A stretch of DNA of 64,000 bases, from contig OZ076409.1 of assembly GCA_964187785.1 (NCBI GenBank), positions 36,768,001 through 36,832,000 on the forward strand, in the 5' to 3' direction. The translations under genes and the position numbers were made by a program. Source of the DNA: Amphiscolops sp. MND2022. Its lineage: Eukaryota. Numbering within the stretch: position 1 is the first letter of the stretch; each line of letters begins with the position of its first letter. Shown piece after piece: positions 1 through 64,000 of this stretch. The notes below the pieces were generated by a model. The model worked only from the letters and a program-made list of their open reading frames with translations, had not been told where the DNA came from and ran no database searches.

Positions 1-402
1 TCGGAAAATGTCGCGTAGTGCCGAAAAATGTAAAATGGGGGACCCTTTTTGATTTATAAACACACATTCTGTTGTAAAATAACAAAAAACTCCAAGGGGG
101 GACCCTTTGGGGACATTAAAAAATTTCGAAAAAAAAGTCGCACAGTGCCGAAAAAAATTCAAAGGGGGGACCCTGTAGTTCCGTCCGGTTTTGTATCTTA
201 CGTTAAAAATTGAGTACACGAAAGGGGGGACCCTTTGCAGTAACTCAGATATGATTCCGCTTGCCGGTGCAGTACTTTTAGTAGTTCTGTAAAAAGTGTC
301 CACTACGCATACATTCTGTGGTCTGACGAAAAAAAAAAGAAAAAAAAACTTGCCACTGTAATAGTCGGGCTCATTTTCTTCTAAAATGCGCCGACTAAAA
401 AA
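1..402 (-). mobile_element. Family B partial copy
   Basis: GCGCCGACTAAAA end and GTGCCGAAAAA/GGGGGACCC repeats. Confidence 0.55.
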
Positions 403-492
403 CTAGATTAAATTAGACACCGGGCAAGATAAGGTCGAACAGTTCATCACTGTTTTTCATATGCTATTCGAACCGAATGTCTATCTTCGTAG

Positions 493-812
493 ATCGAGCA
501 GTTCAACCTGGAAGAAGAGTCGTTTGGCTGGGAGACGACCAACTACCCCATGCGACAGGACTTGTGGAACAAACTCATGCCCTACTTGAGTCTCTACTCC
601 AGCTCTGTCAAGTACCTGGATTACTACCAGGAGTGGACGACTGGATGTTACAACAAAGTGGATCCGGACCTTGTTGAGTCAGAAGTGGGTAACTTGTGGA
701 GATTGCTTTACAAACTGGAAAAGACCACTGAGTCCCCAGTTGCGAAGGAAATGGCGGGAAAAGTGAAACAGAAAGTTGAAGATTTCAAGGAACATCTTCC
801 CCTCATTTCAAG
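493..812 (+). CDS. DNAH7: dynein heavy chain exon (distal tail)
   Basis: tag|ATC; IEQFNLEEESFGW...KEHLPLIS; AG|gttatt, phase 2 matches next exon. Confidence 0.85.
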
Positions 813-895
813 GTTATTGTTTTGCTGTGATAATTTCTGAGTTTGACTTTTGGTTCACTGAGATTTTTCACCCCAAATATGTCTGCGTCTTATCA

Positions 896-1051
896 TGTCA
901 CTGACGTGATTCATCAGCAACTGAAATACTTTAAAACTGTCAATGTTTTCATGATTGTTCATGCTTCGAGCTGGATAGTAGTACATTGAACTGAATTGTA
1001 GTACGTTGACATAGAACTTTCAATTGAAGTAAAAGAAGTCAATCTTTTACA
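896..1051 (+). repeat. BEL/Pao 5' LTR (156 bp)
   Basis: Identical by eye to 8232-8387. Confidence 0.95.
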
Positions 1052-2026
1052 TTTTGGCGCTCCTACAAATCCTTCTCCAACCTTCAACGCCGAGTTTTTT
1101 TCTGCTGCTTTCTGCACCCTTCTCCACTGTTAGTGTGTTCCAATTTCTTGAGCAAAAAGAAATCGACCCTCATTTCCCTTCTCTGTTTTGGAAGAAAGAC
1201 TACAGACAGCCTTTTTTTCGTCTTTTTTTCTACAAAAAGATCTCTTCAACAGTAAAGTCAAAACCCTCTTCAGCAGTTTTTTCGATGGCAAAGCCAGCTA
1301 CTAGCTTCCAAAGTTTCGACTACCCAGAAACAACTTCTTCAACCTTTCGCCTTTTTTCACCTTTACCCTTGCTGCACTGAAGAGAGTGCTAGGAGAAAAA
1401 AGAACAAACAAAAAAGTTCATTTTTAGGAATATTTTTTGTCTTAGTTTTGGTTCTGCCTTTTCAAGTAGCGATCTCTAATACAAGAGCGGTGTGAAAAAA
1501 TTTAAAAGACAAAAAGTAACGAAAGCACTTTACAAGGCCACTTTTGCCTAGGGGCTCAAAAGAACCCCCCTTTTCATCGCCAACCGAAAGTTTTTCTTTT
1601 TCATCGCTGAGTTTAGGAATAGCTTCGTCCAGTTTTCGTCCTGTTGAATCCAGCTGCGTCCTGAACAGGTAAGTAAAACAGAATCGCCGTTCTGTTCCGT
1701 GTTTTAAGTCTTTTCAGCCTTTTTTGTCGGTTCCCTTGCGGTTCGCTCGGTCCGTCTTCGCTCCTCAAAACAGCGATTTCACTAGCTTCAACCAGCGCAT
1801 CGGTCTACCATTCATCTCTCTCATTGTATTTTTTTCCGTCGTGGTTGCGAATCGAACGGTTTTCTTGTTCCGTAAGTTGTCTCTTACCATTCTTTGTGTC
1901 AACGCAGCAGAGCTACAGTCAAAAGATTGTCCTCCATCGAAAGATTCAGCCAGCTTTTCTACAAACAACAACCAACCACAGTGCATCAAAGCTGACAACT
2001 TCTTCGCGCCAATTTCAGCAACCAGA

Positions 2027-5000
2027 ATGGGAAATAAAAAGGAACAAACTTTGCTCAATCGCTTCCGATTGGAAGAGCGATTGTTTGAGAACACACTAAA
2101 ATCTTTGCAGCAGAATGTTCTTGACAACCAACCAGTTCCTGTTCTGAAGACAATTCTCAGAAATCTTTCTAATCGACACCAACAATTGACAGATATTACC
2201 CAGCAGCTTACAGGTTTCCTTGCCAACGACGCTTTGGAAACTCTTTTCGACAGTATGTCTCGAATCTCAACTGAGTTCGAGAACGCTGAGCTCCAAGTTT
2301 CTCTCAAAGAAACAGACCATCATCTACTACCAACCCGAAGCAGCAGTACCGCCAGCCGCCAGTTTCAACGAAACTTCTGTAACGAATATACTGACTTCCC
2401 ACCAGTATCACCTCTACTGAGTCAGTCACAACAGCACCCGCCTCTACCAATGGATCAAACAGCAGGTTCTGTCTTTCCCACAGCTGCATGCCAGCTCCAA
2501 TCAGTAGTGGAAGCCTCCACTACTCCAGCAGTCACTCTTTGTTCGAATGAGCCGACAACCATTGTCACTTGTGGTAACCCATTTGGCACCTTGCCTACAA
2601 GGGTACCACCTGTTCTTCCTCAAACTCGCCGCCAAAACTCAGCAGTGCATCCTTTCCAAAACGATGATCGCACCGAAACTCACCTTCTTGCAGAAAATAC
2701 GTATCTCGTTCCACCGAACCTCGCATCGGTTATCCATTTGCCGTTCGACAGTCTCGCCCCTGACCGTACGCCACTCGAAACTCAGTCCAATTTGATTAAC
2801 ACGAATAGCGCTCCGGTTCCGCACATCTCACGTCTTGCTCCCACTGAACCATCCGTGCCTGTTCTCGTCCCTCGTTTACCCAATTCGTATCACGAGTTTA
2901 ACCAGCCCCTGCAAACCCCCAGCAATTTTCTGCCGGTCCCGCCAGCACAGTTTGCCCAGTCTCGATTCGTCTCCCAACAGCAACTGCCGCACGCTACCGT
3001 CTCGTCCACTGCTTCAAATATTGCATTTGTGCAAAGCACTTTTGGTGCAGCCCTTCCGCCTACAACTAACAATACGGTATTTACCGAAAACCTGTCGCGC
3101 CCGTTTCGTGACCCACATCCGTTCCCTCCTACCTCCATTACTGCTGCAACATCTTTTGCCCCAACATCCCATCCCGTTCCGACCAATGCTATCTCAACAA
3201 CAATCGATGCTTCCTCGCGTCCGATCGCTTCCACATATAATCCCACTCTCCAGCCGTCAACTTACATTCCGACACAAGCTCATCCACCAGCAATTAAACT
3301 CCCGCCTCTGCAGTTACCTACGTTTGACGGTGACCCACTTCAATACCATGATTGGATTAACACCTTTAAAGCAACAGTCGATAGCAACAGGTCTATCACA
3401 GACACTCACCGAATAACCTACCTCCAAAATTCAGTCACCGGTCCAGCCAAAGACCTAATCAAAGGTTATTCCTATAACCCGACCTTCTACGCAGCAGCAC
3501 TTGCTGATATCGAGAAACGGTTTGGCGACGCCGACTATGTCGTCGCGTCTTACATCACAAAGCTTGAGACCTTCCCGCAGTTTCCTCTGCATGATGCCAA
3601 ATCCATTACTGCCTACAACACGTTCATCAAAGAATTCACTCGAATCTTCTCCGATCTTGGTTTTTCTTCCGACTTAACGTCTTCCACTGTCCTTCGCTTA
3701 GCCAAAGACAAACTCCCTAAACAACTTCTCGTCAAGTGGACTGAATACACCATCCAGAACGCAATCGCCAAGCCCAGTCTACTTCATTTCCAAATTTGGC
3801 TGGAAATACAAACTGCAGTGTATGACAAACTCAACCTGCCGTCCTCCTCAAAAACTCACGCTTCGTCTTTTAAACCCAAATCTGATTCTGGTGATCCCTC
3901 GTCCCGAGATACTAATCGGAATTCAACAACACAAAGAAAACATCCACCGTCTTGTCCATTCTGTAATCTTGAACACTATGCATCCAGTTGCCCAAAGTAT
4001 CGCGATGCCACTCCGAAGCAACGTTTCAATTTCGTCAGAAATCATAACCTTTGCCTTAACTGTCTTGGTAAAGATCACATGAAATCTTCGTGTCCGTCCA
4101 AAAATCGATGTTCCAAACACGATTGCAGTGAACTTCATCACACGACACTTCATGAAGCCTTCAACCAACCGCATACCCGATCTCAGCCTGACCAAGAATC
4201 AAACCGAAACACCTCCAATGCTACTCGTGGAACAGAACCCAACCGACAACGACCAATCCGATCGCCACCAACTGATCCCCCAACTCGCCCGTCACAGTTC
4301 AACGCCACTGCCTTGAATCGGAAAACAGAAAAATTCCCGAAAGACCTGTTTTCAGTCCTTCAAATTGTCCCCGTTTCAGTTATCAATGATGGCAAAGTCT
4401 TCGATACCTACGCCCTCATTGATCCAGGAAGTACTGGTACATATATCCTAGATCACATCACGAAAATCCTCAATTTGAAAACCAGTGAAACCTTTGACTT
4501 GGATGTACAGTTTTTGAGTATCTCCCGCTCAATATCAGTCTCTTCGACACACTTTCTTCTCGCCCCCTACGCTGACCATGAGAAAACTTTCCTTGTTCCC
4601 AACGTCTTCTCCACTCCCAGCATCAACCTGCCCCCCGCCGACACAAAGGAATTGAACGAAATATGCCAACAATTTCCTCAACTTCGACATATAAAATTCC
4701 CCGATATCGACAATGGTAAAATCGGAATACTCCTTGGTACAGCTTGCGTGCAGTTCACCCACGCACTGGAATGGATTCGCGGTGCTCCCAATTGTCCCGC
4801 CGGAGTTCGAACAGAACTTGGGTGGACCATTGCCGGTGAATTCACGCACCCAAAAAAGAAAAAACTCACCTCCAGTTGTCACCAAGTTTTCTTTGCCTCA
4901 CACTCGCCTTCTCCCGAAATTCAACCTTCAACTGATGTGCTAGAAAACTACTGGACCATCGAAAAAGCCGGTTGTGAACCCGCTATCGACAAAAAGGTAT

Positions 5001-8000
5001 CGCTTGAAGACAAAGAAGCCCTCCGCATCTTGAATGAAACTTGTCGTCACAATGGAGAACGCTATGAAATTGGCCTCCCTTGGAAATCTTCCGCAACGCT
5101 TCCAAATAACTACTTTGCCGCCGTCAGTCAAGCCCGTAGTCTTGAAAAACGTTTAAAAGACAAACCGATAACCTTACAGAAATACAAGGAAACGCTCACC
5201 AAAGATCTCGCCTTGAATTACGTCGAACCTGTCACCAAACAACATCCCCCTCCTGATAAAATTTGGTACCTGCCAACACACCCTGTTGAAAATCCAAACA
5301 AGCCAGGAAAAATCCGTCGCGTCGCGAATGCAGCCTCAAAGTTCAAAGGCTGTTCTCTCAACACTTGTCTTCTGACCGGACCTGATCTTTTGGCCGACTT
5401 GCTTGAACTGATTCTCCGTTTTCGCGAACACGCCATCGGTGTCCTTGCTGATATCGAAAGCATGTTCATTCAAATAGCAATCCGTAAAGAAGACCAGTCA
5501 GCCTTACGCTTTGTATGGTTGGAAGACAATTTAATTCGCCAGTACCAATACATCCGATTAATTTTTGGTGCTAATTGTTCGCCGTGTTGCGCAATCTTTG
5601 TACTCCGAAAATGCGCCGCCGACCATTCGACTCAGTTCCCGGAAGTTGATCAAGCCGTCCGAAAAAACTTCTACATGGATGACTTCATTAAGTCTTTTCC
5701 AAATGCGTCCGATGCTCGTCGTCTTACCGAAGACTTACGCAACGTCCTAATGCGAGGCGGGTTCCGTCTCACGAAATTCCTATCTAACAACGCCGCCGCC
5801 ATTAATCATCTTCCAGAATCCGAGAAAGAAACGCCCGTTCAAACGACCAGAGTTCTTGGTCAGACTTGGTGTCTGACTGATGACACATACACCGCCCCTC
5901 CGCCAAAGCCCGTACCCACGCCGACAACTATACGCCAGCTGTTCAGTCTTGTCTCGTCTGTTTTCGATCCCATCGGTTTACTAGCGCCCTTCGTCGTTCA
6001 ATTTAAAATTCTTCTCCAGTCCCTTTGGAAACGTGGACAGAAATGGGATCAAATGATTCCGAATGACCTTCACACGATCGTAGTTAAACTCGTCAACGAA
6101 TATCGGAACCTGCCTCATATTTCCGTCCCGCGTCAACTTTGCCAGCCCTGTACTCCCGTCCAATTACACGTTTTCACAGATGCCTCGATTTCAGCATTCG
6201 CCGCCGTCATTTACGCCCGTCCGTCGCATCCCGCTTCGAAATCCGCTACAATTACTTTCGTACTCGGAAAAAGTCGCGTCGCCCCTCTCAAACAATTGAG
6301 CGTCCCGAAACTTGAACTTGAAGCCGCTCTACTGGGAGTTCGTCTACTCCAAGTCGTTCGCAGAGCTTTCGATCGAAACTTTCCTTGTGTTACTTTCTGG
6401 ACAGATAGTTGTGTTGTGCTCGACTGGATCCAAAACCAGAAAAAACTCAAAAGTTTCGTTGCTCACCGAGTCAACGAAATTTCCCGCTCTTCTGCCCCTT
6501 CGGATTGGAGGTATGTTCCATCCAATCTAAATCCAGCCGATCACGGCACAAGAGGTCTGAAATCAACAGACATCACCGTGAAATGGACAAAAGGTCCAAA
6601 ATTTTTGACAGAAAACGCTCAAAACTGGCCAACGAGGCCAAACAGCTCGTCCTCCGACAACGTTTGCGCATTCGCGAGTGCTAAGTATCCGCCCGTCCTG
6701 CTTGACGTTCGCCGATTTTCGTCATGGCTCCGCTTGTTTAAAACGGCCGCACAAGTCATACGTTTCGTTCGCCGCCTACGCTCTCGAAACTCTGATACAG
6801 GTCTAATTACCGCCGATTTCTCACTTGCCCGTCTTCTGCTCATCCGGCAGTCACAAGCTGAGTTGTTTTCGTCAACCGTTGCCCACCTGAATTGCAACCT
6901 TCGTCCACCTCCGCAAGATAAACTTTTGCCGTACAATCCAGTCCTCGATGATCAAGGAATCCTTCGTTCTGCCGGCCGCTTGAAATACGCACCACTCCCG
7001 GAATCAACACGACTTCCCATCATTCTAGACGCTAAGAATCCCCTCGTGAAACTTCTTGTTGAGCATTCCCATGCCGTTTGCCAGCACGCCGGTCCGGAAT
7101 ACGTGAAAGCTTTCCTGCAACAACGTTATCTGATTATTGGAGTTCGTTGCGCGCTTCGAAGCGTAAGTCACAGATGTTTCGCTTGCCGCCGTTTTCGCGC
7201 CGAAAACATTCAACCTTTCATGGCTCCGCTACCTCCTTTCCGCTATCCGTCACCAGATGCGCCTTTCCCTTTCGCTCAAACAGGTATCGACTTGTTTGGA
7301 CCCTTTTTTATCGTCAATGGAAAAAAGCTCGAAAAGCACTACGCCATCATCTTCAACTGCCTGGTTACTCGCGCTTGTCATCTTGAGTCATGTCCTTTCA
7401 TGACTAGTGACAGCTTCCTCAACGCTTTCCGACGATTCGTTGCCAGGCGCGGACAACCGCAACTTCTAAGATCTGACAATGGTAGCAATTTCGTTGGTGC
7501 TCGACGTGAATTGCAACAATCCCTCAACGACAGCATAAAAAACGTCCGTGAGAATTTTCCCGAGTCCATTGAAATGCGATGGGACTTGAACCCACCTTTT
7601 GCCCCACACTTCGGTGGTGTTTGGGAAAGAATGATACAAACAGCTAAAAGAACCCTCCTGATCATTCTTGGCTCGAAGAAACTGACACTCGATTTTTTCC
7701 AGACAATTTTAACTGAAACCGAACTGATGCTGAACTCTCGACCACTTACTCATGTAGCAGACCAACCCGATAACGAAGAACCCCTCACACCCAATCATTT
7801 TTTACTTCACAGACCGTACGCAAACTTGCCACCAGGAATTTTCAACGATACGGAGGAACCCCTGTCCTTCAAGTCATGGAAAGACGTTCAGAAAGTAATG
7901 AACCATTTTTGGGACAGATTCCTCAAGGAGTATCTGCCGACTCTTCATCATCGCTCTAAATGGAATCAAGACCAACATCCTCTCCAAGTCGGGGATATTG

Positions 8001-8164
8001 TGTGGGTCCTCAAAGATTTGACCCCCCGTGGAATCTGGCCTCTGGGAAGAATAGTTTCTCTGCACCCTGGCCCTGATGGAATAACCCGTGTCTGTTCAGT
8101 AAGAACAGCTTACGGAACATTCGAACGACCCGCCGTTTCTCTTTCTCGCGTTTTCGCCCCGTGA
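2027..8164 (+). CDS. BEL/Pao Gag-Pol polyprotein (2045 aa from first ATG; frame open from 1724)
   Basis: KLPPLQLPTFDGD Gag core; three Cys/His knuckles; protease LIDPGS; RT YMDD; RNase H VFTDAS; integrase GIDLFGP/SDNGSNF/GGVWER; no stops. Confidence 0.95.
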   Translation: MGNKKEQTLLNRFRLEERLFENTLKSLQQNVLDNQPVPVLKTILRNLSNRHQQLTDITQQLTGFLANDALETLFDSMSRISTEFENAELQVSLKETDHHLLPTRSSSTASRQFQRNFCNEYTDFPPVSPLLSQSQQHPPLPMDQTAGSVFPTAACQLQSVVEASTTPAVTLCSNEPTTIVTCGNPFGTLPTRVPPVLPQTRRQNSAVHPFQNDDRTETHLLAENTYLVPPNLASVIHLPFDSLAPDRTPLETQSNLINTNSAPVPHISRLAPTEPSVPVLVPRLPNSYHEFNQPLQTPSNFLPVPPAQFAQSRFVSQQQLPHATVSSTASNIAFVQSTFGAALPPTTNNTVFTENLSRPFRDPHPFPPTSITAATSFAPTSHPVPTNAISTTIDASSRPIASTYNPTLQPSTYIPTQAHPPAIKLPPLQLPTFDGDPLQYHDWINTFKATVDSNRSITDTHRITYLQNSVTGPAKDLIKGYSYNPTFYAAALADIEKRFGDADYVVASYITKLETFPQFPLHDAKSITAYNTFIKEFTRIFSDLGFSSDLTSSTVLRLAKDKLPKQLLVKWTEYTIQNAIAKPSLLHFQIWLEIQTAVYDKLNLPSSSKTHASSFKPKSDSGDPSSRDTNRNSTTQRKHPPSCPFCNLEHYASSCPKYRDATPKQRFNFVRNHNLCLNCLGKDHMKSSCPSKNRCSKHDCSELHHTTLHEAFNQPHTRSQPDQESNRNTSNATRGTEPNRQRPIRSPPTDPPTRPSQFNATALNRKTEKFPKDLFSVLQIVPVSVINDGKVFDTYALIDPGSTGTYILDHITKILNLKTSETFDLDVQFLSISRSISVSSTHFLLAPYADHEKTFLVPNVFSTPSINLPPADTKELNEICQQFPQLRHIKFPDIDNGKIGILLGTACVQFTHALEWIRGAPNCPAGVRTELGWTIAGEFTHPKKKKLTSSCHQVFFASHSPSPEIQPSTDVLENYWTIEKAGCEPAIDKKVSLEDKEALRILNETCRHNGERYEIGLPWKSSATLPNNYFAAVSQARSLEKRLKDKPITLQKYKETLTKDLALNYVEPVTKQHPPPDKIWYLPTHPVENPNKPGKIRRVANAASKFKGCSLNTCLLTGPDLLADLLELILRFREHAIGVLADIESMFIQIAIRKEDQSALRFVWLEDNLIRQYQYIRLIFGANCSPCCAIFVLRKCAADHSTQFPEVDQAVRKNFYMDDFIKSFPNASDARRLTEDLRNVLMRGGFRLTKFLSNNAAAINHLPESEKETPVQTTRVLGQTWCLTDDTYTAPPPKPVPTPTTIRQLFSLVSSVFDPIGLLAPFVVQFKILLQSLWKRGQKWDQMIPNDLHTIVVKLVNEYRNLPHISVPRQLCQPCTPVQLHVFTDASISAFAAVIYARPSHPASKSATITFVLGKSRVAPLKQLSVPKLELEAALLGVRLLQVVRRAFDRNFPCVTFWTDSCVVLDWIQNQKKLKSFVAHRVNEISRSSAPSDWRYVPSNLNPADHGTRGLKSTDITVKWTKGPKFLTENAQNWPTRPNSSSSDNVCAFASAKYPPVLLDVRRFSSWLRLFKTAAQVIRFVRRLRSRNSDTGLITADFSLARLLLIRQSQAELFSSTVAHLNCNLRPPPQDKLLPYNPVLDDQGILRSAGRLKYAPLPESTRLPIILDAKNPLVKLLVEHSHAVCQHAGPEYVKAFLQQRYLIIGVRCALRSVSHRCFACRRFRAENIQPFMAPLPPFRYPSPDAPFPFAQTGIDLFGPFFIVNGKKLEKHYAIIFNCLVTRACHLESCPFMTSDSFLNAFRRFVARRGQPQLLRSDNGSNFVGARRELQQSLNDSIKNVRENFPESIEMRWDLNPPFAPHFGGVWERMIQTAKRTLLIILGSKKLTLDFFQTILTETELMLNSRPLTHVADQPDNEEPLTPNHFLLHRPYANLPPGIFNDTEEPLSFKSWKDVQKVMNHFWDRFLKEYLPTLHHRSKWNQDQHPLQVGDIVWVLKDLTPRGIWPLGRIVSLHPGPDGITRVCSVRTAYGTFERPAVSLSRVFAP

Positions 8165-8231
8165 CGGCTCGCTGCGCAATTTCAAATTTGCCTCTCCTCC
8201 TCTCTTCTTTGCAGCTCGGGGGGGTGAAGCA

Positions 8232-8387
8232 TGTCACTGACGTGATTCATCAGCAACTGAAATACTTTAAAACTGTCAATGTTTTCATGATTGTTCATGC
8301 TTCGAGCTGGATAGTAGTACATTGAACTGAATTGTAGTACGTTGACATAGAACTTTCAATTGAAGTAAAAGAAGTCAATCTTTTACA
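8232..8387 (+). repeat. BEL/Pao 3' LTR (156 bp)
   Basis: Identical by eye to 896-1051. Confidence 0.95.
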
Positions 8388-8827
8388 TATCACACTGTCC
8401 AAAGTTGGGAAATGTTTGAATTAATTCTTTTCGAAAAACGATCTTGACACCATTTTTTGACAGTATTTTGTTCTCAGCATTTCAACAATCAAATGAGCGA
8501 GAGACTACGTAGTTTCTGGGAACTTTTTTTCCATGATTTGCTCCCACCACTTTAATAATGGTGTAAAAATGCGACGTTCAAATCATTTCAAGACTAGGTT
8601 TTCATTTTTTAGAAGATTAATTAATTTTCACTTTTACGTTTTGAGATAGTCAGGGGATTTGACTTGTAATGTAATGAAGCATTTTGAAATGAAGCAATAA
8701 TCGTTATGTTAGATGATAAGTTGTTATTCTAAGAGTCTCTTGGATTAAACAAAGTGCACGGTTTCAGGTACAACCGTTTTCGATACTTATAACAATTTTT
8801 GAACCTATATTTCTCTTTTTATTCCAG

Positions 8828-9110
8828 CCTGTGTAATCCGGGAATGCGTGAGCGACATTGGTCGCAAGTGTCCGAAATAATTGGCTACCCCTTGCAGCCG
8901 GACGAAACGACGACTCTGTCAGCGTTCCTGGCTATGAAGCTGGAACCTTTTCTGGAACAGTTCGAGTCTATCAGCGAGGCTGCCAGCAAGGAGTACTCTC
9001 TGGAAAAGGCTCTGGAAAAAATGCAGAGTGAATGGGACGAAATTGAGTTCAACTTGCTGGCTTACCGTGAAACTGGAACATGCATCTTGTCGTCTGTGGA
9101 TGACATTCAG
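8828..9110 (+). CDS. DNAH7: dynein heavy chain exon
   Basis: ccag|[12 protein letters not shown]...SVDDIQ; donor appears to be non-canonical GG. Confidence 0.85.
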
Positions 9111-9235
9111 GGATGGCTAATTTTTCAAATGAAAAAACTAGCAATTTTTACTTTTTAGCTAGGTTTTCAGTGTTTCGGTAGTTTTTAGGATCGTCAATTT
9201 TTTCAATTTAAAACGTCCCTGTTGATGTAAATTGT

Positions 9236-10258
9236 AACAATCCCAGAACGACATAAGTCGGTGCCGCCTTAAAGCTTAGAAATACCGAAAAGCCTTCAAA
9301 GTATTCTCTTCCACAGTACCCGAAAAACCCAAAGAGGGACCGTCTGAGATTTTTATTTCCAGACCAATATTTTCAATGGGGGAGGAAAATCATGATCTGT
9401 GTTGCGTTTTTTCCAAATTTTGCCAAACTCCACCTTATACTGACTTCACTTACTCAGCCTCCCTACTCAGCCTCCCTGCTTAGCCTCCCTACTCAGCCTC
9501 CCTACTGAGAGGAGGGAATAATATTTAAAGTAAAAATGGGAATAAGATCAAAAGGGAATTAGATCTAAAAATTTCAGGACGGGAATAAGATCTAAAGGGA
9601 ATAAGATCTAAAATCACTTAATTTTAGATCTTACTCTTTAGATCCTATTCCCCTCCCAAAATAGCTATGGCTCAGTTGGTGAAGGCCAAAAGGGAGGAAA
9701 ATATCCCGGTGCTTAGCGGGCGTCTTGTTCAACATCCATTCTGTTGCAAAATATCAAAAATATTGAACGACATTTTAGAGGCATTAAAAATTTTTTGATA
9801 AAAAACGAATAGAATTTCGAACAGTATCATCGTGCCGAAAAATGTAAAAGGGGGACCCTTTAGGATTTTTCAAAATCCAATCTGTTGCCAAATATCAAAA
9901 TAATTGAAGGGTAATCTTTGGAGACGCTTACGAAAATTGAGACAAAATGAGATTTTTGAAGTCTTATTGTGCCGAAAAATGTAAAAGGGGGATCCGTTGT
10001 GCTTTTCCAACATCTATGCTGTTGCAAACTATCAAAAAAATTCAAGAGGGGACCCTTTGGAGGCATTAAAAAAGTTTCGAAAAGACGTCGCACAATGCCG
10101 AAAAAAGTGGGGCCTTTTTTCTCGTCAGTTCAGTTCAGTAGACCAAATGGTACAATTTGGCCCCTCAAAATTGTAGAACTATTTTAGTCTGTTCGTGTGG
10201 ATTGAAAAAAAGAGTCACCACTATAGTCGCTTTTCACTTCATGAAGCGCCGACTAAAA
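9236..10258 (-). mobile_element. Family B copy with a nested family A copy (~9376-9729)
   Basis: GCGCCGACTAAAA at 10246-10258; internal GTGCCGAAAAA/GGGGGACCC repeats; nested 13-bp CTACTCAGCCTCC tandem. Confidence 0.55.
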
Positions 10259-10563
10259 GTAACTTTTCATTACTCTCCATACGCATAAAACGTTCCAGCG
10301 AGAAATCATTAACCTAATGTTTCTCCTTTTTCTATAAATTAGTTGGATTGATTTTTTCAGTTGTTGTAATCATAGTGGTCTAAAAATAACAAAAATATTT
10401 AAAAATAAGGAGGCAGCACGACAGAAACCTACTTTTTTCATCAAATCATTCCAGTCGATATGTACTGAGATTGTGTGAGTTTTGTATTTAGTTCTCAAAA
10501 TTGTATCTTTTTCTAATTGAGACATAAAAAAGTGTAAAATTGGTCTTCCCTCGTGAAATATAG

Positions 10564-11223
10564 ATGCTTCTGGATGATCAAATTGTGAAAACTCAAACCA
10601 TGAGAGGGTCACCCTTCATAAAACCGTTTGAGAACGAGATAAAAGACTGGGAGTCAAAACTGATTCTGCTTCAAGAAATTCTGGACGAGTGGCTTAAAGT
10701 CCAGGCAACGTGGTTATATCTGGAACCAATTTTCAGCAGTCCAGACATTATGGCTCAAATGCCCGAGGAGGGAAGGAGGTTCACGACTGTGGATAAAACA
10801 TGGAGAGATCTGATCAAACAAGTTTTGATGGACAAACATGTGCTAGCTGTTACTAACATTGAAAAAATGTTGGATAAACTGAAAAAGAGCAACGAATTTT
10901 TGGAGCTGATTCTAAAGGGTCTGAACGACTACTTGGAAAAGAAGAGATTGTATTTCCCGCGCTTTTTCTTCCTGTCAAATGACGAGTTGTTGGAAATTCT
11001 CTCGGAGACCAAAGACCCAACAAGGGTGCAACCCCATCTGAAGAAATGTTTCGAAGGAATTGCAAAATTGTCGTTCACAGATGTGTTGGATATAACCCAC
11101 ATGAAGAGTTCAGAAGGCGAGATTGTAGAGCTGCGTGACATCATCTCGACCTCAAAGGCCAGAGGTCAGGTCGAGAAATGGTTGTTGGAGCTGGAAGCTG
11201 ACATGCTCGCATCGCTGCAAAAG
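10564..11223 (+). CDS. DNAH7: dynein heavy chain exon (linker)
   Basis: MLLDDQ...WLYLEPIF...[16 protein letters not shown]...SLQK|gt. Confidence 0.92.
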
Positions 11224-11542
11224 GTTACTTACGGGCTTCACTTGAAACTCAGTCAACTATAACGGGTCGTTATGATAATACATGGAGTTATTTACTATAC
11301 AATTAAATTAAAATTAAAAGAAAAGTTGTTAATCACGTTGCAGTGTGCAATTGTGTACTTAAAAGAATTGTAGGAGTTCTTGAGCCCACTAAAAACTTAT
11401 CTGTCACTTTTTCATCCTCTGATTTGTCTTTCCGAATCAAATAATCTATACAAAAAGCTTTTCACAAATCAGTACTGTTTGTGTGTTTTTTTTCTCCTTG
11501 ACTAAGAGGTTTTTTAGTTTTAGGTACCTACCACCGTTTTAG

Positions 11543-11780
11543 GTCACAAACGAGTCACGTGAAGACTACGAGAACTGTCTGAGAATCGAGTGGGTGACCA
11601 AGTGGCCAGGACAAGGTGTGCTCTGTGTGTCGCAATTATTCTGGACGAGGTTCGTGTCTGAGGCCATCACCAATGGACAACAAGCTCTGGAGGATTACTA
11701 CAAACTGTGCAACAAGCAGATTGATGAAATTGTGGGCAAAGTCAGGGGAAGGTTGCCTACCCAAAACAGAGTCACACTAG
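11543..11780 (+). CDS. DNAH7: dynein heavy chain exon
   Basis: ag|VTNESRED...WPGQGVL...RVTLG|gt. Confidence 0.85.
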
Positions 11781-12220
11781 GTGCAGTTGTGAACTCATGT
11801 ATTGTTTGTATTTTATTGCTTTTTTGATGATGGAAAATCACAATTGTCATGACCGAAAACAGCAATACTCACTGAGTAAAATTGCTTAATGAAAATTATT
11901 GAAAATCGCTTTTTAAACTTTGATGGATTTTATGCTATCGATGGAACGTTTTGCGGAAGTTATTGAATGAGAAAAGGTCAAGTTTTTCATTAGTTGCAAA
12001 ATCAGTTGTAATTAATAAATCGGGTCCCATGCCATTTTCAGTTTTTTTCATGGGTTAAATCTACAGCAAATTCAGTTCAAAATGAAAAATGTAGCAAAAA
12101 TAAATCAATAAATGTCGATCATTAACACCAATTGATATTAAATAATTTGAAATGATTTTTAGCAACCAAGAAACCAACCTTAAAAATAATTCAAATGATT
12201 GCTAGGTGACCTTTGATTAG

Positions 12221-12446
12221 GTGCATTGATTGTGTTGGACGTACATGCACGTGACGTGTTGTACCTGATCAAGTTAGCCAGGGTCAGTTCCATCAACGAC
12301 TTCAAGTGGCTGAGTCAGCTGAGGTACTACTGGGAGAACGACAACGTCATGACCCGAATGATCAACACTCAGCTGGCGTACGGCTACGAGTATCTGGGCA
12401 ACAGTCCTCGTCTCGTCATCACACCCTTGACTGATCGATGCTACAG
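12221..12446 (+). CDS. DNAH7: dynein heavy chain exon
   Basis: [11 protein letters not shown]...[23 protein letters not shown]. Confidence 0.92.
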
Positions 12447-12683
12447 GTCATCAAACTCACTCTAACAGTCAATTTGTTGGAACGTGACACTTTAAAAGTA
12501 TATTTAAAGTCTAACCTTTCTAAGCCTGCCCCTACATAGAAAATTAAAAAAAAATCATTTCGTTTGAATAGAAAAAAATAGTTCAAAATTACAAAATGAA
12601 AGAACCTATAGAATTTGTTTTTTTTCTGACAAATTTATTTTCAAATAATCATCGTTCAGTATATTTTGTAAGCAAGTACTTGA

Positions 12684-12839
<156 letters not shown>

Positions 12840-12992
12840 TAGTGTTCACTGGTTTTCACTGGTTTTGGTAATACCGGAAAGCAATCTTTTCCACTACTCT
12901 TGACACTAGTTCTAGAGCAACGAGGTTAGGTCAACGCGATGAAATATTAAGGAACCCGAGAAAAACCAACGTTTACTTTTTGGTCTCTCTAG

Positions 12993-13376
<384 letters not shown>

Positions 13377-13516
13377 TAAACCATGATAAATACCATGAAA
13401 ACCATGAAAATAAAAGGAGGAAACTGGCGCATGCAACATGCAAAATGGTACGGCGACCATCCTTTGAAACTGAAATATATTTTATTGAACAATTTGAAAC
13501 ATTGACCTTTTACTAG

Positions 13517-13782
13517 GCATCGCTTCTGGTGGTGAAATCTTGCACTTCGAGGGCACGGAACTGAAGTTGAATCCTACTTGTGCTGTTTTCATCACAATGA
13601 ACCCTGGATACGCTGGAAGGTCAGAATTGCCAGACAACTTGAAGGCACTTTTCCGCCCTGTGGCCATGATGGTGCCCGATTACGCAATGATTTCTGAGAT
13701 TGTACTCTATTCGTGTGGTTTCGTCTCGGCGCGAGCATTGGCTGTCAAAATTGTCGCCACCTACCGACTATGTTCGGAACAG
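13517..13782 (+). CDS. DNAH7: dynein heavy chain exon
   Basis: [23 protein letters not shown]...LCSEQ|gc (GC donor). Confidence 0.92.
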
Positions 13783-14129
13783 GCATGTGAAAATATGCAA
13801 TTAAAAAATGAACAGCATTATTGAACAACTAACTTAAAACAGATATGCCTCGAAACTTTTATCAGATCAGTTATATGCGAATAGAATTTCAAAATGGTCT
13901 TCACAAGAAACCTCCAATTGTTTGAAATTTATACCGAATCCTACTTCATTTTAAAACCCTGCTTACAAGTTCTGATCTTGATATTTTTGAACCTGACAAA
14001 TATTTGGCAAATTCTTGATATTTTTGGCTTAATTCGCAAATTGTTCAATATCCTATATCTTTTCTTTAATTTGTAAAAAAATCTTTTTCATAACTTTTCT
14101 AAATTATTCACATCTCCGCTTGAAAACAG

Positions 14130-14405
14130 TTGTCGAGTCAACATCACTACGACTACGGTATGCGGGCTGTTAAGTCTGTTCTGACGGCAGCAGGCAACCT
14201 GAAACTGAAGTACCCGAATGACGACGAAGAAATGTTGATGCTCAGGTCGATCAATGACGTCAATATGCCCAAGTTCTTGTCGCAGGATTTGCCCCTGTTT
14301 TCGGGCATAACCTCTGACCTCTTCCCGGGGGTCAAACTGCCCAAACCAGACTACGCAGCTATGATTGAAGCTGTGGAAGTACATTGCAAACGATTGAATT
14401 TACAG
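14130..14405 (+). CDS. DNAH7: dynein heavy chain exon
   Basis: [18 protein letters not shown]...SDLFPG...LNLQ|gt. Confidence 0.92.
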
Positions 14406-14929
14406 GTTGATCTTAACACGCTCTATTTCGTGTCAGAAATATGAAACAAACAGCTGTACATTTAACCAATACTAAAATAGCTCGAAATTGGCGCTCGTTG
14501 CGGCGGCTCAAAATGTACTATATACAGTCTTTGAAATGCCCGTGAGCAATTAGAATCCTGAGTGAGTACTTTTTGGGTTCATTCCGGTTCTATATAGTTG
14601 CGAAATATAGAAGTACTCATCGAGGACACCCTTTTCGTATGGTATTTTTCGTAAAATATTATCCAAAATTATCACAGTGCTGAAAAATCAAAAGGGCCCT
14701 TTGGTTAATATGAGCCGCAAAGATATTCAAAAACTACGAAGTCAAGCTACATTTCAAAGACGTTTTGCACCCTAGTCATTAAATTATCATTTACTTAGTT
14801 TTTAGTCGACGTTGTTTCATATCGATTGATACCTCTTACTACTACCATTGCTGGTCATGAAATGTTAAAGAAATTATTGTTTCAACTAAAGATAAAAATT
14901 TTGTGGTTTTCGTTGAGGTTTAACATTAA

Positions 14930-15504
14930 CCTCGACAGTGCTTTTGTCCCCAAATGAGGACAGCAATTTTTTTCACAATCAATAAAATATTACGAAACGC
15001 AAAAAGCTCATAGGAAAATGAAGTTTTGTTTTTCTAATCAACAATCTATTGGAATACCTGGGGCGAGTTGTTATTTGTGTCAATATAGTTTGTTTTCCGA
15101 ACCACCGGCAAAAAGGTAACTAGAAAAAAGTGAAAATTTGCAAAAAGATACTTTTCTCAATAAACTTTTCTCAAATTAACTTTTTCTCAATAACACAGCA
15201 AATGTTTGCTAAGTTACTGTCACTCTCTAGTAACGCAGTTTGCCACCATTGAAACCGCATATAGAAGTTTTTTTAATGAAGCTTCAGGGAAAAGTTCTAG
15301 TGTCATTTGAAAGGGGTGGCGCTCTCACCTCAAATATGGCGCCAACTCCCAGCCTAACTAGTGTCTATTTGAAAGCTTAGGTAAAGGGCTTTCAGGAGCA
15401 GAAAACCGATTTGAGCTGTCGCTATTATTCGTGGAAAAATTAGGCTTTGAAAAATTTTTTGCTATTTTTTGTCACTTTTTCAACTTCTCGGTGTACTGTC
15501 GAGG
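14930..15504. mobile_element. piggyBac-like MITE
   Basis: TIR CCTCGACAGT/ACTGTCGAGG flanked by TTAA on both sides. Confidence 0.8.
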
Positions 15505-15566
15505 TTAAAATGTTACCATAATATAATGTAGTCACGCTTATAGCATTAATTTTTAAATGTTTTCAG

Positions 15567-15713
15567 ATGACAGACAGTTTTCTGGACAAGATTTTGCAGA
15601 TCTACGAGATGATGTTGGTGCGACACGGTTTCATGGTAGTGGGTCTGCCCTTCGGGGGAAAGACTTCGGCTTACAGGGTATTAGCAGAGGCTCTGGGCAC
15701 TCTTCATGAGAAT
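15567..15713 (+). CDS. DNAH7: dynein heavy chain exon (AAA2 P-loop)
   Basis: cag|[33 protein letters not shown]...HEN|gtaag. Confidence 0.92.
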
Positions 15714-15991
15714 GTAAGACTACATTCCTGATTGAGAAATTTTGCATTCTTTTCTAGGATCTTGTAAGAAGTTCACAGCAATTCTTTTTTCTTGCTTAAA
15801 AAATCTTAGAAGGAGTTAATTCGTTTCAGGATTCTTGCGTGGAGTCTTTTGACTTGCAAACTCTTTCAAAAGTGAATACAAACGATTTTCTTTGTCAAGG
15901 ATTCTATTAATTCTCGACCAGGGCTTTTCCTATTTCAGATAGCTTTAGTTATATTTTTAATTCTTTATTTGAAGTTTCAAGGACACATCAT

Positions 15992-16432
15992 TAGGGCAAC
16001 CAAAAAGGGCAAAAGGGCAATAGGGGCAAAAACGGCAGAAATGCGGGTTAGGGGCAAAAAGTTTAATGAAAGGCAAAAAAGGCAAAATACTTCGAATCTT
16101 GTACTTTTTCGTATATAATCACCCCTTTTCTGAGAAATACGAGTCGCCCCGAGTTTGTGTACAGGCATACACATTTCTCAGAAATAACCATTTTTGAACC
16201 AAACTCAACAAGATGCTAGCCAAGGACCGTAATTTTGATGTTACAAATATCGAGAATTACATTTGCATTTATTGCAACAGTTCACTTTAATAAACGAATT
16301 TGACTTTTTTTGTTAAATCCTCGCTTTCAAACGCGTGCCGATAAAGGGCAAAAAAGGGGCAAATTTTAAAATAAAGGGCGGCAAATAAAGGGCAAAATTT
16401 TAAAAAATAAAGGGCAAATCGCGGTTGCCCTA
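15992..16432. mobile_element. hAT-like MITE
   Basis: TIR TAGGGCAACC/GGTTGCCCTA; 8-bp TSD CACATCAT; subterminal AGGGCAAA repeats. Confidence 0.85.
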
Positions 16433-17115
16433 CACATCATGCTCTTCTAGTGCTTATGTAACTTACATTGTCAACCTCCCATGTTGAGCACTCCCTGCGA
16501 ATCTGTACAGATCTGTACAGATACTGACAGATATTCCAGGATTGTTCGAAAATTGAATAGTCATAAATTCAGTTTTGAAAATGAAATTAGTTGATTAAAA
16601 AGTGCTCTACGAAAGAAACATGGCCCTTATTTGAAGTTTTAAAAAAGTTTCTGTGCGAATCTGTACATATCTGTACAGATCCTTGCAGATGTTCCAGGAT
16701 TTGTTAAACATTAGCCACACGAAAATGACAAATCAATTACTATAACGTATTCCGAGTTTCCAGTCATTAATAAAACTACTCCAGCAAACCATGTTCCCAA
16801 AATATTACAACCACAGCACTTTATCAACACCTCTTCCAACCCAGAGGGTTCCCACAATGTCAAGTTTCATCCGTCAAAACGATGTCAAAATGTCAAAATG
16901 GCAAAGTTGAAAAACCACTTCTGGGAAGTTCAAGTGAAATGGATAAATTACCGTGTATAACCAGCACAGAACATTCCCTTCCGCAAATTATTACACGTCA
17001 TTATGAAGATTACGCGGATGTTGATGAAAAAGTGATCTTCTTCCAACTGTTTAATAGTCAATGTTTCACCTTGTGTATGCATTTTGACTTCTCAGTTTCT
17101 ACTAATTTGTGGCAG

Positions 17116-17277
17116 AAAAAGTTGGTGGGAATGGCGCTGGAGAATAAAGTGCAGATAACGGTCATAAACCCCAAATCGATCACGATGGGTCAACTGTACG
17201 GCCAGTTTGACCCCATCTCTCACGAGTGGTCGGACGGAGTTCTAGCAGTCAGCTACCGAGCATTCGCCACTTCCTTG
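17116..17277 (+). CDS. DNAH7: dynein heavy chain exon
   Basis: [28 protein letters not shown]. Confidence 0.9.
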
Positions 17278-18191
17278 GTAAATCTAAGAGTTTTCTTGAT
17301 TCACTTGGTTTATTGATTCAGTTTTGTTGTCTTGATTGAAATTTTTCTTGCATGTTTTAATTATGATTTCGTCATACATGTAAATGCTAGGAGTTTAGGA
17401 TATTTTTATTTAATTAGGATCTAATTCATAAATAGAGCAGCTAAATTGGAGTACGAAATTTTTCTGAGTTGTTTTCCATGTGGTAAGGAACCTTTAAAAT
17501 TTCCGCTGAGTATTCATACGTGAAAGGAAAATATTTATATTAGCCACGTTTTTCTTCAAAATTTATACCCAAACTGAAGGGTTTCACTAAGATAATTCAA
17601 CTGACATTTTTATTCTTGACCCCAATGACGACCCCAGAATGACCTAAAATGACCCCAAAAACGTCAAAAATACAAAAATTTCCAAATTTTCAATAATTTG
17701 ATGCAATTTTTGTCAAATCTTTAATACATTTCGTAGATTATACCGTTAAAAATGTTCAACAACGATTGAGTACGTTGTCCGATAGGCTTTTGTGAATAGA
17801 TAAAACCAGTTTTCTGTTGGAAATATGCGTTGAATTGACCTCAAAAAAGTTTAACAAACCTAATTTTTCCCATTCATGTTGTTTTGCATGCAATTTTTTT
17901 AACAATTTTTGAAGGTTTTCATGTTTTCAGGTTAGAAAGTTTAAAACGTTCAAAGACAAACGAACTAGCTAAGCAGTAGGCTTTTCCAAAGAGAAAGCGT
18001 CATTGTTTTGTTTCATAAACTTTTAAGAATGACCTCAAATTAGTCGAAAAACCTTTCAAAGTCCAGTTTTTCGGAGTTTAAAAGCAATTTTTGTTATATT
18101 TTGAGAAAAATAGTTGGTTAGAATGTTGACAATGTTCTACAACGATTGAACGTGTCATCCAGTGGGTTTTTCGGAGATCAGAAAATTTTTG

Positions 18192-18647
18192 TTATTTTCC
18201 GCCCATATTTCATATGGGAAAGGAAAATATTTAAATCAAACGGGTTTTTTTTTTTTTTTTACAAAATTTGCCAAGATTTTATTTATATTTAAATTTAAGG
18301 GTGTTACCCATAGAATTCAACCCACATAAATTTAGCTTCGTGCGATATGTATTTGTAGAGATTTTTGAAGTTTTTTTTAAAAAATGACGAAAATGACCCC
18401 TTAATGACAAAATGACCCCTTAATGACAAAAATTCCCAAATTTCTCATTTTTAAACGTTTTTATGCAATTTTTGCCATTTTTTGAGAGACACCGCGAATT
18501 AGAAAAATGGACAAGATGAATCGAAGCTTTCTTTTCTTCGAACTTCTCAGCGTTTTTATAGTGCATTAGTTATTCTTGAGCCTCATTTATGTAGTTGTAG
18601 AACAGTTCGGGGCGGAAAATATCCCGCTCCTCAGCGGGCGTCTTGTT
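18192..18647 (+). mobile_element. Helentron/DINE-1-like non-autonomous element, family A
   Basis: Subterminal IR TATTTTCCGCCC/GGGCGGAAAATA, 3' hairpin CCCGCT..AGCGGG, ends CGTCTTGTT. Confidence 0.6.
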
Positions 18648-19443
18648 AGAAAAACGTCACGAATTCACCCAATTTTTCTCCGGTTTTTGACTTCATCAAG
18701 AACTGTTTGTGCAAAAAAGTAACACATATCGCGAATTACAATAATAAAAACGTTCCAGACAAAATAACTAGTAATGCAGTACAGTACGCTTTTCAAAATA
18801 AGTTTTTCCGGTTTAACATTACGTCGGATTATGCTGTAATTTCGTGGGTTAGGATAAAAACATTTAATCGAACGAACACGCCATCCACTGTAGGCTTTTG
18901 GAAAAAATGAATTTTCTTGATAGAAAAGTTCTTTAAAATGACTTCCCAAATTGTAAACCCCCCAAAATTGGAATTTTTTTTGCAAATTTCGAGATAATTT
19001 GAAAAGTTTTGTGGGAGAAGAAACAGCAAAGAAAGACTAGCTATGCACTTTGCTTCGTTGATACAAACATTGTCGTTTTGCTCAAAATCATCTCGGAATG
19101 ACTCTAAAAAGTCTAAAAACATCTAGAACGATGTTTTTTGTCCCTATTTTGCTATTTTTGTAAAATTTTTGAGAGAGTTGGCTGATTAGAATTCTAAAAT
19201 TGTTCAACGGCAAACCAAACTTCTAATTAGCATTTTCATAGTGCATTGGCTACTCTTGTGTCTCAAACATATGTTGTTGCTAGAAGAGTGTGAGGCCGAA
19301 CCTATCCCGCTGGTCAGCGGTCGTCTTGTTTTGATTAAACTGTATGTTTGTTTGGTCATGAACTGAAATGATAGATTAGCTTTTGATCATATATTTTCGT
19401 CTGTTTTTGGAGACTTTTCATATGCACATGAATGTTTTTGCAG

Positions 19444-19626
19444 ACTCCTGACAGGAAGTGGCTGATTTTCGATGGGCCAGTGGATGCGATATGGATTGAG
19501 AACATGAACACTGTGCTGGATGACAACAAGAAGCTCTGTCTGATGAGTGGCGAGATCATCCAGCTGGCGTCCACCACCAACATGGTGTTTGAGCCCATGG
19601 ATCTCGAGGCAGCCTCCCCCGCCACC
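19444..19626 (+). CDS. DNAH7: dynein heavy chain exon
   Basis: [33 protein letters not shown]...ASPAT|gtaag. Confidence 0.93.
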
Positions 19627-20004
19627 GTAAGACACTTCTCACGCATTTACTTATGAAAATGATGAACCACATACAGTAAGTAATGACAATTTTTATAATC
19701 CGCCCACAAGTCCAATGTTCTAGAATTTTTTGAATGGCAAAATTTGAAATGAAATACAGACGGCACAAATTGAACACGACAAAAAAGTTTCAAGTTGTTT
19801 CTAGTAATTAGTGGGCAAATTAAAGAAGGTCTCTTATAGTGAATTCATCGATACTTCGACGTTGAAAAGCTACAGTGGTAAGAAATTCACTTATCGCGTG
19901 TGTTCTGCGTCGAGGTCAATTGCCAGTCATAACCGCATTATTTGAAAGATCTCACGACGAAAAGCAGGAAAATTTAGTTAATGGGTTAATATTGATTGTA
20001 AAAG

Positions 20005-20184
20005 GTTTCCCGATGTGGCATGATATACATGGAACCTGAACTGTTGGGCTGGCTACCCCTGATGACGTCATGGCTGACGACCTTCCCGAAGAGTGTGGGT
20101 GACGTTCACAAGAGAATCCTCACAGACCTCTTCAACCGCATCGTGCCCCCTTGTCTCTCGTTCGTGCGCAAAAGCGGAGCTAAG
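20005..20184 (+). CDS. DNAH7: dynein heavy chain exon
   Basis: VSRCGMIYMEP...GAK|gt. Confidence 0.9.
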
Positions 20185-20553
20185 GTATTCCTCCATATCC
20201 GAGTTTTCCTCACTTTTTGAATAGTTATTCAAACGTTAGATCTGCATTACTGATTGAGAGTGGAACGAACAAGTGATTGCTGCGCATTCACTAATGAAAT
20301 AAAGAAAAATTGTCGAAAAATCGAGAAAATAGCGTTTTGATTTTTGTAGCCTCTGAAAAATGAAAAAGTCTATCAGTGAAGATGTCAATTATTATATGAA
20401 GTTTTTTTCTTGGCGAAAGTTTTAATACAGTCAGATCAGTAGTATGTTTAATTCAAGAAGAAGAAGAAGTTTTTTTTACCAGGAAGTATTGCCCGGTTTC
20501 TAGACAACAGTGTGATAAAAATTTAGCAAAAACTTTTCCAATATTGTACGCAG

Positions 20554-20813
20554 GAACTGTCGCCCACAAATAACACTAACCTGGTACGGTCTCTGATGAA
20601 CCTGATGGACGCTCAAATGGGCTCCTTCTTCGACGAGGGCAGACTGAAGAACTACCACGACAAGATCATCACCGCCTGGCTCGAAGGCATGTTCTTCTTT
20701 GCCCTAGTCTGGTCGGTAGGGGGCTCCATCACCAACGAACCAGGCAGGGTCCTCTTCAATGATCTCGTGCGCGAAATCATGCGCGGATTTCTCCAGGAGT
20801 CCACTAGAATCCA
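20554..20813 (+). CDS. DNAH7: dynein heavy chain exon
   Basis: ELSPTNNTNLVRSLMNL...FFFALVWSVGGS; phase-2 donor CA|gtttgt matches next exon. Confidence 0.85.
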
Positions 20814-22033
20814 GTTTGTATAATTCTGATACAAGTATTCCAAATAAGTAGCTTAAAATAAAAGAACTTCGACGGTATTTTTGTTCTGATTCTACATAGT
20901 TTCACCAAGATTCGAATTTTTTGCTGCTTTATACTAGGCCTTGCCAAAATTGTGGTAGGATCATTGTAAACAATCGTTCTGTGTTTTCGAACAATGTATC
21001 GAACTTTCTTATTTGACATGTACCCAAGTTTATTCTCAAAGGACTATAGGCTTATCGCAACTATCACGATCGTATTAGTCATGGACGTCATACCATGATC
21101 CATGTTTTCTTAGGTTTTTCGTCTGGTAAATAATAATAATTTATTCATTTCACCTAATTTTTGCAGGCGCATGCAACTTTTGCGAAAGCATTTCTAGTAG
21201 CATCGGCAGAAACATTGTTAGATCATAAGCTTTTTTATTATTTTAAATTGAAACTCTCCAAACATTGAAGTTTTGGTACTTGAGAGTTGGCAATGATTTA
21301 GAGCATCTAGCAAGTTCTCAAGATGTAGTCGCTTCGGTGTGAAAACCACTGTTTCTTGTTGATTTGCCTATGAATCTTACTGATTTCTTGTAAGGTAGTT
21401 GTCCATGTGAAGCTTCGGCTTTCTTTTGTAGCGTGTCTTGCCTGAATAAGAACATTGTATACAAACATAGTTTTTGTGGTACGATGGAATTACGTCATTG
21501 AGCGAATATTACTATGAATTGAGACACGTTCATGATTTTGTTCATGATTTTGGAATTATCGTAGCAGGATCGTACGACCATGCTATTACGACTTGCTCAA
21601 GGCTGTCTCTCAATGCTCCTTCATGGAATACGATCCGTGATTCATGGAGACGCATTCATGTTCCTTGATATGGCCCATCGCTTGGCAAGCCATGAATCAT
21701 GCACGAATCACGGATGAAAATCCTCGACCGAACAAGAAAATCTGGTGTATTGTGCAGAGGTCCCAGTTTTGACGAGAAATGGCTTTGAAAAACTCTTCAA
21801 GGGCTTGATTTATATTTGTGTAATCTAGATTTTCATTTTTTCTCACACCATATTTTTAAATCAAGCTTATTTCTGCGATGAATATTCTGATAGAAAACAA
21901 CCTTTTTCTTTTGTTTAACGGATAGCATTTTTTCCATCTCAAGTTATGTTTTCATTTCAAAAAACTAATCGCTGTTTTCGTTTTGAAAATTCTTGCCCTC
22001 AACAAAAGTTTTAACATTTTTGTTTTATTTTAG

Positions 22034-22130
22034 ACTAAACATTCCGGAAAGTGTCGGCGAGCCAGAGACTCCTTATTTGATGACGTTCCCAGATACAGGA
22101 AACATCTACGAGTACAGATTCGTAAAAGAA
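22034..22130 (+). CDS. DNAH7: dynein heavy chain exon
   Basis: tag|A LNIPES...FPDTGNIYEYRFVKE|gtaaat. Confidence 0.8.
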
Positions 22131-25082
22131 GTAAATAATTTCTTATTGACAAATTCTATTTCTATTACACAGTTGCAACGCAGTTCCATGGAGCATTGTA
22201 AGTACTTACTGTGGAAGCGATAAAAACTCAGAGGGCCGAGATTTCTTTACAGTTTTGATAATCAAAAAGGATCTTTTTTATTTTATTTCCAGATCGACTT
22301 CACAGATGGAACGAAAATAACATCAACAGAGGTAAGATACATACATGAATATGTATACCGTTTGAAGCCTTATGATTTTTTTCAGTGTTCTGTTTTCATT
22401 ATTCTACCATTCCAATGCATGATTTGCATGAACTTTCAATTTTTTGAGCACAAGAATATCACTTTTGAGACCATATATTGTTGCAACACGCTCTAGCCGC
22501 GCCTTATAGCTGCATTTTATTGGTACTGGCCAAATATCAAACCAAAATTGTTCCAATGATGAGTCATTTTCTTCCACAGTTTTTAGCTTCAAGATACGAC
22601 GTAAAACAGTGTCACTGGGCCCTTTGTCTCTTCTTCAATCTAAACTTGTTTTCATTGCCTGTCATGAAACTTTTGAGCAATGATTGCCTGAAAAATCAGT
22701 TGAGCACCCACTGGCTCTATGTTTTATACTTTAGAGGCATCAAACTTTTCGTTGATAATTGTCGGAATATATCATGGTTGGAAGGTCATATGATATCGTC
22801 GGTTATCTCGCTGGCTAGCATTAAGTCAGTTTTTAGTAGGCGCATTTTAGAAGAAAATGTGCCCGACTATTACCGTGGCTATTTTTTTCCCGAGGTAAAT
22901 TACGTTTCACTGAAGAGGAAGGGGAGGGTTCAAAAAGCGCTCCCATATTGCTCAGCACGCGACATCCAAACTGTCGAAGCGTTTTCCGAACACGAAAGAC
23001 ACCCTTTGCGTGTTACTCTAATCTTTTCTGAAGTTTTCATAGAAAAAACTCTAAAATATTTTTAAAACTTAGCGCTTTTTGAGCATTAAGTCGGGCACCG
23101 ATTTGAGACGTTCCCGTCTTATTATAACTAAACATGCGTAAATGCGCAATTTCTCTATTTTGGCGTCTACAAAAGTCCTATGACAATGCGCGAAGCACAT
23201 AACTTTGTTAGAACTGGATTTATGTCGTTTGTAGACTCGTCGGTATAGTAAAAGCAGCTGGAAAAGCTGCCTATACCATGCTTTGTTATAACTCATTTGG
23301 CTAACTCGGTGTTTACTTATCAAACGCTACTTCTCACTACTTAAAAATAAACTAGAAATGACGCTGGCGATGGAAGTGTTCGAATTGATCAACCAATTGA
23401 TCTCTCCGAGTGAATTTTACTATTTTTTTCGTAGGAAAAGGAACCAAGTACACGAAAAGGGCCGACCGGCATGCATATATTAGAGATGTCATCCCAACTT
23501 TCGACTCGAAGCATTCGACCTCGTACCTCCCCCAGTCCCAAGCTGATAGCACTTAGAGGCGCGCTGACGAAACTCAGAATAAGTCAGATAATAGTTGGAA
23601 TTGATAGCCCATGAGACATTGGGGCGTTTGCGCATATCTTCGGAACCCTTCCACGAGCGTAGGAGGAGCATCGACCCTATATTAAGAAACCTTGAATGTT
23701 ATGTAAATTGCCACCAGTTGATACTAGGATCGTGAATATTAACTAAGATGTTCACGTACCAACCCTAAGTAAAATACATGTAAAATACATTAATCGGCTC
23801 AGGGAGCGCAGTGTAACGTTTGTTTGAGGCACGTCGGACCGGACGCGCGGGCCGTCCAATAAACGACATTTGACTTTGTCTCGTTAGACCTGAAAGGAAC
23901 CGTATTAACGAAAGTAGTCGAATATTACCGTGAAAGAAACTGTATTTGTGACCCATCCGGGGGTAACCACTTTTTGTAAACAAACATTACGCATATCATG
24001 TAACTCGGGAACCCTCGACCGTGGAACCATATAACTTGGAATGTGGCAACTTTGGATGAGTTCAAATCACTTCAAAGTCACGGGCGTACCTCAAGATCAT
24101 TTCAGGAGCGACCCCTGATTACATGAAAAAATGTATCTAAAACATGTAAATCAGCGTTTTTCCGTGATAATTCAAGCATTTCAGCCAGGCGAAAAAATTC
24201 GCCATGCACCGCACTTACAATGACAAAAAAGTACCCTCGCACGCGAGAGTATGTAAACCAGGTTATTGAAGGTCATGGAGCAACTCTCTGGACATCAGAA
24301 AGTTCTTGTGCAACTTGAAATATGAGAGAATATGGACTTCGGACAAGATGTTGAACTATTTTTCGTTGGCGGAAAAAAAAACTTTGGTCGAAGTCAAAAC
24401 TAGTCGTGCTCGCTATGCTCTAAAAGGAATAGGTAAACATGAAAGTGAAAGCATGCAAACGTAAGGTGCCGACGCCTAATAACAAAAACGTCAAGTAGAA
24501 AGTGATGATGCAACCTCCAGAAACACATGCAATGAGTAAACCAAATTGAGGCGGAATCGAATGAGAATTGAATCGACACAATCGAGTTAGAGAGCTAAAA
24601 GCTAGTTGAGTCTCGCGGAGACAGGATACTTTTCTAGAAGCTTGCGAAGTCGCTAGCTCAGAGTAGATTGGGGACTTGTGATTTGGTTGACGCTGCAGTT
24701 TCAACAAGATTCAATTGCGCCTAACCTACGTGGCTGAACCTCGAATTCGATTGCAGTCGTATCCTTTTATTGGGGATTGTAGATAGTACTTCGTGAATAA
24801 ATTCAACTGGATTTTATAGCTATCATCTTCATATTCAATTGAAGTATTGCAATCTGATTCTCGTGATTTAATAGTCATAAGCAGATAGAGTAACAACTGG
24901 AGAGATAAATTGACAGTAACTACCAAAGAATTGGCTAACTCACCAAAACAACTTTTTTCTGTTAAGCTTTCAATTGGAGGTAAAACCCTCTCCAAGCCCT
25001 AAATGGGATTTTCTGACAGTAATCAAAATTTCGACATCAATTCTGTCGTAAACACGGTTATAAAATGTTAAACTTGGTTCAG

Positions 25083-25280
25083 TTGAAAGCGTATTGGGAG
25101 TTGTGGGTGGAGAAGATCAAAGACGCACCTCCAATCAGCAAGGATGCCACTGTGAACCAGATCATAGTGCCCACCATTGACACAGTGCGCATCCAGACTC
25201 TGGCTCAGATGCTGGTCACCCATCAGAAAGCTGTTCTGTTCGTGGGTCAAACGGGAACTGGCAAGTCTGTGTATCTCAAT
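25083..25280 (+). CDS. DNAH7: dynein heavy chain exon (AAA3 P-loop)
   Basis: IIVPTIDTVR...VGQTGTGKSVYLN|gtaag; followed by a 17.7-kb intron. Confidence 0.92.
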
Positions 25281-26711
25281 GTAAGAATATACAAATACTT
25301 GGTTGCGAAATTTCAATACTTGAAAAATCCAAGTGTTTTCGACATGGTTGAACAACTAATTTTGCTGCTATGGAAAAACTTCGACAACAATTTTACTGTC
25401 ACTGGCAACTTGTGTAGCTGTATAGACAGTGGACAGTTCAAAAAATGTTTGAATTAACCCAAAGTGCTACTTTTTGCATATTTCGAATCAATTTGTTTTC
25501 ATTTTTGGTAAATTTTTTGATACACTAAATGAAAAAACGATAATTGAAAGGGTTTTTCTTGAATTTTTAAAAAATGCCAACACGTGCTAGCACTCCACCG
25601 CAAACCACCGGTGACCATCAATGGACACATTTTCGGGCTGGACACCGGTGGAAAATTTTTCAAAAATTCGTAAAATTTACTCACGTCTTGAAATGACGAG
25701 CTTCGGACGTGCTTGACAGTGTGAATTTGGCTTGTCTTCATTTCATTAAAATGCATGTTTTCTTTGGTTTCGACCGATTATTAGTTATTTCAGAGGGTTA
25801 TCTTAATGACCCGGGTAGCATTGAAGACGCTTTTTGGCTCCACAGTCCCTGAAGTCACTTGATAGGTATTATGTTATGAATTTGGTGTTAGGACCTAAAA
25901 TCACTGAATTTTGATGGAATAATTTTTGATGGCCCAAAATTTTTCTGATAAAGTAAGACCTAAAATCACCGTATTTTGGTGGAATGAAGCCTAAAATTGG
26001 GCAGTGATTGGATGCCAACTCGGGATTGATACTGATTCTTTATCGGAACTTTCGGTGATTACCGGTGGCCACCGCAAAAGCTGCAAATGCCGCCTCAGTG
26101 GAGCATCGGTCACCACCGGTGAACTGCGATTGGATGCCAACCCTTGAAGTTTCTTTTTATATACGTCCATGATGAAACGCACACTGGATTGTCGTTACTT
26201 TCTACTGATTGAGTTATAGACTATGTTTGACAAAATTCCCCCTTAGCTCCGGAGTTTGTCATTTTTAGTCGTCGCTTTTTGTGAAACAAAAAATGGTCGA
26301 CAACTACAGTGACCGTTTTTCTCCACACCACAGACCTCACACTGGAAGATCCACTTTAACAGAAGTTCTCTAGGCCTTCCTACCTTACTAGAAAGCAACC
26401 TCTGGTGCTTCCAAAGAGTGTCGCCTTTGCGTACCACAGTTTTAAAAAGTTTTTTCGTTCCTGGACAACTCAGAAGGTTCGGTTTTACTGTTTTTTTCCG
26501 GTATTTTGAGCCTTTTTCTGAACTTTTTTTAATTTGCAAAATGTTATTTTGATTTTCTGCAGCCAACTGGATAATAAAAAAGCCCAAAGGGTGCCCTTTT
26601 TGCGTTTTCGGCACTGTAAGACTTTTCAAAAAGTTTTCATGCTTGCAAAGGTAAAGGAAAAATCAGAGAGTCCCTGCTTTGGGTCTTTTCGGTACTATGC
26701 AACTTTTCTGA

Positions 26712-28248
26712 TGTCGCAGGCTACCGCCTGCGATGGCCTACTTTATCAAGTCACCCCGGAAGACGACATTAATATTCCAGGACCAGGAGTCCTACCGATC
26801 TAATGGAACTCAAAACTTACGTAACATATTAGTGAGTATTGCTATCTTACTAAACAAACACTTTTTCACGTTATTATGGCGCTTATTTTGATAAATTATG
26901 CAATTTTCCTAAACACTCTGACCTAAGGTCAGTTTGACCGCAATCATTTACTTTTTATTATTTCATATACTGATATGTAAAAATTGTTGATGAACTATTT
27001 TGTCTATTGTGAACCAATCCATACATACAAATATGCAATTAATTGCTTGTTGCAGTTTTGAAATGTAAATTAGAAATCAGTTGAATAAAGCAATGAACTG
27101 GTAAAGGTAAAGGAAACGCGTTCAACTTGTACAGCGCTGCCGTCAAGTTGACGCGTTGTCCAAAATACTTTTAACCAATCAGATTGCGCCAATAGTATAG
27201 TGCTGAAGTCACGCGGACGTTAGGTCCCATTTGCTATTGAAAGCTGTATAATACTCTCAGAAGCATGGAATATTACAGTTCACATGTATTCATTAATATC
27301 TGTTTTGTTGTTGCTTCCATTTATATATTAGAGGACAAGTGACATGTATCAGTTCACCCTAGTTTCTATTTATAGCCAATATTATGTCATAATTAGGTTG
27401 TTGCTATTTTTAATGATGACATCATTAGTATTTTTACTCTATGACGTCCAAAATACTGAGTGTCATGGTGATAAAAGTATATAAACGATGGGTCTGATTT
27501 TGTAAATTCAATTCAATACTGTTGCAGCAATACACATACGCATTGTGAAAGTTAGACAAACTGTTCAATTTACTCTTAAAACGCAAATCTCTCATTAAAA
27601 TGCCCTCAACTAGAAAGCAGAAAGCCAGAGAAAAGCGCTCAAGACAATCAGACGTAATGTCAGACATTGAAAATCTAGAAGTAATGTTGGGAAATTACCA
27701 GGAAGATGATCAAGTTCGGGATGAAGATATTGGTAACACTGATTTTGACTTAGAGTCAAGGGGACCTCAGAGAGAAACTAATTCAATTAGCGGAAACTTT
27801 AGGTCAATATTGAATACTAATGTGAGTGAGAATAGTGAAATTACAGTTGAAACTAGTAGAGCAATAAATTCAGAAATTTCTTCGCAAATGTCTAGGAAAT
27901 TAGATAAAATGATATCAGATCTCAATTCGCATATTCTGAATGCAATTGACTCTGCAATTGAAGAGAAAGTGATTCCCAGCATCAGGAATGCATTGGAAAG
28001 TCAAAATTCATCAAAAAATACAAATACGGACCTTCGGTCAGATGGACCTCATCCGAGTACTTTTGGTCAAGTACGTCCGCAAAGGGACCTTAGGTCAGTT
28101 GGACCTCAGCAACAAATTGCTGGAAAAGCGTCCCAGGATGCTAAGAAAGACTTCCCTAGGTTAGTAACGATGAGTAGTAACCAAATAAATCATCAAAGAG
28201 AGAATTCAGCAGATTCTTGTGGGAGTGATGATGAAAATGGTTACGACA
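26712..28248 (+). repeat. Gypsy 5' LTR (1537 bp), includes gag codons 1-216
   Basis: Direct repeat of 40987-42525, with about 9 substitutions and 2 indels counted by eye. Confidence 0.95.
27366..27485 (+). promoter_or_regulatory. Putative LTR Pol II promoter (MEF2-like x2, CRE-like, TATA)
   Basis: CTATTTATAG 27366, CTATTTTTAA 27404, TGACGTC 27442, TATATAAA 27478; same motif set in the solo LTR at 48687-48820. Confidence 0.5.
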
Positions 28249-29396
28249 TGGTGACAGGAGCCAATCTTACCCCACAAATGGTCCCTGAGTTCCTGACCGG
28301 ACGGCCCATGCAATCCCAAAATGAAATTCCCCATCAACAGTGTGTCCACGATGACACGCTTGATACCACCATCACTGCACAAATACCACCAGTCCCTACT
28401 AACAATAGGGACGTACCCTTTGAAGCACATATAGATCCCATCAACAGACTTGCAGATGTTATTATGGGAATGAATAACAAACCGTCAGCCCAGACACTGA
28501 TGGTACGACCAGTCAATACGACCACACTAACATTTGATGGTAAATCCGAAATGTTTGAACTGTTCGAAGATCTTTTTCACACAATGATAAAGATGCAACC
28601 GGACATGACGGAAACAATGAAAATCAATCATTTTCATTCGCTGTTGCGCAAAAATGCGCTACAGACCTTTCGTAACATCAATTCAGCCAATAGACAAACT
28701 CTTGAGGACATACTAGCAGTCTTCCGGAGGAAATATGTCAAACCCGAGTCTCAGGCAACCGCCAAACACAAATGGCACAAATTAGTATTTGACCCGAATA
28801 CTATGAAACTGCCTGACTTCCTTGAAGAACTCAACCAAGGTGCTGAAAAGGCCTTTGGCGAACATGCCCAAGCAATGATCGACAGTCTGCTGTATGCTAA
28901 ATTGCCGCCCAAACTGAAACGTTCAGTCAATATGGCGCGACTTGAAAACGCAACGTATGAAGAGATTGTCACACACCTCGAACGAGAATTAGAATTGAAT
29001 GGACTTGAGGAAGGTGACGACATTCACGTCCCCACAATGTCCACTGCCCCCACAGCAACACGACCGGGAACTGGCCTCCTTTCGTCTGGCATTGACCCAA
29101 ATGTCACTTGCAACTACTGCAAAAAACCGGGACATGTCAAAGATGACTGCCGAAAACTCAAACGAAAGGAGGAACAAAAGCCCAACGGCGGGCAGGATAC
29201 CAAGAAAGAATATCCCAAATGTCCAACATGCGACAAAACGAATCACCCGGCGGAACGTTGTTGGAAAGGCGCTGGAGCCCACCTCAAGCCCAAAAACCTC
29301 AAATTGGACAATTCCAAAACCGAGGAAACTACCATAGGTCAAGATGACTCCAACAACAAACCTACTACTTCCATTCTCAAAAACCCAAAAAACTAG
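27600..29396 (+). CDS. Gypsy Gag (598 aa), starting inside the 5' LTR
   Basis: TFDGKSEMFELFEDLF capsid-like start; two CCHC knuckles CNYCKKPGHVKDDC and CPTCDKTNHPAERC; ends at A AAA AAC TAG. Confidence 0.9.
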   Translation: MPSTRKQKAREKRSRQSDVMSDIENLEVMLGNYQEDDQVRDEDIGNTDFDLESRGPQRETNSISGNFRSILNTNVSENSEITVETSRAINSEISSQMSRKLDKMISDLNSHILNAIDSAIEEKVIPSIRNALESQNSSKNTNTDLRSDGPHPSTFGQVRPQRDLRSVGPQQQIAGKASQDAKKDFPRLVTMSSNQINHQRENSADSCGSDDENGYDMVTGANLTPQMVPEFLTGRPMQSQNEIPHQQCVHDDTLDTTITAQIPPVPTNNRDVPFEAHIDPINRLADVIMGMNNKPSAQTLMVRPVNTTTLTFDGKSEMFELFEDLFHTMIKMQPDMTETMKINHFHSLLRKNALQTFRNINSANRQTLEDILAVFRRKYVKPESQATAKHKWHKLVFDPNTMKLPDFLEELNQGAEKAFGEHAQAMIDSLLYAKLPPKLKRSVNMARLENATYEEIVTHLERELELNGLEEGDDIHVPTMSTAPTATRPGTGLLSSGIDPNVTCNYCKKPGHVKDDCRKLKRKEEQKPNGGQDTKKEYPKCPTCDKTNHPAERCWKGAGAHLKPKNLKLDNSKTEETTIGQDDSNNKPTTSILKNPKN

Positions 29397-32300
29397 ATGT
29401 GCCACGACTCCACTTTAACGAAAAACTCCGTGTCAGGCAATAGATAATATCTGACCCCCCTACGGTATATTACACTGAACATTACTCTTCACTCAAAGAA
29501 AACTCATCGGCTGACTGGCAGCAGCACGTGAAACACATTCCTAGTAACCTTCAAAAACTGGACCTCCAGTCTGATGGACGGCACTGTAACTTTACCACTA
29601 TTCGTCCTATCCCTCTTGTAGATAACTATAACCCCTACTATCTCGACCCAGACTTTGGTTTCGATCCTTATTGGGACATTCAAATCTACAACCAGCATTA
29701 TTTACATTTCTACAACAATTTTACCAAAAATACCATCGATATAGAACCTGATTCACCCGAGATCGACCAGAATCTCAATACCCACTTGTCCGCGGCGGCA
29801 GTTGACCCTTGGCAAACCACACGAGGTGCTCCCTCTATGGCAACTTATGCCAAACCACAGACGTACCTTCCCCCAGACGGACCTGTGGTCACCCTGACCG
29901 CAACCGTGGCAGAACGCTACATGCACACGCTCATCTCACGAGACGGTGAACCTGATTACGTCCCCTTAACGACGAACTTGGGACTCAAATATAAACGACG
30001 CATGCTCTACTTTCCAATGGATTTTGGCGAACTAACATTAGATGGCCTTGTAGACACGGGAGCGCTATCTAGCGCTATCCCAGAAGCTGATCTACGTAAA
30101 ATCCGCTTATTAGCTCCTCAGTCCAAAATTAAAGAGGGCCCAGCCCCAAACTTCCAAATTATGGTCGCTAATGGACAGTTGGAGACTCCAAAGAGCACAG
30201 TTGAACTCAAATTTGAGGTCGGGGACATCGACTTCCACGAGATATTCATAGTCATGGAAAAACTTACAAGTCCGCTAATTGGTCTCTCATTCCTTCAACG
30301 GAACAACACCATCTTAGATGTGCGGCAGGGAATATTAAATTTCCCATTCTTTTCCATGCAATTGAAAACAGAGGACCACAAATACACTAATGTCATGGAA
30401 CCTATCTGTACCCGAGAGGATATAACTATTCCCCCCAATGACAGACACATGGTCTCCATCTACTCTCAACTATATGACGACACCAACGTCACTGGAATTC
30501 TTCAACCGAGCAATGACCTCGCAGAAGATGGCGATATAACCTTCTGTGCTGCTCTAGTCACACTGACCCAAGGTCAGGTTGCGATCCACGTGAACAATTT
30601 CACCGATCAACCTTACACACTTAAAAAGGGTTCCCACATGGCAAATTTCTCTGTCCTGACCCCAGAACAGATGAAATACGTCAAACCGATTGACCCGGTG
30701 ACCACATGCCACCTCTTACAAGAGAACCCGGAGCATGCCGTCTACTATGCTAGCAGTCTAATCAAATCTCCGAGAAATGACGAAGACAAAGAGAACTATT
30801 GGTTCCCTACCCCAGAAGACCCTGGAGACCCTCAGTCTCATACACCGATCCAACAACGGATTTTGAAAGAACTATACAGCCTCCAAGAGTTAAAAAAACT
30901 CAATCCTCAGGATAACCCTGAGTCCAGAAAACAATTTCTTGCCCATTTTGACTGGACAGATTCTACACTGAATCCAGCCGAAATAACCCAAATTGAGGAA
31001 TTGTTAGTCAAATTCCACGACATCTTCGCTAGACACCGTTTCGACATAGGCATGAATGAAGATTTCAAGGTCAAATTGACTCCTAAAGACGACTCCCCTG
31101 CTTATAGCCAATGCTTACCAACACCAATCAACCTTAAAGAGGACATCCTTGTGGAATTAGGAATGTTACATCGATATGGGATCATAGCAACGCTCCCATT
31201 TTCCAAATATGCAAGCCCTATCTTTGCCCAGAAAAAACCGAATGGTAAACTCCGACTTCTGGTCGACCTCCGAAAGATCAATAATTTGATCTCTGACGAC
31301 TATATTAACAACAACCATCCCGTCAGCACGTTAACAGACGCCGCGCAACATATGGCAGGCAAAAGATTATTTTGCAAACTAGACTGTTCTCAAGCATATC
31401 ACTGCCTCCAGATGGCTGACCAGAGGTCAATTGAGATGCTAGCCTTCAATTTTGCCAGCAGAACATTTGCCTACCGCAGACTTGCACAAGGTCTAAGCAG
31501 AGCTCTGTCAGCTTTCTCGAGCTTTATGCGCGAATACCTGGATAAAGTGATCAACGCGGACCAATGCGCTCAGTACGTTGACGATATTGGAATAGCGGCC
31601 AACAACGCGATACAGCTCATCAACAACCTTCGAGCAACCTTCGAGTGCATTAGGACCGCGGGTCTCAAATTAACCATGCACAAATGTCACTTTGGAGCCA
31701 AAGGAATTGATTTCTTAGGCCGTACCATCACCCCTGAAGGAGTGCGGCCGCAACGACCCAGGGTCCAAAACTTCCTCGAGAAGACAAAATTCCCAAAATC
31801 CAAAAAAGCACTTCAGAGATACTTGGGGTTCCTGAACTACTATCGCAACTACATCCCAAGGCTTTCAGAAAAACTGACACCATTCTTCAAATTACTGAAG
31901 AGCGACGCCAAAGTCATGGTGACTCCTGATCTGCTAGAACAATTCACCGAGATCAACAAAGCTCTTGACCGATGTTCTGAACTTGCACTTAAACAACCTC
32001 TGCCAAACAAACAAATAGCATTGATGACCGATGCTAGTTTCTCGGCAGCAGGTTATGCAGTTCTCATCGAGGATGATCCAATGGAGAAATATAGTTCGAT
32101 GCGGAAAGCCTTCGCACCTGTAGCGTATGGATCCAAGACCTTTAGTCCCGCCCAATTGAAAATGTCCATATACGCGAAAGAATTCTTAGCAATATTCTTT
32201 GCCTTCAAAGAATTTGGACACATCTTTTGGGGGACTCCGAAATCGGTGATAATTCTAACAGACAATAAGTCGGTCACTCGTTTTTTCCAAACTAAAATTA

Positions 32301-34572
32301 TTCCACCAACACTGTGGAACGCTTGTGACTATGTCATGCAGTTCAACTTCACCATAGCACATATACCTGGCAAAAACAACACCGCTGCTGACTATCTGTC
32401 TCGTCTAGAAATCAGCCCTAAAGAAAAACTCATACTCCGCATACGAGAAGACATCTCAATAACGCCCATTGAACTTAACGTCCAATCGGCGGGAGTAACC
32501 GAAGAAGAACAAATATTCTACACGGATGACGACGACGAAACTGAAGAACAAATTTGGAAGCGAAAACGGGACGCCAGGTCAAAACCTTCAAACAACTTCC
32601 CGACATTTTGATGGAAAAACTTAACAAACATGATAGTACATATTTTCAAACTCCAACTTTACAGAAATTAGCCAAACCAATCACCATGGCCATTGAACAA
32701 CAGAATGACATTATCTTACAACAATTGCGATTCAAATTACAAAAAGAGGAATATTCCGAAACCATTTTACAGCAAGATCCACGTTACCGACACTACTGCC
32801 GTCAAATTGACCGTCTGTCCGTCCAGGACGATATCATTTTCCGAGATTATTATGATGAAACTGGCAACGTCCAATTCCGCCAGGCGTTGCTACCGAAACA
32901 CCTTGTCACTGATCTACTCCAATCACTACACGGAGCTGCGAACAAACACCCGGGGATTTCCAAAATGCTTCAGGAAATCCGTCAAAAATATTATTACCCA
33001 GGAATTGCAAAAATTGTCAAAAAATGGGTACAAGGGTGTGAAATCTGTATAAAAGACAAAAGGATCAAAAATACATCGATAACACCAGAATTACTCAACC
33101 TGCCTGAATGGGACCTCGGCCCGGAAGATGCCTTACAAATTGATCTTCTACCTAACCTACCACCTAGTGGAGGATACGAAAACATCATAACGGCCCTAGA
33201 CGTTTTTTCAAGGTACCTTTTCGCCTATCCAGTAACTGACGCATCAGCCACTAGTACAGCAAAAGTACTTATCGATATAATGACCAGACACACTTACCTA
33301 CCAACTACACTGATCACCGACAAAGGAACAGCATTTACGTCCCGCCTAGTTGACGAAATTGCAAAAATCCTAGGCATTCAAATAAAGTGTGCAACGACGA
33401 AACATCCTCAAACAATTGGTAAACTAGAACGCACTCATGCAAGTCTTAAAGGAAACCTTAAAATGGCATCAGGCGAATATCGACGACAATGGCACAAATA
33501 TCTACCATTGGCAGTACTCAATTATAACACGACCTATCATTCAAGCCTAGGATGTGAACCTTCCAGAATTTTTCATGGCCGGATACCGTATAATATCCTA
33601 GACCACAGGTTAGGACTCAATCCTAACCCAAAGATCTTACCTACAACTGATTTTGCGGAGGAATTTCAAAGGCGCACGCAAATACTTATAGACAGAACAA
33701 AGAAAAACATAATGCAATCCTACCTAAAATACAAGGAATACTATGACCGGAAGGCTAAGGCAGCCCCATTAGAACTCGGCGGCTACTGTTTCATTTTGCA
33801 ACCACTAGCTGACCATCAGGGCTCTAAAATTCCATTCCGGGAGTTCAGGTGTATTGGACCTTATGTCATCGAAAAGGTCCTCCCCAATGAGAATTACATT
33901 GTACGCAAACTCAATTCTAACAAGACACAGATCTTACATCGAATCCGATTACGAAAATACACGCCAAACGTTACGCTACAAGACAATCGCCCGCAAGGCA
34001 ATCTGCAAGCGGATGACGAAATCATCATCCCTCAAGACGATTTATATATTATTTCGTGGGAAACGGATTTTGACGAATTTCCCACCGCTGATGCTTCCAA
34101 AAGCAAGTCGGCCGAGTCTTTAGCTGATTCTGATTAACAGGACACTATAATTACAGATTTGGACCTGCGGTCCAACCGACGCGACGAAAATACCGATGAC
34201 GCTACTACTGGGCAGCGTGGAAACGAAAGCTGCGATGAGGACCTTAGGTCAAATCGACGACAACAAGATACTCGCTCAGATGACACTGAGCAATTACCCG
34301 AGCAACCAGACGCAAATATGACCGACACGGAACTTAGGTCAACTCGACCGCAGCAGGATACTGATTCAAAAATGGACGAAACGACCTCTAAACGCCCTTC
34401 AGAAGCGGAAGATTCGGAATTTTTCGATTTTAGAGGCAAGGATATAATCGTGCCCGATTTATCAAACGATGAAAATGAGGAAATGGTTGTAGAAAATGAA
34501 AGTCCCAGGGGAGGGAAATACAATCTACGTCCCAACCCGACTCCAAACTTTAGTGATGAATACAGATACTAG
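29393..34572 (+). pseudogene. Gypsy pol (protease, dUTPase-like insert, RT, RNase H, integrase), disrupted
   Basis: LVDTGA; QYVDD; MTDAS; H..H..CEIC; QIDLL/TDKGTAF/KLER; IGPY module. In the -1 frame relative to gag. Lesions: TAG at 29441-29443, frameshift near 32590, in-frame TAA at 34135-34137. Confidence 0.92.
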
Positions 34573-34725
34573 CAAAAGAAAGTAAATTCGCTACACCCCC
34601 TGATTTTTACTGAATTGGACTCTTGGGGGGCTTTGACTAACTATCGACTCTTTATAACTCAACAAAGACTGAACATCTATATCAAACATAAACACAAGAA
34701 AAGTTCACAAATATACAAAATACAA

Positions 34726-37700
34726 TTAGGATTTACTACATCCAGCAACTAGATCTTCTGCAGAACGGGTCAACTCAGTTTCACTCAGCAACTGCGTGGT
34801 TTTCTTCATCAGTGCCCCATACTTCTTCTTCTTGGCCTTACTGACACTGGATGATTCAGACTCAAGATCCACTGGTGGCGCGGGTTGAAATGAACCTTTA
34901 GGGTCCAACTGCTCCAAAAGTTTAGTACGTCCAAAATAGTCGACGCTCAACCAAGGATAATACACGTCACTTAGCCCCTGTGTCCCAAAATCTGGCTCTA
35001 GCAGAAGAAATTTGGAAATCGACTGCTCGGAAGTAACAGTCTCCACTCCTCGAGGCACATTGCGGAAGTATGATTGTACTGGCAGTATCACGTCAACTTG
35101 ACTGCAGGTCGGATCTTCAGTATTAACTGAGCCGAAAGTAACAACTGGCAAACTCTCAAAGGGTTCATCCAAGCAAAAGCAGGCAAGACGAAACAACTTG
35201 TACAACAAGGGACGACTGGTCAATGATGCCTGAGCTACTAAGAAATCGACAGTGTCTTTCACGAACAGGGTAGGCTGTATGAGATCAGGAAAAGTCTGAC
35301 GCATCACGTCAACGAAGGAACGATACTCTTCAGTGCAGGGACACTCTTGATCAAGGGAGAAATAGCCCCTGGGTCGGAAACTCGTAAATAACTGCCTGTG
35401 GCAGTACATGGCATGTTCTATGGACCCAGTCAATAGAGTTTCAAGGTCAAACGAACCCAGTCCTTTCACCAGATCAGTGGTCAAACTATTTTGGTGCTGC
35501 ATTGAATTGAAGAGATGTGTGACGTAACTCCGTGCAGCTCGTCCAAATTCTTCTTTATGCTTGCCAGACAGGGCATCTAGAGGCAAGCCTTCAGTTTGTT
35601 TGTCCTTTACGTCACGCTCAGCTTTGGCCTTACATGCGTTGTCTAATTTTGTGCCCAGCTTGATCCGAGTTATGAACTCAGAAACACTAAGTGCAGCGAC
35701 TCGCTTTAGGTCCAGTTCCAAGATCTCTGACCATTGGTCCTCAGGAGGGATGCCTTTGGGACTAGCACATCTGCGGGCAAGTGTGAGGAGATACTGGCAA
35801 AGTTGGCGAAAGTATAAAACCCTCGCTCTCTGCGGCCTGACAAGCTGATGGAGAAACTCGTTGCATCTAAACATCATAAATATTCAACGATATTGATTAA
35901 GGTGTAATTCCCAAGCAGGAGAAAACTTGACTAACAATCACGCGAGAGCTTTTGAAACAACTCCAATTTACAGGTGAATAAATCGTCACACAATATATAC
36001 CATTCCAAATTCTGAGGCTAGAATAGAACAAGACCATAATCAGCAGGTTATTCAATTAAGGACCTTAAGTCAAAATGACCACACCAATTTACCTGCTTGG
36101 ACACTCCCATCATGGGATAGTACAGAGAGTGAGCGGTTAGGAATTCGGTAACAGAGCTCCAGTTGTTCAACAATTCACGACATAGAATGTGAAGCTTCGC
36201 AACATCAAGTCGACAATCACGAATAGCCTAAACCAGAGATCAATTTGAGACTGACAGAAAAGAGTTATATAAAACAAAGGAAGCAGTGATGCTAACCCTA
36301 GCCAATTCAGGGGTAACGAGAATCCACTCTAGGTCGAGACTTCCTCCGAGGCAAACGACAATATACTTGATCACAGCATAGAAGTTTATTCTGCCGAAAA
36401 CGCTGTAGCTCTTCTTATGCATGACCGTCTCCAGAGAAATTTCCTCAAAGCGCTTTCTGCTCTGGACGGCCAGTGAGAAAAGGGGACACTCATCTAGTAA
36501 CTGGACTAAAGATTGGGTACAGCCACTACAACACACAGGACTAGCGCGAGGAGAAATTGCTGCCAAGAGGTAAGACAATAGGCACAACTCTGCTGAGGTC
36601 TGCCCGACTGTGCGTCCAGTTCTTCGGATCAATACTCGACACAATTGACCCTCATGCCAAAACCGAAGGTGGAGAAAGAGCATGGCCCCTTCTGTTCAAA
36701 CTCGAGTGCGTAGAACCCGCTGCTCAGCACGTGATTGGCCAAATCTTCTAGCAGTTGGACGAAGATGTGATGAAATAGCACCTGCAAAACAACAGAGTAC
36801 ACGTTTAACCAAGGAAGAAGACAGTGCTTACATTGGGTCCACTTAGATTACAGATGAGGGGTTGATGATATCACAAAACCTAAGTTGACCTTAGGACAAA
36901 CAAACACGCAATTATTACTTACAGACAAACGCTCTTTGCCCCAGTTGAAATCTGTGAACAGTGACTGGTGGTTAGCAACCACCCCAATGTCTTTCCAAAG
37001 TTCACGTAGCGTTCCAAGGTTCCCGAAAGTCGGCAAAGCGTGACCCAGGATGGAGATCTGAACCCTGACGCGATTTTCAGAGGAAGAAGCCATATGGTCA
37101 TGTCCCGCCATAAACTCGTCGTAGAAGGGTAACTTCACGCCTATGTCTACCAACTCGACGTCAATGAACTTTGGCAATTCAGCTTCCAGTTCTAGAGGGG
37201 AAAGCAACTTCCCGTCCCTGCCCCAGGACATGATGATGGACAACTTGAGTCACAGGGTCCACGACGCCAAGGTGCTCATAGCGCCAACGTTGATCCTTGC
37301 GCAGATGACGCTCGGTAGCATGATGACGTAAAATTTCTTTTGGACCTCTGCCATAGATCGAAACGTTGCCCTTACAAATCTGGCAGTAAAATTTGTAGCG
37401 GTTCCATTTGGGATCCATAGGTCCTGAAACGAAGGTGCGAGCCCAAGACATACCCTTGAAGTATTCTTCACGCATAATCTTACAGGATCTTCCTACGCCT
37501 CGGTGCGAGCTTCTAGTTTTGGCTTTGGAGGACTTCTTTGGGTGTTTTTTGGACCTGTCTCGTTGGGCCTCATGCTTTAACTCAGCTAAGGTCTGAGCGC
37601 CCGGACTAGCACATGACTGATTTGGAATTGTGGACCCAAAGTCGCCCTGACCACAACCCGAAGGAGGAGGAGTGATCGCTTGCATTGATGAACCTTGACT

Positions 37701-39074
37701 GGAAGCAACCTCATGCGAGTATTCAGTTCCCCAAAAGTCTGACTCATTCAGATCAGGACCACTAGTGTAGCTGCCTCCTTCGGACGTAAAACCACATGAA
37801 GTCCCTTCACCTTCTGAATCGGACAAGGGAGTACGTGGAAAGGGACTCTTGCACCGATCATCCCGTCTGGTCGCCGCTCTCTCTCCCAGGCTCATCCTGC
37901 TGGCACGCATTACTACGCTGTTGAGCATTTCAAACGAGGAACGCGCGGTCTCATCTGCCACAACCTTCAAAATGTGCTCGATCTGATCGTGATTGAATGC
38001 TACAGTTGGATGGCCTCGAGGAAGACTTATAGGTTGCGACTCAGAGAAGTATTTGCGGATGACCTCTCGGCTGGTGGAAGATAACGTTGCTGACTTACTG
38101 GCTGCAGGACGCTCAGGCTCTGAATCAGTTCCGCTAGTTTCGTCACTTGGTAATCCTTCTAGTCTCGGTTGGCGCGCTGTCAAAGCATCAGCTAGAGTAG
38201 ACCGTGCGTAAGCATTGGAATCAGCGTCACTCTCAACTGGAGTTACTGCATCACTGGTTGTGGCTGCAAAGTTTGCCGCAGAAACTGGTCGGGAAGGGGA
38301 CTTGAGGTCAGACTGACCAGACGCTTCGGGAACGGTGGATGCAATACTAGGTTCCACAGAGGAAATTTCAGCCTCCTCAATCACAGAATTGATGGGTACA
38401 CGGTTTTTCTTCCTGTCAGGATCCTTGTTATCATCTTTCAGACTGGACTGAAGGTATCTTGTTGACGGGTTAAAAGAGATCACTTTCGGGCTATCAGAAC
38501 TTTGCGTGGGCTCAGGCGAGGATTTTTCAACTTGGGGAAACAAAGTCAATTGTCCACTTTCGCTCGATTTTTCCACCGAAGTGGCTTGCACTTCATATTC
38601 GTTCAGACTGGTCTCTAGCGCTGCCAATTTTCGAGAAATGTATCTCCCACAACTTTCGTCGGACCCGCTACTGCTGATAGCGTATCCTGGAGCTGCGGGC
38701 GACTCATTTTGCGCTGGCGCAGAAGTGACACCAGATCCACTAACTGTAGCTTCAGGCTCAGGAGTGGTCATTTCTACATCAGTAGTCTTTTCAACAGACT
38801 TGGATTCAATGAATGGCTGCTGTTCCTTCCGCACTTCCGGACTGGGTGAATCAGCAGGAACGAGTTCGAGAGTCTTCGGTTCAGCAGCATTGGTCTTGCT
38901 CTCATTGTCGTCCTTTGCAAGTTGAGACGTAGTGCTAAGATATTCAGTGTCATCGGAATTCTCCTGGCTAACTTCCATAGTTTCTACTGCTTGAGGAGTT
39001 AGTTGGCCAATTTGCTCATTATCTAAATGAAAAGAAATGAATTGACGCGGTTCACTTCCTGCAAATATGTCCAT
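34726..39074 (-). pseudogene. Antisense intron-containing accessory gene (BED-like Zn finger, hAT-transposase-like), frameshifted in this copy
   Basis: ORF pieces 39074-37179, 37243-36923, 36781-36297, 36227-36093, from 36017, and 35877-34726. GT-AG introns at 36922-36782, 36296-36228 and 36092-36018. CQIC-x15-HH-x4-H finger at 37391-37305. Confidence 0.65.
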
Positions 39075-40160
39075 CTTACCGCAATTTCAAAGACTTCCGG
39101 AAGCAAGTTCAAATGTTCACGCTCAAAATGAGTTGTTCACGATGGAGGAAGTAGCAAAGTTAAATGAAAGCCCTGATCAAGTTTGAATTTAACAACTTAA
39201 AGAACCAACCTGAAGGCACTTCCATGACGGAAGGTCTGAATTTTCCTCGTTTAGTCGTCACCCGGTGTTTCACTGGAGAATCGGGGTGTTTCGTTGATGG
39301 GGATTTCTCTCCGCTACGTCGGGATACTGTTAGCTGGGACGGTATTATGATTGGAAAGGCACTTTCTGACTGACGTAGACAGCTACTAGTTTCACAGTAA
39401 TATCAGAATTAGAAAGAAGTTGACCGTAAGTCAATTTGACGAGACTATAATTGGCCCACTATAGATATGACTAATACTTTATGTAGCTATATAGACCATT
39501 GGTCACATAGTCTACACGACTTTACTTCTCATATTTCGCACAATGTGTTTGAACTTCTATTTCCGCTTTACTCTGATTAAACTAAAGCAAGACGGATTAC
39601 TTACTAACTACTTTGTAATTTTTATTTATTAATTATGGACGTCGTGGCTACATGCTAAAGATCACCACCTATAACAATCATATCTATATATACAAAATGA
39701 AATTTTCCTTGTTGCGGAACCTGCCAGTGAAGTACTCGGATCAATTTCATTTTCCTTTTCCCATCTTTTATGCGATTATTCTTTCACCATTAGCCTCATT
39801 ATTTCAAATTCATCAGCTTCAGCAGCCATTTTATGCTATTATTATCATCACGCACTGGGATTGGCTACTTGAGTTGGTGCCGCCGAACTGACCGACGGTC
39901 TTTGAAGAAATTTGTTGACAGAGAATTAACAACTATCACACTTATAACGTCAAGTGACGCCTTTGAAGAACTGAATAAAAAACAATATTAAGAGGCAATT
40001 AACAACCCCAGCCGATAAATTGGTTGAAAATCTTTTGCGGAACTAGATAAGAATAAAACCTAAACAGGAAAAGCTAACCGATGGTCCGAGTAAAACCCCG
40101 CGCTTGTTTCCCGCTAGAATCGGGGTTGGACCTAAGGTCAGATAGACCGCAGAAATTTAC

Positions 40161-41078
40161 TTGCCTTATTATCATCTCGAAAACCAGTCGCTTAAAATTT
40201 TCGAAAGCAAAATTGCGAAAAAGATACTTCTCCAACGGTATATCGGTGACATGGCGTTACAATTCAACTGCGATCCCTACCCAAGGTCACTGGTAGATTT
40301 GAGCTACCAATCGTCAGAGGAAGATATGGATGTTGATTCCATAACCTCGACTCATGATGTGCAAGATTCCGTTAGCGACGATGACGACATTCAAGTCTTA
40401 GCTTGCTATCGCATCAGCCCTGAATTTCCCCAGCAATTAGTAGCAGGCCGTGCGATGACCACGGAAATCACCGAATATCTCAACGATCTTAACTTGCCAA
40501 GCAGTGAATTAGTTGAATCCGCAAGTACCTTTTCTGAACCGTCAAATTCCCTAGTGGACTGGTTTATTGGTAATCCACCACCCTCTTATTATGGACAATC
40601 AATTAGCAATCACCCGATCGCACACTGTAGCCAGGTTGACCCAGTGTCGGACTCCCCCCTTTCGCCGCCGCTGATTGATCAGCAACCTACATATGACTCC
40701 CGCCCGGATGACCACCAGTCACTTACTCGGGAAAGTTGGACCAACAATCCCCATATTACAGGACTTGGAATAAGCATGAGCGGGACCTGCGGTCAGCCAA
40801 ATGACGTCTATCATACAGGATGCATTGTGTGCGGTAAGAGTTACCCAGCAATCAAGGAGGAAATTACGCTGGGATATTTAGAGAGCATTCATATTCAAGG
40901 AGAAACATATGAGACGAGAATGGCAAAGCGCTACGCTTTTGAAGCAGGAATGAATGCGGGATCATTCATTCTTGTACCCCGGGGAGTGTCGCAGGCTACC
41001 GCCTGCGATGGCCTACTTTATCAAGTCACCCCGGAAGACGACATTAAATTTCCAGGACCAGGAGTCCTACCGATCTAA
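40161..41078 (+). CDS. Accessory ORF of unknown function running through the PPT into the 3' LTR
   Basis: 305 open codons (first ATG 40251); H-x2-CIVC motif; last 29 codons conserved with synonymous changes in the solo LTR at 48074-48163. Confidence 0.7.
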   Translation: MPYYHLENQSLKIFESKIAKKILLQRYIGDMALQFNCDPYPRSLVDLSYQSSEEDMDVDSITSTHDVQDSVSDDDDIQVLACYRISPEFPQQLVAGRAMTTEITEYLNDLNLPSSELVESASTFSEPSNSLVDWFIGNPPPSYYGQSISNHPIAHCSQVDPVSDSPLSPPLIDQQPTYDSRPDDHQSLTRESWTNNPHITGLGISMSGTCGQPNDVYHTGCIVCGKSYPAIKEEITLGYLESIHIQGETYETRMAKRYAFEAGMNAGSFILVPRGVSQATACDGLLYQVTPEDDIKFPGPGVLPI

Positions 41079-42525
41079 TGGAACTCAAAACTTACGTAAC
41101 ATATTAGTGAGTATTGCTATCTTACTAAACAAACACTTTTTCACGTTATTATGGCGCTTATTTTGATAAATTATGCAATTTTTCTAAACACTCTGACCTA
41201 AGGTCAGTTTGACCGCAATCATTTACTTTTTATTATTTCATATACTGATATGTAAAAATTGTTGATGAACTATTTTGTATATTGTGAACCAATCCATACA
41301 TACAAATATGCAATTAATTGCTTGTTGCAGTTTTGAAATGTAAATTAGAAATCAGTTGAATAAAGCAATGAACTGGTAAAGGTAAAGGAAACGCGTTCAA
41401 CTTGTACAGCGCTGCCGTCAAGTTGACGCGTTGTCCAAAATACTTTTAACCAATCAGATTGCGCCAATAGTATAGTGCTGAAGTCACACGGACGTTAGGT
41501 CCCATTTGCTATTGAAAGCTGTATAATACTCTCAGAAGCATGGAATATTACAGTTCACATGTATTCATTAATATCTGTTTTGTTGTTGCTTCCATTTATA
41601 TATTAGAGGACAAGTGACGTAATGTATCAGTTCACCCTAGTTTCTATTTATAGCCAATATTATGTCATAATTAGGTTGTTGCTATTTTTAATGATGACAT
41701 CATTAGTATTTTTACTCTATGACGTCCAAAATACTGAGTGTCATGGTGATAAAAGTATATAAACGATGGGTCTGATTTTGTAAATTCAATTCAATACTGT
41801 TGCAGCAATACACATACGCATTGTGAAAGTTAGACAAACTGTTCAATTTACTCTTAAAACGCAAATCTCTCATTAAAATCCCTCAACTAGAAAGCAGAAA
41901 GCCAGAGAAAAGCGCTCAAGACAATCAGACGTAATGTCAGACATTGAAAATCTAGATGTAATGTTGGGAAATTACCAGGAAGATGATCAAGTTCGGGATG
42001 AAGATATTGGTAACACTGATTTTGACTTAGAGTCAAGGGGACCTCAGAGAGAAACTAATTCAATTAGCGGAAACTTTAGGTCAATATTGAATACTAATGT
42101 GAGTGAGAATAGTGAAATTACAGTTGAAACTAGTAGAGCAATAAATTCAGAAATTTCTTCGCAAATGTCTAGGAAATTAGATAAAATGAGATCAGATCTC
42201 AATTCGCATATTCTGAATGCAATTGACTCTGCAATTGAAGAGAAAGTGATTCCCAGCATCAGGAATGCATTGGAAAGTCAAAATTCATCAAAAAATACAA
42301 ATACGGACCTTCGGTCAGATGGACCTCATCCGAGTACTTTTCGTCAAGTACGTCCGCAAAGGGACCTTAGGTCAGTTGGACCTCAGCAACAAATTGCTGG
42401 AAAAGCGTCCCAGGATGCTAAGAAAGACTTCCCTAGGTTAGTAACGATGAGTAGTAACCAAATAAATCATCAAAGAAAGAATTCAGCAGATTCTTGTGGG
42501 AGTGATGATGAAAATGGTTACGACA
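40987..42525 (+). repeat. Gypsy 3' LTR (1539 bp)
   Basis: Direct repeat of the 5' LTR; gag ATG lost by a 1-bp deletion near 41880. Confidence 0.95.
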
Positions 42526-42937
42526 TCTGATTTCTGTTCTTGAAACAACCGAGTTACCCTCCTTCAATCTTTAGTAGAAACATCTTTTTGTGCGCATCGA
42601 GGGCTTCTCCGATTTTTCGGCAGTGTGCTACTTATCGAAGATGTTTTTTGAAAAAAAATGATTCCAAAAAGTTTTCCACTCATTTTTTGGTTTTTAAGGT
42701 TTCTGTTTTAAACAAATCTGAAAAAAAAATGAAATCTGAAATATTTTCGAATCTCAAAGGTTTCAATAGTTCCAAAGAAAAGTTTCAATAGTTGCTCCTG
42801 AATGTTTCAAACACTTTGCTCTTTTTGAACCTTGAGCGGTGCGTCGACTTGGGCCATTCCCGGCCTGTTTACATTTTGTGTGAGTGTAAAATGAAATTTA
42901 TCAAATTGGAAAGACTCAATTTTTTGTGTGTTTTCAG

Positions 42938-43093
42938 GATTTCTTGTACAACCAACTGGATAAAGAAGTATACAAGCCAATCATAATCAACTTCTCCGCT
43001 CAGACAAGTGCCAATCAAACACAGGACATCATTATGTCGAAACTGGACAAACGACGGAAAGGAGTTTATGGACCTCCACTCAACAAACGCACA
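42938..43093 (+). CDS. DNAH7: dynein heavy chain exon
   Basis: [31 protein letters not shown]. Confidence 0.92.
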
Positions 43094-43494
43094 GTAGGTT
43101 GTAGTTATGTAGCTGGTGCTTATCTACAATAATAGTTACAACTATATTTGTCAATTTTTTCCTGAGTCATGACTTCAAATCTCGTTCTATTGCTTTTGAA
43201 ATAACATCTCATTCACGGTGAAAAAAAGTCTTTGAACGTGTCAAAAATATATATTTGCAATATTTTTTGATATTATTCAATACTTTCTAAAAGGGCATAC
43301 AAATTATTACTTTCCCACTTTTCCAATGAGGGTTTATTGCGTGTCCTTGGGCATAATCTCCTACCACCATAATTTTGCCGCCACGTAAGATTCGCATGCC
43401 ATCAAGATATCCTGTAGGTTATCCAGACAAACCAATCACTTTTTTATCTGTTCAATATTGAAGGCAGAATATTTTTTGTTTTGTTTTTGCTCAG

Positions 43495-43663
43495 GTGGTG
43501 TACGTAGATGACATGAACATGCCTATGCGAGAGAAGTACGGGGCGCAGCCTCCGGTGGAGCTGTTGAGACAGTGGCTAGATCACTGGCAGTGGTATGACC
43601 GCAAGGACTGCTCCCCCATGAAACTCATTGACATACAGCTCATCGCCTCCATGGGTCCTCCAG
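43495..43663 (+). CDS. DNAH7: dynein heavy chain exon
   Basis: [27 protein letters not shown]...MGPPG. Confidence 0.93.
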
Positions 43664-44161
43664 GTATTGATAACATGCAGGAAAACGCAAGTCTTTGAAG
43701 ATTATTGCTACACTCTTGGCAGGTATCGAAAATTCTGCAAGGAATGTCAGAAAACGTATATCTTGCAATAATCTGCAAAGTTAGGCTTATCTTACCAGAT
43801 ATCTTCCAAGATTGTAGGATATAACCCTTCCATTAATAAATCTTTCAAGGTACACATATCAAGTAAAAACACTAGTTTGAATAAAACCCAATTTTCTTCT
43901 GGAGCCTTTCTTGAATAAAGAAAATTTTCTTGAATTCGTTTCAAATATGCAATGGAAGTTGGCGGAGGCATATTTTTTGTCCTTGGGCAAACACTCGGAA
44001 TTGCTATCGCAAAGGAGGAAATGTCAAAACAACTTCATCGTGTTTCAAAAAACTTTACTTGAAATGAATTGAGCTCCAATCGAACAAAAGATTATTGAAT
44101 AAGATCAAGGGCTCTTAAAACGATGGACCCACAGTAAAATCTTGTATGTGTTTTTGTACAG

Positions 44162-44288
44162 GAGGAGGTCGCAACCCGGTAACTCCCCGGTTCTTGCGTC
44201 ACTTCAACTGCATTGTGATTGACGCCTTCAGTGACCAAACCATGCAGCAGATATTCACAACCATAATGAAGTGGCACTTCTACAACCA
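44162..44288 (+). CDS. DNAH7: dynein heavy chain exon
   Basis: GGRNPVTPRFLRHFN. Confidence 0.9.
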
Positions 44289-45075
44289 GTTAGCACCTGC
44301 CAACATTTCACGTTCAGCCATCAGATCAACTTCATCTTAAACATCTTCTTCATCATTGACGTCCTGTAATGTTATTTTATTCATTGCGATGTCATCAACA
44401 GTTCTAACTGCGAATTGCGCTACGCAAATGAAAGTTTTTTCCGCAATAATGTGGTAAAGATACCAAATAGGATGTGCATTATGTGTACCTTATAGTGAAA
44501 TGTTTGAAGACATGGTACTTTTGGTGAGCACCATAATAATTCGCCAGCAGGCTTGCCAAGCTCGTACCAAGATTCTCCAAGATGTTGGAGCACATTGTTT
44601 TTCGGGAATTTTAAAAAGATTCCATGCTACTAGCTACTGAATTTTTGGAAACTTCTGCCTTCGTGTTTTCACTGATCCTTTGAGTGTGTCTCTGAGAGTG
44701 CTGTCATCTTTCAACAATCCTGTTTTCATTTTATGTTTATCTCATTAGCGACGCTGTGACAATTCTTGTCGTATCGTGTGACATTCAAAGACATTTGATC
44801 ACTTCTTGTCGTGACCTTGTTGTGACCTTTTCAGCTTCTACGAGAGCAGGTAACCTCGCTGCTTTCCATATCAGCAGTTGCTCTACGCGAACACTCAACC
44901 ACTCAACGTACATCTGCAACTCACTGTCACTCGTTTTAAGTTCAGCTCACTTTTACACTGCTAACAATTTTCTGTTTTTTTTTCAGCCAAATATAAGAAC
45001 TCTTCACAAGTTATAGCGTACAAGCCGATCTTCCTAAACTAATGGAAGCAGGCTTGGCTCTATTTACAGGCTGTA

Positions 45076-45300
45076 TTATTTTCCGCCCCCACAATTCGGA
45101 GGAAAGTCGCCACCTGTTGGCTTTTTTTCCAAATTCCGCCAAATCTCCACTTTGTTACTCCATTTAATATGTGGATATTTCAGTCACCGTGCCCACTTGG
45201 TAGTGCGTCCGTCTGGCAAACTGGAGGTCGTGGGTTCGAACCCGGGCTGTAGCCTGAAATTTTTATGGCGGGAAATATCCCGGTGCTTAGCGGGCGTCTT
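45076..45300 (+). mobile_element. Family A repeat copy with tRNA-like core
   Basis: Family A termini; TGGTAG...GGTTCGAACCC. Confidence 0.6.
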
Positions 45301-45538
45301 TTATTTTAAAATGTTGCAATTTGGGGAAAATGTTTGGTCAACAATTGATTGATATACAATAGTAACCTGGTTCTTCAATATGGCGGAATATCAACGCTTT
45401 TCAAGTCCTCAGAAATTAAATGAGAAAGTAATCAATGACTCGAACAATGGTCGACACATTCACCAAAGATGGAAAGTTTGGATGAATAATCTTCAGTTTC
45501 CACCCGATCTTTTATGTACGCGTCGCAATGTCTTTTAG

Positions 45539-45755
45539 TGACTTTCCGGACCACTTCAACCAATTGGGTCTTCAGTTGGTTGAGGCTACCCTGGAGATTT
45601 ACAAGAATGCCATGTTGCAGCTGCTACCCACACCTGCTAAGAGTCATTACCTGTTCAACCTGCGCGACTTCGCCCGAGTCATCCAGGGTGTACTTCTCTC
45701 CACTGCAGAAACAGCCGAGGACAGCGCCAGTCTCAAACGACTATGGGTCCACGAG
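45539..45755 (+). CDS. DNAH7: dynein heavy chain exon
   Basis: LLPTPAKSHYLFNLRDFARVIQG...RLWVHE. Confidence 0.93.
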
Positions 45756-46275
45756 GTCAATAAGTATATACATAACATACGTGTATTGTTTAAAAAACTG
45801 CTAGCAATCCAGGGATAGTTCTGACAAAATGTCCGGATAGCCAGAAGGATCAGTTCCGATCTTGAAGAAGTTAAAGAGAACGTTAGATATTTCGTGACTG
45901 ATGCTAATTTTGAAAGATTCTTTTTGGTCAAAATTGCTTTCTGTATTGAAAAAGGATTGCACGGATGAAAAATAATCTGCTTCACTGCAAACGGAAAGTA
46001 TTACAGTGTTTGAATATATCGTTCAAAGTAATGTATTCAGAAGATGTTTGCTATTTGATTGAAAAAAAGGCTTACATTGCAAGGATTTCCCAAGAATTTT
46101 TCAGTTCTTACCAGATGATGTATTTTTTGTACCTTTTGAGAGAATGTTACAAGATCATTGCTTGAAAACGTATATTTGCAAGATCTTTCAAGGAATGTAT
46201 TAAATGCAAGGATCTTTCAAGATCCTGGCAAGTATGGCATTGTTTCTCAACAGGGTTGGAGATTCTACTTTTCAG

Positions 46276-46467
46276 ATCTATCGGGTATTCTATGATCGGC
46301 TGGTAGACGACGATGACCGCAAATGGCTGCATGAGTTTGTGACAAAGGTCACCAAGGAGAAGTTGAACGAAAACTACACGGAGCTGTTCAAGAGACTTCT
46401 TTCTGACCCCTCCAACACAAAAGTCTCCGAAGACGACATGCGATCTCTCATGTTCTGTGACTTCCAG
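46276..46467 (+). CDS. DNAH7: dynein heavy chain exon
   Basis: IYRVFYDRLVDDDDR...LMFCDFQ|gtaag. Confidence 0.92.
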
Positions 46468-47449
46468 GTAAGAAAAAATACAAAACCTTTCTCATTTTCT
46501 CTCTCCAAGGATATTGCTGTGCTACATGAAATTTTTTGAGTACGACAACAACTCAATCAAATCGCAAAAGATGGGACCGTCGGATGTCGGCGCCACGTTT
46601 AAGGCTCAAAAAGCGCGAAGTCTTTTAATTTTGCTCAGGTAGGCTTTCAAAAAGTTCTGGAAAATCTGAATGTTGAATTTATTTTAAAAAGCCTTTTTTA
46701 ATTGTATAAAAACTCTAGCTAAAAAAACTCTAGCCCAGAAACCCTAAAAATTGAAAAGTTCGAGAAAAAAACATTATGTGAGCGGAATTGTGTTAGCTCG
46801 TGGAATAGTAGATTCTAAACGAATTATTGTTAATGAGTTTTCTTTTTAGGAAGCCGTGGATCGTCGACGACAAAGACAAGCTGAAGCTTACCAGAATAAA
46901 GTGGGTTAACCTTTACTTTTCCAAATGGGTCCAGAGATCAATGAAAGAAAGGCAGTAATAAATTGAAATGTGTATCCTTTCAGATCGGAATCGTAAGTTG
47001 ATTCATTCTTTTCTATCATCAACCAACGCGTTCACACCGAAGTTTAAACTTAGCTGACGTTTAACAATTAAATGCAGTCAATCATTCATGGTATAGCGAT
47101 AAGGTGAACTTTTGGAGCAAAGCTCGAAAACGTCGTCAATTGATTAATGCTCAGCGATTCTGTAATCATAAAACAAAGTAAATTGTTCAACTCGCCAAGA
47201 AAGCATCATTTGGTCAGTGTTTATGGTCACAATATTGTAAGAATAACTTCTTTCAAAAAACAGCGCTCTGGGAGTTTAAAAACCTATCCATTGAATACAT
47301 GAACTTATTTAACTTCATAATAGTTTCTTCATATATCACCAATACTAACACACTTTAACTTTTTGGTTTTGGAAAACCTGGGACATTTCTATTGGAATAC
47401 GGCCTAATAATAAGTTTTTCATATGTACTCCGTTTTGGTTTTGTTGTAG

Positions 47450-47577
47450 GCCTCCAAACTGGACCAGAAGAAATACGAGGAAGTGCTTGACATTTCCTAC
47501 TTGAGGAGTATCGTTGAGGGCTATCTGGATGAGTACAACAACCTCAGCAAGAAACCCATGAACTTGGTTCTCTTCAG
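47450..47577 (+). CDS. DNAH7: dynein heavy chain exon
   Basis: KKYEEV...YLDEYNNLSKKPMNLVLFR. Confidence 0.9.
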
Positions 47578-47613
47578 GTACCCAACCAACCCCTAATTGT
47601 GACTGGTGCTCCG

Positions 47614-47930
47614 TTATTTTCCGCCCATATCCTTCCGGGAGAGGATAGTCAATCTCTAAGTCTCTCACTTTTGCCAAATTTTGCTGTTTTAATTTTTATT
47701 TTCCGCCCAAATTTCATATGGGAAAGGAAAATATTTAAATCAAACGGTTTTTTTACAAAATTTGCCAAGAATTATTGTTCACGTAATATGAAGAAGTACA
47801 TTCACAGAATTCAACTAACATAAATTTAGTTCCATGCGATATGTATTTGTAAAGATTTTTGGACTTAAAACGATTTTGTTGCTCAAATGATTTGGGGCGG
47901 AAATATCCCGCTGGTCCGCGGGCGTCTTGT
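47614..47930 (+). mobile_element. Family A repeat copy
   Basis: Same termini as 18192-18647. Confidence 0.6.
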
Positions 47931-48999
47931 TTTAATAGAAAAGAGAAAGGTCTTCCACAGATTTTACAGAGTGGAAAATTAGGTTCGAAGCAATGTATTC
48001 AATGATTTCTTCCTGAAAAAAAGCTTGGAACAATGTTCCCCAAAGGCATCATAAAGTGACAAAATGCCAAGTGTCGCAGGCTGCCGCCTGTGACGGCAAC
48101 AAGTACCAAGTGGCCCCTAACGACAGTCACTTGTATTACATACCCGGAGTCCTACCTCTGTGATTAGTTGGACAATTGGTCCCTTTGCCTTAAACTTTTT
48201 GACTTGATTTAGTATGTTTAATATGTAAATTATTTTAGTTTACTATTATTGAACATGTAACGTATATTAGTGTTAATGTAAACCAGAAAAGGATGATCGA
48301 TGTTTATCTGTATGATAATTGAAACAGGTACTGTAATTAAGCTGTATGCAATAAAGGAAACGCGTTTAAAGTGAAATTCACTTTGGTCAGTTCGACGCGC
48401 AGTCCATTTTGATTATTATCCAATCACGTGCTAGTATTCATCATTCACTTAGTCTGCCTGTTCAGTTTGTAGTATTTAGTCAAACGGACTACCAGTCCGC
48501 AGTGCTGTAGTTGCTAACGATATTTAGTCGGAAGGACCACCGGTCCGCAAAGACGTAATATTTACATCAGCGTACTGTGCAAACAAGCGCTAACCTTTCA
48601 AGCTACGCACAACGTGATTTGAAAGGCAGACCGCCTGTCAGTCCATATCTCATTCTCCCATTCAAAGACCCATAACCCAAACGATGCTATTTTTAGATAT
48701 GATCCAATAATGACGCAATGTTGACGTCAGGACCTAGTGTCATTTTGACCATGTTTAGTGGCTATTTTTAGTAACATGACCACTGAAATTATGCTTGTCA
48801 TGCACCATTTAGTATAAATAGGTGATTCTCATTGTCCTAGGGACACAACTTTCGAATACGACGATATAAACACAAATCACAAACTGTTGCTCATTGATCA
48901 ATCTTTGTTATTGTTCTGTTCTTTTCATTTTCTCTCAGTTCAAGTTTAGTTAACTGATAAAAGCTCAATACACTTTTTTCTGAGCAATAAATTCTTCAA

Positions 49000-49910
49000 A
49001 TGCCTTCGACGAGAAAGCAAAAGGCTAGGGAGAAGAGGTCAAGACAATCGGACGTGATTTCCGACTTAGAGAATGTAGATATAATGTTAGGAAATTACTC
49101 CAGAAATGAGTTAGATAGTCAGTTAGGAGAAAGAGAGACTGAGTTAGACCTTGAGCCTAATGGCCTTCAAACTGCAAACCCTATTAGTGAAGACTTCAGG
49201 TCACTGAATAATACCAATAGTAGGGAAAATAGCGAAATTACCATTGAGACCGCAAGGCTGATAAATAATGAAATCACGTCCCAGGTGACAAGGAAACTAG
49301 ATGAAATGAGAAGTGATTTGAATACACAAATTTTGGAGGTTATCAACTCAGCACTTACTGAAAAGGTACTACCAAGCATTCAAAACGTACTAGGAGTTAA
49401 AAATTCGGAATCAGACGCAATTAGGGACCCACAGTCCAGTAGACTAAACAGGAGCCCCGAAGATCACTTTGGCCATATGGACCACCAGTCCCAAGGACTT
49501 AATGAGGGCCTCAGAGAATATTCCAATAGTGTGGACCACTGCTCCAATGAACTAAATAACAAGGGCCGTAGAGATCAATCTTGTTACGCGACCCACCGGT
49601 CCAGAGGACTAGATAAAGGCCTTAGAGTCTGTTTTCAGGCCAGACGGACACCAGTTCAATAGACCAAACGACAATTCAGGAGACCAGTATGGTCAAACGG
49701 ACTACAGGTCCCCAAGACAAGACAAAGGCTCTAAAGGTTACAGCGGTGTATTGGCCAACAGGTCCATCAGACCGGATAACAGCTCAGGAGAGCATTTAGG
49801 CCCACAGGACCAACAAAACTGCATGAAAGCAGATAAGAGATTCAGCAGTCATAGAGGTTTGAATACTGAGATCTCAACGGACTCCCAGACCTCAGAACAA
49901 GATTGCGACA
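49000..49910 (+). pseudogene. Gag N-terminal segment encoded by the solo LTR (frameshifted)
   Basis: MPSTRKQKAREKRSRQSDV identical to the Gag at 27600; 220-aa ORF, then a second frame ending ...EQDCD at the LTR end. Confidence 0.85.
49425..49812 (+). repeat. Degenerate ~54-bp tandem array (7-8 units) inside the LTR-encoded Gag
   Basis: Each unit starts with a GGACYnnnRGTCC-like palindrome (49425, 49479, 49533, ~49590, ~49646, 49699, 49753). Confidence 0.75.
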
Positions 49911-51040
49911 CCAAGCTTCTCCGATTTTCACCATTCAAGAAATTTTTGTAGAATTTCAAAATGTTTGTGTCTGTCAGTCCCCTTTTTTTGGGGGACCTCA
50001 AATGACGGGATGGCTTTCTTCAAACCTCGACTGGAGCCTGAAAATATTGCGCTATATCCTCATTTTTAACGTTATATCCGAACTATATTGCGTTTTAGTA
50101 AGGAGGAGGCGGAGGTTCAAAAAAGCGTTCCCATTTGTCCCAGCATGGTATATCTAACTTTTCACGTTGTATCAGCTGTAAATCGCGTTTCACTAAGGAG
50201 GAGGCAGAGGTTCGAATCTTATCAGTTTCAATGTTTCGTTTAATAAAATCGGAAAAAAACTAAATTTTTACGTTTTATCCGAAATATTTGATATTTTTGG
50301 TGAGAATAAATGCCAAAAACTTTTTAGGCCCAAATGGGTCCCTCTTTGTTTTTTTTTCGTTACTGTGAAATGGTTTTCATGCTTGCAAATGTACATGAAA
50401 GACCAAAGGGTCCTCTGGGTTTTTGCTGTACTATGCGGCTTGTCGAAGACATTTTTTTCAACAAAAGGTTGAACATTTTTTAAATCACTTTTTTTAACGT
50501 TTTCTGTTAAGGAAAACCGTTTTCCGAGACTTAAGACATCTTTAGTTATTTTTTGGTCCTGTGGGACTGATGAGAGTTTTCTCAATACCTTCCAAAAAGA
50601 TCTACAGTTTAATGGGCACTGTGCGAATTTTTTCAGAAAAAAATCGTTTCGTCAGAGTGTAGTTCTTCATTTCCTAAACATTTTTTTAGCTTGGAAAAAG
50701 CGTTTTGCAATTTTAGACTTTTTTCGGCACTGTTAGACTTTTTTGACAGCAAAAATTGAACATTTTCCATCATTATTCGGGTTTTCGTGATACTTCCAGT
50801 TCCGAAAAAGCTAATTTCGAGATTTCGAGTCTCAAGGGTACCCCTCCGGCAATATTTTGGTCCCCGGAAGAAAAAACAATAAAAACTAGTAACTGTAAGA
50901 GTCTTTTGCGTTTCTTCAAAAAGCGCAAACTAAAAACAGAAGTGTCTATTTTTTCTTTTTTGAGTGGTGTAACGTTTTGCAAAAAAAATGAATGTTGCAA
51001 ATGGGTCCCCATCGCCTAGTTTGACATACTGGTGGTTCAC

Positions 51041-51588
51041 CCCAGTGTGAAAACTCTTGAAACACTTGCCAAGATCTTGCATATTCTTACATATTCCCGT
51101 TTACTCTTGAAAGTCTTGATAAGATATTGTTTATTCTTGCTTCTTGCTTCACGAAACCCTCTTGAATTTCTTGATAGGAATCTTGGTAAGAGTCTTATCA
51201 AGAGTGTCAAGAGAATGAATAAAGTTGTAAAACAAACAACAATTTTGTTTACAACTACCTTGCTGTTGTTCGCACTACCAGCTACACTATCATTCTTTGA
51301 AGTATTGGATATAGGACAACACAAAGTAGTGAAATTCAGAACGTGATAGCTTGGTTGGTAGCGCGAAAGGCTGCGGCATAATAGGTATGCTGATCAAGCT
51401 GCAGTTGGCGTCAGTTTTTGTTTGTTTTCATTCTCTTTTGTCAGTTCATTTCTTGAATTTCTTGACACGATCTTGCTAGATCTAACAAATTCGTGGATTT
51501 CTTGGTAAGAATCTTGCCAAGATTCTTACTAAGAAATCCAGGAATATCCAATATTCTTATCAAGAGTTGCAAGAGTTTTTACACTGGG
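51041..51588. mobile_element. TIR element (CACTA/EnSpm-like MITE)
   Basis: TIR CCCAGTGTRAAAACTCTTG; possible 2-bp TSD AC; many internal CAAGA/TCTTG repeats. Confidence 0.7.
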
Positions 51589-51774
51589 ACTACAGAAAAG
51601 TTTTTGATATTGAATAAAAAACAAAAATTAAGGTAACTTTGAGTTAACAAAAACGAACTATAGCGCTTTTTGAGTTTTGAGCTGGTACCGAATTGGGTCA
51701 TTATGGGTTTTCATTTTCTGCTACTCGCTTTTCAGCGGGTGGGAAAAATGTTTTCACAGTGTACTTTATTGAAG

Positions 51775-51916
51775 GTTTGCGATCGAGCACGTATGTCGCA
51801 TTTCGCGTATCATCAAGCAGTCCAGAGGCCACGCCCTGTTGGTGGGAGTCGGGGGTTCCGGAAGACAGAGTCTTACCCGGCTAGCCGCCCACATGGCAGA
51901 CTATGACCTCTTTCAG
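51775..51916 (+). CDS. DNAH7: dynein heavy chain exon (AAA4 P-loop)
   Basis: [47 protein letters not shown]|gtgag. Confidence 0.93.
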
Positions 51917-52131
51917 GTGAGAAGAACTAAATGAAGGCTCAAGTGACAAAGATGTTGAAAATAATAAATTGGAAAAACGTTCGTTTCACTTCAAACCATA
52001 GTTCTTTAAGCTCCGTGTGCTATACGCCTGAGAGAAACTTCGCGTCTAGTTACTTTTTACTTTTTTGGCCGATATAAAAGTTTCTTAGATTGATATTCCA
52101 TAATTTATGTGCCTGTGCCAAAATGACTCAG

Positions 52132-52491
52132 TTTTTAGTCGGTGCTTTTTCGTAGAAAAACGCAGACTATATTAGTGACTTTTCTTTTTTAAGACCAACG
52201 AAGTGACAGATTTTATAAGCTGACTCGAACTAACACAAAATGCCACACTACTTCTACTGGCACTTGAGATAGAGGTTAGATAGGCTTTTTTGAGGTCTCC
52301 TTCTACATTTTTTGACACTATGCGACTTATCGGAGACCAAAAAAATTTTGAGAAAAACTTCGAAAAAAATGGGATTTTTTCAATTTTTTCCTCATGCGGG
52401 TACTGTAGAAGAGAATATTTTATACTTTGAAGTCCTTTTGCTATTTTTGAGCCTTAGATATGGCGCCGACTTGGGCCGTTCCCGGCTTGTT
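52132..52491 (+). mobile_element. Helentron/DINE-1-like element, family B
   Basis: TTTTAGTCGGYGC start; GCGCCGACT plus GGGCCGTTCCC hairpin and CTTGTT end. Confidence 0.6.
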
Positions 52492-53231
52492 AGTTTTTGT
52501 GTATCAAATGAGAGTTTTGAAAAGCGATAGAACTGAAAAACGAGAAAAAAGCTTTTGTGGTAAGAACTAAATTGAAAAAAGACCAGGAATACAAATCATG
52601 TTATTTGGATGACTATGAATAGAAAAGCCATTTTAGAACAACAATTTTGCTGTCTTGACAGAGTTATTTGCTTTGTAAAGTCAGAAATCGTCTGACTACT
52701 GTTTCTCACAAAAGAAACCCTTCAAGCAACTGACTCATTAATCTCTTCAACAGTGGACGTGGACAAAAAAAACGAACGAAAATTCATTTTTGACAAAGTT
52801 TTCTGGGGAAAAGTTCTCTTCCTGGACTAGTCGCGAAATATGTCACATTATAAGTTTCAAATTAGCGTCATATTCCGCGTGCTATTTGACTTACGGTGAT
52901 TAGATGAGGTACTTACTTGAGAAACTTACACGTGAAAACCAAGTGATCGTGGCGGTGAAGAAGTGGAAATGTTTTCAGTTTTAATTCAAATAGTGGAGGA
53001 TGCATTGTTACCCTTCAAAATGTTTCCATGCAGACTCCCGGATTTTTCCATGTTTTGTAAAAAGTTAGCCTGCATGTTTCCATGCAACATGTAAAAAATT
53101 CAAGCAATCCTGACTAGGGTCTAGCGTCTGAATGTGTATGATTTGATTCATTTTTGCAATCGTTGACCTTTTTGTTGAAATTGCTCTTTGCTTCCGCTAT
53201 GCAGTTCGTTTGTATAACTACGTTTTTACAG

Positions 53232-53345
53232 GTTGAGCTGAGCAAAGCTTATGGCATGAACGAGTGGCGAGAGGACTTGAAGAATATCACTCGCAAGACG
53301 GCAGAGGGCGACAACAACACTGTTTTTCTCTTCAGCGACACTCAG
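53232..53345 (+). CDS. DNAH7: dynein heavy chain exon
   Basis: VELSKAYGMNEWREDLK...VFLFSDTQ. Confidence 0.92.
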
Positions 53346-53552
53346 GTCAGTTCGGAAAGAAAGCAAGTTCCACTACTTTAGTTAAGCTTGAGCTAAGAAA
53401 ACTTTTCATCTCCTTAAGGTCAAAGGCTATTTCTTTCTTCGAATGTCATACATTTTGGATTTCATCTCGTGATGTTTTTCGGGGCAATTCAATTTTCGCA
53501 GTCGTAAAAGTTAAGTTAAAAATCTATATGTAAATTCTTTCTCTTTTTCCAG

Positions 53553-53671
53553 ATAAAAGTTGAAGCTTTCTTGGAAGATATAAACAACTTGCTCAACGCA
53601 GGAGAAGTGCCTAACATATTCCCGGTTGACGAGAAACAAGAAATTTGTGAGAAAATGCGCCAAATCGAAAG
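53553..53671 (+). CDS. DNAH7: dynein heavy chain exon
   Basis: IKVEAFLEDINNLLNAGEVPNIF. Confidence 0.92.
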
Positions 53672-54314
53672 GTTTGTTCCTTATTTTCATTTCAAAGGAC
53701 CTATTAAAAAAACGTTTCTGTAGTTTAATTTTTTTTGTATTTGTATTTTGCAGAAAACAGTCAGTATTATTCGAATAACAGTAATATAGCTTTTCATGAT
53801 TCAGCGTAATTATATTCATTATAACCTCCTGAATCATCATTAAAATCGTGATCAAATTCAATTTACTTCATCGTCCTGTGATAATATTTCACTTTCACTT
53901 CTCACCTTGATGTCCACTGTTTCTTCAAATTTTGAAAAAACTCTTTTTTGAACATTTATTTTTTGACCATCGTCATCATATTTGTTAGAAACTATATCGT
54001 TTTGTCATTGAATTCACAAATTTTAGTTTTTCTTGCCGCTTGCAAATATATTTGAGCCAAAGATTGAGACATGGTTTGGATCAAACCAAAGATTTGTGAA
54101 ATACTACCACTTGTAGCTCGTCTAAAATTTTTTTTGGATCGTTTCTGTTAATTCACCCCCACAGGATTAATCCCCACAGTTAAGCGGTCAAGTGAAATTA
54201 TGGGGGGATTACGGAATTAAAATTTTCGCGCTTACTATGAGGCGATTAGCAAAAAGCGATTCACCATTTTCTTGAAGCCTACTAAGAATGACGTAATTCT
54301 GGCGTAATTTCCAG

Positions 54315-54495
54315 ACAAAGAGACAAGAACAAGCAGACAGACGGATCTCCTCTGAGTTTGTTCAACATGTTCGTGGACAGATGCAAGGAGCAGCTTCATA
54401 TAGTGCTCACGATGAGTCCCATTGGAGACGCCTTCCGCAACAGACTGCGCAAGTTCCCCTCCCTCGTCAACTGCTGCACCATCGACTGGTTCCAG
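54315..54495 (+). CDS. DNAH7: dynein heavy chain exon
   Basis: LHIVLTMSPIGDAFRNRLRKFPSLVNCCTIDWFQ. Confidence 0.93.
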
Positions 54496-55200
54496 GTTGG
54501 CAGGCCTTCAAGTTCTATCATCCCATCCCAAATTGAAGGGTTGTTTGGTCATTTATGTCGGGAGACAGCTCTTCCTTTGATAATAGCTTTGAAAAGCTGT
54601 TTTTGCTGCAGAAAATTATGAAGTCGAAGAGAAAGCTCGAATTTTTTTTCAAAACCGATGCAGTTTGATTGATCTGAACAGTTTGAATTAAAAGGCTATA
54701 TTAGCACGCTTACACAGAAGATTTGTGGTTGTTTTGTTGATATGTACCATTTTGTTCGAAATTTTTAATCACAAAGGAGATGATTAACTTCGAGCATATG
54801 AACTTTATACTTCTGAAACTTTCCGGCAACTTAACCTTGGCTTTAAAAAAAGACCAAGATTTTTCGAGAAATTGGCTTTAAACGTGTAACATTTCTTTTC
54901 CAAACAGAGACTGACACAATTGTGTGTTAATATGCCAATAGAGGTTGCATAGTATCGAAAATGTTTTGAGTGATTCTCAGTGGACTATGCAAAAAATAGT
55001 GCAGTCAGCTAACATTCACTGCGCATGTAATCGATTGGTTGCAGCGAAATCCAGTGTTTCAACCATTGGAGTGGGTTGACACTCCATGCATGTCGTATTA
55101 CGATTTGCTACGATTGCGTCTCCATCACGTGAGAATCTTAGCAGTGATCAGGGTTACCGAAATTAATATTTTGGTAATATTGTAGCCAAAAATACTTTTA

Positions 55201-55491
55201 TTATTTTCCGCCCACATATAATGGGGGAGGAAAATCATGATCTGTGTTGGTTTTTTTTCCAAATTCTGCCAAATCCCCTCCCAGTTCCTCCCACTTATAG
55301 TTACTTGACTATCTTGGCGCCATCCACTACTTGACTACTTTATATAGTTACTTGACTATTTTAGTTACTTGAACTGAAATCTCCACCATGGTAGTGCGTC
55401 TGCCTGGTAGACACGAGGTCGTGGGTTCGAACCCAGGCTGATGCGTTACATTTTTAGCGGAAAATATCCCGGTGCTTAGCGGGCGTCTTGT
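55201..55491 (+). mobile_element. Family A repeat copy with tRNA-like core and internal AGTTACTTGACT repeats
   Basis: Family A termini; B-box GGTTCGAACCC. Confidence 0.6.
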
Positions 55492-55981
55492 ATTATTTCT
55501 ATTCTCAAAAAATAAATAATTGCAAACATTTGTTTCAAAAATAAGTTATTGCAATAATTGCAAAAATTTCACAATATAATTCTACAATCATATGAGTTTT
55601 GAAACAGTTTCTGCCGACCAGAGTTCCCTGTTATAATGGAAAATTTGAATGCCTCCATATGCAGTGGACCTAAGAGACGGTTATGGGTTATAATCCAGTC
55701 AATCCATGCAAAAATATTGTAAGCTTTTGCTGAAACTTTATTGCAGAATTATTTTGGCGGTTAAATAAATAATTTGTATTTCGAGATTCGAAAAGAAAGT
55801 ATTTTTGTTGAAATGATTTTTTCGGTAACCCTGGCCGTGATAGTGTTACCATTCGTATTAAAATTGGCGTGATGTCGTAGTAAGATCGTACTAAGAAACG
55901 TATGATACAGTTCGTATACAGTGTTGGCAAAGCACACCATAAACTCAAAAGAATAGTTTCAGCTTCAAGCCTAATTAACCA

Positions 55982-56577
55982 CCTCGACAGTGATTTCGTC
56001 CTCAAATGAGGACAGCGATTTTTTTCTCAATCAATAATATATTACGACACGCAAAAAGCCTAGAGGAAAACGAAAAATTGTCTTTCTTATGGACAATCGA
56101 TTGGACTATATGGCGTGAATAGTTATTTATGTCAATATAGATTTTTTCAGAAATAATGGCAAAAAAGTAACTGAAAAAAACGTGAAAAAGTGCAGAAAAA
56201 TACATTTCAGAAAATTCGTTTCTTCTCAAAAACTGAGCAACTGTTTGCTAAATTACTGTCTCACTCTAGTAACACAGTTTGCCACCATTGAAAACGCATA
56301 TAGAAGTTTTTTTCAATGAAGCTTCAGTTATGAGTTCAACCGATATTTGAAAAGCCCGGCACAGCCGGGCCCGCGCCGCCGGGGTGGCGCTCTCACCCCA
56401 ACAAGTGGCGCCAACTCGCGACGTAACTAGTGTGCATTTGAAAGCTTACATAGGTAAAGGGCTTTCAGGAACAAAAAACCGATCAGAGCTGCGGCTCATA
56501 TTTGTGGAGAAATGAAGCTTTGAAAAAAATTTGCTAAAATTTTGTCAATTTTTCGACTTCTCGGTGTACTGTCGAGT
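55982..56577. mobile_element. Second copy of the piggyBac-like MITE
   Basis: Colinear similarity to 14930-15504; ends slightly degenerate. Confidence 0.75.
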
Positions 56578-57506
56578 TTATACTGAGGAAATCGAAAAAA
56601 AAACTTTTTGGCGTTTTTTTTCATGAAAATGTCATCTACAGCCAAAAACAAGCAAGTTAGGACGTTTGGAGGGTTCCTACTACGTTTTTCATCATTTCTG
56701 TATAATTAAGACAACAACCTTGCAAAGTAGCAGTGTTTGTTACCAAATTAATCAGGAAAGGGTGGTTTTAGACCATGAAAATGAACACTCAAGTGGAAGC
56801 TAATACACGTTGAGAAATTTGTGTGCTTTGTTAAATCATTGCAAGAGACAGTTCCGTACGTCACAATTTTTGGCAATTTCAAGTTACTAATATGATTTAT
56901 GACGAATTAGTAATTTATCCCGAAGTTATCAGAAGCGCTTTTGCATGAATAGACGACGCCTGACAAAGTTGTTTGGAATTACAATGTAACAATTCATGCA
57001 TCGTGATTTTCATGCTTCATTTATCACTGCTAGAGAAAACCTTGTCACACTGTGACAGTATGAGGTCCCTGAATTATACAATATCTTGCCAGGATCTTAC
57101 TACCATGGGCGTGATAGTGCTGTGAGGGTCAACTTGGGAAATCACATTGGAGATTGTAGTTTTTACTTCGTAGCCAATGAGATAGCTACGAAGTGCGCTA
57201 ATGCGTGCAGTGCAATCAGTGCAATATTTCAGATATTTGCTATGAAATTTTTCCGGCACATGCTCAAATTTGCCAAAAGATTGCACAGTAATAAAAAATT
57301 ATGAGCAGATTTGATAGTTTTGTTCGATTTTTGAAGGTTAGAGTGTCTCCAGACTTTGATCCCCTAAACTAGGTTGATGGTGAGTATTCCTTCTATGTTC
57401 CGCAAATCAATCATGAAATTTAGACGCAATTGTTATACAATAATACCCACACTGTACTCACACTATATTCATACTGTTTTTGATGAACGTGTCCATACGT
57501 TTCTAG

Positions 57507-57736
57507 GCGTGGCCAGACGATGCCCTTCAAGCAGTGGCCAACCGGTTCTTGGGGGACATAGAGATGACAGACGAGGTGCGCGACTGCTGCATTGTGCTGT
57601 GCAAGAGGTTCCACACCTCGACCAGAGATCTCAGTGAAAGGTTCCAGGCCCAGCTACAGAGGTTCAATTACGTCACTCCAACCTCCTATCTGGAGCTGAT
57701 CAGCACTTACAAAACACTGCTCGACAAAAAACGAAC
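57507..57736 (+). CDS. DNAH7: dynein heavy chain exon
   Basis: AWPDDALQAVANRFL...NYVTPTSYLELI. Confidence 0.93.
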
Positions 57737-58057
57737 GTAACACGATTTCATTTCATCAGTTTTACAATTATAATCACTGTTTCATGGTTATTACAAATTC
57801 AAATCATACTTTAAAGTACATATACACTTATCTGTGGAAAATAGACGCATCAAAACTAGTTTTACGAGATGTAGATTTACGTTGGGGAAACAAGATGAAT
57901 ATCATATGATGTCAAAAGTAAAGGTTTACAAGGCCCAACATGTTTTTTGTAGCTACTGAAATGTATGAATCTTACCATGTATTCAGTCTAATCTGAAAAA
58001 TTATAATCATCAGAAGTTTTTACTTGATATGTTCTTTTCTTTTTTGAATTTTATTAG

Positions 58058-58187
58058 GGAAGTCATGAAAATGAAAAGACGGTACGAGGTGGGTCTAGAG
58101 AAACTGCAGCTTGCAGAGGGTGAGGTCGGAATCATGCAAAAGGAGCTCAATGACCTACAGCCCCAACTGGTCACTGCTAGTAAGGAG
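58058..58187 (+). CDS. DNAH7: dynein heavy chain exon (stalk coiled-coil start)
   Basis: RYEVGLEKL...MQKELNDLQPQL; gtaagt donor; next exon lies beyond the window. Confidence 0.9.
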
Positions 58188-58494
58188 GTAAGTCACAACT
58201 CGTGTCACATAGAGGTCAAAAGGTCAATCACAGACTTGTGAAATTTCTGAAGTCCTTCATCATATAGGAATAGATGGTTCAAACAAAAGATATATGATAC
58301 GAGACACCAAATATCAATCAACGTCAACTGTTAAACGTCAATTTTGCTGATACATGTACTCCGCTGCACACAAAGTACCATCTGTGAAATATTTTTTTTT
58401 TCAGAACAATAATATTTATAAACTTTTTTGTACAAATACAGCGTTCAAGAATAAATCATGTGTCTTTATTCAATGAACCTCTGATCAAAATGCT

Positions 58495-58785
58495 TCATAT
58501 GCATGGACACATTCTGGACTGTCTGCTGGGTTTCGGCTGAATAACGAAAGGTGTGTTTAAATTGACAGCCTTTTCTCTTCTGGCCGTGTCGGACTTTATC
58601 ATTGTTTCAATCAAACTCTCGAACAATTCTGTAACTCCGGTGTTAGTTTTAGCTGATGTCTGACAATAGTTGTGAAAATTAAGTTGTTCACACAATGTCT
58701 CGATGCTTGTCTGGTCGATGACACCCAGATCTGATTTTGTTCCCACCAGAAAAATGGGGATATCCTCTGCCACCACGTCTTGTGC
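58495..58785 (-). CDS. Rab-family GTPase exon 3
   Basis: IPIFLVGTKSD (G4), QTSAK (G5), C-terminal CPCI prenylation motif; AATAAA at 58470-58465. Confidence 0.87.
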   Translation of the reverse strand, partial: AQDVVAEDIPIFLVGTKSDLGVIDQTSIETLCEQLNFHNYCQTSAKTNTGVTELFESLIETMIKSDTARREKAVNLNTPFVIQPKPSRQSRMCPCI

Positions 58786-59228
58786 CTGTTATTTATATAA
58801 CAACACAGATCACTGTTATGTTTTTATTAATGTCAACCGTTTGGTTTATACTAAGTATTCAATTTTTTTCTGCTGATTTTCAAAAGAAAGGCGTATTATT
58901 TTGATCAATTACATCAAGAATAAGAAAACAATACGAAAAATTATTTTCGAAAAAAAAACTTTTTTGTTCGTGAAATCTAGTTTTATAAACCAATCAAAAA
59001 CCCAAATTAGCTTCGGAACCATTAATAAATCAAATGTTGAAATGATTTAATAAATCAAATTGATGTAGATTATTTTTTGAGCGATCGATTAGGACGCTCA
59101 ATGAAAACTGATAAATTAATTTTTCCCAAAATATTTTCATGCAGATATATTATTTTTCAGGATTTTGAGGGAAATTTTCAAGATTCACAAAATTTTACAT
59201 TGAGTATTCTGAGTAAAAAAAAGCATCC

Positions 59229-59458
59229 CTGTTGTTTCCATTCGGCGACATTGGAAAGAGAATTGTCATATCCAGACAGACAGAAGGTAATGATAATTCC
59301 ACTAGAGTCTTTGAAGAAGTTTCTGGTCAGGGTGTACTGAGTGCGATATTGCCCGGCAATGTCCCAAATTTGAAGGGCGATTAGTTCTCCGTTCACCTCG
59401 ATTGTCGTAGAGCGGAAATCAGCTCCAATAGTAACTTTGTATCTGTCACTAAAATCAT
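59229..59458 (-). CDS. Rab-family GTPase exon 2
   Basis: YKVTIGADF (G2), LQIWDIAGQ (G3); phase-1 acceptor; apparent GG donor. Confidence 0.87.
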
Positions 59459-60195
59459 CTGGAACAGATTTGAAATGGTGAAACTCAATTGTTGGTTCAT
59501 TCTACAATTATATACGAATCTGGCACTCGATATTTTGAAACCGTCGTTAGGGTCATCGGATTTTTCAAACAATCAAACCATGTCATGAAGTTGGAATCCC
59601 CCACATACGTACGTGGGTTATTCCGACAGTTTTCATGCAAAAAATTGCGAAACCTTGTGAGAATACCCATTTTTGAAAAGCAGAATTGTCTATTCGACAT
59701 CCCAAATAGATGAATTGAACTTTCGTTTTCTTATTGGATCTCAACTTTCGACTGTTTTTGGCCATTGGTTTTCATGTTTTTTGATATTTTTGTAGGTATG
59801 ACTTTTTACAGTGTTCAAAAACAAAACAAATACCATTTTACCATTATCTTGTTCAGAGATTTTTTTTCAAAAAATAACCAAGATGAACGTAAAAACCAAA
59901 TTTTTCAGATTTTCAAGTTTTGCAAGTTCATAGTTTACTTGGTAAGCTCGAGTCTGAGAATCTGTCTTCGTTCAATTGTTTTGAGCGAACATTTTCTTGC
60001 TGTCAAGCGGGCGTCTTGTTTTAAATTTAGTGAGCAAAGGTTTAGGATACCTTGGAACGTTTCTAAACGAAAAACTCCAGGTTTCATTTCCATAAAGCTA
60101 CCGAAAAGTTTTTGACGTAAAACTAGTCTGAACAGATACTAACTGTGATGCTTTTTAGCTCTATTTTCCCGAACAAAATTTGATTCTCACTTTAG

Positions 60196-60482
60196 TTATT
60201 TTCCGCCCACATATAATGAGGGAGGAAAAAAATCATAATATGTGTTGCGTTTTTCATTTTCCGCCCACATATATTGGGGGAGGAAAATCATAATCTGTGT
60301 TGAGTTTTTTTTTTACAAATTTTGCCAAATCTCCACTTTATTACTCCATTTATTGAACTCTAGTCACCATGGCTCAGTTGGTAGTGCATCTGCCTGGGAG
60401 ACACGAGGTCGTAGGTTCGAACCAGTGCTGATGCGTTACATTTTTAGCGGAAAATATCCCGTTGTTTAGCGGGCTTCTTGTT
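60196..60482 (+). mobile_element. Family A repeat copy with tRNA-like core
   Basis: Duplicated 5' end; A-box GGCTCAGTTGG and B-box GGTTCGAACC. Confidence 0.6.
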
Positions 60483-60654
60483 CTCAGTTTTTCTTCGTTT
60501 ATTTCGGTCTCTTGGAAAGACGGAAGGGAACACTTTAGATGTGGTTGGTTGCAATGAACCTTTAAGGCTTAGAAGACGGTTGCTTCATCGTTGTTCTGTA
60601 GTTAGCCCTAGTTTAGACTGCTGGAACTTGTTACATGTTGCAGGCCTGTATGTA

Positions 60655-61450
60655 ACATTACACTGCATAGGCAAGCTATTTTGCTGCTTGTCGTGGAATC
60701 CGGGACACGAAAACTGAGAAAAGTCGTGGATTCCAGGACAAAATTTCCCTTTGATGTTAAGCGTGTCTTGGATTCCACGCCAATACTGCTGCTATAATGA
60801 GGCTTTTGCCGCTCTTCTCTGATTGGTCCGCTGATTTTAAGTGATCATTATTGGAAAGGAAGAAGAACTTGAAACATACCAATTTTATATCAATTGAAAT
60901 TGTTTTGATTGACACGAAAATTCCCAAAGTACGAATAGAGATACCCATGACTGGTACCAAACTTGCAGCATGTCATCAAAAAATGGCAGATTGTGATGAT
61001 CTGACCGTTTGTTCAAAACTTGTACTAAACTGAAAAATACGAAAATTTGTGTAATATTGGTGTGTTAGTATTAATCATTTTGAATTAATATACGAAAAGT
61101 AGTGCATAACATTATGTTTGTTCAGTCTTCCACTTGAATTTAATTCAAGAAGAGATGCGGCGTATTGCTTCAAACATAAAGTCGTGGAATCCAGGAAATT
61201 TATGATTTCTCCAATCTGATTGGTTCGTTTTGCAAAAGTTACGTTTTTGTGGAATCCGGGACAAAGCGGCATGCCGACAGTGCGTACAGCTAAACATTTG
61301 TTACTGGAATCCAAGACTAAATCCGTGGACTCCGGGACTTATGACTTAATTTGCAAATTTTGCACGGTTAAAGGTATGGTCGTGGAATCCGTGGTATTGA
61401 AAGCACAAAATTGTGCTTTGGGAAAATTTAGCTTGCCAATGCACTCTAAT
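60655..61450. mobile_element. MITE-like element in Rab intron 1
   Basis: Imperfect TIR around TGCATWGGCAAGCTA; about 8 subterminal GTGGAATCC copies. Confidence 0.6.
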
Positions 61451-61888
61451 GAGAGTAATTTTGTTGAAAAACCTAGAAAATTCAGACTGCGCGCACGGAA
61501 AAATCTTTGAGAAATTTCCCTGCAAGCATTACAAAATCTGCAAGCGATCTTCAAGAAATTTCAATGAGCAAAAACTTGAGACAAATCGCTGTCTCTTCTC
61601 ACTGAATGCTACTTTTAGTGCTAGCACTGAAAGTAAGAATCCAAATAAATGAAAACAGAACAAATGGAATTAGAGAGCTGCAACAACCTTTATTCTCGAC
61701 TGAGATTTTGGCAAATTTCCTGCAACCCTCAAGACTAGTTTTTTTTCAGGATGATTATTTTGGCTAATTTTGAAAACCGTTTAACTTTAAACCTGACTTT
61801 TGGTTTTAGAATAATTTTTTGGTTAAATCTTTAGAAAAATTAACGGGGTAGTCAAAATTAGGAGAAACTGAGAAAAATAAGAACTCAC

Positions 61889-61970
61889 CGTCGATATATC
61901 TGTTGACAAGGCAAGTCTTGCCAGTCCTGGAGTCCCCGGCCAACGCAATTTTGAACTGTCGTGAAGTCAT
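61889..61970 (-). CDS. Rab-family GTPase exon 1
   Basis: MTSRQFKIALAGDSRTGKTCLVNRYID (G1 P-loop); G|gtgagt donor. Confidence 0.85.
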
Positions 61971-63001
61971 ATACTTTCATATAACCAATTTTAACTGTTA
62001 AAAATTCGAATTTCGGCGTTGCTTTGACACAAGATCAGAGAACAATAAGTCAGTCGATCTTTGACGACAGTCGAAAGTTGTTTAATTGTTTGCAAAGAAG
62101 TTTATCGAAAAACACGAATGATTCCAAGCTTTGTTTTGTCAGTGTCGTCATGTCTTGGGCTGCTTGGCATAGTTTTACAATTTTAGTATGTGTTCGAAGT
62201 TGTGATCATTGCTATTAATATTGGCTTCATTCACTGGGCCAAAACAGAGAAAAGAGAGCATGAATTTTATTATTTTCCTCCCACATAAATAATAGAATTT
62301 GGCTGGAAATAACAAAAAGCATAGAACCTAATAAAATTAGAACTCGGCAATATTTGGGAAAAAGCGGCCGAAGTTTGCATATCTTTTGACATGTCGCAAA
62401 GAACATTTTGTTCAGCCGCTTTTCTGCTTTCTCAGAGGTTCTGGCTCCGAATGTAACTAGGAAACAATTAAGTTCATAGCATATGTATCCATAGACACAT
62501 TCGATTTTCTGAAAAAGTCTTAAAATGTGATGTTCCTCAAATTGTTTCTCTTTTTCTCTAATTTTCTGCTGTTTTACTCCCATTTTGAATAACTATTGTA
62601 CGTTTTTCGTGGGAAAGATTTTTCAAAGAGTTAAACGACAAAAATTCAGCTTCCTACTATACTTTATCACATAGAGAAAGTAACATTTATTTTTCAACAA
62701 GTATTTGAATTGAACAAAAACGTTTTGAAATTTTCATTTTAAAAAATTATGCAAGTTTCGTCGTGTATTTGTGGCAATCGTGGCCTAAACCCATCTTGTT
62801 GCTAAACCGAATTTTTGGCGGAAAAGCTCAAAGCTCAGTAAGAATTACCCCAAAGCTCAAGCGTGACTTTTTTTCAAGTTTTTCTCATTAATTGAAAGGA
62901 CGTTTTCCCAACTTCAAGAGTGAGAAGCTTTGCTGTTATATTCAGAATAACACCAAATGCTATTTTATGATGCAAAACACTGTTATAATTACCAAATGCT
63001 A

Positions 63002-63750
63002 TTTTTAGTCGGCGCTTCATGAAGTGAAACGCGACTATTATAGTGACTCTTTTTCAGTCGGCGCTTCATGAAGTGAAACGCGACTATTATAGTGACTCTT
63101 TTTTAGTCGGCGCTTCATGAAGTGAAACGCGACTATTATAGTGACTCTTTTTTTTCTATCCACACGAACTGGCCAAAATAGTTCCTAAAACTTCTACCAA
63201 ATATTATGGTGTCAAATTGCACCATTTGGCCTAGCGAACTGGACCAAAAAGGTTTTCCCTGTTTTTCCGCGTAACATACCATGCCGGGCAACACCAATGG
63301 GTCCCCCCTTTCAATTTTTTTTCGGCACTGAGAGACATTTTTTTCGGAATTTTTTCCCCAAAGGGTCCCCTCTGCATCTTTTTAATGTTTTGCGACAGAA
63401 TGGATGTTGAAAAACCTCACAGGGTCCCCCCATTCAGTTTTCGGCATTGTGAGACTTTTTAATTTTTTTTTTCATTATTTCGACATAGTGCGACTTATTT
63501 TAAACAAAAATATTTTCCGCAAAGGTTCCGCCTTCATTTTTTCTGGAGTTTTGCGGCAGAATGGATGTTGAAAAATACCAAAAGGTCCCTTTTCAGTTTT
63601 TTTTCGGAATTGTGAGACTTTTTTTTCAATTTTTTTTCACCAAAGGGTCCCCTTCAATTTTTTTGATGATTTGCGACAGAAGGGATGAAAAATGTCAAAG
63701 CGTTCCCCTGGCGCGCTAATCCGGTCCAACTTTTGGGTTTTTGGGGTGCT
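63002..63750 (+). mobile_element. Family B copy beginning with a 3 x 49-bp tandem duplication
   Basis: AGTCGGCGCTTCATGAAGTG at 63007, 63056 and 63105; GGGTCCCC/TTTTCGGCA repeats follow. Confidence 0.65.
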
Positions 63751-64000
63751 CTGAGAAAACTCGAGTATAAGCTTAAATCAATCTTAAAAAGTTAAAAAAA
63801 AACAAACAATTTTGAAGCAGGGTTGGTCAAATGTGTGTTATTTACGATAAATAACAATAACAGTTCGACGCAATAAAAAACAGACTTTTTTGTTAAAAAT
63901 GTTCTTTATTTCAGAAGCAGAACTGAACATAAAAATATATTTAACAATTCAATTGCTTGTACAGAAATGCAAGTTTTCCTGCTTTCTCCACGCCAAGTTG

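Follow-up and report, generated by a model that had tools for sequence, protein, structure and literature searches.

In Ty1, gag starts within the long terminal repeat (LTR), about a dozen codons being LTR-coded. At the opposite end of the element, foamy virus bel2/bet (under an internal promoter), HIV nef and MMTV sag are accessory open reading frames (ORFs) that cross the polypurine tract (PPT) into U3, and HTLV-1 hbz is spliced and has an antisense promoter; in such complex retroviruses, gag is not known to be LTR-started and a full PPT is kept. The antisense genes of fungal Gypsy elements of the brtn kind are likewise spliced.

According to published accounts, the primer-binding site (PBS) of Ty1 of S. 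cerevisiae lies within the GAG ORF (PMC4974528), and HTLV-1 hbz/HBZ is mentioned in PMC11963269. Published work also describes, in plant Retand/Tat elements (Grande gene23, RIRE2, Retand), a 3-6.5-kb region separating pol from the 3′ LTR with conserved antisense ORFs that have their own promoter and whose proteins are proposed to be nuclear regulators (PMC7264820; PMC11963269), and, in Boty/BcGypsy1 of Botrytis, the antisense accessory gene brtn (PMC7264820; PMC8365987). Plant reviews call the origin of antisense accessory genes unknown. The bdelloid elements Juno, Vesta and TelKA are described as having a PR-dUTPase-RT order and varied captured ORF3s (PMC5408684), and acoel genomes as Gypsy-rich (PMC6451197).

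Here we analyze an element within a window of 64,000 nt, i.e. the whole stretch of DNA that was studied. Taking the model as a whole, we hold with good confidence that it represents a complex Ty3/Gypsy lineage whose LTRs do double duty as coding sequence.

Gag codons within the LTR

The features of the element that are needed first are the following:

26712-42525: Gypsy element, LTRs 0.6% diverged, 5-bp target-site duplication (TSD)
26707-26711 and 42526-42530, (+): target-site duplication TCTGA
26712-28248, (+): 5′ LTR, 1537 nt, TG...CA
27478-27485, (+): putative TATA box for transcription of the genomic RNA, 122 nt 5′ of the gag ATG
27600-29396, (+): gag, 598 aa, codons 1-216 within the LTR
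28249-28260, (+): PBS, whose 12 nt complement tRNA-Leu(CAG) and appear in Gag as (D)M-V-T-G
29387-29393, (+): slippery heptamer A-AAA-AAC, directly 5′ of the gag stop
29444-34572, (+): pol, with PR, a degenerate dUTPase-like domain, RT (YVDD), RNase H and integrase
40987-42525, (+): 3′ LTR, 1539 nt, with a copy of the Gag segment that has no start codon
48072-49910, (+): solo LTR of subfamily B, 1839 nt, TSD CCAAG, Gag segment frame-broken

The LTR pair is real, having TG...CA ends and TCTGA on both sides, and its two members differ by 9 substitutions and 2 small indels. As a previous reading made from the sequence only had proposed, the LTR is ordered as ORF3 C-terminus, promoter and Gag N-terminus. 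That reading had also suggested a distinct lineage; the copies collected from the genome bear this out, since the LTR-coding layout characterises a whole lineage of 15-16.5-kb elements. Among 10 collected copies, 8 have the full layout, one has no second LTR in its stretch and one has an internal deletion. First-look candidates for Gag queries number 23,000-26,500, indicating a very abundant family, and near-identical LTR pairs (~99%) are found in the sister clade. The 16-kb Gypsy family is large and recently active.

The gag frame begins with the ATG at 27600, which precedes the LTR end by 649 nt, and is open to 29396, reading the LTR end and the PBS as GAC A/TG GTG ACA GGA (slash, LTR end). 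In 12/12 representative copies, the PBS matches 12 nt of the 3′ end of the host tRNA-Leu(CAG), the gag ATG lies 568-910 nt inside the 5′ LTR, and an open frame crosses the PBS in one phase; two copies were left out of this set, namely: L143, which has a break in the LTR-coded frame, and L147, which has an altered LTR end. The LTR-coded Gag codons number 189-303 across the family, and an in-frame ATG is always created at the LTR/PBS junction. Of the loci with both an LTR ATG and a PBS, 78/85 are in phase 1 and 70/85 are also stop-free, some places having been fetched twice in this count. The same Gag N-terminus is found at the start of 103 of 120 database relatives. No database relative found for the element proteins, including 10 distant last-exon proteins, carries a name; IMG/VR gave no confirmed Gag relatives, and JGI metagenomes gave none for the antisense exon 1 part.

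The solo LTR was said to share both the layout and the reading phase. The layout is indeed the same, but the Gag phase is not kept in the solo LTR itself, where the frame stops at 49662; because this LTR is frame-broken, the shared phase rests on other copies of its subfamily. Nor does the figure of 216 Gag codons apply to it, as the LTR of its subfamily encodes 303.

The LTR-coded part of Gag has a basic N-terminus, a predicted amphipathic helix at residues ~80-130 and a variable linker, and is followed beyond the LTR by a region resembling capsid (a DUF1759 match below cut-off) and two knuckles of the CCHC type. A dN/dS comparison, which the sequence-only reading had named as a check, gave 0.12-0.39 for Gag codons 1-216 in the 21 unsaturated of 28 pairs (0.16 and 0.17 in the closest pairs), the pairs being not independent and 7/28 saturated. 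Codons 151-216 are weakly constrained (0.3-0.9). In Gag and ORF3 LTR blocks alike, pN<pS in 28/28 subfamily pairs, and the non-coding part of U3 is scarcely alignable between the subfamilies whose coding blocks were compared. As judged from these divergences, the LTR-coded Gag codons are under purifying selection. It is extremely improbable that the LTR limits are mis-set, or that the LTR frames are passive, i.e. a duplicated piece of gag or chance frames kept by DNA signals. A hairpin does constrain the LTR start (see below), but TG...CA ends and 5-bp TSDs are present in paired and solo copies with the PBS directly behind, and non-synonymous divergence is far below synonymous divergence over 150 LTR-coded Gag codons. 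This explanation, which copy structure, selection and the phase in 12/12 copies contradict, was rejected.

A TATA-like box is found 113-242 nt 5′ of the gag ATG in 7 of 8 subfamily copies, the box of the B copy being degenerate. The LTR has no AATAAA or ATTAAA conserved across subfamilies that would place R and U5. A poly(A) hexamer just 5′ of the gag ATG was dropped as a candidate, as it is seen in this copy and the solo LTR but other subfamilies do not conserve it.

Downstream of gag, the slippery heptamer is present in 5/5 subfamily copies, with pol in the -1 frame. In this copy, pol is broken three times, by a stop at 29441-29443, a frame break at ~32550-32610 and a stop at 34135-34137. 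Pfam matches above cut-off are, in order, PF13975, PF00078, PF17917/PF17919, PF17921 and PF00665, and the dUTPase-like domain is without the known catalytic motifs. In a PDB search with the RT, E values for foamy, caulimoviral-type and Ty3 RTs all fell between 1e-26 and 3e-25, with other retroviral RTs scoring lower.

ORF3 and the edge of the 3′ LTR

39075-40211, (.): non-coding spacer in which short motifs are conserved on both strands
40146-41078, stop to stop, (+): ORF3, 310 aa, ending 92 nt inside the 3′ LTR
40981-40986, (+): PPT position, GGGGAG only, within ORF3 codons P-R-G-V
26712-26735 and 40987-41010, (+): 10-bp hairpin at the LTR start, overlapping ORF3 codons VSQATACDG

A second ORF had been reported to read across the PPT into the 3′ LTR. 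It does cross the PPT position, and its stop lies 89-95 nt inside the 3′ LTR in 9/9 clade I and 6/6 clade II copies, such that the last ~30 codons are LTR-coded. ORF3 has an acidic/Pro-rich middle, a Cys-rich C-terminal domain and no membrane segment, and Pfam gave no match. An identity as env was rejected: the best 19-residue hydropathy is 0.89, and 1.8 is reached by 1 of 98 relatives. In the LTR part, pN is 0.30 vs. a pS of 0.58, with the first nine LTR codons also constrained by the hairpin and single-pair dN/dS there up to 0.97; by this measure, the LTR-coded block of ORF3 is under purifying selection.

Conservation of ORF3 begins at ATT 40212 (I-A-K-K), while the first conserved Met is at 40251. 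The adjoining spacer probably holds internal promoters arranged back to back, one serving the antisense gene and the other ORF3. The start of ORF3 conservation bears on a different explanation, which we consider quite unlikely, namely that the LTR segment serves chiefly as exon 1 of a regulatory protein made by splicing and that most capsid Gag is made from the junction ATG. The partner exon would be ORF3 or another, and the analogue would be CERV of Cer1, which shares N-terminal peptides with Gag; as described in PMC10309623, CERV has an NLS and a leucine zipper in common with GAG, spliced to an ORF in the env position. A splice of this kind would agree with the start of ORF3 conservation before its first Met, with a conserved YAG 13-27 nt 5′ of that start and with the donor-like ATG/GTGA at the PBS. 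However, the distances from the AG to the ORF3 frame are of mixed phases, and subfamilies E and G, at least, have in-frame stops there, so an initiator or non-coding leader fits better than a splice to ORF3. In addition, the frame is continuous from the LTR ATG to the capsid in the 70/85 loci mentioned above, which a separate exon would not require. We favour an LTR-started, continuous Gag.

The claim that the PPT lies inside an ORF stands as far as the position is concerned, but the tract itself is only GGGGAG in this copy and is vestigial or absent in the family. At the 3′ LTR edge, the purine run is 6-8 nt in 7 copies of clade I and 0 in the G copy (owing to a point change), and 2 nt in 4/4 copies of sister clade II; these runs are mostly below the 8-49 nt published for Gypsy polypurine tracts (PMC7264820). 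The internal region has only one purine run of at least 13 nt, which is within the antisense gene. Purine runs of 10-17 nt, which 8 of 11 copies have ~134 nt 5′ of the 3′ LTR, encode Lys/Glu of ORF3 and represent a possible alternative tract. The idea that the 3′ LTR edge bears another tRNA-binding site was rejected, the longest common words being 5-8 nt. The hairpin that opens the LTR is conserved, and its stability is matched by only 7 of 2000 synonymous recodings, and one subfamily has a double change at two hairpin wobble positions that keeps the pairing.

The antisense gene

34726-39074, (-): antisense five-exon gene
36922-36782, 36296-36228, 36092-36018 and 35935-35867, (-): its four introns

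This 4.3-kb spliced gene was absent from the first reading of the element. In this copy, it has frame breaks near 37220, 36690 and 35810. Alignment of the subfamilies (rows L081 and L085, which have insertions, left out) indicates that the GT/AG ends of the four predicted introns are preserved, with lengths of 66-192 nt; in one subfamily D copy, intron 4 is precisely missing with the frame kept. The exons have pN<pS in 36/36 and 28/28 pairs, a pattern from which we infer strong selection at the protein level.

An origin from a hAT transposase had been proposed ahead of the Hermes fold searches. The model of exon 2 has an RNase H-like fold, for which the top Foldseek match is the Hermes transposase (E 0.012, probability 0.87; VIA Z 5.3, rmsd 3.4, 98 aligned, from Hermes residue 149), with actin-like, Argonaute and integrase folds scoring equal or higher Z. 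The last exon matches Hermes residues 385-609 (Z 4.7, rmsd 6.7, 148 aligned, rank 10 of 48,161). The two matches are collinear with Hermes, but weak, and neither model gave a Foldseek hit at E<=0.001. In the alignment, the end of strand 1 is E/D in 26 of 28 rows (2 gaps), and the site of the second catalytic Asp (strand 4), placed by eye from known hAT motifs, is S/T in 28/28 rows; the DDE triad is not kept. A BED-like CxxC..HxxxxH finger lies N-terminal to the Hermes-like exons (E 0.09, not above null), and the protein extends beyond Hermes by ~550 low-complexity N-terminal residues.

On the basis of these models, the antisense gene probably derives from a hAT transposase that has lost catalysis. 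Rather less likely, it was captured from the host or encodes some other protein of RNase H fold, and its role may be that of an antisense RNA as much as of a protein. Sequence searches are in line with the latter: Pfam found nothing on the antisense exons (PF05699 and zf-BED included), HMM and hhalign comparisons with 10 and 8 host hAT ORFs were no better than decoys, and a PDB profile search with the last exon gave nothing under E 0.05. The fold scores are low, with unrelated RNase H-like folds scoring equally well, and the ESM Atlas gave only leads <0.9, pointing away from hAT. On the other hand, Hermes was recovered for two separately modelled exons in the correct order, preceded by the BED-like finger, and the exons are strongly selected as protein. 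For the last exon, the search turned up no relative that was longer or fused, which is weak evidence, and no inverted repeat of at least 40 nt is listed inside the element.

Classification and proposed life cycle

The element is filed under Gypsy because of its PR-RT-RNase H-IN order, two TG...CA LTRs and tRNA PBS, to which a short TSD is added. The Ty1/Copia order, with integrase 5′ of RT, is not found, nor is an env with a membrane segment as in Retroviridae and errantiviruses; the family is without an env-like ORF, unlike complex retroviruses. Ty1 differs in its Copia domain order, its lack of accessory genes and its dozen or so LTR codons, compared to 189-303 here. A PBS within gag has a precedent in Ty1 (PMC4974528).

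Retand/Tat elements carry TRP28 (PF04195), which was not detected here, and their survey never mentions ‘intron’; the text consulted in PMC7264820 and PMC11963269 reports no LTR-coded Gag for them. The same holds for the fungal Boty/BcGypsy1 in the text consulted in PMC7264820 and PMC8365987. Cer1, as covered in part of PMC10309623, has a 492-bp LTR, a 5′ UTR that extends past the LTR, and gag and pol in one frame, with no antisense gene mentioned. The PR-dUTPase-RT order is common to the family and Juno, Vesta and TelKA, whose ORF3s are unrelated to the present one by Pfam. With Hermes, the modelled antisense protein would share, at the level of fold only, an RNase H-like core followed by a helical C-terminal part; it differs in having no detectable sequence similarity and a replaced second Asp, and in sitting within a retroelement. 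Every single part thus has precedent, except for the missing purine tract.

The scale and combination of the LTR-coding layout were not found in the open literature searched. Repbase, Dfam, GyDB or a subscription paper may already catalogue the layout for the host group, which we think unlikely: given its great abundance, the family will be present in automated repeat libraries as unnamed Gypsy families, but no description was found in the open literature and the database relatives are without names.

In the proposed life cycle, genomic RNA would start behind the TATA box, ~100-220 nt 5′ of the gag AUG, and R-U5 would therefore be ~0.7-1.1 kb and mostly Gag coding. As R-U5 is copied from the RNA 5′ end into minus-strand strong-stop DNA, selection on Gag would act there, and the copy of the Gag segment in the 3′ LTR would be a passive duplicate; U3 would be copied from the RNA 3′ end, into which ORF3 reads. 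The LTR-coded segment may supply an N-terminal domain, basic and helical, where a matrix domain would otherwise lie, with a role in nuclear import, RNA binding or oligomerisation, and a -1 frameshift would yield Gag-Pol. ORF3, probably started at a non-AUG codon, and the antisense gene would be accessory genes under the back-to-back internal promoters. The antisense protein is most likely a nuclear DNA-binding regulator (activation, anti-silencing or targeting), and the introns of its gene would be retained because their orientation is opposite to that of the genomic RNA. An RNase H-cut RNA primer at the LTR edge most likely still starts the plus strand, its site being fixed by a G-rich signal of very short length or by a structural one instead of a classical purine tract.

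Three assumptions about Gypsy elements are broken here, namely non-coding LTRs, a gag start behind the PBS and a purine tract abutting the 3′ LTR. Families of this kind could be misjudged or overlooked when LTRs are used for dating or when an element finder requires a PPT. The purine-tract-less sister clade, with its ~99% LTR pairs, is a natural system for the definition of the plus-strand primer. If the antisense gene is hAT-derived, a class II enzyme has been tamed by a class I element and selected in all subfamilies, which would explain where at least one antisense accessory gene came from. It is a speculative and doubtful proposition that three things hold jointly: PPT-less plus-strand priming with a hairpin-set cut; a tamed DNA-transposon enzyme, introns included, as an LTR-binding regulator that switches on or shields the element; and every solo LTR as a promoter-plus-200-codon trap for fusion genes. 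Solo and 3′ LTRs leave a promoter and an open 200-300-codon frame directed into host DNA.

Coding LTRs in the window element and its family

The features concerned, with their positions in the window, are:

26712-42525, plus strand: Gypsy element with paired LTRs and a target-site duplication
48072-49910, plus strand: solo LTR, flanked by the duplication CCAAG, of a different subfamily from the element
39074-34726, minus strand: antisense gene of five exons, between pol and the accessory frame ORF3

The LTRs of the element are 1537 and 1539 nt long, end in TG...CA, differ by 9 substitutions and 2 indels (0.6%), and are bordered by the duplication TCTGA. Its pol encodes PR, a degenerate dUTPase-like domain, RT, RNase H and IN in the Gypsy order (Pfam), and is interrupted by 3 breaks in the window copy.

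A sequence-only reading of the window had proposed a separate lineage of complex elements of ~16 kb, and the 1.07 Gb host genome bears this out. Using family copies retrieved as two halves each, we found the same gene set at 10 places for subfamily A (the window element), 7 for B (the solo LTR), 8/10 for C-H and 6/6 for clade II, which is the sister clade of A-H (clade I) and was found via an antisense protein of 30% identity. Elements measure ~15-16.5 kb and their LTRs 1.5-1.9 kb; RT/RNase H of family copies is 81-98% identical to that of the window copy, and the non-coding U3 can hardly be aligned between subfamilies. DNA searches with two LTR types gave 1936 and 1561 first-look candidates (40 scored each), and Gag queries gave 23,000-26,500 (73-76 scored, of which most have an open frame). 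The LTR-coding layout is genuine, lineage-wide and under selection; it falls within Ty3/Gypsy and is not a separate kind of element.

As had been read from the window, gag starts at 27600 inside the 5' LTR, at a distance of 649 nt from the LTR end. Its open frame of 598 codons runs across the primer binding site (PBS). With two broken clade II copies excluded, 12/12 representatives have a gag that begins within the LTR (568-910 nt inside), contains no stops and exits in phase 1, and a 12-nt PBS for tRNA-Leu(CAG) directly follows the LTR-coded part. Among 85 loci with both landmarks (LTR ATG and PBS; some are duplicates), 78 keep the phase, and in 70 the frame is also open. tRNA-Leu(CAG) is the predicted primer tRNA of the family. 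The 3' motif of this tRNA has 795 matches genome-wide, 782 of them on the same strand, and occurs as a tandem array with ~296 nt spacing at G000:C8 (~35.59-35.65 Mb).

Selection on the LTR-embedded Gag codons is evident from dN/dS values (Nei-Gojobori) well below 1, namely 0.12-0.39 for codons 1-216 in the 21 unsaturated of 28 pairs, with 0.16 and 0.17 for the closest pairs. Constraint is loose at codons 151-216 (0.3-0.9) and stronger in the capsid core (0.01-0.05) than in the LTR-coded part. An M-P-S-T-R-K-like N-terminus is present in 103, and D-M-V-T-G in 107, of 120 database Gag relatives. The N-terminus is basic (7 K/R per 15 residues), a predicted heptad-like helix lies near residues 80-110, and an A-AAA-AAC heptamer just precedes the gag stop, with pol in the -1 frame. 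A TATA-like box is found 113-242 nt upstream of the gag ATG in 7/8 subfamily copies; no poly(A) hexamer in the LTR is conserved across subfamily copies. The solo LTR had been assigned the same layout and phase: the layout stands, its own subfamily carries 303 Gag codons per LTR, and the Gag segment of the solo LTR itself is frame-broken.

ORF3 and the start of the plus strand

The claim that an accessory frame enters the 3' LTR also holds: ORF3 crosses the position of the polypurine tract and stops 92 nt inside the LTR, and it stops at 89-95 nt in 9/9 clade I and 6/6 clade II copies. Within its LTR part, pN is below pS in 28/28 pairs (means 0.30 vs 0.58; single pairs reach 0.97). An env identity was ruled out because ORF3 has no Pfam match and, by hydropathy of the window copy and relatives, no membrane segment. 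The conserved part begins before the first Met, at an ATT/ATA codon, and a non-AUG start is possible. I-A-K-K codons lie in frame before this Met in both clades (window 40212-40250; loci L142-L152 of the same genome); the run opens with ATT/ATA in an A..ATTG context, and two subfamilies have stops a few codons upstream of it.

The purine run before the 3' LTR measures 6-8 nt in clade I, compared with 2 nt in clade II (CCCGCAG/TG, the slash marking the LTR border). Clade II LTR pairs are ~99% identical, and these elements have therefore replicated recently. A 10-bp hairpin formed by the first 24 LTR nucleotides has a stability equalled in only 7/2000 synonymous recodings; one subfamily has both pairing partners changed, at wobble positions, among LTR starts gathered with a pattern biased toward the stem. 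For the first nine LTR codons, the hairpin makes conservation by protein function alone less convincing, and it brings up the question of priming. Our best guess is that the plus-strand primer would be cut by RNase H and set by a short signal or hairpin.

The antisense gene

The antisense gene has four GT-AG introns, constant in position across subfamilies and variable in sequence and length (66-192 nt); the subfamily G copy has a deletion spanning intron 1. One subfamily D copy (locus L121) precisely lacks intron 4, in frame, and has a longer intron 3; conversion by spliced cDNA may account for the absence. Exon pieces have pN<pS in 36/36 and 28/28 pairs. Among 50% clusters, 394 relatives of the last exon were found; none of the 10 looked up is named.

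Sequence methods (Pfam, PDB profile search, HMM/hhalign against host hAT ORFs) placed the protein in no family. The exon 2 model (pLDDT 65) has an alpha-beta3-alpha-beta-alpha order; Foldseek ranked the Hermes hAT transposase first (E 0.012), followed by integrases, and the VIA comparison with Hermes gave Z 5.3, a score also reached by actin-like and Argonaute folds. For the last exon, the model (pLDDT 83) had no Foldseek match and aligned to Hermes 385-609 with Z 4.7 (rank 10). The order of the exon matches is compatible with a hAT transposase that is preceded by a zinc finger and has lost its second catalytic Asp. Judged from these models, the gene probably derives from a hAT transposase. 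Host hAT transposase ORFs (loci L154-L163) encode 368-697 aa, and PF05699 has at least 150 matches in the genome.

Proposed cycle, known parallels and neighbouring elements

The genomic RNA would be TATA-driven, with a long, coding R-U5. U5 would derive from the RNA 5' end and U3 from the RNA 3' end, the places at which they are read as Gag and ORF3, respectively, so that each block would be selected in the transmitted copy. The gag start codon is lost in the window 3' LTR, which is tolerable in a passive duplicate. ORF3 and the antisense gene would be driven by back-to-back internal promoters, and the introns of the latter may survive because they are oriented opposite to the genomic RNA. The antisense protein would most likely be a nuclear DNA-binding regulator. 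Anatomy, selection and introns are established at the sequence level; it is rather unlikely that priming free of a purine tract and a hAT protein tamed as a regulator both hold.

Retroviral parallels are nef, sag, bel2 and hbz. In the accessible parts of the sources, Ty1 has its PBS within GAG (PMC4974528), as does the window element; plant Retand, Grande and RIRE2 and fungal Boty (PMC7264820, PMC11963269, PMC8365987) carry antisense genes, described there as of unknown origin, and resemble the window element in this; Cer1 has a spliced regulator sharing peptides with Gag (PMC10309623); and bdelloid elements combine PR-dUTPase-RT with additional ORFs (PMC5408684), as does the window element with its degenerate dUTPase-like domain. 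The accessible parts of PMC2774666, PMC3485330, PMC3601003 and PMC6451197 hold no nearer precedent. Searches of the open literature, most of whose hits were covered at the level of listing entries, gave no Gypsy element with hundreds of LTR Gag codons.

A large insertion, perhaps a Maverick, interrupts a subfamily D copy (L122-L123); both of its strands carry long ORFs, one of which resembles by eye a protein-primed DNA polymerase. The window also holds a Bel/Pao element (894-8388) with identical short LTRs (~157 nt) and a single open frame of 2163 codons (1673-8164; Peptidase_A17, DUF5641, DUF1759). Dispersed short repeat families, some as inverted pairs, lie at 9350-10270, 17490-19330, 45120-45300, 47690-47930, 55200-55490, 59960-60480 and 63000-63710; they are probably non-autonomous DNA transposons.

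Follow-up and report, generated by a model that had tools for sequence, protein, structure and literature searches.

The Gypsy LTR retrotransposon of Amphiscolops sp. described here, 15.8 kb long and occupying positions 26712-42525 of the window (the whole 64-kb stretch of DNA analysed, to which all coordinates refer), carries a conserved unit of three alternating trimers at fixed 8-bp steps, GAC-n5-GTC-n5-GAC, which is restricted to two related LTR families and is retained at the level of codons both in pol and in related proteins. The motif is best explained, with a probability that we put at about even, as an element-wide operator array for the element's own antisense-encoded protein, a predicted catalytically dead hAT derivative that would keep family copies active against silencing. 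A more far-reaching account is that a hAT transposase was captured by a lineage of animal LTR retrotransposons and catalytically disabled there, and that the lineage rewrote its entire genome, reverse transcriptase (RT) included, as an operator array for it; this account is tentative and in our judgement falls clearly below an even chance.

The element has the attributes of Ty3/Gypsy, namely the protease-RT-RNase H-integrase order, TG...CA LTRs, a primer-binding site and a short target duplication (5 bp, TCTGA). Its 5' LTR (26712-28248, + strand; ends TGTCG...CGACA; 8 GAC-n5-GTC cores, 6 triples) and 3' LTR (40987-42525, +) are identical at 1528 of 1537 aligned bases, and the primer-binding site starts at 28249, directly after the 5' LTR. 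The sense strand further comprises gag (27600-29396; CCHC knuckle, about 216 codons within the LTR), pol part 1 (29444-32611; protease, dUTPase-like domain, RT and RNase H) and, past a frame break near 32545-32611, the integrase with an acidic tail that holds 2 triples (32545-34572), an ORF interrupted in the present copy by a stop codon at 34135-34137. A sense accessory ORF (40146-41078, +; 310 aa from stop to stop, one CxxC) extends into U3 of the 3' LTR, and a search for a family match to it found none. A solo LTR of a related family (48072-49910, +; 5-bp duplication CCAAG) contains 10 cores and 8 triples, is 62% identical to the element LTR across 1399 aligned bases, and carries the motif variant GGACY-nnn-RGTCC.

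Lag analysis yielded sharp peaks at 8 and 16 bp, with 40 GAC-to-GTC and 25 GTC-to-GAC pairs against 4.1 per lag in each case. Enrichment over background, a check proposed in an earlier note on this DNA, is pronounced: the 5' LTR and internal region hold 40 cores, dispersed without strand between 26781 and 40794, against 2.7 expected, and 19 triples against 0.07 expected. The triples start at 26920, 27142, 27208, 27747, 28029, 28086, 29561, 29880, 30557, 32801, 34162, 34240, 35092, 36061, 36598, 37633, 38299, 39422 and 40129, and on the + strand 13 of them read GAC-GTC-GAC and 6 GTC-GAC-GTC. Within the window, exact GACCnnnGGTC occurs 19 times (0.28 expected; 18 of the 19 in the Gypsy element) and the full pattern GACCnnnGGTCnnnnnGAC 12 times (0.02 expected). 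All 33 window triples lie in the Gypsy element or the diverged solo LTR; the approximately 45 kb of BEL element and host DNA contains none, and the BEL element, in which the earlier note had not noticed the motif, indeed lacks it, with 0 triples and 4 cores against 1.7 expected. The majority of cores fall in ORFs. The same note had not noticed the motif in the RT/integrase core, which is incorrect, as RT-RNase H (30901-32460) has 7 cores and the integrase 3 cores and 1 triple, with exact cores of the enzyme region at, for example, 31418, 31654 and 31755; its placing of copies read as DLRS in the Gag tail also needs amending for 28029 and 28086, which belong to the Gag N-terminus within the LTR. 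Altogether, the motif is more widespread than had been reported, the solo LTR included.

The proposal that the constraint acts on nucleic acid rather than on protein is supported because synonymous shuffling, the contrast between trimers and spacers, and a codon footprint in homologues all point in this direction. In shuffles that kept protein and codon usage fixed, the ORFs' 32 cores and 13 triples compared with 5.8 and 0.6 (P=0.0005), pol part 1 had 13 cores against 1.9, and sites in RT, RNase H and integrase survived the control. Between the element LTR and the solo LTR, the only two LTR families compared at the DNA level and both from the 64-kb window, 4 of 6 triples are intact, with trimers identical at 36 of 36 positions and spacers at 13 of 40. 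The gaps between cores average 359 bp and are no more regular than random (CV 0.90 against 0.97). Flanks outside the motif were searched for conservation shared across copies, and none was found.

The codon footprint was obtained from protein sequence alone. Among 20 de-duplicated main-clade N-termini of the antisense family, GAC-n5-GTC ranked first of 768 palindromes, with z 7.8, rising to z 11 once conserved islands were masked; since the homologues are related by ancestry, their sites are not independent. D-x-x-S occurred 144 times against 79 in this clade, the excess lying where a pyrimidine-start codon follows D (93 against 36.5), and the kinase-site controls E-x-x-S and D-x-x-T were flat; one footprint control, [RG][LPHQR]x[IL], was likewise enriched (56 against 28.7). 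At a single anchored site, the neighbours conformed to codon classes in 24/27, 22/27 and 27/27 cases, against backgrounds of 0.28, 0.27 and 0.46. Distant clades showed no GAC footprint (ranks 261-619 of 768; D-x-x-S 63 against 64), and a replacement motif was sought in them and not found. As to co-variation of finger and motif, which had also been suggested as a check, the footprint marks the main clade and is lacking in distant ones, one of which retains a finger helix similar to that of the main clade.

The antisense gene belongs to a large, conserved family (113 clusters, 1442 member sequences) with an invariant C2H2 finger. Predicted exon 1 (36923-39074, - strand; frame change near 37210) encodes a disordered S/T/P-rich and acidic region of about 520 aa, a basic stretch, a BED-type finger and helices, and exon 2 (36297-36781, -; frame change near 36690) a core with the modelled RNase H-like topology beta1-beta2-beta3-alpha-beta4-alpha. 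Predicted exons 3 (36227-36093, -) and 4 (36017-35936, -), between which the triple at 36061 sits in a predicted intron, are matched by homologues P0172, P0183 and P0189, and predicted exon 5 (34726-35870, -; frame change near 35820, acceptor read from the sequence at about 35867) encodes a helical domain weakly matching Hermes residues 373-609. The four zinc ligands of the finger, C-x2-C-x16-H-x5-H, are invariant in 41/41 aligned rows and fit the BED signature CX2CXnHX3-5(H/C) (PMC7471704). Pfam BED, DUF4371 and hAT-dimer had no match among the 41 and 55 family members searched, the sole Pfam resemblance of the finger being a ZN292-like C2H2 domain, below cut-off, in 29/41 members.

On weak fold matches together with domain order, the gene is predicted to descend from a hAT transposase. 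In Foldseek, neither model had a hit at E<=0.001; Hermes ranked first at E 0.21 and made up 8 of the top 20 rows. In VIA, Hermes gave the longest alignment for the exon 2 model (Z 5.3, rmsd 5.2, 133 aligned) and for the exon 5 model (Z 4.8, rmsd 6.4, 157 aligned), neither match being significant by itself: Z values of 4.8-5.3 are what common arrangements give, and other RNase H-like folds reach the same or higher scores. A hAT origin had been guessed for this gene ahead of any fold search. With the register placed by eye from secondary structure and hAT motifs, the first DDE position is E in 13/15 sequences and D in 1, the second is S in 18/20, and the CxxH positions are S in 16/18 and R in 15/18; the DDE triad and CxxH of an active hAT transposase were not found in this register, and we infer from it that the catalytic residues have been lost. 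ERxFS is present in 1 of 150 exon-5 homologues. A search for inverted repeats of at least 30 nt near the gene, which sits between the LTR pair, found none.

A multimeric, element-encoded zinc-finger protein, as the earlier note envisaged, is made more plausible as a candidate binder of the motif because the antisense gene resembles a derivative of a hAT transposase and encodes a finger of the BED type. The predicted protein would bind alternating GAC/GTC half-sites through several such fingers, an oligomer setting two or three of them onto one triple, and the long acidic disordered N-terminus could recruit host chromatin or transcription factors; antisense orientation would allow the introns to survive reverse transcription. 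Binding would mark the element's own copies, probably keeping them expressed; that it would activate (anti-silencing) and not repress is pure inference.

Hermes offers a precedent in the cooperative binding of its three BED domains to a quasi-palindrome and a further repeat, rigidly phased (PMC10368747), an arrangement like the one envisaged for the triples. With the predicted protein it would share the order of a BED finger, an RNase H-like core and a helical insertion. Hermes is, however, an active enzyme whose AAG(T/C) half-sites lie at the ends of the element with another spacing (PMC10368747), whereas here catalytic positions seem substituted, the protein gains a disordered N-terminus of 520 aa and sites occur throughout a retrotransposon. 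The analogy with VANC drawn in the earlier note holds only for the mode of working: both would involve an element-encoded accessory protein, family-specific recognition and a short motif accumulated in the element's own family, introns and intergenic DNA included. It does not extend to the sites or the effect, as VANC, from the Mutator-like VANDAL DNA transposons of Arabidopsis, recognises 8-9-bp non-palindromic motifs in non-coding tandem repeats and causes loss of DNA methylation, and the coding-region probes tested in that report lacked motifs (PMC5735166), whereas this animal LTR retrotransposon carries dispersed, spaced trimers in coding sequence amid host DNA that is barely CpG-depleted (observed/expected 0.92). 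Transposases can activate their own copies in a sequence-specific manner, and regulators arise from them by loss of catalysis; TnpA of Spm/CACTA and AtMu1 transposase resemble the case proposed here as transposase-derived, sequence-specific regulators of cognate copies that need dense motif clusters (bioRxiv 10.64898/2026.08.24.746577). Those regulators, as described there, remain in a DNA transposon or turn into host genes and bind termini, whereas in the present case a class II protein seems to work for a class I element; the main text of that report has no whole-word mention of 'retrotransposon' or 'Gypsy'. Retand TRP28 is likewise an antisense gene that a Gypsy element conserves downstream of pol and ahead of its 3' LTR, predicted to encode a DNA-binding regulator, but it has a PF04195 domain, tandem arrays and an occurrence in plants only, and the portions of the reports available identify no binding motif (PMC11963269, PMC7264820); PF04195 had no hit in the antisense family at E<=0.1. 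Foamy-virus Tas is a retroelement trans-activator with response elements in two places, the LTR and an internal promoter, but these elements are few, its gene is on the sense strand and a transposase origin is not described in the accessible text (PMC12789967).

A 2019 review, in the sections available, lists only three transposon-encoded anti-silencing mechanisms, all in plants (PMC6719617), and the target of the conserved antisense genes of Gypsy elements is so far unnamed in the corresponding portions of the reports on them (PMC11963269, PMC7264820). Here a single animal retrotransposon provides both a candidate binder and an exactly specified candidate site, and over 1400 related sequences have been recorded; retrotransposon self-recognition therefore becomes directly testable by one binding assay. 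If the more far-reaching capture account is true, sequence-specific anti-silencing would exist in an animal retrotransposon, against non-methylation silencing, and may account for the lineage's very large expansion. With self-recognition, the transposase-to-transcription-factor route would extend across transposon classes, and a retroelement would be able to carry dense DNA-level constraint within pol.

The same element protein might instead bind the motif as a brake or guide, in auto-repression, copy-number control, cDNA protection or the steering of integration to or from existing copies. The motif and protein evidence applies equally to such a role, and sites in coding regions rather than the promoter alone would suit a coating of the whole DNA; we nevertheless regard it as unlikely. 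Activation regions are often acidic and S/T/P-rich, and the N-terminal 520 aa resemble many of them (D+E 79, K+R 51), while the known transposon-encoded binders of their own motif (VANC, TnpA, AtMu1 transposase, foamy-virus Tas) have an activating or de-silencing effect in the accounts considered.

Slightly more doubtful is exploitation of a host transcription factor, either some other host dimer or a nuclear receptor on TGACCT-n-AGGTCA-nnn-TGACC, which combines everted repeat 1 with inverted repeat 3. In U3 the best site, 26920, has the look of a textbook composite of such receptor half-sites; distant clades, moreover, carry the gene without a GAC footprint. Against a host factor stand the confinement of triples to the two LTR families and the seven cores in RT-RNase H, remote from any promoter. 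An RGGTCA nuclear-receptor response element fits the half-sites poorly, TGACCY accounting for 8/57 in the element and 0/24 in the solo LTR, and the base preceding GAC is often G; a host factor of another class may still be the binder.

Reading of the motif by another element protein, whether the accessory ORF product, integrase or Gag, is a weaker proposition again, even though the solo LTR begins with a stretch in which the accessory protein sequence is conserved (read from sequence comparison) and the LTR ends themselves carry a GTC/GAC trimer. The accessory ORF has no recognisable DNA-binding domain, integrase acts on ends and Gag on RNA, and the antisense product is, by prediction, the sole element protein that combines a sequence-specific DNA-binding fold with oligomeric ancestry.

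RNA stem-loops for packaging or dimerisation of genomic RNA, offered earlier as an alternative, are very improbable. GACC-nnn-GGTC can fold as a 4-bp hairpin and triple orientation is biased (13 against 6), but enrichment is not shared by other stems of 3 bp closing a 5-nt loop (2.9-fold for the runner-up, median 1.06), variants with G-U wobble show none (2, 1 and 4 against 3.2, 1.6 and 3.3), two non-pairing variants are enriched (9 against 4.9 and 14 against 4.7), pairing neither extends nor co-varies (P 0.22-0.66), the third half-site would compete for that same partner, and an Rfam search gave no match. Chance, base composition, protein constraint or local duplication, the last of which may underlie the near neighbours 28029/28086 and 34162/34240/34330, is refuted as the source of the motif, with a negligible residual probability, by dinucleotide and synonymous-codon nulls that are far exceeded, by flanks that share no conservation and by spacers that drift while trimers stay conserved.

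At each of the 17 positions listed in the earlier note the motif is present, exactly or nearly so: nine of its 12 full or near copies match GACCnnnGGTCnnnnnGAC exactly and three have one mismatch (34330, 36061 and 39422), and four of its five core-only copies are exact, 36887 having one mismatch. Those at 41195, 42306 and 42363 are the 3' LTR duplicates of 26920, 28029 and 28086.

The motif observation is confirmed and extended here: a short palindromic sequence is dispersed through the Gypsy element at 26712-42525 (LTRs 99.4% identical, PBS at 28249, 5-bp target duplication; domain order Gag, protease, dUTPase-like, RT, RNase H, integrase). At each of the 17 coordinates listed in the earlier note the motif is present, either intact or with a single mismatch, and the window contains 19 exact copies of GACCnnnGGTC where 0.28 would be expected. 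Lag analysis resolves the repeating unit as GAC-n5-GTC-n5-GAC, a run of three alternating trimers that each start 8 bp after the one before (hereafter the triple, its first two trimers forming the core). Counts rise to 40 and 25 at lag 8 and to 19 and 11 at lag 16, from a background of 2.6-6.3 per lag, and the bases adjoining the trimers show weaker preferences. With one LTR counted, the element holds 40 cores against 2.7 and 19 triples against 0.07 in dinucleotide shuffles, in addition to 22 one-mismatch triples against 2.1 expected.

The distribution of the unit is equally specific, as all 33 triples of the window lie within this element or within a solo LTR of a diverged related family (48072-49910). 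The BEL/Pao element at 894-8388, whose 2163-aa ORF is unbroken and whose 159-nt terminal repeats are identical, is triple-free, in line with the earlier note, which noticed no motif there, and so is the host DNA of the window. The absence from the RT and integrase core that the note also gave does not hold, given seven cores in RT-RNase H and three cores plus one triple in integrase. No regular, nucleosome-like spacing of the sites was seen. Two near-motifs are also raised within 26712-40986 (AAC-n5-GTC, 14 against 4.7; GAC-n5-ATC, 9 against 4.9), while their reverse complements are not enriched, an unexplained asymmetry that could reflect strand-biased G-to-A decay or tolerance.

The constraint on the motif acts on DNA. 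When protein sequence and codon usage are held fixed, 5.8 cores and 0.6 triples would be expected in the ORFs of the Gypsy element, which contain 32 and 13 (P=0.0005). The RT-RNase H region by itself contains 6 cores against 0.64, and BEL pol stays at background level. The two LTR families share 62% identity, and four of six LTR triples are intact at aligned positions in both, with 36/36 trimer bases and 13/40 spacer bases identical; of the other two, one is lost and one falls within an unalignable stretch. The synonymous test and the conservation of trimers over spacers thus bear out the proposal that nucleic acid rather than protein is under constraint.

The element also carries a minus-strand gene running from 39074 to 34726, between pol and the 3' end, with five predicted exons that total about 1330 codons. 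The splice sites of its predicted introns are canonical (the last acceptor, near 35867, was placed by eye), pieces of it are matched by natural homologues, and in the window copy the reading frame changes near 37210, 36690 and 35820. Its family, unnamed and found in ENA only, numbers 1442 member sequences in 113 clusters; JGI metagenomes, IMG/VR and GTDB yielded no DNA of relatives, and none of 5682 candidates was a longer protein containing exon 5. Seventy ORFs extend as far as the exon 1 boundary, and 67 of these terminate no more than 60 residues from it, consistent with a shared first intron. The protein begins with 520 disordered, acidic, S/T/P-rich residues, followed by a basic stretch, and its finger, C-x2-C-x16-H-x5-H, is invariant in 41/41 aligned rows. 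Two related ORFs are chimeric, and both are signs of nested insertion or rearrangement: in P0009 the finger gene is fused with Gag sequence where LTR and PBS meet, and in P0214, judged by eye, an integrase-like stretch is fused with exon 5. Four divergent members on short contigs of 2-5 kb (P0097, P0098, P0102 and P0103) possibly derive from other host species.

The modelled folds make this protein a probable derivative of a hAT transposase. Sequence searches with the family against Pfam and PDB gave no useful match, the ESM Atlas no usable match, and Foldseek with the exon-5 model no match at E<=0.001 in PDB or BFVD. For that model (pLDDT 81), residues 373-609 of the Hermes transposase formed the longest VIA alignment (Z 4.8, rmsd 6.4, 157 residues), which is not significant alone. 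The second model, a natural homologue read through intron 1, shows the RNase H-like topology beta1-beta2-beta3-alpha-beta4-alpha; Hermes ranks first for it in Foldseek (E 0.21, 8 of the 20 top rows) and gives the longest VIA alignment (Z 5.3, rmsd 5.2, 133 residues), neither being significant alone, and is not among the 50 matches listed in a wide VIA search. What speaks for hAT descent is that two separate models match successive parts of Hermes, ordered as they should be and preceded by a BED-signature finger, hAT having been guessed before any fold search. In a register set by eye, nearly all homologues lack the second catalytic aspartate as well as the CxxH and glutamate motifs, and the protein is therefore probably a dead enzyme.

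A trace of the motif was sought in the disordered N-termini of homologous proteins, by comparing 768 spaced palindromes in 20 de-duplicated main-clade proteins and in 16-17 proteins of distant clades; the clades come from a quick tree that leaves out 14 of the 113 proteins as too short. GAC-n5-GTC ranks first of 768 in the main clade, in a sample whose counts are not independent because the proteins are related; after masking, GTC-n5-GAC ranks fourth and ACC-n3-GGT fifth, and random subsets of eight proteins give ranks of 1, 15, 3 and 2. In the triple test GAC-n5 ranks only 6/256 in the main clade, a pattern above it being attributed to a conserved peptide, and one footprint control was also enriched. 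The excess of D-x-x-S is limited to D followed by a codon starting with a pyrimidine and does not extend to E-x-x-S or D-x-x-T, and a kinase-site explanation of D-x-x-S was rejected. At one anchored site the flanks vary among chemically unlike residues that retain the same required bases; 36 of 73 main-clade proteins lack the anchor, and 8 of 37 anchored proteins lack D-x-x-S there.

The GAC footprint is absent from the 16-17 distant-clade proteins, which would fit a lineage-specific site, and one distant clade retains a similar finger helix despite this absence. The spaced-palindrome and triple tests found no replacement motif there: a candidate, GGA-n5-TCC / TCN-n5-NGA, was rejected at a triple-test rank of only 29/256, its signal coming from a peptide conserved at the N-terminus and from kinase-type S-x-x-D/E sites (191 vs 142).

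Most likely the element would code for its own motif reader, and we consider it fairly probable that the antisense-encoded protein is this putative binder. In Hermes, as described in PMC10368747, the BED fingers of three protomers bind a quasi-palindrome cooperatively together with a third repeat, and phasing matters. An oligomeric reader of this kind would select for a fixed-step triple of alternating half-sites, although half-site sequence and spacing differ between the two systems; the predicted likeness to Hermes is one of anatomy, not of activity. Sites recur about every 360 bp along the whole Gypsy element, a spread that would suit the coating of an integrated copy rather than a promoter switch. 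The effect of such a reader could be repression or integration guidance, both of which rank behind activation or anti-silencing, placed first because of the analogy with VANC (PMC5735166) and TnpA (bioRxiv 10.64898/2026.08.24.746577) and the acidic, disordered N-terminus. The Gypsy system would work in a similar way and belongs to neither. CpG o/e is 0.92 in the host DNA of the window, so the silencing that an activating reader would oppose is probably other than CpG methylation. The whole putative model, an own-encoded binder with an activating effect, stands at an even balance of probability. The self-recognition reading of the earlier note is partly supported, keeps its DNA-level constraint and is sharpened to a probable dead hAT transposase, encoded antisense, with a dense candidate operator array. 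Retand antisense ORFs (PMC11963269, PMC7264820) share the gene placement and differ in domain, and literature of partial coverage described no LTR retrotransposon with a gene that derives from a transposase and binds a motif.

Two other readings fit the motif poorly. RNA hairpins, which the earlier note had offered as an alternative, would draw on the palindrome as a stem; enrichment does not extend to other 3-bp stems or to wobble variants, pairing shows neither extension nor co-variation, and Rfam returned no match. Nuclear-receptor sites fare badly as well, TGACCY being matched by 8 of 57 half-sites in the element and 0 of 24 in the solo LTR.

Several further features accompany the Gypsy element. 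In both LTR families the LTR itself contains the beginning of Gag, about 216 codons, at 27600-28248 and 49000-49662, and the Gag start codon is altered in the full element's 3' LTR copy. The dUTPase-like domain, unusual in Gypsy elements, lies between protease and RT at about 30400-30650 (PF00692, E 5.6e-5). A sense accessory ORF without family match (40146-41078) crosses the PPT region into U3, and its C-terminal end is kept at the protein level in the solo LTR (48072-48160). The GTC/GAC trimer recurs in the LTR ends TGTCG...CGACA (26712, 42525, 48072, 49910), which are similar to halves of the human ZBED1 site, given as TGTCG(C/T)GA(C/T)A in PMC7471704, a likeness that may be coincidental.

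Elsewhere in the window, a dynein heavy-chain exon at 10564-11262 (PF08393, E 3.8e-97) suggests that the elements may lie within introns of that host gene. Together with short spliceosomal introns, this exon points to an animal host. ARAGORN found no tRNA gene. Short dispersed repeat families, MITE- or SINE-like, occupy 9352-10260, 17493-19330, 45122-45303, 55197-55492, 60192-60481 and 62994-63709, one of them with a tRNA B-box-like stretch, and a tandem array with a 49-bp unit lies at 63002-63152.

Follow-up and report, generated by a model that had tools for sequence, protein, structure and literature searches.

The window, a 64,000-nucleotide stretch of DNA from Amphiscolops sp. MND2022, contains a 15.8-kb LTR element of the Ty3/gypsy type at 26712-42525, with LTRs of ~1,540 nt each. 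Both LTRs have TG...CA ends, the element is flanked by a TCTGA target-site duplication, and the 5' and 3' LTRs are 99.2% identical. Since the two nearly identical LTRs differ at 13 columns, the insertion is young. The element and a solo LTR beyond it comprise the following features.

26712..28248, plus strand: 5' LTR, 99.2% identical to the 3' LTR, with the TCTGA duplication
27600..29396, plus strand: gag, beginning within the 5' LTR and continuing through the primer-binding-site position
29444..34572, plus strand: pol (protease, dUTPase, RT, RNase H, integrase), in several frames in the window copy
34726..39074, minus strand: antisense accessory gene with a C2H2-type finger, probably spliced, frameshifted near 37200 in the window copy
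39075..40250, no strand assigned: spacer separating the two divergent accessory genes (sense and antisense), candidate two-way internal promoter
40251..41078, plus strand: accessory ORF of 275 aa, its last 30 codons within the 3' LTR
40981..40986, plus strand: PPT position, where a short run of purines abuts the 3' LTR, within the ORF
40987..42525, plus strand: 3' LTR with TG...CA ends, a TATA-like box at 41756 and a copy of the first ~216 gag codons
41359..41364, plus strand: AATAAA of the earlier note, at chance level
48072..49910, plus strand: solo LTR of a sister subfamily, with a CCAAG duplication and the ORF tail at 48074-48163

A Pfam scan of the pol frames gave the order protease-dUTPase-RT-RNase H-integrase and detected no chromodomain in them, and Ty3 RT was among five PDB matches for pol, the reading frame of which is broken into several frames in the window copy. 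A dUTPase between protease and RT also occurs in rotifer, planarian, and fungal elements, according to portions of PMC5408684 and PMC6431247. The first ~216 gag codons are held in the LTR (27600-28248 and 41877-42530), likewise in the solo LTR from 49000 onward, and the bases right after the 5' LTR (28249-28270) start with TGG, as expected of a primer-binding site. A 55-nt block of U3 (27108-27162, 41383-41437, and 48352-48406) is 71% kept between the LTR subfamilies while the rest of U3 has diverged; the block contains ACGCGT and GACGCG words and is a candidate enhancer. No Rfam matches were returned over 26000-50500. The window is identifiable as animal DNA from an exon for a dynein heavy chain (10564-11262) together with a BEL/Pao element (894-8388), which has identical 159-nt direct repeats and a single open frame of 2163 codons. 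Short dispersed and inverted repeat families (9352-10267, 17493-19330, 45122-45303, 55197-55492, 60192-60481, and 62994-63709) are probably non-autonomous elements in dynein introns.

The accessory ORF and the stretch directly preceding it contain the following smaller features.

40209..40250, plus strand: 14-codon conserved stretch preceding the Met, candidate extension from ATT 40212 or DNA/RNA signal
40290..40325, plus strand: parallel SIM-like motif, residues 14-25, hydrophobic plus a Ser-Ser-acidic run, degenerate in the window copy
40371..40400, plus strand: anti-parallel SIM-like motif, residues 41-50, an acidic run and then IQVL
40653..40670, plus strand: predicted phosphorylation site with an [ST]PxSP motif at residues 135-140, present in 16 of 17 divergent members
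40821..41021, plus strand: C-terminal domain with CxxCG and a predicted helix pair plus strand, putative zinc binding
40988..41009, plus strand: LTR-terminal hairpin, overlapping codons 246-253

The earlier note had begun this ORF at 40161. Comparison across homologues moved the start, as TTG 40161 lies in an unconserved stretch and the family start is ATG 40251, with many homologues of 270 to 277 aa beginning at the Met equivalent to that position. A search with the open frame found 92 of 557 candidate proteins related at E<=1e-3 (homologous clusters; identity, 38 to 96%), and a profile search returned 527 matches at E<=0.001 among 1.84 billion representatives; in the best 150 of these 527, no protein was longer than 283 aa and no integrase fusion was seen. 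Full-length frames persist at identities as low as 22 to 31%, cluster sizes reach 101 and 136 members, and the family is abundant and diverse. The homologue records listed are without names; apart from one JGI/IMG member, their source is ENA assemblies. In 200 of 218 motif-bearing proteins, the C terminus lies 27 to 32 residues past the LTR-edge motif. A DNA pattern scan yielded three metagenome contigs, with L002 and L003 encoding the ORF across the LTR edge, while none of 171 pattern matches in viral contigs was confirmed. Of the 29 residues in the solo-LTR tail, 28 match in the full-length proteins P0060 and P0200, so the solo-LTR subfamily has the same ORF.

Upstream of the family Met, conservation extends a short way. 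In a set of 24 distinct N-terminal extensions, biased toward copies with an open upstream frame, Ile-Ala occurs at -13/-12 in 19 and Arg at -5 in 20, and conservation fades past -14. The stretch is present in L002 (848-816, minus strand) and absent from L003. The ATT at 40212 has a purine(-3)/G(+4) context; four of the 24 extensions resemble this DNA read in a shifted frame, a pattern that would be compatible with a signal at the DNA or RNA level. Judged by these patterns, a non-AUG start at ATT 40212 and a DNA or RNA signal appear equally probable explanations of 40209-40250.

The 30-codon LTR tail of the ORF aligns without gaps to 48074-48163 of the solo LTR, which is present as described and has a target-site duplication, and 17 of 29 residues plus the stop are in common. 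The codons comprise 10 identical, 8 synonymous, and 12 non-synonymous; compared with random placement of the same substitutions, the P value is 0.029 for the synonymous count and 5e-5 for amino acid identity. The tail frame has a BLOSUM score of 84, compared with 14 to 44 for the other frames. As previously claimed, the non-coding DNA after the tail barely aligns (identity of 24 to 45 of 90 in the eight next blocks versus 56 of 90 in the tail). The first 23 nt of the LTR form a hairpin of 9 to 10 bp in all five DNA copies (window, solo LTR, and L001 to L003). Of the six synonymous swaps cited in support of selection, tgc/tgt and gat/gac sit in the hairpin stem with pairing kept, so these two are not independent evidence. 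Over the 22 codons past the hairpin, the identical, synonymous, and non-synonymous counts are 5, 6, and 11 (P value of 0.025 for synonymous changes and 0.0004 for amino acid identity), a modest signal. Mismatches by codon position are 11/9/15 in the tail (30 codons) versus 5/1/18 in gag (34 codons), and the LTR tail is under weaker constraint than the start of gag.

Stronger evidence came from the 56 codons between CxxCG and the LTR edge, a segment picked via conserved anchors that speaks for the C-terminal domain and not for the entire ORF: 16, 15, and 15 codons are synonymous in three pairs, against null means of 4.9 to 6.0, and these counts were reached by at most 1 of 3000 nulls. In this segment, pS is 0.69 to 0.81 and pN is 0.34 to 0.44. 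Control frames have pS near or under pN, except for one antisense frame with a pS of 0.60 in two of three pairs, as expected if third positions are shared with the ORF. On codon-level evidence, the ORF is thus protein coding and under purifying selection upstream of the LTR. That the ORF is no gene, its conservation being due to an integrase attachment site and the LTR hairpin, has next to no probability: residues 246-254 are indeed the most conserved block (mean, 0.94) and coincide with the hairpin kept in five of five copies, so that such a signal applies to the first eight LTR codons, but it is ruled out as the sole explanation by the synonymous excess outside the hairpin, across the 56 codons that precede the LTR and, less strongly, across the 22 that follow the hairpin, and by the full-length frames that persist at 22 to 31% identity. 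The claim of a real accessory gene was therefore borne out by intact homologues, by codon-level selection outside the LTR, and by the 28/29-residue tail match.

The transcript signals proposed for this gene fared less well. AATAAA is present in both LTRs of the element (27084 and 41359) and in the solo LTR (48350), but the site in the solo LTR is displaced relative to a shared downstream motif and so does not occupy the homologous position, and shuffled sequence holds at least one AATAAA with probabilities of 0.54 and 0.31. Separate polyadenylation is thus not indicated by a word at chance frequency, and AATAAA was rejected as evidence for it. The site at 41359 lies upstream of the TATA-like box at 41756, and genomic RNA that used it would lose R. 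The suggested splice acceptor, a CAG that ends at 40152, is pyrimidine poor (5 pyrimidines among the 15 preceding bases) and was rejected as unsupported.

An antisense accessory gene starts at 39074, back to back with the sense ORF and separated from it by a 1.18-kb spacer. Of 161 candidate proteins, 149 belong to its family, with no name attached to any of the 120 listed, and 14 of 16 members gave a sub-threshold C2H2 finger match. The first long frame of the gene stops just past a GTAAGT donor-like site at 36922, which suggests splicing; 0 of 5324 candidates were longer relatives of the 385-aa antisense piece, which is weak evidence. Between the sense and antisense family lists, 17 longest-contig sizes coincide by eye, a weak sign of linkage because long contigs may hold many elements. 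A hAT-transposase origin of the antisense gene was considered and was unsupported on follow-up analysis.

No TATA match was found in the final 460 nt of the spacer in any of three DNAs. ATTGG words are common to this region in the DNAs compared, TTTCCCGC was found in two of three upstream regions (P values of 0.013 and 0.025), and CCAAT counts in upstream regions were at chance level; individually, these promoter words are weak. On the minus strand of the spacer, at ~39660-39829, a short frame with one internal stop has a W-x5-E-[IV]-D-P pattern in common, by eye, with L003 (~1130-1250, plus strand), and is possibly a small ORF or exon.

The ORF protein is acidic, as first noted, with a net charge of -23 over residues 1-160; the C-terminal part of the window protein is net acidic too (-4). 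The prediction of no transmembrane segment held by hydropathy window (best 19-residue value, 0.89), and among full-length members the value exceeds 1.6 in just 2 of 147. The N termini likewise displayed, by eye, no signal-like, myristoylation, or MGxxxS/T start. The H-x2-CIVC motif stood in part: the cysteines are conserved, as CxxCG, but the histidine is not, and His188 was rejected as a zinc ligand. Across 24 divergent members, the conserved columns are Ser21-Ser22, Cys126 to Pro139, His168, and CxxCG at 191-195, with further clusters in the hairpin block, along the helix pair, and at the very C terminus. From this conservation, Cys126, His168, Cys191, Cys194, and Cys252 are candidate zinc ligands; Cys252 is fixed by the hairpin as well. 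Only five Cys/His columns are conserved at 75% or more, below the requirement of a RING, and Pfam scans of 51 and 90 members detected no RING family.

Pfam, PHROGs, and PDB sequence searches gave no significant match for the ORF protein, and the ESM Atlas held nothing usable for the whole protein or for residues 160-262. The full-length AlphaFold2 model has a mean pLDDT of 37.3, with values below 50 over residues 1-187; low confidence is no proof of disorder, and the N-terminal two thirds are, going by the model, likely disordered. Folded alone from residue 158, which excludes the conserved Cys126, the C-terminal part reached a mean pLDDT of 65.9, with helix pair blocks of 82 to 93. The best Foldseek E values for this model were 2.4 (PDB) and 1.8 (BFVD) and the best VIA Z score was 3.8, weak scores that indicate neither a new fold nor the absence of a known one.

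SUMO-interacting motifs (SIMs) are loose motifs, defined in the part of PMC12751080 drawn on here by a four-residue hydrophobic core with an adjacent acidic or phosphorylatable run. In members at 22 to 31% identity, an N-terminal hydrophobic core is followed by Ser-Ser and acidic residues, an order that gives the layout of a parallel CK2-phosphorylatable SIM as outlined in the same portion of PMC12751080. In the clade of the window copy, the parallel motif is degenerate, and the layout found instead is anti-parallel, with the acidic run preceding the hydrophobic core. With patterns written after viewing the alignment, 16 of 17 representatives matched one form or the other (parallel, 9; anti-parallel, 7). 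A rule based on PMC12751080, its thresholds our own and set after the alignment was seen, matched within the N-terminal 80 residues in 13 of 17 representatives at <55% identity, compared with 2.0 expected from shuffles and 1 of 17 beyond residue 80; the four that failed were L002, L003, P0050, and P0181. Among full-length members, the same rule matched 88 of 127; among control windows taken from antisense-family proteins, it matched 5 of 60. These counts are over related homologues and are not independent. Some members have the parallel motif without the anti-parallel one, and vice versa, and a tree of the C-terminal domain (22 rows, with the forms assigned by us) separates the two forms by one change (support, 92/85). 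Such a swap, although a single event, fits a function that was kept while the sequence of the motif moved. The N-terminal acidic region is therefore predicted to carry a SUMO-interacting-like motif, as seen in 13 of 17 divergent members.

These features raise the tentative proposal, to which we give somewhat less than an even chance, that the ORF encodes a nuclear SUMO-binding adaptor that would keep its own element active by shielding it from SUMO-dependent silencing. We lean slightly toward transcription of the ORF from an internal promoter common with the antisense zinc-finger gene. The N-terminal motif would probably act as a CK2-boosted SIM that binds SUMO. More doubtfully, the C-terminal domain would bind zinc and attach the protein to a partner or to the element, perhaps via the antisense protein. 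The net effect would be competition with host SIM-bearing silencers (SetDB1/Wde-type complexes), leaving the LTR active. In flies, SUMO-SIM contacts recruit SetDB1/Wde in piRNA-guided transposon silencing, as set out in part of 10.1101/533091, and repression based on SUMO is countered by ICP0, a viral protein with SIMs, as reported in PMC3174244. No basic nuclear localisation signal was evident by eye in the ORF protein. A wider version, which seems unlikely, would make the two genes a cassette with one two-way internal promoter, in which the antisense zinc-finger protein recognises the element and the SIM protein blocks SUMO-dependent heterochromatin. A SIM could equally recruit silencing or guide integration.

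The ORF might instead encode a Tas-like transcriptional activator, with an acidic activation region and a C-terminal nucleic-acid-binding domain, that is expressed from the internal promoter and switches on the LTR; the SIM-like motifs would then be activator motifs. Transcription activation domains are likewise acidic-plus-hydrophobic patches. The charge of -23 over residues 1-160 is consistent with this, as are 2 to 5 Lys/Arg in the second helix region, in 20 of 24 members matched by pattern, and the position of the ORF, which adjoins the 3' LTR and a candidate internal promoter and recalls foamy virus tas/bel2 as presented in part of PMC3798896. However, the C-terminal part is itself net acidic in the window copy (-4), the hydrophobic core of divergent members lies directly before the Ser-Ser-acidic run in the described SIM layout, and no sequence relation to Tas was found, with no significant Pfam, PDB, or BFVD match. 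We therefore hold an activator to be the less probable explanation, albeit one with a substantial minority claim.

The same SIM motif evidence could point to an adaptor that targets integration or associates with particles, its SIM holding the pre-integration complex on SUMOylated chromatin, and the Pfam scan without a chromodomain in the pol frames fits such a role. The ORF is nevertheless separate, and the size limit of 283 aa in the best 150 of 527 matches leaves no integrase fusion in view, which makes this role rather improbable. A self-restraint factor, recruiting SUMO-dependent repressors to the element and limiting copy number, is slightly more improbable still. The SIM does not give the direction of the effect, and, per portions of a review (PMC6719617), broad anti-silencing would harm the host and elements evolve self-control; against this, the insertion is young and the family is both diverse and abundant, with clusters reaching 101 and 136 members. 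An Env substitute or cell-fusion protein is very improbable and largely ruled out by sequence, since the low hydropathy, here and in nearly all full-length members, and the acidic N terminus with no signal-like or myristoylation start outweigh the env position of the ORF and the short fusogen-like ORF3s known from parts of PMC5408684 and 10.1101/2025.03.14.642691.

The shielding adaptor would bear on a gap in the field. As of 2019, the relevant part of PMC6719617 knew of no transposon anti-silencing factor against either the piRNA pathway or the KRAB-ZFP pathway, a statement from which later work may differ, and SUMO-SIM contacts are a core step in both pathways alike, according to a section of 10.1101/533091. 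The question of transposon anti-silencing becomes testable with a predicted SIM protein that is retained by an abundant family with recent insertions. If the two-gene cassette were real, it would represent an animal transposon-encoded antagonist of piRNA-type transcriptional silencing. A full-text literature search, to which supplements, Repbase, Dfam, and most subscription journals were external, gave no description of the ORF family, and existing annotation may have been overlooked; the main text of PMC9911081, on an LTR-rich invertebrate genome, contains neither 'accessory' nor 'ORF'. The family is thus a large one, nameless in the records listed and with no matched fold, yet it carries a recognisable, testable motif. 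An ORF overlapping the LTR, a divergent antisense gene, and a gag start in the LTR give an Env-less element an organisation like that of a complex retrovirus.

Extra ORFs 3' of pol are already a known kind in LTR retrotransposons, and in foamy viruses bel2 overlaps U3. What appears new here is the SIM-like N-terminal motif, followed by a serine-proline motif and a CxxC helical domain, and the back-to-back antisense zinc-finger gene. The bdelloid elements Juno, Vesta, and TelKA are alike in being Ty3/gypsy elements in which a dUTPase separates protease from RT and pol is followed by an extra ORF; as covered in part of PMC5408684, however, the proteins encoded by their ORF3s are of the Env, TM, coiled-coil, GDSL, or DEDDy kinds, none of which the window ORF matches, and the window ORF differs in overlapping the LTR and in its pairing with a divergent antisense gene. 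Foamy virus tas/bel2 are similar as accessory genes 3' of the canonical genes with an internal promoter (a candidate one here), while the window element is without env or sequence similarity and its partner gene is antisense (PMC3798896, in part). Among MDG1-group elements, sORF1 and sORF2 are likewise two accessory ORFs of Env-less LTR elements, with sORF1 nuclear, but sORF2 is a 63- to 107-aa transmembrane protein, whereas the window ORF is 275 aa, acidic, and without a TM segment (portions of 10.1101/2025.03.14.642691). HSV-1 ICP0 resembles the window protein in its SIM-like motifs, its small Cys-rich domain and, probably, its mostly disordered chain, and differs as a ubiquitin ligase, the window protein having no RING or other ligase family match (PMC3174244). 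Finally, VANC21 and VANC6 of VANDAL elements are also element-encoded accessory proteins proposed to relieve host silencing; according to part of PMC6719617, they belong to plant DNA transposons and act on DNA methylation, whereas the route proposed here would run through SUMO.
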